From contig QPMI01000004.1 of assembly GCA_004431415.1 (NCBI GenBank), positions 83,503 through 147,502 of the forward strand: a stretch of DNA of 64,000 nucleotides. The letters are read 5' to 3'. Source of the stretch: Cyanophora paradoxa CCMP329 (taxonomy: Eukaryota > Plantae > Glaucophyta). This document shows positions 1 through 64,000 of this stretch, piece by piece. Below the pieces are notes generated by a model, which worked only from the letters and a program-made list of their open reading frames with translations, was not told where the DNA came from and searched no databases. Every line of letters starts with the position of its first letter. The stretch's first letter is position 1. The position numbers were made by a program, and so were the translations under genes.

Positions 1-1053
1 CGTTGAGAGGGGGTGCTTTCTGGGGGGGGGGCTTGGGGGGCACGGCGGGGTCAACAACACGAGGAGGACACAAACAGTGGAGCGGGAGCCGGTAGCCCAC
101 TAAACAGGGGCTGGCCAGCAACTTTTCTATTTCACACCTTGTCTTTCTCTAACTGCTGCATGCTACGAGGATGGAGTAGGGCATTGCCAGCAGAGATTAG
201 GACCTTTCTAACTAGACTTTCGTAGGACTTAGAAATGCAGCAACGTAGACGTCACAGGAAAAGTAGAAATGCAGTTGTAATTAGAATAACTAGATGTATA
301 GGCACAGCACGCAAGAGTCCTCATATTCTCTTCCTGGATACAGTTTTCAGTGAGGGTATGGTCGACGTTACGACTTCATTGTTGTATGGATGTGCTAATG
401 CAAATCAAATCCTGGCGGAGAGAGATGCCATGATGCTGCCGCGCCGAGGCTCAGCCGCTGAGCGGCTCGATGATCATGAGGGGCTCATGCATGATTTCAT
501 TTCAAAGTGCCCGCGGCCGCGGCTGTCACAGTGTACATGTGTGACTCAGTGCGTCACGGCGTGAACTCACTGAATCAGCTTAATGTGATTTATTGCCTCA
601 GGGCCTGCCAGGCCGCTGTGGCTAGCCTAAGTAGTGCTGCATTAATTAGTGGGTCATGACCGTCGGACATCATGGCATAAGACTGTGCAGGCTATAGCTA
701 GGGACCTCAGGGCCTGTTCACGGGTGTCACTGATATATCGATGTCAATTCCAACCTGGCCCAGTGGCGGCACTCAATGACGTGAGTGACAGTGACTACAG
801 GTCCCGCGGGCCCGGATTCAAAATAAAATGATTCACACATTCGGTACACGTAGGCCATGGTGTACATGTGTGGCCCGGCGGCCGTTCCACTCTGTGTCAA
901 TTGCACTCAGTGACTGCGGCAACCTGGCACTGAGTGACTACAGGTTCACAGGTTCACAAGTTCGCCGAGTCGGTAGGCTACAGGTGGGCTCTGATCATGA
1001 GGCTCACGTGCACGAGAGCCTAGCTCTTGTCAGTTGTCAACTGAAAGCTGGCA

Positions 1054-4000
1054 CTAAGAGCAGGCTTGGGAAGCGGGGCTGGGAGGCTCGGTGCTTGGGG
1101 GCAGTGCTTCGGGTGCCGGCTGCTCGCCGGCAGGCGACGCCGGCGGTAGCTCGCTCGAGATCAGACCCGGGGCCCGCGCAGGCGAGATGAAATCCCGAAA
1201 CTGCGGAGCACGGCGGTGAGCCCGAGAGTGCCGAGCGGTTAGCCCGAAGACCCGCGGCACCTGCGAGGCGAGGCGCCCAAACAGCCCGGGGGGGCCCGGC
1301 GGCGAGGCACCCCGCCCACCCGCGGCGTCGCCTGCTGCCTCTGCCCCGTACGCAGCGGCCTGGTACCCCGGCGGATCGGCGTCCCGGGTGGCGCGGGGCC
1401 GCGGAGCTCCGCCGCCGCCCCGGAGGGGCCGCACAACCCGCCCCCCACCGCCGCCGCCGCCCATCCCCTGCTTCAGGACGCTCACCTCCCGCTGCAACCT
1501 GCGGGCCGGTCGGTTGCGGCGGGGGATGGGCGGGGCGGGGCGGGGCGCGCCGCTCGGAGCGCTCGCGGTAGACGGCGACTTGCGCGCGGGCGTCGCCGAG
1601 GAGCGCCTCGAGGGCCGCGGCGCGCTCGGCGGCGGCGGCGGCCTCGGCGCGCTGCCGCTCGCAGAAGGCGCGCAGCTGCTCGAAGGCGGCGGCGGCGTGG
1701 GCGGCCTCCTCGCGGCGGCGCTCGGCGCGGTGCTCCGCCTCGCGGGCGCGCGCCTCCAGCGCCGCCTCGCGGTCGCGGCCCTCGTCGACGGCGATCTCGA
1801 GCTCGAGGGCCCGCTCCGAGCGCTCCCGCATCTCCGCCAGCACCCGCGCCCGCAGCTCCCCCGCCGCCCCCTCCGCCCGCGCCAGCTGCTCCCGCACCGC
1901 CCGCAGCTCCCCCTCCACCCGCTCCAGCTCGCCGTGCCGCCCCGCCCCCGCCTCCAGCTGTTCCACGTACCCCCGCACCGCCTCCTGCCGGCCCCTCAGC
2001 GCGGCGGGGGCGGGCGCGGCGCGGACGGCGGGCCGGACCGGGGCGGAGGCGAGGGCGGCGGCGAGGTCGGGGGGCGGGGCGTGTGCCCCCGGGGCCGGAG
2101 CTCGAGCTCGAGGGCGGCGACGGCGGCGCCCCCGCCGGCGACGGCCCCTCGAGGGCCTCCACGGCGCGCCGCAGCTCGGGCCCCGCCAGCGCCAGCGGCT
2201 CCCCCGCGAGGCGCCGGTACCGCTCGAGGCGCGCCGACTGCGCCCGCAGCTCCTCCCGCAGGCCCTCCGCCTCCGCCCGCGCCGCCTCGGCCTCCTCCCG
2301 CTCCTGTCCCCCGGCCCCGTCGCCCTGCCGCCGCCTCCCCCGGGCGGAAGGGACGCACGCGGGCGGGGCGGAGAGGGCGGCGTCGAGGGCAGCACGGAGG
2401 GCGGCGGCGTCGGCCTCGCGCCGCTGCGCCTCGTCCGCCTGCGGGGGCGCGTCGGGCGCGGCGCGGCGGGCCGTTGCGCCGCCCGGGCGCACGAGGTCGG
2501 CGATCTGCTCGAGGAGCGAGTCGTTGACGTCGCGCGCCTCCTGCAGCCGCGCCTCCCGCTCCCGCAGCGCCCCTCCAGCTCCCCCGCACGCCCTGCCGCC
2601 CGTCACCCGCCCCGCCCCGCCCCGCCCCGCCCGGCGCCCCGCGCACCCTCGAGCTCCGCGACGGCGGCGGCGGGGGGCCGGGGCGGCGGAGGCGCCGGGG
2701 CCCTCGAGGGCGGCGAGGCGGGCGCGGCAGCGGGCGAGCTCGGCGTCGGCGGCGGCGAGGGCGCGCTGCAGGTCGGCGGCGCTCCGCTCGCGGTTGACGG
2801 TGGCCCGGTTGGTGATGCACTTGGCGCGGGCCCCGAAGCGGAGCGTGGAGAGGGTCTCCGCCTCGTTGAAGGCGGCGGGGGAGGCGCAGCAGACGAGCGC
2901 CGTCCGCGAGTTGCCCCCGAGCGCCTCCTGCAGCACCCGCGTCAGCTTCGAGTCCCGGTACGGCACGTGCCCGCCCTGCGCAGCGCCCGTCAGGCGACGC
3001 GCTTGTCGCGGCTGGCGCGGGGCGGCGGACGCGGCCGTCGGTGAGGGCGTTGATGACGTTGCCGAGGGCGGAGAGCGAGCGGTTGATGTTCTTCGCCTCC
3101 TCCAGGGCCTGGCCCTCGGCCCCCGTCTTGCCTACCTTCTCGGAGCCGGCGAGGTCGACCAGGTGCAGCTTCCCGCTGCGCGTCCCCGCCTCGCTGCGCT
3201 GCACGATGCTCACCACGAGTACCGCGTGCGACCGCGAGCTCTCCGCGTTCATCCCTGCCCGCCGTCGGCCGCGCCGCGCGGCGGGCGGGGGGCGCGGCGC
3301 ACGGGTGGCGGCGACGGCGCGGTTGGCGGCCCCCTCGCGCATCAGGTCGAGCACCTCCGCCTCGGAGGAGACGTAGATCTCGGTCGCCCCCTCGACCCAG
3401 ACGCCCCGCCCGCGCTCCTCCCGCACCGCCAGGCCCTCCCGCCCCGCTGCCGCTCGCCGTCGGTCCCAGCGCGCCCGGGGCCGGGGCCGGTCCGGAGCCG
3501 CGCACGGTCGAAGAGGTCGCGGATGCGCTCGAGGTAGATCTCGAAGTAGGAGACCTTGACGAGGAACTCGGTGCCGGCGTCCGCGCGCTGCACCCCCTCG
3601 AAGACGCCCTCCACCATCCGCGGGATGACCCCCCGCAGCTCGCTGTCCTCAATCGAGGGGCCCTGCATCGTGTGCGTCTTCCCGCTCGACGTCTGCCCGT
3701 AGGCGAAGACCGTCCCGTTGTAGCCCTGCAGCACGTCCTCCACGATCGGCCGCGCTGCGTACTCGTACACCTCCTCCTGCGTGCACGACTCTCCGAACAC
3801 CCGGTCGAACGTGAACGTGTGCTTCTCGTTGGTCGTCCCCTGCGCGACGTCGGCGGGGCGCCGCTCGCCAGACTGATGCAGCGAACGCGCCTGGAACCGT
3901 ACGGACTGCCCGTCGGAGCCCAGCTCGATGCACGCTGCGCCGCCTTTGGCGAGCTCCGACGCATTCTGCGGCCTGTACCGCGCGCGTGAGAGCGCGCGGG

Positions 4001-4121
4001 CGAGAAGCGCTGCGGCGGACCTGAATCGTGCGAGCACGCATATATTGTTCGCGTCGCGCTTCTCCTTAGCGCCGCCATTCGCAGGGGCGCTTCGCGCTTC
4101 GTTGGGCCGCTGCGGTCGCAT
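1054..4121 (-). CDS. Kinesin-1 (conventional kinesin heavy chain), multi-exon
   Basis: Motor motifs across exons: [14 protein letters not shown] (P-loop), NAESSRSH (switch I), LVDLAGSE (switch II), [12 protein letters not shown] coiled-coil stalk follows, then C-terminal RVVRPLRGG resembling the kinesin-1 IAK autoinhibitory motif. Stalk exon boundaries are uncertain. Confidence 0.9.
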
Positions 4122-4322
4122 CGCGGGCCCAGGGGACCACCTGATGATGCTGAGGTGCGCTTCTCGCAGCCAAACTTAGCAAACTCAGCGGCCTGGCTGC
4201 GGCGGCAATGCGAGCAGTTCACTGGGTACAGCTCACTCGTTCGTTCCAGCGTGCGTCAACCGTTCAGCCTAGGTCCTCGCTTGATGCCTAACGCGTTCGC
4301 CAGTTTATTCTCAAGAAGGCCG

Positions 4323-5622
4323 ATGGGGCTCCAGTCCGCCGACCCGCCGGTGCGCCGTCGTCGTGCAGTGTTTTTCGGCGCGGGCTAAAGTCGCCCCGCG
4401 CGCGACGCACAGGCGCCCGGTTCGTCCGAGATTGTCCACGCCGCGGTGCGCTGAACTGCGCTGCGTGACACCCAGCAGGCGCGCCTCTTCAAAAGAAGCC
4501 AGTGCCGGCAAGCACGCTCGCAGCGGGCGCCCTCATGCAAGTCATCGAGGTTTCGACCCTGGTCCGCGATCGCGCGCGGCCCTCGCAGCCGGGCATCGGC
4601 CCTCCGCTGCGCAGCCCTCGCAGCTCGGCAGCTAAATATCCGCAGGGGCAACCCTTTGAGGTCATGAAGACGCACATGGCGGCCAATCGAGGCGACAACA
4701 TCCCCACAACTCTCAAGAAGACGTGGCAACGCGGCGGTGTGCTCGGCTTCTACCAGGGCTTGATCCCGTGGGCATGGTGAGCGGCGCGCGTCAACGGCGT
4801 TATCGCCAGGGCAGAGCACGCCGACTGACACCTCCGCGCGTCCACCCAGGATAGAGGCAGCGACGAAGGGCGCGGTTCTCTTCCTGACGCAAGCTGAGGT
4901 TGAGTACCGGATGAAGCGCGTCGGTTACGGCCACGCGGCGTCGAGCACGGTGGGCGGGATGGCGGGCGGCGTCGTCCAGGCGTACGCAACGATGGGGTTC
5001 TGCACTTTCATGAAGGCGCGGCGCCCCGGCGCCCCGCCAGCCCCGCGCCGGCGCCGACCCCAGGCCGGCAGACGGTGGAGGTGACGCGGCACAAGGCGGG
5101 CGGGGAGGCGGAGTCGTCGATCAAGATCGCGCGGGACATCCTCGCGCGGGAGGGCATCGCGGGCCTGAACAAGGGCGTCTCGGCGGTGGCGCTGCGGCAG
5201 CTCACGAACTGGGGCTCCCGCTTCGGCATCGCCCGCCTCCTCGAGGACGCGATGCGCAAGCCCAACGGGGAGCCCCTGTCCGTCGGGGACAGGATCACGG
5301 CGGCCGCCGTGGGGGGCGCCCTCGGGTGCTGGAACCAGCCGTTCGAGGTGATCCGCGTGGAGATGCAGTCGCAGGTGAAGAGCGCCGACCGCCCCGCCAA
5401 CATGAACGTCTGGACCGCCGCCAAGTATATCCACTCCAAGAGCGGCTTCATCGGCTTCTACCGCGGCGTCACGCCCCGCATCGGCCTCGGCGTCTGGCAG
5501 GTGCCCCCGCCCGCCCCCGCCGTGCCTCCGGCGCCTTCGAGAGCGCGCGCGCGCGCCAGACGGTGTGCATGGTGGCCGGGGGCGAGGAGCTCAAGAAGAA
5601 GATGGCCGTCTGGATGGCATGA
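4323..5622 (+). CDS. YHM2: Mitochondrial carrier (SLC25), citrate/2-oxoglutarate carrier YHM2-type, multi-exon
   Basis: Spliced peptide [16 protein letters not shown]...[22 protein letters not shown]...[15 protein letters not shown]...[13 protein letters not shown]...[20 protein letters not shown], with Px[DE]xx[KR] carrier signatures. Confidence 0.88.
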
Positions 5623-5734
5623 TTGCCGCCTATAGCTAGGTGGAACTTTCGAGCACGCGTGTGACTCTAAAATCTGTATCGTATGTGACTCCCATGAGGC
5701 GAAAAAAAGCGACATCGCTTGACCGCGCGAGGGC

Positions 5735-7481
5735 CTACGTGGATGCCCGGGCGAGACTCGCAGCGTTCGCGGGGGCCGGCGCTGCAGGGGGAGGGGGCCC
5801 TCGCGGGCAGGCTGCTGCTGCTGCGGCGGCGGCGGCGCGCTCGGAGAGGGCGAAGTGGCGGCGGAGGAGGGGCCGGACGTCCGGGGCGGAGGCGAGGGCG
5901 TCGAGGAGGGGCAGGAGGCGGAGCAGCTCGGCGTCGGCGGGGTCCTCGAACCAGGACTCGATGGGCACGCCGTTGTCGGGCTGCAGGGCGAAGGCCTGCG
6001 GCGAGTTGTCCACGATGACGGTGCGGGCGAGGTCGCGGCCGAGGCAGGCGAGGTCCTTCACGTAGTTGCCCTCCACCAGCACGCACGAGTCCCGGAAGAC
6101 CCGGTGCCGCACCAGGTTGCGGTGCGGGTCCAGGATGTTCAGCAGCTTGTCGGCGTAGACGCGCTGCGAGGCCGTGAAGACGACGACCTCGAAGGCGCGG
6201 CTGCAGCGCTCCATGAAGAGGTCGAGGTGCGGCCGCTTGCGCACGAAGACGTCGTAGTCGACCCCGTTGAAGTGCACGGGGAAGGCCACGTCGTAGCGGC
6301 CCTCCTTCTCCGTCGTCGCGTGCACCAGCGTCTCTGCGGCAGCGCCCTCAGGGCAGCGCGAGGGCGACGCAGGGGGGCGACCGCACCGTCGAGGTCGAGG
6401 ACGAGCGTCACGGGGGGCGCGGCGAGGGACTTCTTGGGCAGGCAGAGGGGCTGGGGTGGGGAGGAGACGTGCCCGGCCTGCAGGCGGGCGATGAAGAGGT
6501 AGCTGCGCAGCCGTGTCAGGCCCGCGGCGGGCAGCGGCCCTCCGCCGAAGCCGCGCACGGGTCGAGCTCGTCCCCTTCGGCCTCCGCGCTTGGTGCCGGT
6601 GCCGGGCTGGGGCCAACCTCGACATCCAGCGCGCAGGGGGGAGGGCAGGAAGGGGCAGGGGGCGGGGGCTCCAGGTTCGCATGGGCTGCGACTGCAACAG
6701 CCGTCAGCATGCATGCAAGGGGCGCCACAGGGAGCCATGGGCGGGCACCAGGGCTGTGCACGCTGAACACGTCGCCCATCTCCTCGTCGCACTCCACCAC
6801 CGCGCTAGCTTCGAAGTCCGCAAGCGCGCCCGGCCGCGGCCGCGCCGACTCCACTGAGTCCAGGTCGTTGTCCGCCAGCCCTAGGTAGCTGAAGACGGGC
6901 GAGAAGAGGGAGTTGAGAACGCCTTCGGGTGGAGGGCTGAAGCTGGTGCTCTCATCAGGCAACGTGATTCTGTCTCCGTTGTCGTCCCCCGGAGAGCGCG
7001 GCGCAGGCGGGCGGCGGGCAGGCTGTATCGAAAAGTACTCGGTCAAGCTCCGCTGAGCGGCCCCTGAAGCGATCGCGCCGGCCCTGGCCGGACCCAGCTT
7101 TCTGTCGGCTGCGGCATTGATGTCAGAGACGGCGGCGGGGTTGCCGTGTCCCGGGGACGGCACCCTTGGCCGCGCCCGCGCCGACGTTGAATGACTTGGC
7201 CCGACGCGGTTTTGAGGAGCTGATGAACGCGTCCGGTGCTGTCGTACGCTGCTTCTTGCGCTCGGACGCCGTGTTCGCAGGGGGCTGCGAGTTCTGAGCG
7301 AGAGTAGCAGCAGAATGGAGTAGAGGGGCACCTGCGGCTGTGGGCTGGGGCGCAGGAGCTGCGAGAACAGGGAGAAGATCGACGGGCCGCCTCCATGACG
7401 CGTTTCAGAGCATGCGAGTTCAGATACGCAAGCGGTGCCTGCCTCCAAGGCCTCCGTCGGCGCGGCGCTCTTGCCGTCCAT
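5735..7481 (-). CDS. CTD small phosphatase-like (SCP/NIF, CTDSPL2-type) HAD phosphatase, multi-exon
   Basis: LVLDLD/ETLVH catalytic motif split by an intron; VRKRPH, VVFTASQRVYADKLL, YVKDL..LGRDLARTVIVDNSP, NGVPIESW. N-terminal exons are approximate. Confidence 0.88.
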
Positions 7482-7759
7482 CGTTCAGCCGTACCCCAGC
7501 TTAAAAAAACCTCTAACTTTGTCAACCCGCATGGCCCTCCAGAGCGCCGGGGACGCGCGCTGGGAGACCGGAGGAAGGCGCACTCACGCCCCCAAAGCGG
7601 TGCGCGCTGCGCTCCATCGATCTGCCTCAAACCTCGAGCACCCGTCCTCGCAGCCGTGGGGGGCGAGCGACGGTGCAATATTAGAGAACAGTGCCGCGGC
7701 AGGGACCGCCCTATCCGCAACGCACGTCTTCCAGCACCGCGGAGCCGTGGGCCGCGAGG

Positions 7760-10700
7760 ATGCCACGCCGCGGGACGCCACGCCGTCGGTAGAGGCGCGC
7801 CTGCCGCACGCACAGCCGCCTTGGCGCCGGCCGACGCCGTGCAGGAGCTGCTGGCCTTTGCCGAGTACCTCGGGGTGCGGGTCGAGAAATACCCGTCGCT
7901 CTCCTGGGTCGCGGTGGCGGCGTACTTCTCGCCCCTGCCGGCGGGATGGTCGGAGCACGCAGACGCCGATGGCAACGGCTACTACTACCGTGCGCCGGTG
8001 CCGCGGGGACAGGCGGGCCGGCGGCCCTGACGCGCGGGGCAGACGAGCCGTCGGACCGGAGCCAGCGGGAGCACCCGCTGGATGAGTACTTCACGAAGGC
8101 GCGTTGCTTCCGCGGCGCCGCGGGCCGCGCTGACCCCGCGGCAGCTCTACGCGGAGGAGAAGGCGCTCCTGAAGGCGGAGGAGCGGGGGCGCGACGGCGG
8201 CGCCGAGGCGCTCCCGCGCACCGCCCGGCGGCACCTGCTCCAGCGCTCCAGCGCGCCCGCCCCGCCGTGCACGCCGCAGGAGGTGCGCCGCGGCGCTCTC
8301 GGGCGGCCGCCGGGGCCCGGGGGCGAGGGGGCGGGGGGCGGCAGGTGCGGCGGGTGGCGGGGACGCTGGGGCTGGAGCTGCCGCGGCACGCGGCGATGGC
8401 GTGGGTGGCGCGCGAGGCGGCGGACTTCGTGCCGCTCGGCTGGCGCAAGGAGCCGGACGGGGAGGGCGGGGCCTTCTACCGGCACGAGCGGACGGGGCTG
8501 GCGATGCGGGAGCACCCGGCGCTCATCCACTTCCTCTCCAAGGTCGAGGTCTGCAGGGCGGGGGACGACCCCTTCGCCGGCAAGCCCCGCGCCCTCTACT
8601 GCTTCGCCACCTTCCCCGGGCCCGCGCCCCGCGCCGCCACCTCCGCCTGGCTCCAGTTCGACTCCCCCGAGGGGCCCTTCTACTACGACGTCGTCCACGA
8701 GCAGAGCGTCCGCTCCGACCCCCGGCCCCTCTACCGCCGCGTGCGCCCCCGGCCCCGCCCCCGCCGTCCCGGCCGCCCCGCCGGCCCACGGCGCCCCGCA
8801 GAGCCTCGCGGCGACCAAGCTGCAGGCCGCCGCCCGCGCCCACGTCGCCCGCCGCGCCCTCGCCGCCCTCCGCGCCCGCCGCCGCGCCGTGCGAGACGCC
8901 CGCCCGCCGGCCGCCGGCGGCCGCGCGACGGCCCCGCGCAGGAGGCGGTGGAGGAGGCGGCGCGGGCGATGGAGCAGCGCGCCGCTGCCGCCCTCCGGCG
9001 CCTCGCCGACGCCGAGGGCCCACCCCGCCCGCCCCCGCCGGCCCCGCCCCCGGCACTCCGACGGCCGGACAGGAGGGCGAAGGCGCCGGTGCCCCCTCGC
9101 GGGGCGGGCCACTGGAGGCGGCGGCGGTGAGGGCGAGGCGCGGGGCACGCGGCGGGCGGGGTCCGACGCGGGGCGCAGGGGGCGCTGGAGGGCGGGCGGC
9201 GGCGCTGCGGGCGGCGCTGCGGGCGGCGGCGGGCGGGCGGGAGGCGGAGCTGGAGGCGGCGGCGCGGGCGCGGCGGGAGGCGGCGCAGGGGCGGGCGGAG
9301 GCGGCGGTGGCGGCCATGCGGGTGCGGGCGCCCTCGTGCGGGGCGGGGCGGGCGGGGTCCGACGGCGGCCGCGCAGGAGGCGCTGGAGGGCCACGCGCGC
9401 CGCTGCCGCGCCGCCGTCGACGCCGCCCGCCGCCGCCTGCGCGAGGCCAACGCGCCCCTCGTCGCCGCCGCCTGCCGCGCCGCCGCCGCCCGCCGCCGCC
9501 TCCTCGCCGCCCGCCGCGCGGCCCTCGTGCTGCAGGCCGCCGCACGCCGGCGGGCCGCCCGCGCGGAGCGCGGCCGGCTGCGCATCGCGGCGGGGCGGGC
9601 GGTGACGGAGGCGGCGCGGGCGGGCGCGGCGCGGGCGCTGCAGGCGGCGTACCGAGGCCACCTCGCCCGCTGCCTACGGACCGCCCTCGCCGCGGCTGCG
9701 GAGGCGGAGGGGAGGTTACGGCGGCGGGGCGGGCGGAGGAGGACGAGGGCGGGGCCGCTCGCGGGGAGAGGAGCGGGGCGGCCCAGCGGGCGAGGAGGAG
9801 GCCCGCGAGGCGGCGGAGGCCGTCCTCGCCCTCGCAGCCGCCGCAGCCGCCGCCGCCGTGGCCGCCGCGCCGGCCGCCGTCGGGGCCTCGGCTCCCGAGC
9901 ACGCGCCGGCGTCTTTGGCGGCATCGGGCGCCGGGGGCTCCCGCGTCGCTGCGGCCTCTCCCGCGGCCGCGGCAGCGGCCGCCGGCTGGGAGGCGTGCGG
10001 GGCGCCCGCTCTGCCGTCTAGCGACGAGGAGCGCGCGATCGCGTCGGCCGCCGCGTGGGCCGCCGGCCGCGCCGCCGACGCCGCTGCGGCTGCGGCGGCG
10101 GGACGGGAGGCCTCCCCCGCAGGGCGGCGGCCCCGGACGGCGGTGGCGCGGGAGGCAGCCTCGGCGCTGGTCGAGGAGGCCCTCGCGGAGGCGGCCCGGG
10201 CCCCGCCGCCCCGCCACCCCGCCGCGGCCGCATGGGCCGCCGCCCGGCGGGGCCCGGCACCGTCGACCACTTCCCCCTGCCCCGGGGGGTCCCCGCCAGG
10301 CCCGCCTCCTCAGCCCCGTCTGCGTCGACGGGCTCGCGGCCCTCGACGGCCCCAAGCGGGCCGCCACTCGCTTCGCGCGCTGCCGAACCGCTCGACCCGG
10401 AGGCGGGGTGGAGGGCGGTGCGGCGGCGGCCGTGCAGGCGGCGTGGCGCAGGCGGGCGGCGCGGCGGGCGCTGGGTGCGGCGCGCAGGGCGGCGACGGTG
10501 CTGCAGGCAGTGTGGCGGGCGGCTGCGGCCCGCGCGGCCGTCCGCCGCGCGCTGCTGCGCCGCGACGCCGCCACCATCGCTCAGGTGGGCACGTTCCATT
10601 GGCGTGCTCCGACGTCGCGTGACCCCCGCAGGCGGCCTGGCGCCGTGCCCTCGCGCTGCGCCGGCGCCGGCGCCTCGCGGCGGCGGCGGAGGGGGCGCGC

Positions 10701-12303
10701 GAGGCGGCGGCGGTGGCGATCCAGGCGGCCTTCCGCATGCGCCTCGCCCGTGTGAGCGCCGGCCCGCCTCCCGCCCCCGCTGCCTGCGCCGAGGGCGCCG
10801 CGCAGCTACGCCCCGCGGAGCACCTGCGGGAGGAGGCCGCGCGGGTGGTGCAGCGGACGTGGCGCGGCTTTGCGGCCCGCTCGCTGGCGGGCGCGCGGCG
10901 GCGCCGTCGCCTCGACGCGCTGAGATCGGTGCGGGCGGCGGTGCGCGCTGGAGCCGGCCCCGCGCTGACGGCCGCCCCGGGGCGGCGGGGCAGCGGGCGG
11001 CGAGCTCGCTGTACTGGCTCTACTGGGGCCGCGCCGTGCGCCGCTGGCTCCCCGCGGCGACGGCGTACCGGGCGGCGCTGTACCGGCACGCGGCGGCGGT
11101 GTGCGTGCAGGCGGCGTGGCGCTCGGCGGCCGCCCGCCGCCGCTTCCTCCACGAGGCCGAGATGCGCGCCGTCTTCCGCCGCGTCCAGCTCAAGGCCCCG
11201 CCCCGCCACGCCGCCCGCGCTCCGCCCGCTGACGCCGGGGCGCAGTGGCTGCACGGCGCCCTCGCCCCGAGGTCCTCCGCGTCCACATGCGCCACCTCGC
11301 CCAGCGCGCCCGCCTCGCCCCACCCCTCGCCCCGCCCGCCCCGGCCCGGCCTTGCGCCCGCCGGCCCGCTCCCCGCGGCGCCGCGGCCGCCGGGCCCCGG
11401 GGAGGCGGGGACGTGGAGGGGCGGCGGGCGCGGCTGCGGGAGCAGCGGCGGCTCCTCGGCGTCCTCGCCCGCGTTCCCTTCCTCCCCTCCATGCGGGTGC
11501 GCCGCCGGCTGTTCCGGGGCCCGCCCCGCGCCCCTCACCGCCGCTGCAGCCGCACCTTGGGCCCCTCGGCGACATCCCCTCCCTCGCCGCTGCCGCCGCC
11601 GCTGCTGCCACCGCCGCCCCCTCCCTCCCTGCTGATTTTCGCCGCCTGCCCTCCCCGCCTCCCGCTGGCCGCCGCCGCCGCCCCGCCCTCGCCGCGGGCC
11701 GAACGGCCCCACCCGCGGCCCCGAAGCGCATCCCTCGACCGGCGGCTCCAGCGGGGCGGCGCTGGGGCCACCTTCCCGCCGCGCGGCGTGTCGGCCTCGC
11801 GCAGCGCCCCCTCCTCGAGGCTGCGCCCGGGCCCTCCGCCCTCGCCCCCAGGTGTGGCCCCGCCGCCGCCCCGCCGTAGCCCGCCGACCCGCGGCTGCCA
11901 CGCAGCGCGTCCGCGCCGCAGCTCCCGCGCCCCGTCCGCCGCGCGGCGCCGCGGCGCGTGTGGGAGGAGGCGGGCCCGGACCCTCGCGCGGATCTGCCCC
12001 GCTCGCCCCCCCGGAGCGCCCGCCTTCGGTGCTCTCCCCCGAACGCTTGGAAGGCGCTGCGCTGATTTGGGGGCAGACGTGCGGGCGGCGGCGCGGCGCG
12101 CGGCGGCGGAGTGGGCCGTCGCGAAGTACGGCCCCGCCGGGGCGCCCCGCCTCCCCGCGGGGGGCGAGCAGCACTGGGCCGCCTCCGACGAGGCTGCGCC
12201 CGCGGCGGTGCGCAGACGGGGCAGACCTGCCGCCAGCGGCTTCCTACCCCCCGTCAAGGGCGCTGCCCGCGGGCGGCTACTGCAAGCGGGCCCCCGCGCG
12301 TGA
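7760..12303 (+). CDS. WW-domain (CEP164-like N-terminal module, two copies) plus multiple IQ-motif protein, multi-exon
   Basis: AFAEYLGV..YPSLSWVA..SPLPAGWSEH..GNGYYY..REHPLD and MAWVAREAADFVPLGWRK..GAFYRH..MREHP. Repeated IQ-like motifs (KLQAAAR, ALQAAYRG, AVQAAWR, AIQAAFR, VVQRTWRG, CVQAAWR). Start and exon structure are uncertain. Confidence 0.6.
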
Positions 12304-12509
12304 TGTTCGAAAAACCCGCGCTCCATTGACACCGCCACCAGTCCTTGAAAACACTAAGGTAGTGCTTTTTTTGGGGGGGGGGGGGGGGGGGGGAGGGGGG
12401 GGTGCGAATGAGAGCATTGGCTCCTTGCAACACCGCCCGCGTGTACAATCCGGAGAACAATCTCTTTTAATTCACTACAACGACAACCACCGGCGGACAA
12501 CTGAGTCCA

Positions 12510-13925
<1,416 letters not shown>

Positions 13926-14097
13926 TCTTGCGGAGTGGCCTGCAACGCCGGGCGATCAGCACAACAGGACCAGAGTTGTATCTAACGCCGAGCCACCGGG
14001 CCAGAGCCTCAGATATCGCACCTGGGACCCGCCGCAAAAAGCGCCTGCCCGGGTACAGCCGCAAGAGCAGGGAAAGTATACCCGGGCTCGGATCGAC

Positions 14098-15466
14098 ATG
14101 CCGGGCCTCACGCATGAGTGCGCCCACCGCGATAGGAAGTCGTTTCATTCCCGACGCTGATGATTGTGATCCTGAAGGTCGCGACCTCGCTGGGGAGACG
14201 ACGTTGGTGATGGCACGTAGAGCTCGCGCCACTTTGTTCCCTTCTTGGTCGTCTAAAGCTCATCACAGAGCTCGAGGATCGCGGCGCTCCCCTCCCTGCG
14301 CGGGAGGAGTTCGTCGACGATGATGGTGCGCGGGTCATCTACGAGTACCGCTACAACGAGCAGAACCAACTCGTCAAGGCAGTCCCCGCACCGCGCATAG
14401 TCGCGCACGTCTTTCTGATCGCCTCGTGGCAGACCACCACTCGAATCCGTACCGTGAAGGTGACAAAGAAAATTAACAAGCATGTGGAAGAACGTCGGGT
14501 GAACAGCAACCCTTCTCGCAAATTTCGGATTGGCCTTTGTAATGCTCGCCGTTCTGCAGGCTTGGAAGAAGTTTGGGCATGCGAAGGACAGCCCTGCAGG
14601 TCCAGAGACAGGTATAACATCGTTCGGCGATGAAATCTTCCTCGAAACGAAGGAGAAACCGAAGGTTCAACTCTGTTGCTTCTGCGTCTTGCGCAAAGTG
14701 TTGCTTCTGTTTTAATAGCTTCTTTCAGAAGTCAGAAGAGGTTGCTGCGGAGTTGCAGGCTGCAGGAAAGAGCGCAATCGTCATGTGTCGCATCTGTGGA
14801 CGCCAGGGAGATCACTGGACGTTGAAGTGCCCGTTCAAGGATAAGCTGCAGCCGGTGGCAGGAGCAAGCGGCGTCAAGCCAGGCGAGGAGAAGGCAGGCG
14901 ACGTGGCCGGCGGCGCAGGAGCAGCTGCAGCTGCATCGTTGGGCGGAAAATATGTGACCCCAGCTGCACGCGCGAGAGCAGACGGAAAGGCCGTGGGCGG
15001 GGATGCCTTCGGGCAGCGCGGAGGCGGTGCGGCTCCGTGCGAGCCGTTGCCACCAGGCGACGCTGACGCCACCGCAGATGATCAATTCACCGTTAGGGTG
15101 TCCAATTTGTCGGAAGATGCACGGGAGGCGGACCTCCAGGACCTCTTCCGTCAATTTGGACCAATCCTCCGGACGCATGTCGCGCGCGACCGCGTGCGTT
15201 TGCATCGCTTTATTTGGCTTGAATTTTTATTGGATCTGAAGAGCACTTGCAGGCCACGAATGTGTCAAAGGGCTTCGGTTTCATCACTTTTGTACGACGA
15301 GAGGACGCCGCGCGGGCCATTGAGAAGCTCAACGGATACGGCTATGACCACCTCATCCTGAAAGTGGACTGGGCCAGGTCCGCGGCGGGGTGCCTGTCGA
15401 GCGCTTGCCTCCACGCGATTTAATGTTTGAATTGCTGCATCTGTCCGCAGGCCGTCCGGAGCCTAA
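14098..15466 (+). CDS. EIF3G: Eukaryotic translation initiation factor 3 subunit G, multi-exon
   Basis: N-terminal RWGDD, WKKFG..GPE.GITS..EIF, zinc knuckle CRICGRQGDHWTLKCPFKD, C-terminal RRM (VRVSNLSED, KGFGFITF, LNGYGYDHLILKVDWA). Confidence 0.92.
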
Positions 15467-15541
15467 CGTGGCCAAACAAGGCAACTCTGAGCGTGTTTCC
15501 CCACGCAAAAGTAGGAGGAACATGCTCTGCTCGTTAAACAA

Positions 15542-17849
15542 CTAGTGGAACTTGTACGACGGGACCTCAGGGTGGTACAGGGGGCCGGGGGAGCCCTTGC
15601 CGAGATTGTCGAGCAGATTAAGCGCCCCAGAGAGATACCGTCCTTGCTCCGACGGCTCTTTGTATGAGATGCCGAAGGACGGGCCGCGGCGGCGTGCCTC
15701 AGCGGCATGTGGCACGCGGTAAATGGGGCCAGGCGACTCTCGCCCGAGCTGTGCAGCCACATCCATGAGCAATCGGACAAGGGCTGACATGGAATTCGAA
15801 AGGGCGAATGCAGCGAACCTTGGAGGCGTCGGTGTGCATAACGAAAAGCCCATCCGAGTGCTTCGCTGCAGTGGCGCGTCTTGAAAAACACGGGGTGGGT
15901 GGCGGGTCTGGCGTACCTTTGGGGATGCGATGCGCCTTTGATGGCCCGAAGGAACGCCCTTCCCTCGCGAAGGACGATTGCGCGACGTCGTCTGCCGCGG
16001 CGTTTGGCAAGAGGGCACACTCACAGAAGGGGGAGAGACGCACATGACCCAGGCCCCGGGACTCTCGAGCGCTCGCTGGAGCCGCTGCGCTGTGCACGGC
16101 CGAAGCTGGGCCTGCCTCGCGACCGGAGCGGCGCGACCTCGTCTGGGGCAGCGATGGCATCGCAGGGCACAGGCATGCTGGGGAGGCGCGCGCACAGGCA
16201 GCGGGGCCGGGCGACTGGACACCGAGGCGGTCCTGCGCTGCGAGCGCCCCGATGTACACCGCTGCAGCAGGCGGCTGCAGTTAGAAAGCCTCCGCGGGAA
16301 ACGGAGAAGAGCGTGACGCGCACCGTGCTGGTGGTGCCGGTCAGAGGACCCGAACCCATACCGCGGCGCCCCGTCCCCGACCTCGCCGCGCCGGGCAGCG
16401 TACTTCGGCCCCGGCGCGTCGTTCACTGGGCCCCTTCAGGCACCCCAGTGCGCCTCCTTGGGATCGAACTCGCACCGAGCAGCTCGGGACGCGCCGCCGT
16501 TCCAATCTTCCAACCCCTCGCGGGACTCTGTGTAATGCTGGCGCCCGGCCCATAAGCAGCCGGCCCTGGACTCTCCGCATCCACTATCATGAAGCGTCAG
16601 AGAGATGTGAGAAGAGCAGACGGCTGCACGGAACACGTACCCCCAGATACAACGTGGTTTGCGCCAGTGCCGAATTTGGTCCCCCTCCCGTGCCGCCCCG
16701 GTACCGCCTCCCGCACGACGTACTGTCCGATACTCACTCCTCGGCCGCTAAATCAAACACATTAGCCAGCAAACCTGCCCGGGTCCGGGGCCGGCGCCTG
16801 GAGCCGCCACAGCTGATCGCGGCCGCGCCGGCTTGGAGCCTCCTGCGAACGAGGACCGCGCGCCTTCGCGACCGACAACGGGTGCGTCTGCAGGCGGGGC
16901 GATGAGGATTCGCCTGGCGAGGGGGCGCGCGAGACGCACATGCTCCCGGGCCTGGACTGTCCAGGCCCGCCATCTGGTTAAGCTCTGCAGCGGGAGCGGC
17001 GCGCGGTTAGCTGCGGCAGGCGTTCGATCTCCACCACGTAACGGGCGTGGTTCTTTGCGCCGAACGTCCCGCCGCGACCCTTGCGCCCGAATGAGCCGGG
17101 AACATCGTCTGGACGCGCGCAGGTCAGAAAAGAGCAGGTTTTTTCGAATCGCATTCTCGACTCACAGCTTCCGGGTCCAGGGAGGCTGCCCTGGCCGGGA
17201 GCCGTGTGCGCTGCCGGAGAATTAGACACGGCGACGGCGCATGCCGCAGCTCGCGCACGACGCGGACTGGGCGCGGGCCGGATGCCAAAGGAGTACGCCG
17301 GAGTTGACTTGCCGACAGCCTCCGGAGGGACGTCTGTCCCGTAATGAGCGCAAACAGCTGGAGGCCTACGAGACGGCACGGACACGCGGCTGGGCCTGGT
17401 CCTTCCTGTCCGTAGTTCTCCGCCGCATTGTGCAGAGGCCCGATCCATTCAGCATGCTGATTTAGCTCGGTCCCGCGCGCCGCCGTGGTCATGCTTGCGC
17501 CTTTCGCGGACGGCGGAGGCAGGTCTGCGCGCGGATCAGTGCTGCGCCACAAGAGCCACGTGCGCGGACCGTAAATAGAGCCTGGAGACCGCGCCTCCTC
17601 CAGCCACGCGGCCGGCTTCACCCCGAAGCTGTACGCGGGCCCTTTCCGCCTTGGCTGCGGGTCGGGCTTGTCTGGTGGCGCGAGGTCAGACCTGTACCGT
17701 GTCCCAGCGCACGAGAAGAACGCACAGCTGGGACCGGGTGAGCCGTTCGGGCTGCTGCTTTCCGCCATGAAGCCATCATTGAAGTTCCTCCCCGTTAGCG
17801 ACCAGTGCGGCGTGTAGCGGATGTCGTGGGGAGGGATTGGTTCTGGCAT
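15542..17849 (-). CDS. ODF3/SHIPPO-1 (PGP-repeat) axonemal protein, multi-exon
   Basis: Many SPGP(G)xY repeats each followed by P.YSFG/FG (e.g. SPGPIY..GPSFG, APGPKY..APRYGFG, TPAYSFG, SPGPLY). Confidence 0.7.
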
Positions 17850-17992
17850 GCTAATTCCACGTCGCAATCCGAAGCTGATCGCAGTCTATTCACGCAGGCC
17901 GCGTTTAATTTGGAGTTTTTTCGGGGCTCTTGGGGGGGTGGGGTGGGGAGGGTTGACCCGAAAGAACCCAATACTCTAAATTTGGGACCAGC

Positions 17993-19102
17993 ATGAACGC
18001 AGAGGACCTCGGGCGGAACTGCAGCGGCTTAGCCGTAGCGGGCCACTTGCTAGCTTCCGGTGAGCGAGCGGCGATGCTGCAGTCGCTGATGGCCCTGCGG
18101 AAGAACCGTCGGGTTCACAACTTCGACAGGCGAGCCGCCGTGGCGGCGCATGCGCTCCTTAGAGTTTTGGTAGCGCTTTGCGCGCGCTTCTCTCGCTTAC
18201 CGATTCCGCAGGGTCGTGTTCTGGGGCAAGATCATAACAGCGGGACGCTCGGACTACCTGATCGCACAGGGCTTCGAGCGTGCCGTCCCCCTCTACAAGC
18301 GCGCCTACTGCAAAAGTTTCTACAGGTGCTGCTCCGGCCGTCGTCCTATGCACGCTCGCCGAGGCACTCGTGCGTGCAGCCAGGATGGCGGGGTGACATT
18401 CAAGCTGCTCCCCGATGTGGATGCTTATCTGGCAAAGAAGATTCTCGCGGTGAACACCATGTTTACCGGCGATCCTTCCTACGTGCACGTTCTTCTTGGA
18501 GGAGCGCGAGTCAATGAGGAACAGCGATTGGCGGCTGCGATTATGATGATCGACGACGCATGTGCGACTGCCCCACGGTATGCGCTTGCGATGAACCACG
18601 ATCATGCAATTGTGAAGAGCTCAAGGTATTCTGGTGAGTTTTACTCTGGGGGCGGCATTGGAAGTGATGTGAGTTCCGCTGACTCATCATAATTAGGCAT
18701 GTCGGCTGAGGACGCCCAGAACCTGAGCAGCTTTGTACATTTCCGGCATGTCCCCGGTTTGGAGAAGGTTTCTGCTCTCGATCGCGATTTCCTTCATCCG
18801 TTAGACAAGGACGAGCCTCAAGGTGTGTTTGATTGGACACTTCAAGCCTTGATTATCTGTCTCCTTTCATCAAGCTTTCAAGTAGGGACATGGGTTCTGG
18901 GCTACGATTCGCTTGGACGGACAGTATCCTTGCGAAATTTCATGTGGCCGGGATTCCAGTTCTCCCTCAGTCTCGTCACAGGCCTCTACACCAATGTTTA
19001 TATGGGCGACGGAGTAAGGAACTCTGGTAAACTGTTGTGCTGTCGATCTTCTGCGACACTTCTAATCCTGAAACAGATTTTCCATTCATGATATACACAT
19101 GA
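17993..19102 (+). CDS. RSPH9: Radial spoke head protein 9, multi-exon
   Basis: FD/RVVFWGKI..DYLIAQG, VNEEQRLAAAIMMIDDACATAPR, LSSFVHFR, DFLHPLDKDEPQ, GTWVL..VSLRNFMWPG..YMGDG.RN, DFPFM. Confidence 0.85.
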
Positions 19103-19124
19103 GATGAGAGATGTACAGTGGACG

Positions 19125-20106
19125 TCAGTCTTGTGCTACGGCGAACTCGCCCAAGACACCTTTAGAAGAGGGTATGGCCCCAACGCGGCGGGGGTCAAGC
19201 TCCGCAGCTTGGCGAAGAGCGCGCGCAAACGCTTTAAAGCTTGCCTCCACAATGTGGTGTGAGTTAATCCCAGCTAGCTGTCGAATGTGCAGTGTCATCT
19301 GGGCATTTGATGCGAGAGCCTGCACTCCGTTTCCGTCAGTGTGCACTACAGTTGTAAAAGCCTCTTTTGTTTTTCACGCACCACGTAAAACTCGCGCACA
19401 AGCTGGGTGTCGTATTTCCCGATGTGCTCTGTAGGAATCTGCAAGCCGTACTCAAGGTGGGGCCTGCCCGAAAAATCCAGCGCGACTTGAACAAGCGCCT
19501 CGTCCAACGGTGCTACGAAGTGGCCAAAACGATTCACGCCTGTCTTGTCCCCCAGCGCCTTCGCGAGTGCGAGCCCCAGTGTAATCCCCACATCCTCATT
19601 CGTGTGATGGTCATCGATGTGCAGGTCACCATCCGCCCAGACGTCAAGATCCACCAGACCATGGGAGGATATTTGCTGCGACGAATGAGGATAACATCGA
19701 CTGCCGGCAGCAGGCTTATCGCACATGCAGCATGTGATCAAGGAACGGGATGCCGGTTTGCGAAGAGCACTTCCCGGTTCCGTCGATGTTCAAAGTTACC
19801 TTGACAGTCGTCTCTCCCGTCGTGCGGTTGACAGTCGCGATCCGCGGCTCCCGCGGCTCCCGAGCAGGGACAGATCCATTTGCGGATTGGGCTGAGGCCT
19901 CATCAGGGAGGCGAGCGTTTCAATCTTTGCATTGTTGGCGAACCCGCGGCTTGTACGGAGAACTGCACGCGGCGAGGCTTCGCAGTGATTGTTGGGAGAA
20001 GCTGCGCGCGCCTCTTCTGACAACGTTGACCGATGCCGCCAAAGTTGCCGCTAGAAACTGAGCAGGGGCGGGCGCTCGCGGCGCAAGTGACGACGAAGCT
20101 CGCCAT
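19125..20106 (-). CDS. HIS3: Imidazoleglycerol-phosphate dehydratase with N-terminal plastid-like transit peptide, multi-exon
   Basis: [76 protein letters not shown]-terminus [11 protein letters not shown]. Confidence 0.93.
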
Positions 20107-22229
20107 GAATCGAATTACAGTACTGGTCTCTACCCCCCCCGGCCCCCCCCCCGCCCCCCCCCCCCAAGTGAGCCCGGCGGCATTTGTTTTTTCAGGATAG
20201 CCCAATTCTTGGGCGCTGGTGTTATTTTCAGTCCACTGACTTCAACGTAGCCCGGCGGCATATGCATATGCATACTATGATATGCATCGATATCCGCGCG
20301 CCGTCGGCTTTTCATTAAAACGTATATATGTGCGCGTTCTAGAAAGGTTTCGATCGTACGCGTCCCCCCTTGGCCAATATAATCACAGCACGCCGGCCCG
20401 AGTCAGCTCCTGCCGGTACCGGTGGCTGCATATATTTAACAAATATATGCAGTTAACCGTATATAACCAAATATATAATTCTTTTAATCAAGACTTGCGT
20501 GACCTCACGGTCTTTGTCATTGGCCAGGCGCACGTGTGCCTCACGTGTGTCGCCTATCAGCACTACCCCCCACCTACGTTCGCCCAAACTTTCCGCCCGG
20601 CTAACTCGCTCCGCTCGCTCCAGCGCTCGGCCTGCGCGCGCTCCGCGTGCTCGGGAAGCATGTTCGACGCTCTCGCTCGCTTGCCGCCGCCCGCCGCAGA
20701 CAAACGCTCCTCGAAGGCGATCCTGCGGCGCGCGTCTTCCGTCAACGCTCTTCCCGTGCTTTAGATGCGTGTACAAAGCTCTAGACGGGCCGGGGCGCCA
20801 GGCCTGCCGCTGGATCGGTCCCGGTCGTTCGAATCGCGGTTTCCGCCCATCCGGCGCGGTTTCGCCGCCCCGACGCCGCTCGTCTTGTTGGGTGCGTTTC
20901 CCCGCCCTTGTGCATGCATTAGAACGCTGTTGCATGCCCAGGAAGAGTGCCGCCCACCTCCCGCCCGCGCGGTGACAAACAGCGAGGTGCCTTGGACACG
21001 GGCCACACGGGCGAGCGCCACATCGATGGGGGAGGGGCGTGGGTGGTTCTACAGGCTAGGAAACATGTCTGCGCACGCATCGGAATGCCGCTGCGTATGA
21101 TCCCCGCCCAGGGCCGCCGCCAAGATGAAGGACCGCGCCTGGGTGGTGGTGGTGGTCCATCAGGCGGCGGCGAAATGGTCGCAGAAGAGAACGGAAAGGA
21201 AGTATAGCACCTATACATCATGAAAACACGATGCGCGGCCGGCGGGCGAGCCCCCCGTCGTCAGGCGGCCGAGGACCAGGAAGTGCTGCAGACGCGGTTA
21301 GCTAGACCATCGGGCGAAGGTGTCAGGATCGCTTGCGCACTCAACAGGAGTTTGAAGACATCCATGCGCATGTGCGCGTGTTGATCTGAGCCGAAAAAGC
21401 TGGACGGGCAGGGCGGTCTGCGCTTCAAAAGTGGGTGGTGTGAGAATCCTGGCGGACCCGGGCTGGGCGTCCGGACGCACGCTAGAACGATGAAAGACAG
21501 TGCAGAAACGCGTAAGCGTGCACCCGGAGCGCACCGCGATGCGAGACGAACATGCTGCGGCCTCTCAAGTCAGCATCGCTTTTGAACCGCTCAGCTTTTT
21601 CGGGGCTTGTCTATGAACGAAAGATGCGCAGACGCACTAGCTAACGATACGAACCTGTGCGAGGGAGCCGCCACACCTTTGTTTCACTAACTGCCGGGAC
21701 TAACTGCCGACGTCTGCCGTTGAGGGTTCGCTGCTCCGGAGCATCCTACCGCGCATGCTGAGAGCCTTGTCCATGCGCCTGGCTTCCCTGGCTGCTGAGG
21801 CTGATCGCTGCCAAGCACGAGGTCGCGGGTACGATATGCTTTGGCGAGGTTGTCGTACCCAGAAAGTTGAGTTGGAATTTGCATACTACTGCGAGTCGAG
21901 TCAAAAAGTCCGAGTCAAAAACTCGGGCGATTTGCTTGATTGGTCAAAAAAGACTCGGAATTACTCAATCCACCGGCGCGGCCCCTGTTGGACCGGCGTG
22001 CTGTGAATATAGGGGTGTTAAAAACGTTAATATGTTAATTGGTCTTGCACAATCGGCCAATTTTTTGCAATAGAATTTCGAGGCCCCAATTGCAAAGAAT
22101 CCATCCCCCCCCTACCTCGGGTGAAAAGTAGAACCTCGGGTCGTTACCGGGGGGTACCCTCGCTCCGCTCGGGTTGACCCGTGGACTAGGCTGATCGATT
22201 ATTTGAAATATGCGAGGGTTTGCGCTGGC

Positions 22230-22418
22230 AAAACGCATTAATTTGGGACCGCATTAATATCGAAACGCTAAGAAACTGCTGTATGTACCCCCTTACAGCA
22301 GCCAAAAGTCTTCAAAACGCATATATTCGGTACCGCATTAATATCCATAGTATACGTAGGGCTCCGGGTCCAAAAACGCATTAATTTCTGGCGCATTAAT
22401 TAAGTGTTACACAGTAGC
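22230..22418. mobile_element. AT-rich DNA-transposon/MITE relic (one terminus)
   Basis: Five copies of CGCATTAAT (22234, 22250, 22334, 22377, 22392) ending in ...ACACAGTA, like subterminal binding repeats of Tc1/mariner-pogo ends. No matching opposite TIR was found. Confidence 0.35.
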
Positions 22419-22520
22419 ATGGGGGCGCCGGGCTCAGAACTTCGGAAAGCTTGGAGTTGGGGCGCGCGGGAGCCTTTTCTGGGCATATAAAGCTCACAAG
22501 TCTACCTGCTTTAAGGCTTG

Positions 22521-25500
22521 CTACTTGAAGCCAAGAAGGCGCGCCTGGCCAGGCTCAGCAGCAAACGCGTAACCGGAATCTGGTAATTAAATGAGGGATT
22601 CGAAAAGGGGAATGGCAGGGACAGGCGCACGGGGTGCGGCATCTGTATCCTGCTTGACGCCCAGCCTGCCGGCGCCTTCGAGCTTCGAGCTCTAGCGGAG
22701 AGACACTCTGGTCAACGCACTGGCCAAAGAGTGCATGAAGCTTGCTGCTCACCTGGAGGAGGGTAGAGGTGACAGGCGTGGGCTGCACCGGGGAGGTGAA
22801 GTGGGCCATGACAAGCTTGGCCGCAGCACGCAGCTTTCCGCGGGCCCCACGCAGGGCAGAGCGGCGCCGGGCCTCCTTTGCAGCAAGGGCTGCCTTCTTG
22901 TGCTTCTCCGAGGGGAGATAGTTTGTGCGGAAGCTGCGGATTACCGGTGGGTCATCAGCATGTAGGTCAGAGTGTCAGGGAGGAGCGAGCACACTATTTC
23001 CATGCGTAGTCGAGCCCGAGGGTGGCGAGAGGCGTTGCCACAAGGGCAAGCCAGAACTGCGGCATCATTGCCATCTGCACCGCGGGCTTGGGTATGAAAG
23101 GGGGTAGGCTGGGAGCGGGGAGGGGCGGACCTTGAAAGCGATGCCGTTGAGCTCTGGGGCGAGGGGGGCGGCAGCAGGGAGGGCGAGGAGGGCTAGGAAG
23201 GCGACGTAAGCGGCGAGGGAGGCGACGACAGTGGCCGCCAGGGTCCACGTCCACGCGTTGACCATCAGGCAGAGCTTGAGGGTGACGACAAGGAGCTCGC
23301 ACGTGAAGACCACCGTGCCCACCGTCCACATGCCCACCGTCGTCCCATCGGGCGTTGCGGAGCGGAGTGCAAGGAAGGGGACGAAGAAGATGGGGAGGGA
23401 GTGGAGAGCGGCGGTGGTGAACCAACCCCAGAAGACGTTGAGGTTGAAGCCCGTGTCAGCCTGGCCGGGGCGGTAGAGCTCGGGGTACTCGAAGGCGTAC
23501 TCGAGGGGCATGTCCTGGTCCATGACGGCCATCACGATGGGCGGGAAGGCCGTGAAGAGCGTGTTGTAGAGGGTGACCAGCACGGCGTCGTACAGCGTCT
23601 GGCCCGACGAGCCGCAGTAGAGGCAGAACCAGAGGAAGGAGAGCGAGAGCACGGCGTTCTTGTAGAAGCAGTAGAGGATGAGCTTGGTGACGCGCTTGTA
23701 GGACCAGCGGCCATGCACGAGCAGGAGCCGCTTCAGGAAGCGGAACTGGGCGATGGCGAAGTCCGAGGCAAGGACGGCCTGCATGCCCTCCTTGCCCGAG
23801 ATGCCGACGCCGATGTGGGCCGACTGGATCATGGGGACGTCGTTCGCTCCGTCACCGATGGCGAGGGTAACGCGCCCCTCGATCTCCTTGACCATAAGGA
23901 CGACCTGGGCCTTCTGGAGCGGGGAGACGCGGCAGCAGATGCAGGTGCGGAGCTTGCGGCCGAGCTCCATGAAGCGGGCGCGCGTCTCGTCCCGCAGCAT
24001 GTGCGCCAGCACCACTCCGTCGATGACGAGGGCGAGCGGGGCGGCCTGCCCCGCGGGGGAGGGGAGGGAGCGGCGCGAGGCGTCCTCCTCTTCCTCGTCG
24101 CCCTCGAGCTCCTCCTCGCGCGCGGCACCGGCCTCCGGGTCGTCCGAGCGCGCCGCCTCGCGCGGCAGCAGCGGCCCCGCCGCTCCGCGCTGCGACGCCC
24201 GCGCAAAGGCGAAGCGCAGCAGCCGCTCCACCCGCCGCGTCGTCCGCAGGTACCTGGTCCGGGTCGGGGCGGGCGGGGGTGCGGGGCGGCGGCGGGGCCG
24301 GGCACCAGGCGTCGGAGGCGAAGGAGTCGGCGCGGTGGTGGCGCGTGTCGGCGATGTGGCGCTCGAGGGCGTCGAGGGCGGCCTCGCGGGAGGCGAGGGC
24401 GTCCCCCGCCATCACGAGCACCTGCATTTCGGGCTGCAGCAGGCCGCACGAGAAGCCGATGTTGATCGCCGTCTCCTGCTTGTCCCCCGTGAGCACCCAG
24501 AGGCGGATGCCGGCCTTGGCGAGCGAGACGAGGGCGTCGGGGACGCCGTCCTGCAGCCGGTCCTCGATCGCCGAGGCGCCCACCAGCTCCAGGCCCCGCT
24601 CCAGCCGCTCTGCCGCGGCGTCCACCTGCGAGCGGCGTCGGCGCCCTGACGGGGGAGCACCCCGCGCGGCGCGCCTTCTCCTTGCGGCCGGCGATCGCGA
24701 CGCTCGCCTCGTCGTAGACCTGCGGGGCCGTCACGCCGGCGCGGCGGCAGGTTCCCGCCCGGCCCGCGCGCCTTGGCCCAGTCGGCGTACTCCTCCTCGG
24801 AGAGGGCGCGGCGGGCGAAGCAGAGGGTGCGGAGGCCGACGGCGGCGCAGCGCCCAAGGTGCTCGCGGGTCGCCTCCACGAGGGCCTCCTGCCCGGGGGC
24901 GAGCCGCGGGATGATCATCGTGTCCGCCCCCTTCGTGTACAGCTTCAGTGCCCCTGCGCCCGGAGGTCGGGGGCGGCCGAGGGGTCGAGGGGGGCGCCGG
25001 TGACCGTCGGGCCCGCGGACGACGGCGGACATGCGCTTGCGGGTGGAGTCGAACTCGAGGACGTTGAGGACGGCGAAGGTGGAGGTGCCGCCGCCCTCGC
25101 GCACGTCCACCTCGCCGGGGCGCCGCGCGACGAAGGCGAAGCCGAGGTCCCGCCCGCCCTTGACGAGCGCCTCCTCGTCGGGGCTCGCCGCCTGGTAGAC
25201 GAGCCCCGCGGGGCGCGCCGGGTCCCCCTCGGGCACCACCGTGTGGCACACGGCGAGCATCGTGAGGAACTCGCGCACGAGGGCCGCCTCCGCGCCCCCG
25301 CCCCGCAGCTCCTCGAGCAGCGGGCCGGCCTCGAAGCCGGCCTCGGCGCCGGGAGCTGCCTGCAGGATGGCGGCCTCGTCGCCGCCATAGAAGACGCCGC
25401 CGACGGAGCAGCGCATGAGGCGCATGACGTTGCGGGTGAGGGTCCCCGTCTTGTCCGAGAAGATGTAGTGCACCTGGCCCAGCTCCTCGTTCAGGTTCGA

Positions 25501-27225
25501 CGTCCGCGCCGTCGCCGGCGTGTCGCTCTCCTCGTCATCTGCCCCGCCGTGAGGAGCGCCTTCGCACGCCACGCTCCGCCCCGGCCCCGGGCGCACACAT
25601 GGCGAGGTCCCAGTCGACGAAGGAGCACTGGAGGACCTTGACCATCTCGAGGGAGACGTAGAGGGAGATGGGGACGATGTTCGCGTAGAGGACGACGAAG
25701 GTCAGCCAGCGCAGCAGCACCGAGGCCGCGCTCGGGCCGCCCCACGCCAGGTACCACGCCCGCGCCCCCTCCCGCGCCGCGAAGAGCGCGTCCCCCGCCG
25801 CGCACGCCGCCGCCAGCGCGAGCAGGATCACGAAGACGGCGACGATCTGCCGCGTCATGATCCGCTCCACGTTGGTCCCCTTGACCGGCCGCTCGCGCGC
25901 GTTGCGCATCAGCTTCGTGTCTGTGCCCGTGTACACCGCGAGGCCGTACACCCACTCCGTGTTCCGCAGCTGGCACCCCCGCAGCAGCACGTTCTCCGGC
26001 CCCACCGCCGCCTCCCCCGCGCTCAGCGCCAGCTTGCCCCTGCGCCCCGCGCGTCGGGCGCCAAGACGGGCCCGCGGGTGCGCCGGGTGCGCGGGGGAAC
26101 GCGCGAGAAAGTGTAGAGGCGCTCGTTGGGCCCCTCGCACTCGACGGCGCCGGAGAGGGCCGCGAGGGCCGCCGGCGTGCTGCACTCCCGCGTCGCCCGC
26201 AGCGCCTCCCGCACCTTCAGGTTGGTCTCCCTGCGGGGAAGGAAGCTCGCCAGGGGTCCACGCCCTAGCAGCCGGAGGGGCGGCACCCGTCGAGGTTGGC
26301 GGTCTCGATGTAGCACGTCCCGCTGGGTCCGCTCGACGTGAGCAGCACGAGGTCCGCCTGTGCGGCCATTAAGAACCTCCGGATCCGCCTGCGGGGGCCG
26401 GGGCGCGGCCGCACCGGGAAGAACTCGCCGCGGTCGCAGCGGACGATGTCGCCCACCTGCACCTCCTCCCAGCGCGCCTCCCGCAGCACCCCGCCCCGCA
26501 GCACCTGCGTCCTCTTCGAGTTGAGGCCACAGTCGCTCCGGTAGCGCCTCTGCTCGCGGGTCAGGGCGGGACGGAGGCCCACGAGCAGGCGGGCGCACGA
26601 AGTCTTCGAACGCCTCCTTGACGCTGCGCTCGCGTCGGATACAGAACGATGACAGGGCATGGCACGGCTACGCACATAGATACGCTCACGACGAAGAAAA
26701 GGGCGCCGAGCGTCCCCGCGGACCCCGCGCCCGCCGGAAACGGCGAGACCGCCGGAATGATCGAAAGCACGCCAATGCTGCAAACGGCGTTAAAAACTCT
26801 AGATAGCTTCCGATTCTGAGACGCACACGAGGAAGTACTGCCGACAGACAGGAACACGCTGCGGTTAGCTGAAGACCTCGTGGCATTTGCGCGGCAGTTG
26901 CAGACGCACGAAGTTGGCAGGGCGCGTGAATTGCTGGACGAGAATCACGGGGAGGAAGAGGAAGAGACCGTACTTCTGCGGCCACAGCACAAGACTCAGA
27001 ACTCAAGTTAGCTAGTACCGGCGTCGCGGACCGTCGTCGAGACTGCGGCGGAACGAAGCGATGCGTAAGAGAAGCGCATCGTCTTCGATAGCGCCGCGCA
27101 CCGTAATTGCTGGCGAAGCCAGAGTGAGCGTCGTTGAGCCGCACCGTGCGTGGCGGCTCATCCGCGATCTGTTCCACGCCGCTGGAGAGGCCCAGGGCGT
27201 TCCCGACGCCCCGCAGCACCTCCAT
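22521..27225 (-). CDS. P4-type ATPase phospholipid flippase (DRS2/ATP8A/ALA3-like), multi-exon
   Basis: [92 protein letters not shown]-terminal SGYAFA resembles the GYAFS autoinhibitory motif. Confidence 0.93.
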
Positions 27226-27305
27226 CTACCGCGTGATGATTTTTTTTCGGCGAGTCCTGTATCCCCACGCAGCTCGTCCCCCTAGTCAGGGTGATCGCCA
27301 GCGAG

Positions 27306-27959
27306 ATGGCTCCCAAGCAGGCGGAGAAGAAGGGTGCGGCGCGCGCTCCGCGATAAGCGCCTTAGCTACAGCGCAGATACACCGCCTCCCTCTCCTCCTG
27401 CAGCGGCGATATGTGTTGATCGCGCCGGCAGCGGAGGTGAAGGGCTCGGACAAGAGCAAAGCCCCGGCCGCGAAGGGGAAGGCTTCCGCGCAGGCTGTGA
27501 AGGCGGCAAAGACCGTCAAGAAGGGCGGCCCGGTGAAGAAGATCAAGAAGATCCGCACCAATGTGCACTTCTTCCGCCCGAAGACGCTGAAGCTTGCGCG
27601 GACGCCGAAGTACCCGCGGAGCTCTGTGCCGAAGCCGAACAAGCTCGACCAGTACCAGATCCTCAAGTACCCGCTGACGACGGAGTCTGCGATGAAGAAG
27701 ATCGAGGACAACAACACCCTGGTCTTCATCGTCGACATCCGCTCGAACAAGCGCCAGATCAAGGACGCAGTGAAGCGCATGTACGACATTCAGTGCCAGA
27801 AGGTGAACACGCTCATCCGGTGCGTCGCTGCGTTGTGATATGCTTCGGACTGTGAACTCAGACTTCGTGTGCAGGCCGGACGGCCAGAAGAAGGCGTACG
27901 TGCGCCTCACTCAGGACTACGATGCCCTGGATGTTGCAAACAAGATCGGCATTATCTGA
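27306..27959 (+). CDS. RPL23A: 60S ribosomal protein L23a (uL23), multi-exon
   Basis: MAPK..., [69 protein letters not shown]. Confidence 0.97.
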
Positions 27960-28132
27960 GCGACCTTGTTTGCCCTATCCCGCCCTGCCGCCCTGTTCAT
28001 AAGACTAGATGCCGGTATATTCTCAATTTCAACAGCGCATCAGTCATTCGTTTTGTTTTCAGCCATTTGCCTTGCATGCACTGCTCTGTACTTGCGACCC
28101 AGGACACTCGCATAGGACACTGGTACATTTTA

Positions 28133-29578
28133 TCAAGAATTCAACTTCTGCTCTCCTGCCTTTGCCTCTTGATCCTTGCGTTGCTGCTCTAGCTTTATGT
28201 CTGTGCGCGCTAAGCAGCTAAACACAAGCAAGTAAAGGATGAGAGAAACTGGCACACGTGTATAATAGAAGACTCCACTCAGGGTTAGGCAAATACCCAG
28301 AAGGTTTCGGGAGTCCAATGGTGCACCAAAGAAAACAAACCCTCCAAAGATGATCATAGTCAGCTTGAAGTGCCCCAGCACGTTATACCTGCAGCTCTTG
28401 AGAAAACGCCAGTCACGGCAGGGCAGCACACACGTTACAGGTGAGGTTTTCCCGATCACCAAGAAGATGGACAGGTTCACTGCAAAGGCGATGAAGCCGG
28501 AAAGCAGAATAATCACCTGGGTTCAGACACAATCAGCAGATTGTACTGCGCACCATTCCGACTTCACTTACAAAAGCATCCCATGATGCAGCCGTTCTGT
28601 ACCAATGTGGTAGGCTCTTGTCTCCAAAACCCACGTCATCAAACAAGGGAATGACAATGAGAAGAATGCCGGCGGCAAGGGGTGCCTGGTAGTAAAGCAG
28701 CTGCATTGAACTAACTTGAAGTTCCTTCTGCTTGGTTCCGACCCACTGTCTGAGAAGTCAGAAATCTATGGAAATTATTTCACAAAGAAAGAAATCACAA
28801 TTTGGTAGAATGAGGTGACAACCACGGCCACAGCAGCGTACATTGTGCCCTTCAGATTCAGCTGGAAGTCCGTCACGGTAGCAATGCTCACTCCGAGACA
28901 AATTGGTAGAAGAGACAGGCGTGTCTTGGTGTCAGACGATGTGCTATACCACAGGAACTGAATCACCATTATCACTGGAGTCGTCATCACTTTGGCGATC
29001 TGCAATTAAGCTCGTCTTCTCAAATTGACGTCGAGGTTTATATAACGCAAAGTCGCCCGCTTGCCTGGTAGAAGCCAACAGAATTGTAGCGGAGGCTGAT
29101 ATTTGTCAAAACGACGAATCCGCTGAAAGAGATGGCCAAAGGCAGAACTTGAGCTAGTCTCAATTTTTTCACAGTGAAAACGCCAAGCATCGCGCAGGCC
29201 TGCAGGCCCAAGAATGTGACGAGGAAATGGATGAGTGTCAAAGTCGTGGCTGCAGTTGCCTGGTTGATAGGCGATGCGGCGCGCGCAGAATTGCGCACGG
29301 TAATTAAAGTTGTACGTGGTATACACCCACTTGTTCACGAAGACTATCGAGATTGAGCTCGCGACGTTGATGGCCATCCAGAGCACATTCCACGGGTTGA
29401 CGGCTGCGCATCGCTGGATAAAGAGACCCCAGCTGCGAAGTTCGCATCAAGTAGCGCACCTGCGAAGTTGCGCTGCACGTCGTGCGCAAACCGGCGCAGC
29501 CTCCAAACTTGATCCCTAGCCTCCACGTTACTTGATCAGCTGGAAGCAAGCAGGCAGGAGATCGCACCGGGAATGCAT
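28133..29578 (-). CDS. Nucleotide-sugar transporter (SLC35E3/UXT-like, TPT superfamily), multi-exon
   Basis: NVASSISIVFVNK, TTLTLIHFLVT, LTNISLRYNSVGFYQ/IAKVMTTP, QLLYYQAP, VNLSIFLVIGKTSPVT/YNVLGHFK. Start codon is approximate. Confidence 0.88.
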
Positions 29579-29601
29579 TGGCGCGACTGTCATCCCTGCA
29601 G

Positions 29602-30331
29602 ATGGAATGTTCTCGCGGGACGCGCGTGTGCGCATACCTGCTTCTTTCGCACCGTTCCCCACGACCTTCCCCCCCCTCCCCCCACCCTCAACCCCCGCCC
29701 CCATCCTCCTTACCCCCTCCACCGCCCCCCCCCCCGGCCACCCCCCCCGCATCTGGCGCATACGCATGCTTTGCCTAGATTGCGTCCGCAACTTGTTCTC
29801 GATGCGCCGGCGCTACGATTGTAATGTAGAAGGTGCCGCTCTTGCTAGCGCGCCATTGCCATTTCTGATCTAGCCGCTTTGAACAGAGGAGTTCGCAGCG
29901 GCCAGCAGGGCGAGCTTCCTCTCGCCGCCACGCGCGGTCGCTATCGATGCTCCGGAGCCGCGTCGAGCGCAGAGCATCGCAGAGAGTCTAGAAAGCGAGG
30001 CCGCGCGGGAGGTCGAGGAACTCAAGAACGTCATCACGGTGCGAGTCTCTGGGCAACCACTCTTGCGCTGCATGATCCGCAACGTAGGATCTTTATAAGC
30101 AGAACAAGCTCCAGCGGGAGTGCCACCGGAAGAAGCAGCGCCGGAGCGAGCCGCTGCCCGCTGCCAAGCCAGGCGTCGACGCCGCTCCCGCTGTCCCTGG
30201 CACGGCGAGGCGAGTCTCATGGCAGAACCGCGTCAAGTTCCATATTCTTGCGGGGGAAGCGACGCCAACGGACTTTTCTTCTGGCGATCCACCCAAAGAG
30301 CCGAGCGACGAGACATTCTCACAGGAAATAA
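29602..30331 (+). CDS. Possible small hypothetical gene (coiled-coil)
   Basis: Plausible spliced frame EEFAAASRASF..EAAREVEELKNVIT/DLYKQNKLQRECHRKK with GT..AG-bounded short segments. No recognisable domain. Confidence 0.3.
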
Positions 30332-31324
30332 CAGCAGGCAACGGAATGGCAGCAGCAGCGGCAGCAGCGACTGCCGCATCTATATTTATGAAACAAGCAA
30401 GCCAACCAGTTCGAAAGCTTTTGACACGAGCTGTGGCTGCAGCTACTCAGCATGGATACTTGGCCATACAGCGGGAGGACGAGGAAGAACTTCATGGAGA
30501 TAACCTGGACCAAGTTAGTGTAGATGTTTCTATAGTTGCAGGGGAATCATATATTCGGCGTGCCACTGCTATACCCTCTAGTTCAAATATTTCGGTTTCT
30601 GATTCAGGTGTTTAAGCAACTGAGACTTGGTCAAGACAGAATGCCGTTTCATCAAATGGGTCTTTTCAGGCATATATATGGACCACCGTAGCACAAAACT
30701 GATGCTTCACGTGTACTTGCACCCGATCTACACAGTCAATTGCAACGCAGCACAGTACACAGTACAGAGCACAGTATACGTATATACGTACAGTGTACAT
30801 CATGATCACGTACATCTACATGTACACACGTGCACTAGTCTATCTGTAAACAGTCATGTGGGAAACCGGGTGGGATGGTATCATGATTACTAGCTGAACA
30901 TCGGATCTGTATGCATTTTGAGAGTGAGTTCATAACCATCAAACAGCAAAGATCTAGAGAGATTAAGAAACACTCAATTCATAGAGAAACAGACGAAACT
31001 CAACTTGGCAAGTGACAGAGAAATAGACAGAACACAAGGAGGCATGGGAGGGCGTGGCATCGGAGGAGGCCATCGGAGCGGGGTGAGGGTCCTGCCCTGC
31101 AAAGCCGTTGCGGTGGAGAAAAGAGGGCGAAAGGAGGCCGGTGGTGGAGGGAGGCTGGAGCTCCGCAGCACTCGCGATCGATGGCCGAGGACGGCCGTCG
31201 GCCCGACCCCAAGGCTGCCAACGAGGATGAGGACGGCAAGCCCTCTGGCCTCTCCGGAGCTTGCAGGCAGAAGGGGCAGGCGGGTTGGGGCCTCCTCAGG
31301 AGGAGCGGTGAGGGGGAGTAGACC

Positions 31325-32179
31325 CGCCGGCGTCAGGCGCGTTCCATCAGGCGCTCCGCCGCCTCCTCTGGCCCACCACGAGGCGCGGGTCTTGCGACAG
31401 GGCGCGACGCGCGCACAGCCAGTCCTGGTGCGGGGCCACCAGGAGCACGCGCCGCGTCTTTAGGGCGAGCCCCAAGGCGTAGGCCATGTGGTGGAGCTCC
31501 GAGCCGAACCCTGCGCCCGCCGCCGGCCCGGGGTCACGGCCGCGGGGCGTGCGCGATCCGGCGCGCGCGCCTGCGGCGCCGAAGCGAAAGAGGAGGAACT
31601 GAGACACGCGGGGGCTGCAGTCCTCGCGGGCTCGGAACTGGTTCCGGTAGATTTCGCGCTGGGGGCGTCGGCGCGGCCGCGGGGCGACGTCAGACTGCAA
31701 GACGCGGCCGCCGGGAGGCTCGCGATCGGGTCGACGCCGCAGCAGGTCGAACGCACCCGAAACTCACGCATCGCTTCCAGCTGCTCGTCGTTCGCGAGTC
31801 TCGAGCCGAGGGCGAGCGAGTACAGGAAGTCGTATCGCGGGATCGGCAGGAACTTCGAATTCGTCTCATTCGATGAAACCGAGCTCGACTTCGAATTCGG
31901 AAGCGCTAGCTGCGCGCAGGAGGAGCTCTGCAGAAGCTTTCGCGGCGTCCTATCTCCGTGATCGATGTCTGGAGTGGGCGTCGGCCCCGGCAGGCGCGAA
32001 AGCTCCGAATCCAGCGCCCGCCTGACCAGCGAAGCTGCGCGCGAACCGTCGGTGCCGAACACCCTCGACGCAGCGAGCGCAATCGCACCCAAATGAAAGG
32101 AGCGTAGGGCCAGAATGATGAGCGGCGCGGCCAGCAGCAGCTTCAACCAGCGGCCGTAGCACCGTGGCCGGAGGCGCAT
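31325..32179 (-). pseudogene. Alpha-1,6-fucosyltransferase (GT23/FUT8-like), apparently 3'-truncated
   Basis: Type II membrane anchor (WLKLLLAAPLIILAL), then QREIYRNQ..DCS and GFGSELHHMAYALGLALKTRRVLL. The downstream HVRRxDK-type motif is not seen, and the sequence changes character at ~31325. Confidence 0.6.
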
Positions 32180-32291
32180 CGCCGAATCCCTTGTGTAGGT
32201 CGCAGGGCGCGCCCCGCGGCTGGCGCTAGATCACCCCCGGGGGCGCTGCCAGTAATTCCAGCGGCACTGTGCAATTGCAAAACGCTGTTGC

Positions 32292-32794
32292 TGTGACGAA
32301 CGCGCGCTCAGCGACGCGGCGCCGACGCTCAGGACGCTGGTAATGGGGGGTAGTCGTGGTCCTAATTCAGGGGGTAAGCGAACACAAGGGAGCTGCCTCA
32401 GCCTGCCTCTGGATCCGGAGCTGCGCACCTGTACCAAGCAACACGGAAGTTGCTCCAAGAAACACGCCAGCTCTCGCTGAGCTGTGACCGAGGTCCGAAG
32501 TCCCGAACTTCGAAACGACCTCGCTCAGTCCTCGAAACGAACTTTGTGACGAACGCGCGCTCAGCGACGCAGCGCCGACGCTCGGACGCTGGTGATTGGG
32601 GCCAATTTGGGGGTAGTCGGACGTCGTAGTCCTAGGCCTAATTCAGGGGGTAAGCGAACACAAGGGAGCTGCCTCTGTGGAACTTCGGAACCGGAGCTGT
32701 GCACCAAGCAACACGGAAGTGTGCACCAGGAAACACGCCAGTTCTCGCTGAGCCGTGACCGAGTCCCGAAGTTCGAAACGACCTTGCTCAGTCC
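32292..32794. repeat. Diverged ~250-bp tandem duplication (two copies)
   Basis: 32292-32531 and 32545-32794 share tgtgacgaacgcgcgctcagcgacg, cctaattcagggggtaagcgaacacaagggagctgcctc, accaagcaacacggaagt and ctcgctgagc...gctcagtcc. Confidence 0.9.
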
Positions 32795-32805
32795 GGCGGC
32801 CTGCC

Positions 32806-34061
32806 ATGGAATCCAGGTGCGTGAAAGTGTCCCCGCCCGCGCATGCGAGTGCCTCAGATGCGCAGCCGCAGGCGGAAGGAGAGCTACATCGAAGAGACCG
32901 CACGCCTGGCACGCTTGGCCCGCGGCCCTCGGCCCGACGGGCGCGCCCTTCGAAGTCCCGCGGCACGCCTTCGCCGCGGCTGAGTGTGCGCGGGAGGACG
33001 CTGGAGTCGCGGCCTGGGACGCTCGTGTGCTTGCCCGCCCCGCGCCGCGCTCGGGGGCCCGACCGGGCGCGCGGCGCCGGCCCTCGCGCAGGAGCCCGGC
33101 TGGGTCCGGGCCTATCCCTTGCAGGGGTCCCTCTTTGGCGCCGAGATCCAGCCGCCCGCGCCGCCGGCCGGAGCAGGCCCCTCTCCCGGCCGCCTGGGGG
33201 CCGGGGCTGTGCCCGCGGGGGCCGAGGGGCCCGAGTACGCAGGCCCGGACGCCGCGCTTCCCGCCGCGCACGTGCGCCCCCTCCGCCCCCGGGGCCGCGC
33301 CTGAAAGCCGTTCGTCGTTTCATAGCCCTGAACGTGTGAACTCTAAATTCGTTAGTTCTTGATACGCACTGTTTCGTAACTCTGAACCTGTTAACTCTAA
33401 ATAAGTTAGTTCTTAATATGCACCTGTAAAGCCTCGGAAGTCGATGAAGGGTTTCAGTTTCATCTAACGAGCCCGCCCTCGCCCCGCGCCACCTTCGGCC
33501 CTCGGCGCGCGGCTGCGCGCCTCTCGCCCGCCCTCGGCCCGCTCATCCCCCGCCCGCAGCGGGAGGCTTCGGCCCGGTCGCCCCCCATGCGGGAGGCCAT
33601 CGTGGATCTCTTCCACCTCCCCGTCCCCGTGCCCGCCCCGCCCCGCCCCGCCCCCCGCGGGCCGACGCTCGGGCAGGAGGCGGTGCGGGCGCTGGGCCTC
33701 GGGACGACGACCTTCAAGCGCCTCTGCCGAGAGCCGGCATCGGCCGCTGGCCCCACCGCAAGCTCGACGCCCTCTCCCGCGGGGCGCCCGCGCTGACGTG
33801 TCCCCCCCCGCCCCCCCGCCCCCCGGCCGCTCGCTCGACGCGGGGCGGCTGGCGGCGCTGGCGCTGGGGCCGGGGGATGCGCCCCGGGGGCTCGACCGCG
33901 CGGCCCTCGCGGCGGCGCGGCGCGCGCTGCTCGCTGCCGTCGCCCGCGTGCGCCCCGGTGCGCCCCGCGCAGGCGGGCGCGGCCCGACGCGCGCCCCGGC
34001 AGTGCGCGGGCCGGTGTTGCTCGTGCGGAAGATCCCCGGGCCCCACGTGCACGGGCTGTAG
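32806..34061 (+). pseudogene. RWP-RK transcription factor gene, frameshifted in this assembly
   Basis: After splicing a short GT-AG intron: DLFHLPVP/EAVRALGLGTTTFKRLCRE, then a 1-nt gap at ~33734, then GIGRWPHRKLDAL. The 5' and 3' limits are approximate. Confidence 0.7.
33301..33457. mobile_element. Small AT-rich MITE-like insertion with internal 54-bp tandem repeat
   Basis: Imperfect terminal inverted repeats (ctgaaagccgttcgtcg / cgatgaagggtttcag). Direct repeats at 33328 and 33382. Abrupt AT-rich island in very GC-rich flanks. Confidence 0.45.
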
Positions 34062-34559
34062 CTAGCGCTAGCTGGGGCCCGCCCCGTGCCGCCCCGGGGC
34101 ACCCTTCGCCACCGACGCCGTCGGCGCAGAATTTCAGATTCTGAAAAATGAATAGGAAGTGTTCGAATCTGAAGACGCGTGTTCGAATCCCGGTCGTCAT
34201 ATTACGCGGGCAGCACGGTCGAAAGGCGGGGTTCAAATCCCACCAAGTGATATATAATAAATGAATTCGCACACACTGAGACAAATGGCTAGATCTAGAG
34301 ATATAACTGAGGTGTCCATCTGGATTCCGGTACCCCCGGGAATTTCAGGTCGATCCGTCGGATCCGTCGGAATTCAGGCGACCGCCGCCGCGGGAAACCC
34401 GTGGGAATAGTCTTAGGAGCACTATAGCTAGTGTCGCGGGCGATGGCAAGACCAAGTCTGGCTAGAGCTTGGTCGGCTGGCCCGGGGCCGGGCCCGGCGT
34501 GGCCGCGGGCCATGGGCCGGAATCCGGCTATAGGCGTGGCCGGTCGCGACTTGACTTGC

Positions 34560-34630
34560 AATTCCCGGAATTGCCGGAATTGCCGGAATTGCCGGAATTC
34601 CCGGAATTCCCGGAACCCAAGCCGGAACCC
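34560..34630. repeat. 9-bp minisatellite (GGAATTSCC)n
   Basis: Tandem ggaattgcc/ggaattccc units. Confidence 0.9.
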
Positions 34631-35629
34631 AACCAATAAATCGTACATGCTCAACAACTAGAAAATACTTGCTAGTTTGCAACGCGGGCTAGTATAAGTA
34701 GCCGCTGGCCTGCCAAAGTTGTCATTCCTTGTGAGGCGCACAGCCTCGAAATACTAGCAGCGAAACTCTGCCTCTCTGCGACTGCACCTTGCCTTTGCAA
34801 TTTGGGAGCCGGAGGGCCTTGCACTGCTAGCTGGGATCGCATCACAGGTCTGTTATTACTCTGTTATTAGGCCTCTGGTTAAAAACCCCTAGACTATATC
34901 TGGGCCTCGCCCGGATTTAACCAGACGCTTAATACGTGGGGGCTGCTCAAAACTTTCAGCTAGCTCTTCAAAGCTAGCCTAGTAGCTGGCCGATCGCGAC
35001 CTCTGCGTCGCGATGCGCATAGCTGCTGCGCATGCGGAAGTCGCTGCGTACTGACCAGAGCCTTTGCGCATGTTCGCGACTCCTACTATCAACTTGGCGC
35101 TACCGGTACCTGCTGCGCGGGTGAGCGGACGCTACCGCGCGCCAGCGCTACGTATACGCGTCGCTTTAAAAGATGCGTATACGTATATGGTCGCTCTGCC
35201 GGGGCTAGCTACTAGGCTAGCGCTCTAGCAGCCGTGCCGGCGCCCCGGCATGCGCACGTGCACGCGTACGTCTGCGCCGCGACCAGTGTCTGATCCGGAT
35301 CCGGGCCCGCTCGACGCAGCGTTCGCATCTCAGGCCTAGGCCGGATCGGATTCTGCGGCGCGAGCGCACTCGAGCTCTACAGGCGTGGCATCGCCGGCCG
35401 ACGGGCGCCGAGCTTGCCGACTCGACGCCGAGCTCGCGGGGGCCGCCGGGCGCGCTATAGCTATAGCTAGCTCCGAGCCTTGGAGGCTCGGGCTCGGGCT
35501 CCGGGGCGCCGTCGACGTCGATCATCGATATCGCGCGCCGCGGCGCGCAGGCGAGGAATTGGAAGCGCTAGAGCTAGCGCTAGATCTAGAACTAGTCGGA
35601 TCGCCGGGGGCGGACCTGCTCGGCGGTTC

Positions 35630-36011
35630 TACCAAATTTAAATAGTCTTCTCCTGTTTGTTCTTGCGCTTTCTGCATTTTTTAATACTGCTTTTGGGCTT
35701 CTTTGTCCAGTTTTCCCGAATGTTCTTCCAGGTTTCCCCCCCACACCCCTCTTCCCTAACACCCTGTCCGGCCTGTTAGGGAGCAGGTCGGTTCAGGAAG
35801 TTAGGGCTTTGTCATTGCATGGGGGCCCTACGGCTCGGGTAGGGACCTTGTGCAGCTTGTCTTTCGCAGGTTTTCGAGAGCATCTCTCATCACTACCCAC
35901 TGCTAGTGGGTCCATGACAGAGCCTTGCAAGCTCCTTTAGGGGCCTCTGCGGTTCTGTCATACCCAGTCTTGCTGGCGTGGGCGTGTCTTTTACTTGCTC
36001 TCTCTCTCTCT
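35630..36011 (+). mobile_element. Short (CT)n-tailed retroposon copy (5'-truncated or SINE-like), 382 bp
   Basis: Flanked by the 14-bp direct repeat ctgctcggcggttc (35616-35629, 36012-36025). Ends in (CT)n. The 3' ~120 nt are homologous to 37579-37680 and 50725-50844 (minus strand). Confidence 0.85.
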
Positions 36012-36078
36012 CTGCTCGGCGGTTCGCTGCGGAATTCTGCTGCGGCGGATCTGGATCCGGACGTGTTTCGAGTTCGGA

Positions 36079-37254
36079 ATGGCTCCGAATACGCGAAGCG
36101 GCGGATCCGGAGGTGCGGGTGCTAGTGGCGGATCCGGGGGCGGCAGCCAGAGCAGTGGCGGGCCCGGGGCGGCGGCTGCAGCTGCGCATGCAGCAGCCGT
36201 GCCCGCGGCCGTGGCGGCGGCCGCTCCGGCGGCAAACGCGATGCCAGTGCCAGCTCCGGGGCCAGCGCCGGTCGCGCCAGTGGCGCCGGTCGCACCAGCG
36301 GCGGCTGGGGCGCCAGTCGCGATCGGGGGCCAGCAACCAGCTGCGGCGGCAGCTGACGCTGCGCGTGCGTTGGAGGCGCTGAAGAGCAACCTGGACATGC
36401 ATACACGTTACCGCGAGCTGAAAGAATTTAAGGAGCGAATTCCTGCCTTGACAAATACTGGCGTTCTATCGTGGATCGTATCGCTGGAGCGCCTGGCAAC
36501 TTTTATTTAGCCGCCGAAATTTCTGGAGCCGGACAAGATAGTAGCGGAGCTCGCATTGTCTTCGCTGCAGCGCTCAGCAGCGACGGTGCTGGGTGCTATG
36601 GCGTCGAAGGCGGCGGGCGGTGAATTCGATATGACGTCGTGGGCAAGGATTCGTGAGCATCTGATCAGCTTGGTGCCTGGCAATAAATTCGAGCTGCTGA
36701 AGAATACGATCAAGACGGCGAGCCAGCATTTCTCAGCTCTGAATAACCCTACGGAGCTGGATGCTCAGGCGCTTATCAATAATGTTGTTTTATTTCGACG
36801 CCTGCTTCAGCTGCAAGACTCGTGTCCGGACGAGATGTTGATCGCGGAATTAATGTCTCCGGACGCGATCACTTTGCCGGCGATGGTCATGCTCACAAGC
36901 AGAATTTCAGAGGACGCGTGAACGAATCTGGCGGAGTGGGGTCGCGAATTCTTCAGTCGAGTTCGGTCCCATAACGAGCTGGAAATGAGGCTCCAGCGGG
37001 TGAGGGCCAGCAGTGGATTTTCGGACGCGTCAGTCTCTCGCGTTTCGGGGGGTGAGCTCGCCAGCAGCAGCAAGAAGCAGAAGACGGGCGGACAGACTCG
37101 TTGGTGTGATGAATGTGAGAGCGGCTCGCACAACACAGTCGTCTGCAGCAAGCGACTTCAGCGGGAGCTGGAGGAGATGCAGGCGCAATATTCGACCTGT
37201 CAGCAGGAGCTCGAGAAATATCGGAGCTCCAGCAGCCTGGCGGGCGCGAAGTAA
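36079..37254 (+). pseudogene. Gag/ORF1-like retroelement protein with CCHC zinc knuckle, two in-frame stops
   Basis: ORFs 35995, 36556 and 36985 share one frame, separated by TAG (36508) and TGA (36919). CDECESGSHNTVVC at 37105-37146 is C-X2-C-X4-H-X4-C, followed by a coiled coil. Confidence 0.75.
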
Positions 37255-37578
37255 AGTACACGCCACGGCGGTTCGGTCTCCGCCTGAGCAGAAATTAAAA
37301 GACCAGCGGTGGAGGAGTTTGGGTTTAATTCGTCGCGAAGAGGGGTGGGCCCTGCGACGTGGCGGCGTGTACTTGTAATTTTTCAGCTGCAGCCGGAGTT
37401 CGAGTTCTGGGCAGAACAGCTGCAGCTTCGCGGGGCCGGATGATGTGCACCTGCGAAGGCGACGGCCTTTCTTCACAGTCGATCGCGAGGCTGGTGGCGA
37501 ATTCGAAGAAGGCGTCGCTCCGTTCCGGTGAACCGGCGTCCAAGCTGGAGATGCGGACCTAGCCCGGGACTGCGGCCG

Positions 37579-37680
37579 GAGAGAGAGAGAGAAATGCAGT
37601 AGACACATCCATGCCAGCAAGACTGGGTATGACAAAGCCGCAGAGGCCCCGAATGGGACGTGCAAGGCCCGTCAGGGACC
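37579..37680 (-). mobile_element. ~100-bp 3'-end fragment of the (CT)n-tailed retroposon
   Basis: Identical by eye to 50724-50825. Only a ccgg microhomology or very short TSD at the junctions. Confidence 0.85.
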
Positions 37681-37996
37681 GGGGCAATATATACAGGAGG
37701 GCATCGGATTCAGCTGTGGGCGGGTGGTGTCAGCCGTAGAGGGCGGGAGGCCCGAGTCCAAGCCAGAGGCGCGGACCTGCTCGTGCCAGGATGGCGCTCA
37801 GGACAGCAAACGGCCGGTCGGCACCCAACCGAATAGAGACCGGAATCGGCCCTGCATTAGACGGACGCGAGCTCAGCGTTATCGTCGCCGCGGGGTTACT
37901 AAATTCAAATACTAGAACTCGAGGACGGGCCGACGGAGTCTGGCAACCGCGTGGCCGGCGGGAGGGGCAGCTGGAAATCCGCGCCCCAAGAACCCC

Positions 37997-40900
37997 GCCC
38001 GGATGCACACGCAAGCGCGAGAAGCCGGGCGGCACTGCGTGCGCCAGTCCTGCGCGTCCCCGCGCTCCGCACCGGCACCCCTGAGCTACCGCTGGCGAGC
38101 TGGCGTCGGGTTGTCAGCTGGCCCCAGCTGCAGGCGGCGACCCCGGACCGCGTGCTCTGGCGCTAGGATGTACGCTGGGGGCAATACCACTACGCAGCAG
38201 TACAACTGCAGACCTCGTCGGATTGAGGGGGGCCTCGGGTCAGACATAGACGCACGCGTACGGGTCCAACACCTGAGCGGGCACCCCTGCCGCCGTCCCT
38301 AGCTCTCACGCTGCTTCTGTAACCCCTCCTGACCTCGCGGTCTCCCAGCTGGCGGCTCCCCAGCTAACCTTTGGCGCGCTATTCCCGCCCGCGCACTTTG
38401 CCGCTGGGAGCCCTCTCATAGGCCCAGCGCCCGCCCTCTCCCGCCACAAGCCCGACGATACTCTAAGAGTGATGACGTTTAACACAAGGGGCACGTCGGC
38501 GGGCCGGCTACAGCAGGCGGAGGACTTTGCGGTGAAATGGGCACTAGATTTGATGGCGCTGCAAGAGCTCTCGATTTCGAACGCCGAGTTGCAGGCGGCC
38601 CTCCTTACCCCGGCCGCTGCCCCCGGCGAGGCCCCGCTCAGCTCGATCACACGCGGAAGGCTGATCCACTCGATTAAGAAATCGAAAACCAAAGGGAACG
38701 GGGCTGCTCTCTGGGTCGCCGCGCCGTGGGCGCGCCACATCGCGCGGCACTATCGCTGCCCGGGCAGACTCGCCGGATGTGAAATCCGCCTCAAGGAGAA
38801 TCGCCAACTGTTCGTCGCGAGCGTCTACATGCCTCCCACCGAGAGTAAACCTGAGCACATAGCGGATCAAAAGGCGCTGATGGAGTGCCTCGAACGCATC
38901 AACGCGGACTTTCGCTCTCGCACGAACGCTCACCTACTTCTCCTGGGTGATTGGAACTCTGTTGCGATCCCGGCCACTTCCCGCATTCGTCAGGGCAGCT
39001 TCGTCCAGTCCCAGATGCCGGAACGCGCGTGGTGGGGGACGCTGCGAAGCACGTGGGGGCTGTTAGATGCTGCAGAAGAGAAAGGAAAAGGAACAGAGGT
39101 CACCTTCGTCGCCCGCCACGGCCCGCCCGCGGAGACATCGGGGGCCCCGTCGGCGGACGACGACGAAGCCGGGGACGCGGCGGCCGAGGCGCCAGACCTC
39201 GTGTCGGACGACCGCTTGCTGGATCCTGCGCCCGACGACGTTATCATCTCGGCGGGGCGCATCGATGCGGTGCTTCACTCGGCGAGCCTGCAAACGTCGC
39301 TGCGAGCGGTGCATGCACTGCCCCGAGCCGTGGCCATGCCGCACCCTTCCGATCACTTCCCCGTCATGGCCGACTACGACCTGAAAATGGCGGAGCTCAG
39401 CCAGCCAGCCGAGGACGAGGCGCGCCCGGCGAAGCCCCCGCCCCTCTTCGCGCTGCACCTCATCGACAAAGATAAGCTCCCGGCGTTCCGAAAGGCGGTG
39501 GAAGAGCGCCTGCAAGGACTGGAGACAGAACTGGACAAGGCCCTGAACGGTGTTGGCGGCGGCACCGACGAGGAGCGGCGGGAGCGAATCGGTACCCTCT
39601 ACCGGCGGGCCACCGAGGACGTGCTGGCGCTAGCTAAGGAACACAAGTGCCTGAAAGCGCGCGGCTCCCGCCCCGCGAGCCGGCGGCCGGTCGCATGGCA
39701 GCTGGTGATGGACAAGAAAGTCGGTCGCCTGCTCGCTGGATGGGCTGCAGAATCCGCTGGAGGCTTGCCGTCCTCCCGACTGCTCACCCGGCTCGAGAAA
39801 CTTGAGGGCCTCGTCAAAAGCCTCGTCCCGGGACCCGAACCCATGCCGCGCCGCCCCGTCCGCGACCCGGACGACGCAGCGCCCTTCCCGGCCCGCTACG
39901 GGTCGTGGCGACTCTACTTCAAGCTCCTGAACAACTGGCGGAACCGCGTTCGCAGACGCCACCAGACAGAGACGAGCGCAGAACGGAACCGGCAGATCCA
40001 GGAGTTCGTCACGGCGCGCCAGGCGCGCTTTGCGGACCCGCGCCAGCTGCGCAGCTATCTAAACTCTGTACTTGAACGCTCGCGCGGGGAGCCGATCATG
40101 CACGTCACGCGACTAGCGCGCGACGGAAACTTTTACGAAATCTACACGTCTCCCGATGAGGTCAAAGCCGTCATGGCCGAGCACTGGAAGCAATGGTGTG
40201 CTAAACGCAACCCCCAGCTTGGCGGCACAGCCGACCTGGTGCCCGACTCCGCGCTAGACTACCTGCCCCCCGACTTCTGGCGTGCAGTCTACCGGCCCCT
40301 GGTTCTGCAAGCTGGCGCAGCAGATGCATTCGCCGGGACAATGATTGAGCCTACGTACGAGGAGCTAGGGGCGTACGTGCGCTCGCTGACAGACGGGGCG
40401 GGCGGGCCCTCGAACTGTACAAACGCAATCTTGAAGATGCTCTGGAACCCGGAGCTGCCAGATGCGATGGATCCGGAGGCGTACCCACCCCGCGGGCGCC
40501 GGCTCCTGATGGCGATCGTCTGCGAGGTGCTCCGCCTCCGCGACCTGCCCAGCGAGATGTGTGAGAGCAATATCTTCGGAATCCCGAAGAAGGGGGTCTG
40601 GGACGGGGATATTGAAGGCAACCTCCGCCCAATCACGCTCCAAGAGGTTGGCCTGAAGCTAGCGACGGGCCTGCTCACGAAGCGACTAGCGGACGCTATA
40701 GAGAAGCCTGGGGTCCTGAAGGGGGTGAACTACGGCTTCAGGAAGGCCAAGTCGACGGACGACGCCCTGCACCTCACGGTGGCCATCCTAGAGGACGCTA
40801 AAGAGCACCACAAACCCATTTATATCCTGCTCCAAGACATTCGGCGGGCGTACGATTCAGTGTCGTGGGTCAGCATGGAGCTCTCCCTCCGCCGGATCGG

Positions 40901-43900
40901 GGCCCCGGAGGGGTACATTGACCTGCACCGAAATATCTTTGAGCGGCGGCGCGCGCGCGCGATTACGGGGCACGGACTCTCTGACGCCTTCGAGCTTGAG
41001 TGCGGCCTCCCGCAGGGCGGCATCGAGTCCCCGCTCCACTGGCTCATCTTCTATGACGCCCTCCTCTGCGCTCAGCAAGAGTTGGACAGAATTGACTGCG
41101 ACCGAGGCGGGGAGGGGGTCGCGTACGTCCTGGGCGACGCGGTCGCGGATGCCGGGCAGCCCCGCGCGCGCGTCACGGGGTGTGCGTACGCGGACGACAC
41201 CCAGTGGTGGAGCGGCACAGCGGCAGGGATTCAGAGACTGGCCGACGTCGCCTCCGAGTTCTTCCGCATGCACGACATCACGGTCAACGCGTCGAAGACT
41301 GAGTTCACGTACAACAACGTCTCACCCGAGCCAGAGGCCCCGCTGCTGGGCCACCCGCGTGTGCCGGTCGGCAAGAAGCTGGCACCGGGCGCGCACTTTA
41401 AGCTACTCGGCGTCTACTTGACCGCGAACCTGTCGTGGACGGAGCAGATTAGACAGATGGAAGCGCAAGCCCGCGAGACCGTCGCAGTCATCGCACGCAA
41501 GCAACTGACCGCGCAAGAGGCCTGCTACATCGTCGAGGCCGTCGTGCAGGCGCGGATCGCGTACGGACTCAAGGTGGTGCCGCTGTCGGAAGCCCAATGC
41601 GACCGGCTGGACGCCATCTGGCTGCGAGTAGTTAAGCACCACGGCGGACTTGCGGCGTCAACGTCGAACTATGCGCTCTGGAGCCACGGCACGTACCGCC
41701 TCCCGCGCATGGCGCACCTGATGGCCAAGAACCAGATCACGGACCTGCTCGCGCGGCTCTGCGGCGAGCCGGACGACTTACTCTCCCAGGTGATGGCCCA
41801 CCGAGTTCGGGCCCTCCAACGAAAGCTAGGCGTGCCGCTGCTGCCGACAGAGTTCCTGAACGCGCACGTAACGCCCCAGCTCGCGAAGGCCAACACGATC
41901 GCCGCGGTGATGCCGCTGCTGCAACGCCGCCAGTACAGGATCCAATCGAACCACGCACGATACGTGAACGCCCCGTACCCCCCCGGGGCCGGTGTACCCT
42001 GGCCGAAGCCGGCAGAGCTCTTGCGCGAGTACGTGCTGGCGACGCACATCCCCAAAGAGATCTTCAGAGATGCGGCCCCTGCCCTATACGCCGCCGGCAT
42101 GTACTGGATGTCCTCTGTTACGGCGCGCGACGGCGAGCGCCTTTGCACTTGGCGGGACTTGCATCTCCGCGCCCCCCGCAACACCCTGTCCTGGGCCGCC
42201 CCTCCCTGGTGGAAACCTCTCGCCGAGGCCCTGACGGTGGACTCCAGCGGCAAGGGGGCCCTTCGGCACCCGATGAGGCAACCCCCCGGTACTCCCCCCT
42301 CGGCCATGGCACAGCTGCCAGGCGGAGCTAAGAAGTACATTCACCGACCCGACGATTTCGTCTGCTACTACGACCTAGCGACCATTCACGACGTCACGAT
42401 ACCGCCTCACGTAGGGCGCCTCCGTACGGCGGAGTCTGAGCCGGGCCGCCTGGTTGCGACGGAATGCCGGCTCGAACACTGGATCCCCGTCCCGGAAGAA
42501 GCAGACCCGACCGCCGACGGCGCCTACTGCCGCTGCGATGGGCACTGTCAGCACGAAATCCGGGAACCGCCCCTCGCGCGGCGCCGCTACAATATCATAC
42601 CCGGGGAGGGCCGGCGGCACTGGCACGACGATCATACCTGCCCGCGGGCCGCCGGCGCGGCCTGCCGCGCGACGAGCACCTGCGACGATGCAGGGGAGCA
42701 CGGGACGTCGGTCGGGGGCTGGGCCGAACATGCCGCCGCGCTGGGAGCCGTACCTGGCGCCGTGGCGACTGCTGCGATCAGCAACGTGCCCGTGGACGAA
42801 TGTGAGGGCCAGGTCACTACCCGCTCCGGCCGCGCCAGCCGCAAAGTCCTGCGCCAAGGCTTACTCGAATATTTTCACCCCGGGCAGACCGCGGCAGCGG
42901 CGATGGACGCGCACCGGTGGCGGATGCTGCTGCAAGCCAGGCAGGAGGGGGACGAGCGCGTTCAATGGCACCTCCTCTCGCCCGAGGACGCCGCCCGCCT
43001 CGCCGAGCTGGAAGCGGACCCGCCGGAACCGCTGCACCTGCCGCAAGACGAGGCGGTCCCGATTACCCCTAGGCAGGCACGGAAATACTACCACGTAATG
43101 AGGGACGAGGACTCCTGGGCGACCTTCCTGCAGGCGTGGGATGGGCTGGAAGCGAACCTCCGCCGCGAGCTGCGGGAAGCTGAAGCCGCCACTGACGGGA
43201 CCTACGAGGCGGCCGCGCCGGCCCAGGCCTGGACGGACGGGAGCCTGCAGGACGGTCAGACGACCCTAGCGCGCGGAGCTTATGCGATCCACTGGCCCGC
43301 GCGTCACCTGCGCACTGGCGCGAGCCTCCACCCGCCGGAAGTCTTTCCCAACTTTCGCGCCCGCCTGAGTGGGACGCAGGAGATCAACAAAGCGGAATTA
43401 CAGGCAGTGCTTACGGCGGACATACTATCCCCGTTCGGAGCCGTCGTCCACATCGACAACCAGAACGCGATCCGCTGGTGTAGGGAATTTGTTCTCGACG
43501 CCGCCCAGCGTAGCCTGCGGGAGTACATCCGGCACGTCTGCTCTGCCGAACTATATGCGTGGCGTAAACTCAGGGCCCAACTAGATTTGAGGGGGCGGCC
43601 GCTCACGCTGGTGAAAGTGAAGGCGCACGCGCAAGGTGAAGCGCGCGACCTGCACAATGACGTCGCCGACGCTCTTGCAAATCGCACAGCAAACGAACAA
43701 CTACCAGCAGAGAGCCTGCACGAGCCTGTCTTCCTGCCGCCGGAGTTTAGCATGCCCGCGGTCCTCACAATCGGCAACGGTGACGGCACCGTGAGGCGGG
43801 TGGAAGGCGACCCGAAAGAGCACATGGACACCTTGCACGAGCACCACACGCACTTCGCCTGGGCGCAGCAACCACTGGCTGGAGCGGTCCTGCGCCGCGG

Positions 43901-45993
43901 CGACGCCGGGGCAGACATCGGCGGACTGTACGCGGAAACGTCTGTAGGTTCCAGGTTCCGCGGCGCGAGCGGGGCTAGCAACGCGCTCTTCAAGTTCAGG
44001 ACCCAACTGCTATGCAGCTCCCTCCCAGCGAACGAAGTCCGGGTACGGGATAGGCCCGACCTTTACGCAGCCTACAACCCGGGCGGCCGCTGCGCGGCTT
44101 GCGCTACGAGGACGCCGTGTGCCCGGCGGAATCAAGCGAACTCGACGGAGGCGAGCGAGCAGCCCGTGCAAGCCGGCCCTAGCCGACAGCGCGCGGCCCC
44201 GACAGCTCTCACCGCGGGCCCAGCAGAGACATACACGCACGTCTTCCTGTGCCCTGGGCCCCATGCAGTGGCGCACCGCGCGGAGACTGCCCGTGAGCTG
44301 AATCGCTTCCTGCGGCGCGTCCACCGCGAGGCTCACGGCTCCCAGCCCAAAAACGTCGATCCCACGCTGGCGCTCGCTTCCGGTCTTGTGCCCGCCTACC
44401 TGCGCGTAGCCGACGATGATGCCGCAGCGCGCAGACTCGACGACGACCCGACCGTCTTCCCGCGGCTCTGGGTACTCCAGGGCGCCGCTCCTACATCGCT
44501 CGAGAGCGACCTTATCCGTCGGCTCGACCTCGATCCGCGCCGCGCACCCCGCACGGCTAAGCGCGTGCGCCAGATGCTAATAGAACGCGCGCGTCGGCTC
44601 TGGTCCGACCGGTGTGCGATCAACGCCGCATGGGAGAAGGACTGTCGCATCTCCCAGGCCTCCAAACGCCGTCCGCGCCCGCGCCGCACAGGGGCTAGAG
44701 CTAAAGAACGCGCCCGCGGCCCTCGTGCCCCGATAGAGTACTGCCCCGCCTGCGACTGGCCCCTGCACCTCCATAACGAACTCCGTGCAGCCCAGAACGC
44801 TGACTGCCCGCCGGAATACCGAGGATGGAAGGCAGCGCTTCAAGCCCAAGAACTCTACGACAGTACCAAGGTCCGCCCCTGGAGCCTGCCCCCCCCGGAC
44901 GATTAACCTACCCTCGTAGGGGGGGGGGGGGGGGGGAGGGGGGGGCTACAACTGGAGGAGACGCGGAGACACGGAGACTCCATCGCTACGCCCACTGACG
45001 ACCTCACTCTCAACCTATCACCTACGGCCGCTCGCCGGGCCCTCGCGCCCGCCGCCGACCCGCCGTCGCCTGCGCGACCTGCGCCTCCACACCTCCCTCA
45101 CTACCGCCGACACGCTCGCCTCCCGCCGCCACCGCTGCTCTTTCCTCCCCTGCCCTCTCTCGCCCGTTGCCCCAGTCGCCCTCCCCCACGGCCCCATCCC
45201 CCACCCCCTCCGCCCCTTCCGCTCTGCTGATCTCCCGCTACCCCAGGGAGGGGACGGTGGTGCGGGCTGCCAGGTGGAAGGTCGTCGGTCGGCCGCTGAA
45301 CCCACCGGCGCCTGCCCCGGCCACGCGCCAGGCCGGGACGGCCGGACCGCCGCGGAGGGGGCTCGTCATTGCCCGCGGCGGGGGGGAGGCGGTCGGCGGG
45401 CGGCTGGAAGCCCGGCGGAACGCGCCACTGGAGCCTCCCTCCTCCCGACCGCGGCTGCCCGACCCGGTCCTCCCCCGTCCTTTCCCACCGCCCAACGTCG
45501 CTCCATGCCGTGCCCTCCTCCCTGCCCCCGTCCCCCTTTCCCCCGACCAATCTTCCCCGAATGCTCTGAGCCTGGCGGCTCCACCAGGCTTGCTCTCGGA
45601 CGAGCGAGCCCCCGACCCGACCCGCCGTGCCGACGACACGGCGGGCCGTACTCTAGCGTGTACAGAGTGGTTTAGATTATAGTGCGCCGTCTCGGAGGCC
45701 CTAGCTTACTAGGCATAGCGCTAGCTACAGCTGCAGCTCACTTCGCTGCCCACCTCTGATTTCTATTCTCGTCCCTGGGTAGTCACACCCTTTCCCGCGT
45801 AGGATCTTTCCTGTGCTGCAGCTCTAGACTTAGTCCCCGGGGTAGCGTCTCCAGTTATTTCCATATCCGAGCTCCACCCGGTCCGATGTCCGAAAGGCTG
45901 AGTCCCGTAGGTTCATCTCTCGACTTGACACAGATGGACACCTCAGTTATATCTCTAGCCATTTGTCTCGGTGTGTGCGAATTCATTGGTATT
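37997..45993 (+). mobile_element. ~8-kb non-LTR retrotransposon (APE-RT-RNase H type)
   Basis: Bounded by the 14-bp direct repeat gccccaagaacccc (37983-37996, 45994-46007). Contains a 2145-codon ORF, with a poly-G tract just after its stop codon. Confidence 0.85.
38472..44906 (+). CDS. Non-LTR retrotransposon polyprotein: AP-endonuclease, reverse transcriptase, RNase H, C-terminal Zn fingers
   Basis: APE: TFNTRG, LQE, GDWN, RIDAVL, SDHFPV. RT: IPKKG, RPITLQE, YGFR, QDIRRAYDSV, GLPQGGIESP, YADD (41187), KLLGVYL. RNase H: WTDGS, INKAELQAV, HIDNQ, KVKAH, NDVADALA. Also CAAC..ETYTHVFLC and CPAC..H..C. The frame is open from 38250 and the first ATG is at 38472. Confidence 0.95.
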   Translation: MTFNTRGTSAGRLQQAEDFAVKWALDLMALQELSISNAELQAALLTPAAAPGEAPLSSITRGRLIHSIKKSKTKGNGAALWVAAPWARHIARHYRCPGRLAGCEIRLKENRQLFVASVYMPPTESKPEHIADQKALMECLERINADFRSRTNAHLLLLGDWNSVAIPATSRIRQGSFVQSQMPERAWWGTLRSTWGLLDAAEEKGKGTEVTFVARHGPPAETSGAPSADDDEAGDAAAEAPDLVSDDRLLDPAPDDVIISAGRIDAVLHSASLQTSLRAVHALPRAVAMPHPSDHFPVMADYDLKMAELSQPAEDEARPAKPPPLFALHLIDKDKLPAFRKAVEERLQGLETELDKALNGVGGGTDEERRERIGTLYRRATEDVLALAKEHKCLKARGSRPASRRPVAWQLVMDKKVGRLLAGWAAESAGGLPSSRLLTRLEKLEGLVKSLVPGPEPMPRRPVRDPDDAAPFPARYGSWRLYFKLLNNWRNRVRRRHQTETSAERNRQIQEFVTARQARFADPRQLRSYLNSVLERSRGEPIMHVTRLARDGNFYEIYTSPDEVKAVMAEHWKQWCAKRNPQLGGTADLVPDSALDYLPPDFWRAVYRPLVLQAGAADAFAGTMIEPTYEELGAYVRSLTDGAGGPSNCTNAILKMLWNPELPDAMDPEAYPPRGRRLLMAIVCEVLRLRDLPSEMCESNIFGIPKKGVWDGDIEGNLRPITLQEVGLKLATGLLTKRLADAIEKPGVLKGVNYGFRKAKSTDDALHLTVAILEDAKEHHKPIYILLQDIRRAYDSVSWVSMELSLRRIGAPEGYIDLHRNIFERRRARAITGHGLSDAFELECGLPQGGIESPLHWLIFYDALLCAQQELDRIDCDRGGEGVAYVLGDAVADAGQPRARVTGCAYADDTQWWSGTAAGIQRLADVASEFFRMHDITVNASKTEFTYNNVSPEPEAPLLGHPRVPVGKKLAPGAHFKLLGVYLTANLSWTEQIRQMEAQARETVAVIARKQLTAQEACYIVEAVVQARIAYGLKVVPLSEAQCDRLDAIWLRVVKHHGGLAASTSNYALWSHGTYRLPRMAHLMAKNQITDLLARLCGEPDDLLSQVMAHRVRALQRKLGVPLLPTEFLNAHVTPQLAKANTIAAVMPLLQRRQYRIQSNHARYVNAPYPPGAGVPWPKPAELLREYVLATHIPKEIFRDAAPALYAAGMYWMSSVTARDGERLCTWRDLHLRAPRNTLSWAAPPWWKPLAEALTVDSSGKGALRHPMRQPPGTPPSAMAQLPGGAKKYIHRPDDFVCYYDLATIHDVTIPPHVGRLRTAESEPGRLVATECRLEHWIPVPEEADPTADGAYCRCDGHCQHEIREPPLARRRYNIIPGEGRRHWHDDHTCPRAAGAACRATSTCDDAGEHGTSVGGWAEHAAALGAVPGAVATAAISNVPVDECEGQVTTRSGRASRKVLRQGLLEYFHPGQTAAAAMDAHRWRMLLQARQEGDERVQWHLLSPEDAARLAELEADPPEPLHLPQDEAVPITPRQARKYYHVMRDEDSWATFLQAWDGLEANLRRELREAEAATDGTYEAAAPAQAWTDGSLQDGQTTLARGAYAIHWPARHLRTGASLHPPEVFPNFRARLSGTQEINKAELQAVLTADILSPFGAVVHIDNQNAIRWCREFVLDAAQRSLREYIRHVCSAELYAWRKLRAQLDLRGRPLTLVKVKAHAQGEARDLHNDVADALANRTANEQLPAESLHEPVFLPPEFSMPAVLTIGNGDGTVRRVEGDPKEHMDTLHEHHTHFAWAQQPLAGAVLRRGDAGADIGGLYAETSVGSRFRGASGASNALFKFRTQLLCSSLPANEVRVRDRPDLYAAYNPGGRCAACATRTPCARRNQANSTEASEQPVQAGPSRQRAAPTALTAGPAETYTHVFLCPGPHAVAHRAETARELNRFLRRVHREAHGSQPKNVDPTLALASGLVPAYLRVADDDAAARRLDDDPTVFPRLWVLQGAAPTSLESDLIRRLDLDPRRAPRTAKRVRQMLIERARRLWSDRCAINAAWEKDCRISQASKRRPRPRRTGARAKERARGPRAPIEYCPACDWPLHLHNELRAAQNADCPPEYRGWKAALQAQELYDSTKVRPWSLPPPDD

Positions 45994-46617
45994 GCCCCAA
46001 GAACCCCTGCTGACTACAGCTGGCAACGGCTCTGGTCGTGGTCACGTGCTCGGAATCAAGGAGGGGACAACAAAGGAACGTGGGAACCTCTCGGCTTTCG
46101 GGCGGCGCATAGGGCCCTACGAGCCCCCGTTAGCTGTGGATGGAGCCGGTTCAAGTCGTGCTCCTGACCCGGCGGGGGATAGAGCATCCCCGGCGGACAT
46201 TCTGGGTCTTCGGACTCGATGTGCAAGTGCACCTACCGCCGGCGGGCACACTGCAACCGTCAACTTAGCTGTGCGTCCGACCGCAATTTAATTCTCGGGT
46301 CGAAATCGGCGGAGGATCTCGTCAGGCGGACTGAGAACAAGAGCGGAAATTTCGGAAGTGCTCGACGCGGCGGCGTTCGCGCTCTGATCATGAGGCACAG
46401 GATTCCCTCTCTTCTCGCCGCCTACAGATTCAGACGCAGGCCGGAGGGGCCAGACTTCGCGTGATGTCGAGGGCGCGGCTTCGTCTGCAAGGCCGACATC
46501 AATCGCCAGTCAACGGGGGCGCAGCCTAGTCAATGGGGCTGACCCTCAAGTCTCGGCTGGGGCGTCCGGCCGTGGATCAAGGGCAGTGCCTGCGGTCTCG
46601 GAGGCTTCAGCTCGAGA

Positions 46618-46740
46618 GAGGGCGGGTGGGGTCCTAGCGGATGGCCCACCGTCAGCAGCCTGTGGGGTCCTAGCGGAGGGCGGTGGGGTCCTAGCGGCGG
46701 TGGGGTCCTAGCGGAGGGCGGGTGGGGTCCTAGGGAGGGG
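46618..46740. repeat. G-rich minisatellite (GTGGGGTCCTAGCGG-type units) at the satellite border
   Basis: Five copies of gtggggtcctag. Confidence 0.85.
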
Positions 46741-46917
46741 AGAGCTGTGCAGCCTGGCAGCTGCTGCTTTGCAGTTGTACATATCGTGTACATATCAGCC
46801 GCAGCGCGCGGCGAGCTCTGCGACTTCTGGATCATTTCTAGGTTCAGCGGAAGGCTTGTGGCGTCCTGCACAATGGGGCCTGGCACAGAGAGATTCTCTC
46901 ATGCACAATGGGGGCCT

Positions 46918-49900
46918 TCTGTGGGCCCTACAGGAATTCAAACAGACCAGGGCTAAGAAGGAGTGAACCCAGGAAACACTCAAGTCCCCAAACACTCGGT
47001 GGGGGTCCCACTTGGAAGGGCAGAGCCTTTTAGAGGGCCTCTGCTGGGCAGGGTGCACCTGCCTAAGGCTAGCGCCTTGTGCATGTTCCCCATGGAAAGT
47101 GTTTGTGTGCACCTGACCTTGCTGTTAAGGGCCCAATGGGAATTCAAACTGACCAGGGCTAAGAGGGAGTGAACCCAGGAAACATGCAAGTCCCCAAACA
47201 ATCGGCGGGGGTCCCACTCGGAACAATGGAACTTCTTAGAGGGCCTCTGGTGGGCAGGGTGCACCTGCCTAAGGCTAGCGCCTTGTGCATGTTCCCCCTG
47301 GAAAGTGTTTGTGTGCACCTGACCTTGCTGTTGTGGGCCCAACGGGAATTCAAACTGACCAGGGCTAAGAGGGAGTGAACCCAGGAAACACTCAAGTCCC
47401 CAAACACTCGGTGGGGGTCCCACTCGGAAGGGCAGAGCCTCTTGGAGGGCCTCTGGTGGGCAGGGTGCACCTGCCTTAGGCTAGCGCCTTGTGCATGTTC
47501 TCCCTGGAAAGTGTTTGTGTGCACCTGACCTTGCTGTTGTGGGCCCGACGGGAATTCAAACTGACCAGGGCTAAGAGGGAGTGAACCCAGGAAACACTCA
47601 AGTCCCCAAACACTCAATGGGGCTCCCACTTGGAAGGGCAGAGCCTCTTAGAGGGCCTCTGCTGGGCAGGGTGCACCTGCCTAAGGCTAGCGCCTTGTGC
47701 ATGTTCCCCCTAAGTGTTTGTGTGCACCTGACCTTGCTGTTGTGGGCCCAACGGGAATTCAAACTGACCAGGGCTAAGAGGGAGTGAACCCAGGAAACAC
47801 TCAAGTCCCCAAACAATCGGTGGGGGTCCCACTCGGAACAATGGAACTTCTTACAGGGCCTCTGCTGGGCAGGGTGCACCTGCCTAAGGCTAGCGCCTTG
47901 TGCATGTTCCCCCTGGAAAGTGTTTGTGTGCACCTGACCTTGCTGTTGTGGGCCCAACAGGAATTCAAACTGACCGGGCCCAACAGGAATTCAAACTGAC
48001 CAGGGCTAAGAAGGAGTGAACCCAGGAAACACTCAAGTCCCCAAACACTAGGTGGGGGTCCCACTTGGAAGGGCACAGCCTCTTAGAGGGCCTCTGCTGG
48101 GCAGGGTGCACCTGCCTAAGGCTAGCGCCTTGTGCATGTTCTCCCTGGAAAGTGTTTGTGTGCACCTGACCTTGCTATTGTGGGCCCAACGGGAATTCAA
48201 ACTGACCAGGGCTAAGAAGGAGTGAACCCAGGAAACATGCAAGTCCCCAAACACTAGGTGGGGGTCCCACTTGGAAGGGCAGAGCCTCTTAAAGGGCCTC
48301 TGCTGGGCAGGGTGCACCTGCCTAAGGCTAGCGCCTTGTGCATGTTCCCCCTGGAAAGTGTTTGTGTGCACCTGACCTTGCTGTTGTGGGCCCAACGGGA
48401 ATTCAAACTGACCAGGGCTAAGAAGGAGTGAACCCAGGAAACACTCAAGTCCCCAAACACTAGGTGGGGGTCCCACTTGGAAGGGCAGAGCCTCTTAGAG
48501 GGCCTCTGCTGGGCAGGGTGCACCTGCCTAAGGCTAGCGCCTTGTGCATGTTCCCCCTGGAAAGTGTTTGTGTGCACCTGACCTGCTGTTGTGGGCCCAA
48601 CGGGAATTCAAACTGACCAGGGCTAAGAGGGAGTGAACCCAGGAAACATGCAAGTCCCCAAACACTCGGCGGGGGTCCCACTCGGAAGGGCAGAGCCTCT
48701 TAGAGGGCCTCTGCAGGGCAGGGTGCACCTGCCTAAGGCTAGCGCCTTGTGCATGTTCCCCCTGGAAAGTGTTTTTGTGCACCTGACCTCCTGTTGTGGA
48801 CCCGACGGGAATTCAAGCTGACCAGGGCTAAGAAGAAGTGAACCCAGGAAACATTCAAGTCCCCAAACACTCGGCGAGGATCCCACTTGGAAGGGCAGAG
48901 CCTCTTAGAGGGCCTCTGCTGGGCAGGGTGCACCTGCCTAAGGCTAGCGCCTTGTGCATGTTCCCCCTGGAAAGTGTTTGTGTGCACCTGACCTTGCTGT
49001 TGTGGGCCCAACGGGAATTCAAACTGACCAGGGCTAAGAGGGAGTGAACCCAGGAAACACTCAAGTCCCCAAACACTCGGTGGGGGTCCCACTCGGAAGG
49101 GCAGAGCCTCTTGGAGGGCCTCTGGTGGGCAGGGTGCACCTGCCTTAGGCTAGCGCCTTGTGCATGTTCTCCCTGGAAAGTGTTTGTGTGCACCTGACTT
49201 ACTGTTGTGGGCCCGACGGGAATTGAAACTGACCAGGGCTAAGAGGGAGTGAACCCAGGAAACATGCAAGTCCCCAAACACTCAATGGGGCTCCCACTTG
49301 GAAGGGCAGAGCCTCTTAGAGGGCCTCTGCTGGGCAGGGTGCACCTGCCTAAGGCTAGCGCCTTGTGCATGTTCCCCCTGGAAAGTGTTTGTGTGCACCT
49401 GACCTTACTGTTGTGGGCCCAACGGGAATTCAAACTGACCAGGGCTAAGAGGGAGTGAACCCAGGAAACACTCAAGTCCCCAAACAATCGGTGGGGGTCC
49501 CACTCGGAACAATGGAACTTCTTACAGGGCCTCTGCTGGGCAGGGTGCACCTGCCTAAGGCTAGCGCCTTGTGCATGTTCCCCCTGGAAAGTGTTTGTGT
49601 GCACCTGACCTTGCTGTTGTGGGCCCAACAGGAATTCAAACTGACCAGGGCTAAGAGGGAGTGAACCCAGGAAACACTCAAGTCCCCAAACAATCGGTGG
49701 GGGTCCCACTCGGAACAATGGAACTTCTTACAGGGCCTCTGCTGGGCAGGGTGCACCTGCCTAAGGCTAGCGCCTTGTGCATGTTCCCCCTGGAAAGTGT
49801 TTGTGTGCACCTGACCTTGCTGTTGTGGGCCCAACAGGAATTCAAACTGACCGGGCCCAACAGGAATTCAAACTGACCAGGGCTAAGAAGGAGTGAACCC

Positions 49901-50724
49901 AGGAAACACTCAAGTCCCCAAACACTAGGTGGGGGTCCCACTTGGAAGGGCAGAGCCTCTTAGAGGGCCTCTGCTGGGCAGGGTGCACCTGCCTAAGGCT
50001 AGCGCCTTGTGCATGTTCCCCCTGGAAAGTGTTTGTGTGCACCTGACCTTGCTGTTGTGGGCCCAACGGGAATTCAAACTGACCAGGGCTAAGAAGGAGT
50101 GAACCCAGGAAACATGCAAGTCCCCAAACACTAGGTGGGGGTCCCACTTGGAAGGGCAGAGCCTCTTAGAGGGCCTCTGCTGGGCAGGGTGCACCTGCCT
50201 AAGGCTAGCGCCTTGTGCATGTTCCCCCTGGAAAGTGTTTGTGTGCACCTGACCTGCTGTTGTGGGCCCGACGGGAATTCAAACTGACCAGGGCTAAGAG
50301 GGAGTGAACCCAGGAAACATGCAAGTCCCCAAACACTCAATGGGGCTCCCACTTGGAAGGGCAGAGCCTCTTAGAGGGCCTCTGCTGGGCAGGGTGCACC
50401 TGCCTAAGGCTAGCGCCTTGTGCATGTTCCCCCTGGAAAGTGTTTGTGTGCACCTGACCTTGCTGTTGTGGGCCCAACGGGAATTCAAACTGACCAGGGC
50501 TAAGAAGGAGTGAACCCAGGAAACACTCAAGTTCCCAAACACTAGGTGGGGGTCCCACTTGGAAGGGCAGAGCCTCTTAGAGGGCCTCTGCTGGGCAGGG
50601 TGCACCTGCCTAAGGCTAGCGCCTTGTGCATGTTCTCCCTGGAAAGTGTTTGTGTGCACCTGACCTCCTGTTGTGGGCCCAACGGGAATTCAAACAGACC
50701 AGGGCTAAGAGGGAGTGAACCCAG
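46918..50724. repeat. ~206-bp tandem satellite, proximal block
   Basis: Unit ...gggcccaacgggaattcaaactgaccagggctaagagggagtgaacccaggaaac...; equivalent positions at 46963, 47169, 47375 and 47581 give a period of 206. Confidence 0.98.
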
Positions 50725-53147
50725 AGAGAGAGAGAGAAATGCAGTAGACACATCCATGCCAGCAAGACTGGGTATGACAAAGCCGCAGAGGCCCCGAATG
50801 GGACGTGCAAGGCCCGTCAGGGACCCACTAGCATGGGGAGTGAGTGGAGCCGCATACAGGACCCTGGGCCACCACCCCCAGGGCGCCAGCAAGGAAATAG
50901 AACACCCTATGTGGACATCCGACGGCGCCACATAGGAAGGGCCTGAATCCCCGTGACGGCCCGCTCCCTGTCAGGCGGCCCGAGGGTATCAGGAGGCCCC
51001 GCAGGGACAAAGAAAAATATAAGGTCAAGTAGTACTCAGGATTACTCATTAAAAGCAGCATCTGCCATACCAACAGAAGAGTTATTAGACTCAGGATCAG
51101 AAAGACGAGTACGCTTGCTAGCAGGAGCATCAGAAGACTGGGCCTGAGCCTGTGCTGCTGCGGACTCACGAGTAATCTGCTGAGCAGTGGCAAAAGCACG
51201 CTGAATGGAATGGAAACGAATGATCTCCTCACGAGTAGTAGAGCTCAAGAAATAGAAAACAGGATCTCGATGAAAGTGGTACAAGACACGCTTATCACCA
51301 GCTGCCCGAAGACTGTAGTAAGGAGTATCAAAGGAGGATTAAGGTCTGTGCATTCCTGGGCAGCCGGAACAGGGCAATCTGCCTCAGAGTGAGCGGAAAA
51401 AGCGGAGAGGCTAGACCATTTCTGAGTAGAAGCCAAAGACATATAATACTGGAGAGCAGAGAATTCCGGTTTGAAGCTATTGAAATGGAAGCGACTGATG
51501 CCACCGGATGTGCCCATAAGACAAGAGAGACTAGCCGAGCAGAAGAGCCATCATCCTTCTTAAGAGGAGAATACTGCTTCATAGCTGCCTTATGAATGGG
51601 ATGAGTAGAAGGGACACGAACAAGAAGACTAAAGCGGCAGCTGAAAGGATGATTCGGGGAGACGGAGTCCCAGGATTCGAAGGTAGGCCGACAAAAGACA
51701 GAAAAACTGCGGCTGTCTGGAGAAGCAGATACAACGTGCTGGAAGGTCTTGATAGGCTGGTGGAACGCTACAAGGCAAACATCAGGGCTGGCTTCGAAGT
51801 CAATGGGAGTATCAGAAAGAGAGATAGTCCGAGTCTTATCGATGTGCCAGCGGGGAGCCGACGCCGCAGAAGTGGACAGGAAGATAGATTCCGGCTCCTG
51901 AAGAGCATGCTGGAAGCTAAGAATTTCAGTGATAAAGTCGTCGCGCGAATATAAGCCGACATGGTTCAAAGAGCTATCTGCCTCAGACATGGCAGAGGTA
52001 GGAGGCTGATAGCCAAATTCATACCAAAAGAAGTGACAAGAACCTTTGGAGGAAGGAGCAAAGGAAGTGGATACAATAGCTGCTGGTAAATTATCAAGTG
52101 CTCGGATAATAGGATCTTTATGGGCTTGTTTGACATTCCGAGAAACTACATGAGTATCAGGGAGAAAACCAAAAAAGGTATTCATGGTGCGACGCTGGGC
52201 CAAAAAGGCATTAATTGCCCCAAGCTGAAGTGCTGGGTGGAGGCGGAAGCGATAAACATCACATTGGCGAGGATTGGTTGGAAAAGCTTCCTGAGTCTTA
52301 GTGTTAATCCAAGATGGCTCAGACTGGGACAGCTGCTGTTCAGCGGTAACAGAAGAGCCCGAAAAGGCAGGAAACTGACAGAGGGCCTCTAGTGAGCCCT
52401 TGCGAGATTTGAAGAAAGTTTCACGATCAAAGGACTTGATACGGCGGACATCAGCAGTCTCGCCCCACACAGGGGTGAAAGAGTACATAAGCTCGATATC
52501 AAGGGCTGCACTGGAGGTAAACTGAGAGAGAGCGGCAACAAGAGCATCACGGCCCAAAGGACAGACTGAAAAAGTGCCATATTTCCGAGGGACAGGGGAA
52601 GTGAGGTAAACTGGCCAGCCGCCAATGACGGGGGCATCAGAGGGAAGCTGAAAGCGAGGAGCAGCAGGACCGCGACGTGGGCCGGAAGCCGATGAGGCAG
52701 AATCTGCAGAGACACCCGCAAACAGGTCCATAACGGAAATACTGGCTGATGGAGCATCCACCCGCGCGTCACGGTGAGAGGCTTGACGAGACATGAGTAG
52801 TGGAGCACAATGCGCACTGCGCAGCAAGCCACTGCACGTATGACAGTCAGCGTCACATCCGATGGCGGGAAGTTCGAATCGGAGAAGTCCGGCGAAGGGC
52901 GAGGCGCATGAAGAAGGTCGCTAGGTGACATGGCACTAGATGACAGAGAGGTAGCCACATCGGGCAAGGGATTGGCACAACGGCCGAGGTAAAAGGCACG
53001 AATGCCGAATTCGGATGCGGCGCATGCGCACGATGGAAGAGGACAGGAGGGAGAGCACCAACCAGTGCGAGGATGCCGCGGCGAGTGGCTAGATGGCCCA
53101 GGAGCAGGCAGGCCCACGCCGGGGGTACAGATCATGTGAAACCTTCC
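50725..53147 (-). mobile_element. 2.4-kb non-autonomous retroposon with a single ORF, inserted in the satellite
   Basis: 15-bp TSD agggagtgaacccag (50710-50724, 53148-53162) derived from the satellite unit. (CT)n 3' tail and 3' stem-loop shared with the copies at 35.9 and 37.6 kb. Confidence 0.9.
51042..52794 (-). CDS. Unknown ~585-aa protein (ORF1-like cargo?), two apparent 1-nt frameshifts
   Basis: ORFs 52827-51328, 51517-51245 and 51284-51042 chain with a consistent T-ending codon bias. The shifts near 51520 and 51330 lie at short T runs. No RT, APE, RLE or CCHC motif was recognised. Confidence 0.65.
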
Positions 53148-56100
53148 AGGGAGTGAACCCAGGAAACATGCAAGTCCCCAAACACTCGGCGGGGGTCCCA
53201 CTTGGAAGGGCAGAGCCTCTTAGAGGGCCTCTGCAGGGCAGGGTGCACCTGCCTAAGGCTAGCACCTCGTGCATGTTCCCCCTGGAAAGTGTTTTTGTGC
53301 ACCTGACCTCCTGTTGTGGACCCGACGGGAATTCAAGCTGACCAGGGCTAAGAAGAAGTGAACCCAGGAAACATTCAAGTCCCCAAACACTCGGCGAGGA
53401 TCCCACTTGGAAGGGCAGAGCCTCTTAGAGGGCCTCTGCTGGGCAGGGTGCACCTGCCTAAGGCTAGCGCCTTGTGCATGTTCCCCCTGGAAAGTGTTTG
53501 TGTGCACCTGACCTTGCTGTTGTGGGCCCAACGGGAATTCAAACTGACCAGGGCTAAGAGGGAGTGAACCCAGGAAACACTCAAGTCCCCAAACACTGGG
53601 CGGGGGTCCCACTCGGAAGGGCAGAGCCTCTTAGAGGGCCTCTGCTGGGCAGGGTGCACCTGCCTAAGGCTAGCGCCTTGTGCATGTTCTCCCTGGAAAG
53701 TGTTTGTGTGCACCTGACTTCCTGTTGTGGGCCCGACGGGAATTCAAACTGACCAGGGCTAAGAGGGAGTGAACCCAGGAAACATTCAAGTCCCCAAACA
53801 CTCAATGGGGCTCCCACTTGGAAGGGCAGAGCCTCTTAGAGGGCCTCTGCTGGGCAGGGTGCACCTGCCTAAGGCTAGCGCCTTGTGCATGTTCCCCCTG
53901 GAAAGTGTTTTGTGCACCTGACTTCCTGTTGTGGGCCCGACGGGAATTCAAACTGACCAGGGCTAAGAGGGAGTGAACCCAGGAAACATGCAAGTCCCCA
54001 AACACTCAATGGGGCTCCCACTTGGAAGGGCAGACCCTCTTAGAGGGCCTCTGCTGGGCAGGGTGCACCTGCCTAAGGCTAGCGCCTTGTGCATGTTCCC
54101 CCTGGAAAGTGTTTTTGTGCACCTGACCTCCTGTTGTGGACCCGACGGGAATTCAAGCTGACCAGGGCTAAGAAGAGTGAACCCAGGAAACATTCAAGTC
54201 CCCAAACACTCGGCGAGGATCCCACTTGGAAGGGCAGAGCCTCTTAGAGGGCCTCTGCTGGGCAGGGTGCACCTGCCTAAGGCTAGCGCCTTGTGCATGT
54301 TCCCCCTGGAAAGTGTTTGTGTGCACCTGACCTTGCTGTTGTGGGCCCAACGGGAATTCAAACTGACCAGGGCTAAGAAGGAGTGAACCCAGGAAACACT
54401 CAAGTCCCCAAACACTCGGTGGGGGTCCCACTTGGAAGGGCAGAGCCTCTTAGAGGGCCTCTGCAGGGCAGGGTGCACCTGCCTAAGGCTAGCGCCTTGT
54501 GCATGTTCCCCCTGGAAAGTGTTTTTGTGCACCTGACCTCCTGTTGTGGCCCGACGGGAATTCAAACTGACCAGGGCTAAGAAGGAGTGAACCCAGGAAA
54601 CATGCAAGTCCCCAAACACTCGGCGAGGATCCCACTTGGAAGGGCAGAGCCTCTTAGAGGGCCTCTGCTGGGCAGGGTGCACCTGCCTAAGGCTAGCGCC
54701 TTGTGCATGTTCCCCTGGAAAGTGTTTGTGTGCACCTGACTTCCTGTTGTGGGCCCGACGGGAATTCAAACTGACCAGGGCTAAGAGGGAGTGAACCCAG
54801 GAAACATGCAAGTCCCCAAACACTAGGGGGGGTCCCACTCGGAAGGGCAGAGCCTCTTAGAGGGCCTCTGCAGGGCAGGGTGCACCTGCCTAAGGCTAGC
54901 GCCTTGTGCATGTTCTCCCTGGAAAGTGTTTGTGTGCACCTGACTTACTGTTGTGGGCCCGACGGGAATTCAAACTGACCAGGGCTAAGAGGGAGTGAAC
55001 CCAGGACACATTCATGTCCCCAAACACTCATGGGGTCCCACTTGGAAGGGCAGAGCCTCTTAGAGGGCCTCTGCTGGGCAGGGTGCACCTGCCTAAGGCT
55101 AGCGCCTTGTGCATGTTCCCCTGAAAGTGTTTGTGTGCACCTGACCTTGCTGTTGTGGGCCCAACGGGAATTCAAACTGACCAGGGCTAAGAGGAGTGAA
55201 CCCAGGAAACATCAAGTCCCAAACACTCGGGGGTCCCACTTGGAAGGGCAGAGCCTCTTAGAGGGCCTCTGCTGGGCAGGGTGCACCTGCCTAAGGCTAG
55301 CGCCTTGTGCATGTTCCCCTGGAAAGTGTTTGTGTTCACCTGACCTTGCTGTTGTGGGCCCAACGGGAATTCAAACTGACCAGGGCTAAGAAGGAGTGAA
55401 CCCAGGAAACATGCAAGTCCCCAAACACTCGGGGGGGTCCCACTCGGAAGGGCAGAGCCTCTTAGAGGGCCTCTGCTGGGCAGGGTGCACCTGCCTAAGG
55501 CTAGCGCCTTGTGCATGTTCCCCTGGAAAGTGTTTGTGTGCACCTGACCTTCTGTTGTGGCCCGACGGGAATTCAAACTGACCAGGGCTAAGAAGGAGTG
55601 AACCCAGGAAACATCAAGTCCCCAAACACTCGTGGGGTCCCACTTGGAAGGGCAGAGCCTCTTAGAGGGCCTCTGCTGGGCAGGGTGCACCTGCCTAAGG
55701 CTAGCGCCTTGTGCATGTTCCCCTGGAAAGTGTTTGTGTGCACCTGACTTGCTGTTGTGGGCCCAACGGGAATTCAAACTGACCAGGGCTAAGAGGAGTG
55801 AACCCAGGAAACATCAAGTCCCCAAACACTCGGGGGGTCCCACTTGGAAGGGCAGAGCCTCTTAGAGGGCCTCTGCTGGGCAGGGTGCACCTGCCTAAGG
55901 CTAGCGCCTTGTGCATGTTCCCCTGGAAAGTGTTTGTGTGCACCTGACCTTCTGTTGTGGGCCCACGGGAATTCAAACTGACCAGGGCTAAGAGGGAGTG
56001 AACCCAGGAAACATCAAGTCCCCAAACACTCGGCGGGGTCCCACTTGGAAGGGCAGAGCCTCTTAGAGGCCTCTGCTGGGCAGGGTGCACCTGCCTAAGG

Positions 56101-59100
56101 CTAGCGCCTTGTGCATGTTCCCCTGGAAAGTGTTTGTGTGCACCTGACTTGCTGTTGTGGGCCCAACGGGAATTCAAACTGACCAGGGCTAAGAGGAGTG
56201 AACCCAGGAAACATGCAAGTCCCCAAACACTCGGCGAGGGTCCCACTCGGAAGGGCAGAGCCTCTTAGAGGGCCTCTGCAGGGCAGGGTGCACCTGCCTA
56301 AGGCTAGCACCTTGTGCATGTTCTCCCTGGAAAGTGTTTGTGTTCACCTGACCTTGCTGTTGTGGGCCCAACGGGAATTCAAACTGACCAGGGCTAAGAG
56401 GGAGTGAACCCAGGAAACATCAAGTCCCCAAACACTCATGGGGTCCCACTTGGAAGGGCAGAGCCTCTTAGAGGCCTCTGCTGGGCAGGGTGCACCTGCC
56501 TAAGGCTAGCGCCTTGTGCATGTTCCCCTGGAAAGTGTTTGTGTGCACCTGACTTGCTGTTGTGGGCCCAACGGGAATTCAAACTGACCAGGGCTAAGAG
56601 GAGTGAACCCAGGAAACATCAAGTCCCCAAACACTCGGGGGTCCCACTTGGAAGGGCAGAGCCTCTTAGAGGGCCTCTGCTGGGCAGGGTGCACCTGCCT
56701 AAGGCTAGCGCCTTGTGCATGTTCTCCCTGGAAAGTGTTTGTGTGCACCTGACTTACTGTTGTGGGCCCAACGGGAATTCAAACTGACCAGGGCTAAGAG
56801 GGAGTGAACCCAGGAAACATGCAAGTCCCCAAACACTCGGCGGGGGTCCCACTCGGAAGGGCAGAGCCTCTTAGAGGGCCTCTGCTGGGCAGGGTGCACC
56901 TGCCTAAGGCTAGCGCCTTGTGCATGTTCCCCCTGGAAAGTGTTTGTGTGCACCTGACTTGCTGTTGTGGGCCCAACGGGAATTCAAACTGACCAGGGCT
57001 AAGAGGGAGTGAACCCAGGAAACATGCAAGTCCCCAAACACTCGGCGGGGTCCCACTCGGAAGGGCAGAGCCTCTTAGAGGGCCTCTGCAGGGCAGGGTG
57101 CACCTGCCTAAGGCTAGCGCCTTGTGCATGTTCCCCCTGGAAAGTGTTTGTGTTCACCTGACCTTGCTGTTGTGGGCCCAACGGGAATTCAAACTGACCA
57201 GGGCTAAGAGGGAGTGAACCCAGGAAACATGCAAGTCCCCAAACACTCGGCGGGGGTCCCACTCGGAAGGGCAGAGCCTCTTAGAGGGCCTCTGCAGGGC
57301 AGGGTGCACCTGCCTAAGGCTAGCGCCTTGTGCATGTTCCCCCTGGAAAGTGTTTGTGTTCACCTGACCTTGCTGTTGTGGGCCCAACGGGAATTCAAAC
57401 TGACCAGGGCTAAGAGGAGTGAACCCAGGAAACATGCAAGTCCCCAAACACTCGGTGGGGTCCCACTTGGAAGGGCAGAGCCTCTTAGAGGCCTCTGCTG
57501 GGCAGGGTGCACCTGCCTAAGGCTAGCGCCTTGTGCATGTTCCCCTGGAAAGTGTTTGTGTGCACCTGACCTTCTGTTGTGGGCCCGACGGGAATTCAAA
57601 CTGACCAGGGCTAAGAGGAGTGAACCCAGGAAACATCAAGTCCCCAAACACTCGGGGGTCCCACTTGGAAGGGCAGAGCCTCTTAGAGGCCTCTGCTGGG
57701 CAGGGTGCACCTGCCTAAGGCTAGCGCCTTGTGCATGTTCCCCTGGAAAGTGTTTGTGTGCACCTGACCTTGCTGTTGTGGGCCCAACGGGAATTCAAAC
57801 TGACCAGGGCTAAGAGGAGTGAACCCAGGAAACATCAAGTCCCCAAACACTCGGGGGTCCCACTTGGAAGGGCAGAGCCTCTTAGAGGGCCTCTGCTGGG
57901 CAGGGTGCACCTGCCTAAGGCTAGCGCCTTGTGCATGTTCCCCTGGAAAGTGTTTGTGTGCACCTGACTTCTGTTGTGGGCCCAACGGGAATTCAAACTG
58001 ACCAGGGCTAAGAGGGAGTGAACCCAGGAAACATCAAGTCCCCAAACACTCGGCGGGTCCCACTTGGAAGGGCAGAGCCTCTTAGAGGGCCTCTGCTGGG
58101 CAGGGTGCACCTGCCTAAGGCTAGCGCCTTGTGCATGTTCCCCTGGAAAGTGTTTGTGTGCACCTGACTTCTGTTGTGGGCCCGACGGGAATTCAAACTG
58201 ACCAGGGCTAAGAGGAGTGAACCCAGGAAACATCAAGTCCCCAAACACTCGGGGGTCCCACTTGGAAGGGCAGAGCCTCTTAGAGGGCCTCTGCTGGGCA
58301 GGGTGCACCTGCCTAAGGCTAGCGCCTTGTGCATGTTCCCCTGGAAAGTGTTTGTGTGCACCTGACCTTGCTGTTGTGGGCCCACGGGAATTCAAACTGA
58401 CCAGGGCTAAGAGGAGTGAACCCAGGAAACATCAAGTCCCCAAACACTCTGGGGTCCCACTTGGAAGGGCAGAGCCTCTTAGAGGCCTCTGCTGGGCAGG
58501 GTGCACCTGCCTAAGGCTAGCGCCTTGTGCATGTTCCCCTGGAAAGTGTTTGTGTGCACCTGACTTGCTGTTGTGGGCCCAACGGGAATTCAAACTGACC
58601 AGGGCTAAGAGGAGTGAACCCAGGAAACATCAAGTCCCCAAACACTCGGGGGTCCCACTTGGAAGGGCAGAGCCTCTTAGAGGCCTCTGCTGGGCAGGGT
58701 GCACCTGCCTAAGGCTAGCGCCTTGTGCATGTTCCCCTGGAAAGTGTTTGTGTGCACCTGACTTCTGTTGTGGGCCCACGGGAATTCAAACTGACCAGGG
58801 CTAAGAGGAGTGAACCCAGGAAACATCAAGTCCCCAAACACTCGGCGGGTCCCACTTGGAAGGGCAGAGCCTCTTAGAGGGCCTCTGCTGGGCAGGGTGC
58901 ACCTGCCTAAGGCTAGCGCCTTGTGCATGTTCCCCTGGAAAGTGTTTGTGTGCACCTGACTTCTGTTGTGGGCCCGACGGGAATTCAAACTGACCAGGGC
59001 TAAGAGGAGTGAACCCAGGAAACATCAAGTCCCCAAACACTCGGGGGTCCCACTTGGAAGGGCAGAGCCTCTTAGAGGCCTCTGCTGGGCAGGGTGCACC

Positions 59101-62100
59101 TGCCTAAGGCTAGCGCCTTGTGCATGTTCCCCTGGAAAGTGTTTGTGTGCACCTGACCTTGCTGTTGTGGGCCCAACGGGAATTCAAACTGACCAGGGCT
59201 AAGAGGAGTGAACCCAGGAAACATCAAGTCCCCAAACACTCGGGGGTCCCACTTGGAAGGGCAGAGCCTCTTAGAGGCCTCTGCTGGGCAGGGTGCACCT
59301 GCCTAAGGCTAGCGCCTTGTGCATGTTCCCCTGGAAAGTTTTGTGTGCACCTGACTTGCTGTTGTGGGCCCAACGGGAATTCAAACTGACCAGGGCTAAG
59401 AGGAGTGAACCCAGGAAACATCAAGTCCCCAAACACTCGGGGGTCCCACTTGGAAGGGCAGAGCCTCTTAGAGGCCTCTGCTGGGCAGGGTGCACCTGCC
59501 TAAGGCTAGCGCCTTGTGCATGTTCCCCTGGAAAGTGTTTGTGTGCACCTGACTTCTGTTGTGGGCCCGACGGGAATTCAAACTGACCAGGGCTAAGAGG
59601 AGTGAACCCAGGAAACATCAAGTCCCCAAACACTCGGGGGTCCCACTTGGAAGGGCAGAGCCTCTTAGAGGCCTCTGCTGGGCAGGGTGCACCTGCCTAA
59701 GGCTAGCGCCTTGTGCATGTTCCCCTGGAAAGTTTTGTGTGCACCTGACTTCTGTTGTGGGCCCGACGGGAATTCAAACTGACCAGGGCTAAGAGGAGTG
59801 AACCCAGGAAACATCAAGTCCCCAAACACTCGGGGGTCCCACTTGGAAGGGCAGAGCCTCTTAGAGGCCTCTGCTGGGCAGGGTGCACCTGCCTAAGGCT
59901 AGCGCCTTGTGCATGTTCCCCTGGAAAGTGTTTGTGTGCACCTGACTTGCTGTTGTGGGCCCACGGGAATTCAAACTGACCAGGGCTAAGAGGAGTGAAC
60001 CCAGGAAACATCAAGTCCCCAAACACTCGGGGGTCCCACTTGGAAGGGCAGAGCCTCTTAGAGGGCCTCTGCTGGGCAGGGTGCACCTGCCTAAGGCTAG
60101 CGCCTTGTGCATGTTCCCCTGGAAAGTGTTTGTGTGCACCTGACTTGCTGTTGTGGGCCCACGGGAATTCAAACTGACCAGGGCTAAGAGGAGTGAACCC
60201 AGGAAACATCAAGTCCCCAAACACTCGGGGGTCCCACTTGGAAGGGCAGAGCCTCTTAGAGGCCTCTGCTGGGCAGGGTGCACCTGCCTAAGGCTAGCGC
60301 CTTGTGCATGTTCCCCTGGAAAGTGTTTGTGTGCACCTGACTTGCTGTTGTGGGCCCACGGGAATTCAAACTGACCAGGGCTAAGAGGAGTGAACCCAGG
60401 AAACATCAAGTCCCCAAACACTCGGGGGTCCCACTTGGAAGGGCAGAGCCTCTTAGAGGCCTCTGCTGGGCAGGGTGCACCTGCCTAAGGCTAGCGCCTT
60501 GTGCATGTTCCCCTGGAAAGTGTTTGTGTGCACCTGACTTGCTGTTGTGGGCCCACGGGAATTCAAACTGACCAGGGCTAAGAGGAGTGAACCCAGGAAA
60601 CATCAAGTCCCCAAACACTCGGCGGGTCCCACTTGGAAGGGCAGAGCCTCTTAAGGGCCTCTGCTGGGCAGGGTGCACCTGCCTAAGGCTAGCGCCTGTG
60701 CATGTTCCCCTGGAAAGTGTTTGTGTGCACCTGACTTCTGTTGTGGGCCCGACGGGAATTCAAACTGACCAGGGCTAAGAGGAGTGAACCCAGGAAACAT
60801 CAAGTCCCCAAACACTCGGCGGGTCCCACTTGGAAGGGCAGAGCCTCTTAGAGGGCCTCTGCTGGGCAGGGTGCACCTGCCTAAGGCTAGCGCCTTGTGC
60901 ATGTTCCCCTGGAAAGTGTTTGTGTGCACCTGACTTCTGTTGTGGGCCCGACGGGAATTCAAACTGACCAGGGCTAAGAGGGAGTGAACCCAGGAAACAC
61001 TCAAGTCCCCAAACACTAGGTGGGGTCCCACTTGGAAGGGCAGAGCCTCTTAGAGGGCCTCTGCTGGGCAGGGTGCACCTGCCTAAGGCTAGCGCCTTGT
61101 GCATGTTCCCCCTGGAAAGTGTTTGTGTGCACCTGACCTTGCTGTTGTGGGCCCGACGGGAATTCAAACTGACCAGGGCTAAGAGGGAGTGAACCCAGGA
61201 AACACTCAAGTCCCCAAACACTCGGCGGGGGTCCCACTTGGAAGGGCAGAGCCTCTTAGAGGCCTCTGCAGGGCAGGGTGCACCTGCCTAAGGCTAGCAC
61301 CTCGTGCATGTTCCCCTGGAAAGTGTTTGTGTGCACCTGACTTCTGTTGTGGGCCCGACGGGAATTCAAACTGACCAGGGCTAAGAGGAGTGAACCCAGG
61401 AAACATCAAGTCCCCAAACACTCGGGGGTCCCACTTGGAAGGGCAGAGCCTCTTAGAGGGCCTCTGCTGGGCAGGGTGCACCTGCCTAAGGCTAGCGCCT
61501 TGTGCATGTTCCCCTGGAAAGTTTTGTGTGCACCTGACTTCTGTTGTGGGCCCGACGGGAATTCAAACTGACCAGGGCTAAGAGGAGTGAACCCAGGAAA
61601 CATCAAGTCCCCAAACACTCGGGGGTCCCACTTGGAAGGGCAGAGCCTCTTAGAGGCCTCTGCTGGGCAGGGTGCACCTGCCTAAGGCTAGCGCCTTGTG
61701 CATGTTCCCCTGGAAAGTTTTGTGTGCACCTGACTTGCTGTTGTGGGCCCGACGGGAATTCAAACTGACCAGGGCTAAGAGGAGTGAACCCAGGAAACAC
61801 TCAAGTCCCCAAACACTCGGGGGTCCCACTTGGAAGGGCAGAGCCTCTTAGAGGCCTCTGCTGGGCTGGGTGCATCTGCCTAAGGCTAGCGCCTTGTGCA
61901 TGTTCTCCCTGGAAAGTGTTTGTGTGCACCTGACTTACTGTTGTGGGCCCGACGGGAATTCAAACTGACCAGGGCTAAGAGGGAGTGAACCCAGGAAACA
62001 TTCAAGTCCCCAAACACTCGGCGAGGATCCCACTTGGAAGGGCAGAGCCTCTTAGAGGCCTCTGCTGGGCAGGGTGCACCTGCCTAAGGCTAGCGCCTTG

Positions 62101-64000
62101 TGCATGTTCCCCTGGAAAGTGTTTGTGTGCACCTGACTTCTGTTGTGGGCCCGACGGGAATTCAAACTGACCAGGGCTAAGAAGGAGTGAACCCAGGAAA
62201 CATGCAAGTCCCCAAACACTCGGCGAGGATCCCACTTGGAAGGGCAGAGCCTCTTAGAGGCCTCTGCTGGGCAGGGTGCACCTGCCTAAGGCTAGCGCCT
62301 TGTGCATGTTCCCCTGGAAAGTGTTTGTGTGCACCTGACTTACTGTTGTGGGCCCGACGGGAATTCAAACTGACCAGGGCTAAGAGGGAGTGAACCCAGG
62401 AAACACTCAAGTCCCCAAACACTCGGCGGGGTCCCACTTGGAAGGGCAGAGCCTCTTAGTAGGCCTCTGCTGGGCAGGGTGCACCTGCCTAAGGCTAGCG
62501 CCTTGTGCATGTTCCCCTGGAAAGTGTTTGTGTGCACCTGACCTTCTGTTGTGGCCCGACGGGAATTCAAACTGACCAGGGCTAAGAGGAGTGAACCCAG
62601 GAAACATCAAGTCCCCAAACACTCGGCGGGTCCCACTTGGAAGGCAGAGCCTCTTAAGGCCTCTGCTGGGCAGGGTGCACCTGCCTAAGGCTAGCGCCTT
62701 GTGCATGTTCCCCTGGAAAGTTTTGTGTGCACCTGACTTCTGTTGTGGGCCCGACGGGAATTCAAACTGACCAGGGCTAAGAGGGAGTGAACCCAGGAAA
62801 CATCAAGTCCCCAAACACTCGGGGGTCCCACTTGGAAGGCAGAGCCTCTTAGAGGCCTCTGCTGGGCAGGGTGCACCTGCCTAAGGCTAGCGCCTTGTGC
62901 ATGTTCCCCTGGAAAGTTTTGTGTGCACCTGACTTCTGTTGTGGGCCCGACGGGAATTCAAACTGACCAGGGCTAAGAGGAGTGAACCCAGGAAACATCA
63001 AGTCCCAAACACTCGGGGGTCCCACTTGGAAGGGCAGAGCCTCTTAGAGGCCTCTGCTGGGCAGGGTGCACCTGCCTAAGGCTAGCGCCTTGTGCATGTT
63101 CCCCCTGAAAGTGTTTGTGTGCACCTGACCTTCTGTTGTGGGCCGACGGGAATTCAAACTGACCAGGGCTAAGAGGAGTGAACCCAGGAAACATTCAAGT
63201 CCCCAAACACTCGGCGGGTCCCACTTGGAAGGGCAGAGCCTCTTAAGGGCCTCTGCTGGGCAGGGTGCACCTGCCTAAGGCTAGCGCCTGTGCATGTTCC
63301 CCTGGAAAGTTTTGTGTGCACCTGACTTGCTGTTGTGGGCCGACGGGAATTCAAACTGACCAGGGCTAAGAGGAGTGAACCAGGAAACATTCAAGTCCCC
63401 AAACACTCGGGGGTCCCACTTGGAAGGGCAGAGCCTCTAAGGCCTGCTGGGCAGGGTGCACCTGCCTAGGCTAGCGCCTGTGCATGTTCCCCTGGAAAGT
63501 TTTGTGTGCACCTGACCTGCTGTTGTGGCCCAACGGGAATTCAAACTGACCAGGCTAAGAGGAGTGAACCCAGGAAACATTCAAGTCCCAAACACTCGGG
63601 GTCCCACTTGAAGGCAGAGCCTCTTAAGGCCTCTGCTGGGCAGGGTGCACCTGCCTAAGGCTAGCGCCTTGTGCATGTTCCCCCTGGAAAGTGTTTGTGT
63701 GCACCTGACTTCCTGTTGTGGGCCCGACGGGAATTCAAACTGACCAGGGCTAAGAGGAGTGAACCCAGGAAACATCAAGTCCCAAACACTCGGCGGGTCC
63801 CACTTGGAAGGGCAGAGCCTCTTAGAGGCCTCTGCTGGCAGGGTGCACCTGCCTAAGGCTAGCGCCTTGTGCATGTTCCCCCTGGAAAGGTTTGTGTGCA
63901 CCTGACTTGCTGTTGTGGCCCAACGGGAATTCAAACTGACCAGGGCTAAGAGGGAGTGAACCCAGGAAACACTCAAGTCCCCAAACACTGGGGGGTCCCA
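53148..64000. repeat. ~206-bp tandem satellite, distal block (runs off the window end)
   Basis: Same unit. The apparent period shrinks to ~197-200 distally through loss of bases mainly in homopolymers and at variable positions. Confidence 0.98.

Follow-up and report, generated by a model that had tools for sequence, protein, structure and literature searches.

A probable non-autonomous, protein-coding non-LTR retroposon in satellite DNA of the alga Cyanophora paradoxa

We found a 2423-bp insert in satellite DNA of Cyanophora paradoxa that is best explained, at a probability of roughly 0.7, as a copy, now slightly decayed, from a family of non-LTR retroposons that are non-autonomous yet encode a protein. 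It lies in a 64-kb stretch of DNA that was analysed as a whole and is termed the window here, to which all positions refer. The element has neither a reverse transcriptase (RT) nor an endonuclease of its own, encodes a single protein (ORF X), ends in a stem-loop followed by a (CT)n microsatellite and was probably mobilised in trans by a LINE whose tail matches its own. Its anatomy is as follows:

50725–53147, minus strand: the whole retroposed element (2423 bp; the sense strand is the minus strand)
50710–50724, no strand: target-site duplication (TSD) copy adjoining the 3′ tail of the element, AGGGAGTGAACCCAG, satellite sequence
53148–53162, no strand: TSD copy adjoining the 5′ end of the element, AGGGAGTGAACCCAG, identical to the other copy at 15/15 positions
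50725–50736, minus strand: (CT)6 microsatellite tail, the 3′ end of the element
50725–51041, minus strand: 3′ UTR (317 nt), of which only the terminal ~120 nt are well conserved with a sister lineage
50754–50836, minus strand: terminal 3′ stem-loop; judged by folding and sister-tail comparison, the site that the mobilising RT probably recognises
51042–52794, minus strand: ORF X (~584 codons; ATG at 52794, stop at 51044–51042), an orphan protein written in T-ending codons
52477–52701, minus strand: ORF X residues 32–106, with a GGWPVY motif, the sole stretch with an outside relative
52795–53147, minus strand: 5′ leader (353 nt), A-poor, without signs of coding in the frame of ORF X

The element is flanked by satellite arrays with a period of 206 (18 copies, 46920–50724) and of 197 (54 copies, 53150–64000). 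When the insert and one TSD copy are removed, an uninterrupted satellite unit is restored, which aligns end to end with a neighbouring unit over 163 nt at 95% identity with one 1-nt gap. Since the flanks rejoin into a seamless unit, the TSD is a true duplication and not a product of satellite periodicity alone. Thus, the description in the first-pass annotation of an insert of this length in satellite DNA, bounded by a perfect 15-bp TSD and built of a leader, a single ORF and a 3′ UTR ending in a stem-loop and (CT)n, is borne out in each part. Searches for direct and inverted repeats recovered no LTR and no TIR at the termini, where the TSD is the sole terminal repeat, and Rfam and tRNA scans found no tRNA, 5S or 7SL head in the element. 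The TSD starts with CT in the sense orientation, giving a 2-nt microhomology at the tail junction, and the same two letters open both clear TSDs of the window, namely that of the 2423-bp element and that of a sister element described below. CT runs accompanied by the tail motif are confined to three insertion sites in the 64 kb, against a chance expectation of 0 to 0.3. GC content across the window is 65–84%.

The 2423-bp element is the only full-length copy in the 64-kb window; the other two tail-bearing insertions are 5′-truncated:

37580–37680, minus strand: second family copy, a 101-nt 5′-truncated 3′ end that is 100% identical to the element, including (CT)6
35630–36011, plus strand: element A, a sister lineage (382 bp, 5′-truncated) with a homologous 3′ UTR, the same stem-loop and a (CT)8 tail
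35616–35629 and 36012–36025, no strand: TSD of element A, 14 bp, CTGCTCGGCGGTTC

The flanks of the 101-nt copy share no more than 4 nt, which is no clear TSD. The sister tail of element A (35890–36009) is 83% identical to that of the element, while the 3′ UTRs upstream of the terminal hairpin are only about 50% alike. The last 126 nt of the 3′ UTR fold at -45.3 kcal/mol (z = -4.1), with 0/200 shuffles as good; the 3′ UTR as a whole is unsupported as a structured RNA (z = -1.25), the significance being confined to the terminal hairpin. All of its pairs (32/32) are kept in the sister tail, through seven one-sided changes and one compensatory change, a comparison of two sequences and hence of modest power. 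Folding and comparison together support the view that the terminal stem-loop of the family is likely to be under structural constraint. The identical 101-nt copy and the sister element that keeps all 32 pairs point to a family that spreads by target-primed reverse transcription, probably with enzymes supplied in trans. The TSD, the simple-repeat tail and the 5′-truncated sibling in the same window likewise agree with the earlier proposal of a unit retroposed by this route. The same proposal had added a possible preference for satellite or centromeric chromatin; the window lends this no support, as there one of the three tail-bearing insertions (1/3) lies inside the satellite and two (2/3) lie outside it.

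In the mechanism that we propose, a ~2.4-kb RNA would be transcribed from the element, running from the leader through ORF X and the 3′ UTR to the terminal stem-loop with its (CU)n tail. The RT and endonuclease of a ‘stringent-type’ LINE would recognise the stem-loop and tail and nick the target, whereupon the nicked strand would pair, through the AG at its 3′ end, with the (CU)n tail and the RNA would be copied in place. Such copying would yield TSDs of 14–15 bp and frequent 5′ truncation. One intact, algal-type LINE of APE-RT-RNase H organization is present in the window (about 37997–45993), 5 kb from the element. It does not share the element tail, having a different 3′ end and no (CT)n, and the 64-kb window shows no autonomous element that ends in this tail.

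ORF X spans three frames: frame 2 to ~51530, frame 1 to ~51340 and frame 0 afterwards. The two changes fit two 1-nt deletions in an ORF of ~584 codons in all, as anticipated by the first-pass annotation, which had repaired two 1-nt shifts to obtain one ORF of ~585 aa. The first 418 codons have T at 44% of third positions, C at 29%, G at 16% and A at 11%, and T rises to 59% in the last 97 codons; the corresponding figure for LINE ORF2 in the same window is 9.7% (GC3 78%), so the T-ending codon usage noted earlier is upheld. The sense strand of the element is A-poor (16% A), a composition that favours chance ORFs. However, the two other sense frames contain about 30 and 11 stops over the same stretch, and the strong three-base periodicity (T3 44–59%, A3 6–11%) tracks both frame shifts, from which it follows that ORF X is not an artefact of composition. 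We conclude that ORF X is a genuine coding sequence, its shifted segments included. An intron in place of the frameshifts was considered and rejected: the 180-nt middle segment is stop-free, its own frame has the third-position bias typical of ORF X, and none of the available GTs looks like a splice donor. With two frameshifts as assembled, the copy studied here probably does not yield a full-length protein.

The protein was searched as three separate frame pieces and not as one joined, frameshift-repaired query. Pfam gave zero matches at E <= 1 for the three pieces, including the RT, endonuclease, ORF1 and gag families, and HMMER against 1.84 billion representatives gave no RT- or endonuclease-like match. 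Together with the lack of any other long ORF in the element on either strand, these results corroborate the claim that the element is RT-less. The HMMER search returned two matches in all. One, P0001, is a tandem-repeat protein in which six repeats of one 40-residue match inflate the score, and we rejected it as a relative. The other, P0002, is a 176-aa fragment with 42% identity to ORF X over 76 residues, whose cluster has one member, derived from a 977-bp Logan contig; judged by this alignment, we accept it as a weak but true relative, and the only credible one. A PDB sequence match to a TCR (E = 0.12) was dismissed as chance. Word searches with the N-terminal 418 aa and the C-terminal 97 aa gave zero matches, NCBIfam and PHROGs gave nothing credible, and the JGI metagenomes gave nothing for either the 22-nt tail motif or the N-domain alignment. 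In the ESM Atlas the N-terminal piece had no usable match and the C-terminal piece reached chance-level scores of 0.85. AlphaFold2 returned mean confidences (pLDDT) of 32.7 for the 418-aa piece and 37.6 for the N-terminal domain aligned with P0002, leaving predicted models that are unusable, being too poor for a fold search. Hence, the protein is as unrecognised as first reported: family, structure and profile searches name nothing, and P0002 stands as its sole relative.

An RNA chaperone or targeting factor had been suggested as its role, which we treat as conjecture and nothing more: with a pI of about 8 the protein is close to neutral, and zinc knuckle, coiled coil and RRM signals are all absent. 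It shows no tblastn similarity to the gag-like ORF at 36079–37254 or to the LINE in the window. As a conjecture of our own, the protein most likely acts in its own RNP as a substitute for ORF1p/Gag, either binding and protecting the RNA or recruiting the borrowed RT.

Several other origins were weighed against this reading. The 2.4-kb unit might derive from a longer LINE in which ORF X follows the RT gene, and represent only its 3′ part; it would then stand alone because the copy was truncated at its 5′ end or because an internal promoter gave rise to a sub-genomic transcript. Truncation at the 5′ end is indeed seen in the family (the 101-nt and 382-bp copies), and a separate partner with the same tail is missing from the window; however, the first 353 nt of the insert are a non-coding leader, after which the ORF begins at an ATG with no RT-like coding upstream, and the LINE of the window has no ORF X. 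We regard such an origin as unlikely. The first-pass annotation had itself raised the case of a 5′-truncated end of an RT-encoding element, which the leader, the ATG-initiated ORF and the lack of RT-like coding make improbable as far as the window extends. If the insert were a single processed retrocopy, produced by a LINE from the mRNA of a host or endogenous-virus gene and belonging to no transposable family, this would account for the mRNA-like layout of a single ORF with a leader and 3′ UTR; the odd codon usage could then indicate a foreign (e.g., viral) source gene, and the host-like 176-aa P0002 attests to a protein present outside this copy. A retrocopy is nonetheless at odds with a tail that is (CT)n behind a conserved hairpin and not poly(A), with the recurrence of that tail on the identical truncated copy and the sister lineage in the same window, and with the IMG/VR viral contigs, in which the ORF X protein finds no relative; we consider it very improbable. 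An intron-containing parent gene of ORF X is likewise absent from the 64-kb window.

The element could, in another reading, be a non-coding retroposon whose long ORF arises from an A-poor strand with few stops. The low A content of the sense strand, a 270-codon junk ORF that lies over the leader in another frame, and a protein nearly without relatives for which AlphaFold yields no confident fold are all compatible with this, but the stops in the other two sense frames, the periodicity that follows both shifts and the 42%-identical stretch in an independent protein (P0002) leave it scarcely any room. A further possibility falls within the main reading: ORF X would be the fast-evolving ORF1 of a partner LINE whose ORF2 was deleted. 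This is a known route to RT-less coding LINE derivatives, as in HAL1 (PMC5753468); the order of leader, ORF, UTR and tail fits a LINE minus ORF2, and many ORF1 proteins are confined to one lineage and resemble nothing known. ORF X, however, is unlike any ORF1/gag family and unlike the gag-like ORF of the window, and its T-ending codons differ from those of the neighbouring LINE ORF2. We hold this derivation to be possible but doubtful.

The favoured reading, a non-autonomous, protein-coding family, has partial counterparts among known systems. HeT-A of Drosophila is an RT-less non-LTR retroposon that encodes a single Gag-type protein and relies on the RT of another element. It resembles the element described here in being RT-less with one encoded protein, but it is telomere-specific and poly(A)-tailed with zinc knuckles in its Gag, whereas the present family is without site specificity in the window and without gag motifs. 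HAL1, an RT-less, ORF1-only LINE derivative of mammals, has a leader, one ORF, a LINE-type 3′ end and no ORF2, and depends on a LINE to copy it in trans (PMC5753468). Its ORF, however, is recognisably L1 ORF1p, whereas ORF X matches no ORF1/gag family, and its poly(A) tail is subject to relaxed recognition, in contrast to the stem-loop and (CT)n found here, a stringent-type signal. The closing stem-loop and short tandem repeats recall the conserved 3′ ends of the eel UnaL2/UnaSINE1 pair and zebrafish ZfL2: UnaL2 and the zebrafish LINEs are of the stringent type, recognising a 3′ stem-loop with short repeats that their non-autonomous partners also carry, and passengers with the LINE tail are mobilised by the LINE ORF2 protein (PMC1636434, PMC4176376). 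As in such LINE/SINE pairs, it is mainly the last ~115 nt that are conserved; but the known passengers are short SINEs that code for no protein and carry pol III heads, whereas the element here is 2.4 kb long, has no tRNA, 5S or 7SL head and encodes a 584-codon protein. Processed pseudogenes and retrogenes are likewise intronless, single-ORF inserts between TSDs, but the present element lacks poly(A), shares its tail hairpin with other insertions and is multi-copy.

The layout of an RT-less coding retroposon is rare but already known. Such elements are few, HAL1 and HeT-A being those named here, and their proteins are recognisable as LINE ORF1 or Gag. ORF X has kin over one 76-residue stretch only, codons that resemble neither the host's nor those of the neighbouring LINE, and a stringent-type hairpin-plus-microsatellite tail. 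More speculatively, and with low probability, ORF X might belong to a hitherto unseen class of retroelement proteins that has no kinship with ORF1p/Gag and lets an RT-less RNA capture the RT of a LINE; its A-poor, pyrimidine-ending codons might then reflect a foreign (e.g., viral) origin or a selected property of the RNA, and protein-coding hitch-hikers, each with a gene of its own invention, might be a recurrent strategy in a glaucophyte-like genome. Should the family prove active, with selection acting on ORF X, it would offer a simple system for learning what a non-autonomous element gains from a protein of its own; it would also enlarge the sparse catalogue of transposons of this alga by one lineage-specific family.

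The satellite array is split by a 2423-bp block (window 50725-53147) whose plus strand opens with (AG)n, so that its sense strand is the minus strand, at the 3' end of which lies (CT)6. The block, its target-site duplication (TSD) and its single long open reading frame (ORF X) are laid out as follows:

46920-50724: satellite, left array, period about 206
50710-50724 and 53148-53162: TSD AGGGAGTGAACCCAG, 15 nt of satellite sequence, directly repeated without mismatch
53147-52795, minus strand: leader, 353 nt
ATG at 52794, stop at 51044-51042, minus strand: ORF X, about 584 codons
after the ORF X stop, minus strand: 3' UTR, 317 nt
53150-64000: satellite, right array, period 197

Excising the block and one repeat copy in silico yields a 163-nt joined flank that matches a neighbouring satellite stretch end to end, being 95% identical to it apart from one gap of 1 nt; the 15-nt repeat is therefore a genuine TSD and does not stem from the satellite periodicity. 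Neither terminal inverted repeats nor long direct repeats were found in the 2423-bp element, and every particular of its description in the first-pass annotation was borne out. The satellite itself is not the same on both sides: on the left it has a period of about 206, a 411-bp higher-order unit, 90% matches and internal 26-nt duplications at 47950-48015 and 49827-49892, and on the right a period of 197 with 95% matches, where the array reaches the window end. An EcoRI site is present in every satellite unit, and a minisatellite of 17-21-nt units (GGTGGGGTCCTAGCGG...; 46662-46739) lies directly upstream of the array.

The A-poor sense strand of the element (16% A; 12% in both UTRs) makes chance ORFs likely, and a meaningless 270-codon frame spans the leader. 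Against a compositional pseudo-ORF, however, the ORF X frame has no stop over 1.59 kb, compared with about 30 and 11 in the two other sense frames across its span, and its third-position bias (T 44%, C 29%, G 16%, A 11%) shifts along with each frame change, reaching 59% T in the last 97 codons. ORF X is thus a genuine coding sequence, and the pseudo-ORF explanation is poorly supported. The T-ending codon usage pointed out earlier is correct and striking: ORF2 of a neighbouring LINE, 5 kb from the element, has only 9.7% third-position T and a GC3 of 78%, and the Asp codons GAT:GAC stand at 17:7 in ORF X versus 28:97 in the LINE. Over the whole element (50725-53147, minus strand), UTRs and ORF alike, the sense strand has a strong excess of pyrimidines and little A, and the low A content of both UTRs indicates that the bias belongs to the entire RNA, beyond codon choice.

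ORF X runs in frame 2 to about 51530, in frame 1 to about 51340 and in frame 0 thereafter, which amounts to the loss of 1 nt at two points of an intact frame. A retained intron was considered in place of the frameshifts and rejected: the middle 180 nt are stop-free in their own frame with third positions like those of ORF X (T 38%, C 33%, G 17%, A 12%), and are therefore shifted coding sequence. In the assembly as read, this double break reflects either a source copy that was already defective, shifts after insertion, or assembly errors; in the first case, ORF X would be dispensable in cis.

No resemblance to a reverse transcriptase (RT), endonuclease or integrase was detected anywhere in the element, and a tRNA scan and Rfam gave no sign of a pol III head. 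ORF X, searched as three separate pieces and not as a frameshift-repaired joined sequence, had zero Pfam matches at E <= 1, was negative against PDB sequences, NCBIfam and PHROGs, and recovered no RT, endonuclease or integrase when all of 1.84 billion representative proteins were scanned with HMMER. Equally negative were a word search with the N-terminal 418 aa and the C-terminal 97 aa against an index of 5.8 billion proteins and all ORF X searches of the ESM Atlas, IMG/VR and JGI metagenomes. Together with the TSD and (CT)6, this supports the core of the original reading, namely an RT-less, single-ORF retroposon of the target-primed reverse transcription type with an unrecognised protein. Two proteins came out of the exhaustive HMMER search. 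One (P0001) was rejected as a relative, being a tandem-repeat protein whose score counts a single weak 40-residue match six times over. The other (P0002), a 176-residue product of a 977-bp Logan contig, matches residues 32-106 of ORF X with 42% identity (pairwise E = 1e-12), and both display GGWPVY followed by a P-x-P-x-K-[YF]-G-x-F motif; the N-terminal domain of ORF X hence occurs beyond this locus. The AlphaFold2 models were too poor to use, with pLDDT at 32.7 (418-aa piece) and 37.6 (N-domain plus P0002). The protein is rich in Ser, Ala, Pro and Phe, is near neutral (pI about 8.1) and has KRTR in its C-terminal tail; it contains neither a zinc knuckle nor an evident coiled coil, and the earlier suggestion of an RNA chaperone found no support.

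The terminal 126 nt of the element fold into an extended, imperfectly paired hairpin (-45.3 kcal/mol, z = -4.1, 0/200 shuffles as stable), whereas folding of the whole 3' UTR is unexceptional (z = -1.25). A 21-nt core motif of this tail and CT runs occur at exactly three sites in the 64-kb window, against chance expectations of 0 and 0.3:

50725-53147, minus strand: the ORF X element, tail motif and CT run
37580-37680, minus strand: 101-nt fragment
35890-36011, plus strand: end of element A, a 5'-truncated insertion of a sister lineage

The fragment matches the 3' end of the ORF X element at 100% identity, (CT)6 included, and breaks off abruptly within the hairpin region, and is therefore a severely 5'-truncated copy; no convincing TSD was found around it. 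Element A (382 bp, 35630-36011) has a (CT)8 tail and is flanked by a 14-bp TSD of its own (CTGCTCGGCGGTTC). Over its terminal 121 nt it is 83% identical to the ORF X element, over the remaining 3' UTR only about half identical, and its hairpin is likewise stable (-49.6 kcal/mol, z = -4.9). All 32 consensus hairpin pairs are kept in both elements, seven with one-sided changes and one changed on both sides, a small test on two sequences. Conservation focused on the terminal ~115 nt with intact pairing is what a functional recognition element would predict. Both clear TSDs start with CT in the sense orientation, so that the (CU)n tail can base-pair with the target strand at the 3' end left by the nick. 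At least two lineages have the constrained tail in common, and the perfect TSD and identical truncated sibling mark very recent activity. With one of the three tail-bearing insertions in the window sitting in satellite, the proposed satellite or centromere preference is not supported.

The neighbouring LINE has a 2145-codon ORF (38469-44906) with APE, RT and RNase H and is apparently intact; two 14-nt copies of GCCCCAAGAACCCC in direct orientation, at 37983 and 45994, are probably its TSD, giving a span of about 37997-45993 (plus strand). A long run of G comes right after the stop (about 44918-44945) in its 3' region of ~1.1 kb, which lacks an A-rich or microsatellite tail, and both the hairpin motif of the ORF X element and (CT)n are missing from its 3' end; under stringent 3'-end recognition, therefore, this LINE is not the mobiliser of ORF X units. 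A 13-nt direct repeat (GCGGACCTGCTCG; 35610-35622 / 37771-37783) encloses a ~2.15-kb block (35610-37783) with a degenerate gag-like ORF (36079-37254) that displays a C-x2-C-x4-H-x4-C knuckle and two in-frame stops. Element A is inserted at the exact 5' junction of this block, which also contains the 101-nt tail fragment in reverse, and which could represent another, gag-only type of RT-less retroposon. ORF X shows no similarity to the gag-like ORF or to the LINE. Elsewhere, window 8001-12000 has a GC content of 84% and contains long ORFs that overlap one another in several frames of either strand; it may represent coding sequence rich in GC, or else DNA of low complexity.

The ORF X element bears the hallmarks of retroposition and is devoid of an RT, from which we infer mobilisation in trans: an RNA of ~2.4 kb would be copied by target-primed reverse transcription, the copying being done by a LINE enzyme that recognises the terminal stem-loop and short repeats. 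Such recognition is experimentally established for UnaL2 and zebrafish LINEs with their tail-sharing passengers (PMC1636434, PMC4176376), and HAL1 is a precedent for a protein-coding unit devoid of an RT (PMC5753468). As a guess, the putative role of ORF X would be in RNP formation or RT recruitment, in place of ORF1p. HeT-A is a further precedent for an RT-less, protein-encoding unit. The main rival holds that ORF X normally lies downstream of the RT in a longer LINE, such units being truncations or sub-genomic transcripts; against this, the leader is non-coding and ORF X is initiated by an ATG. A one-off retrogene is poorly supported. The significance of the element rests mainly on its orphan protein and the odd codon usage thereof.
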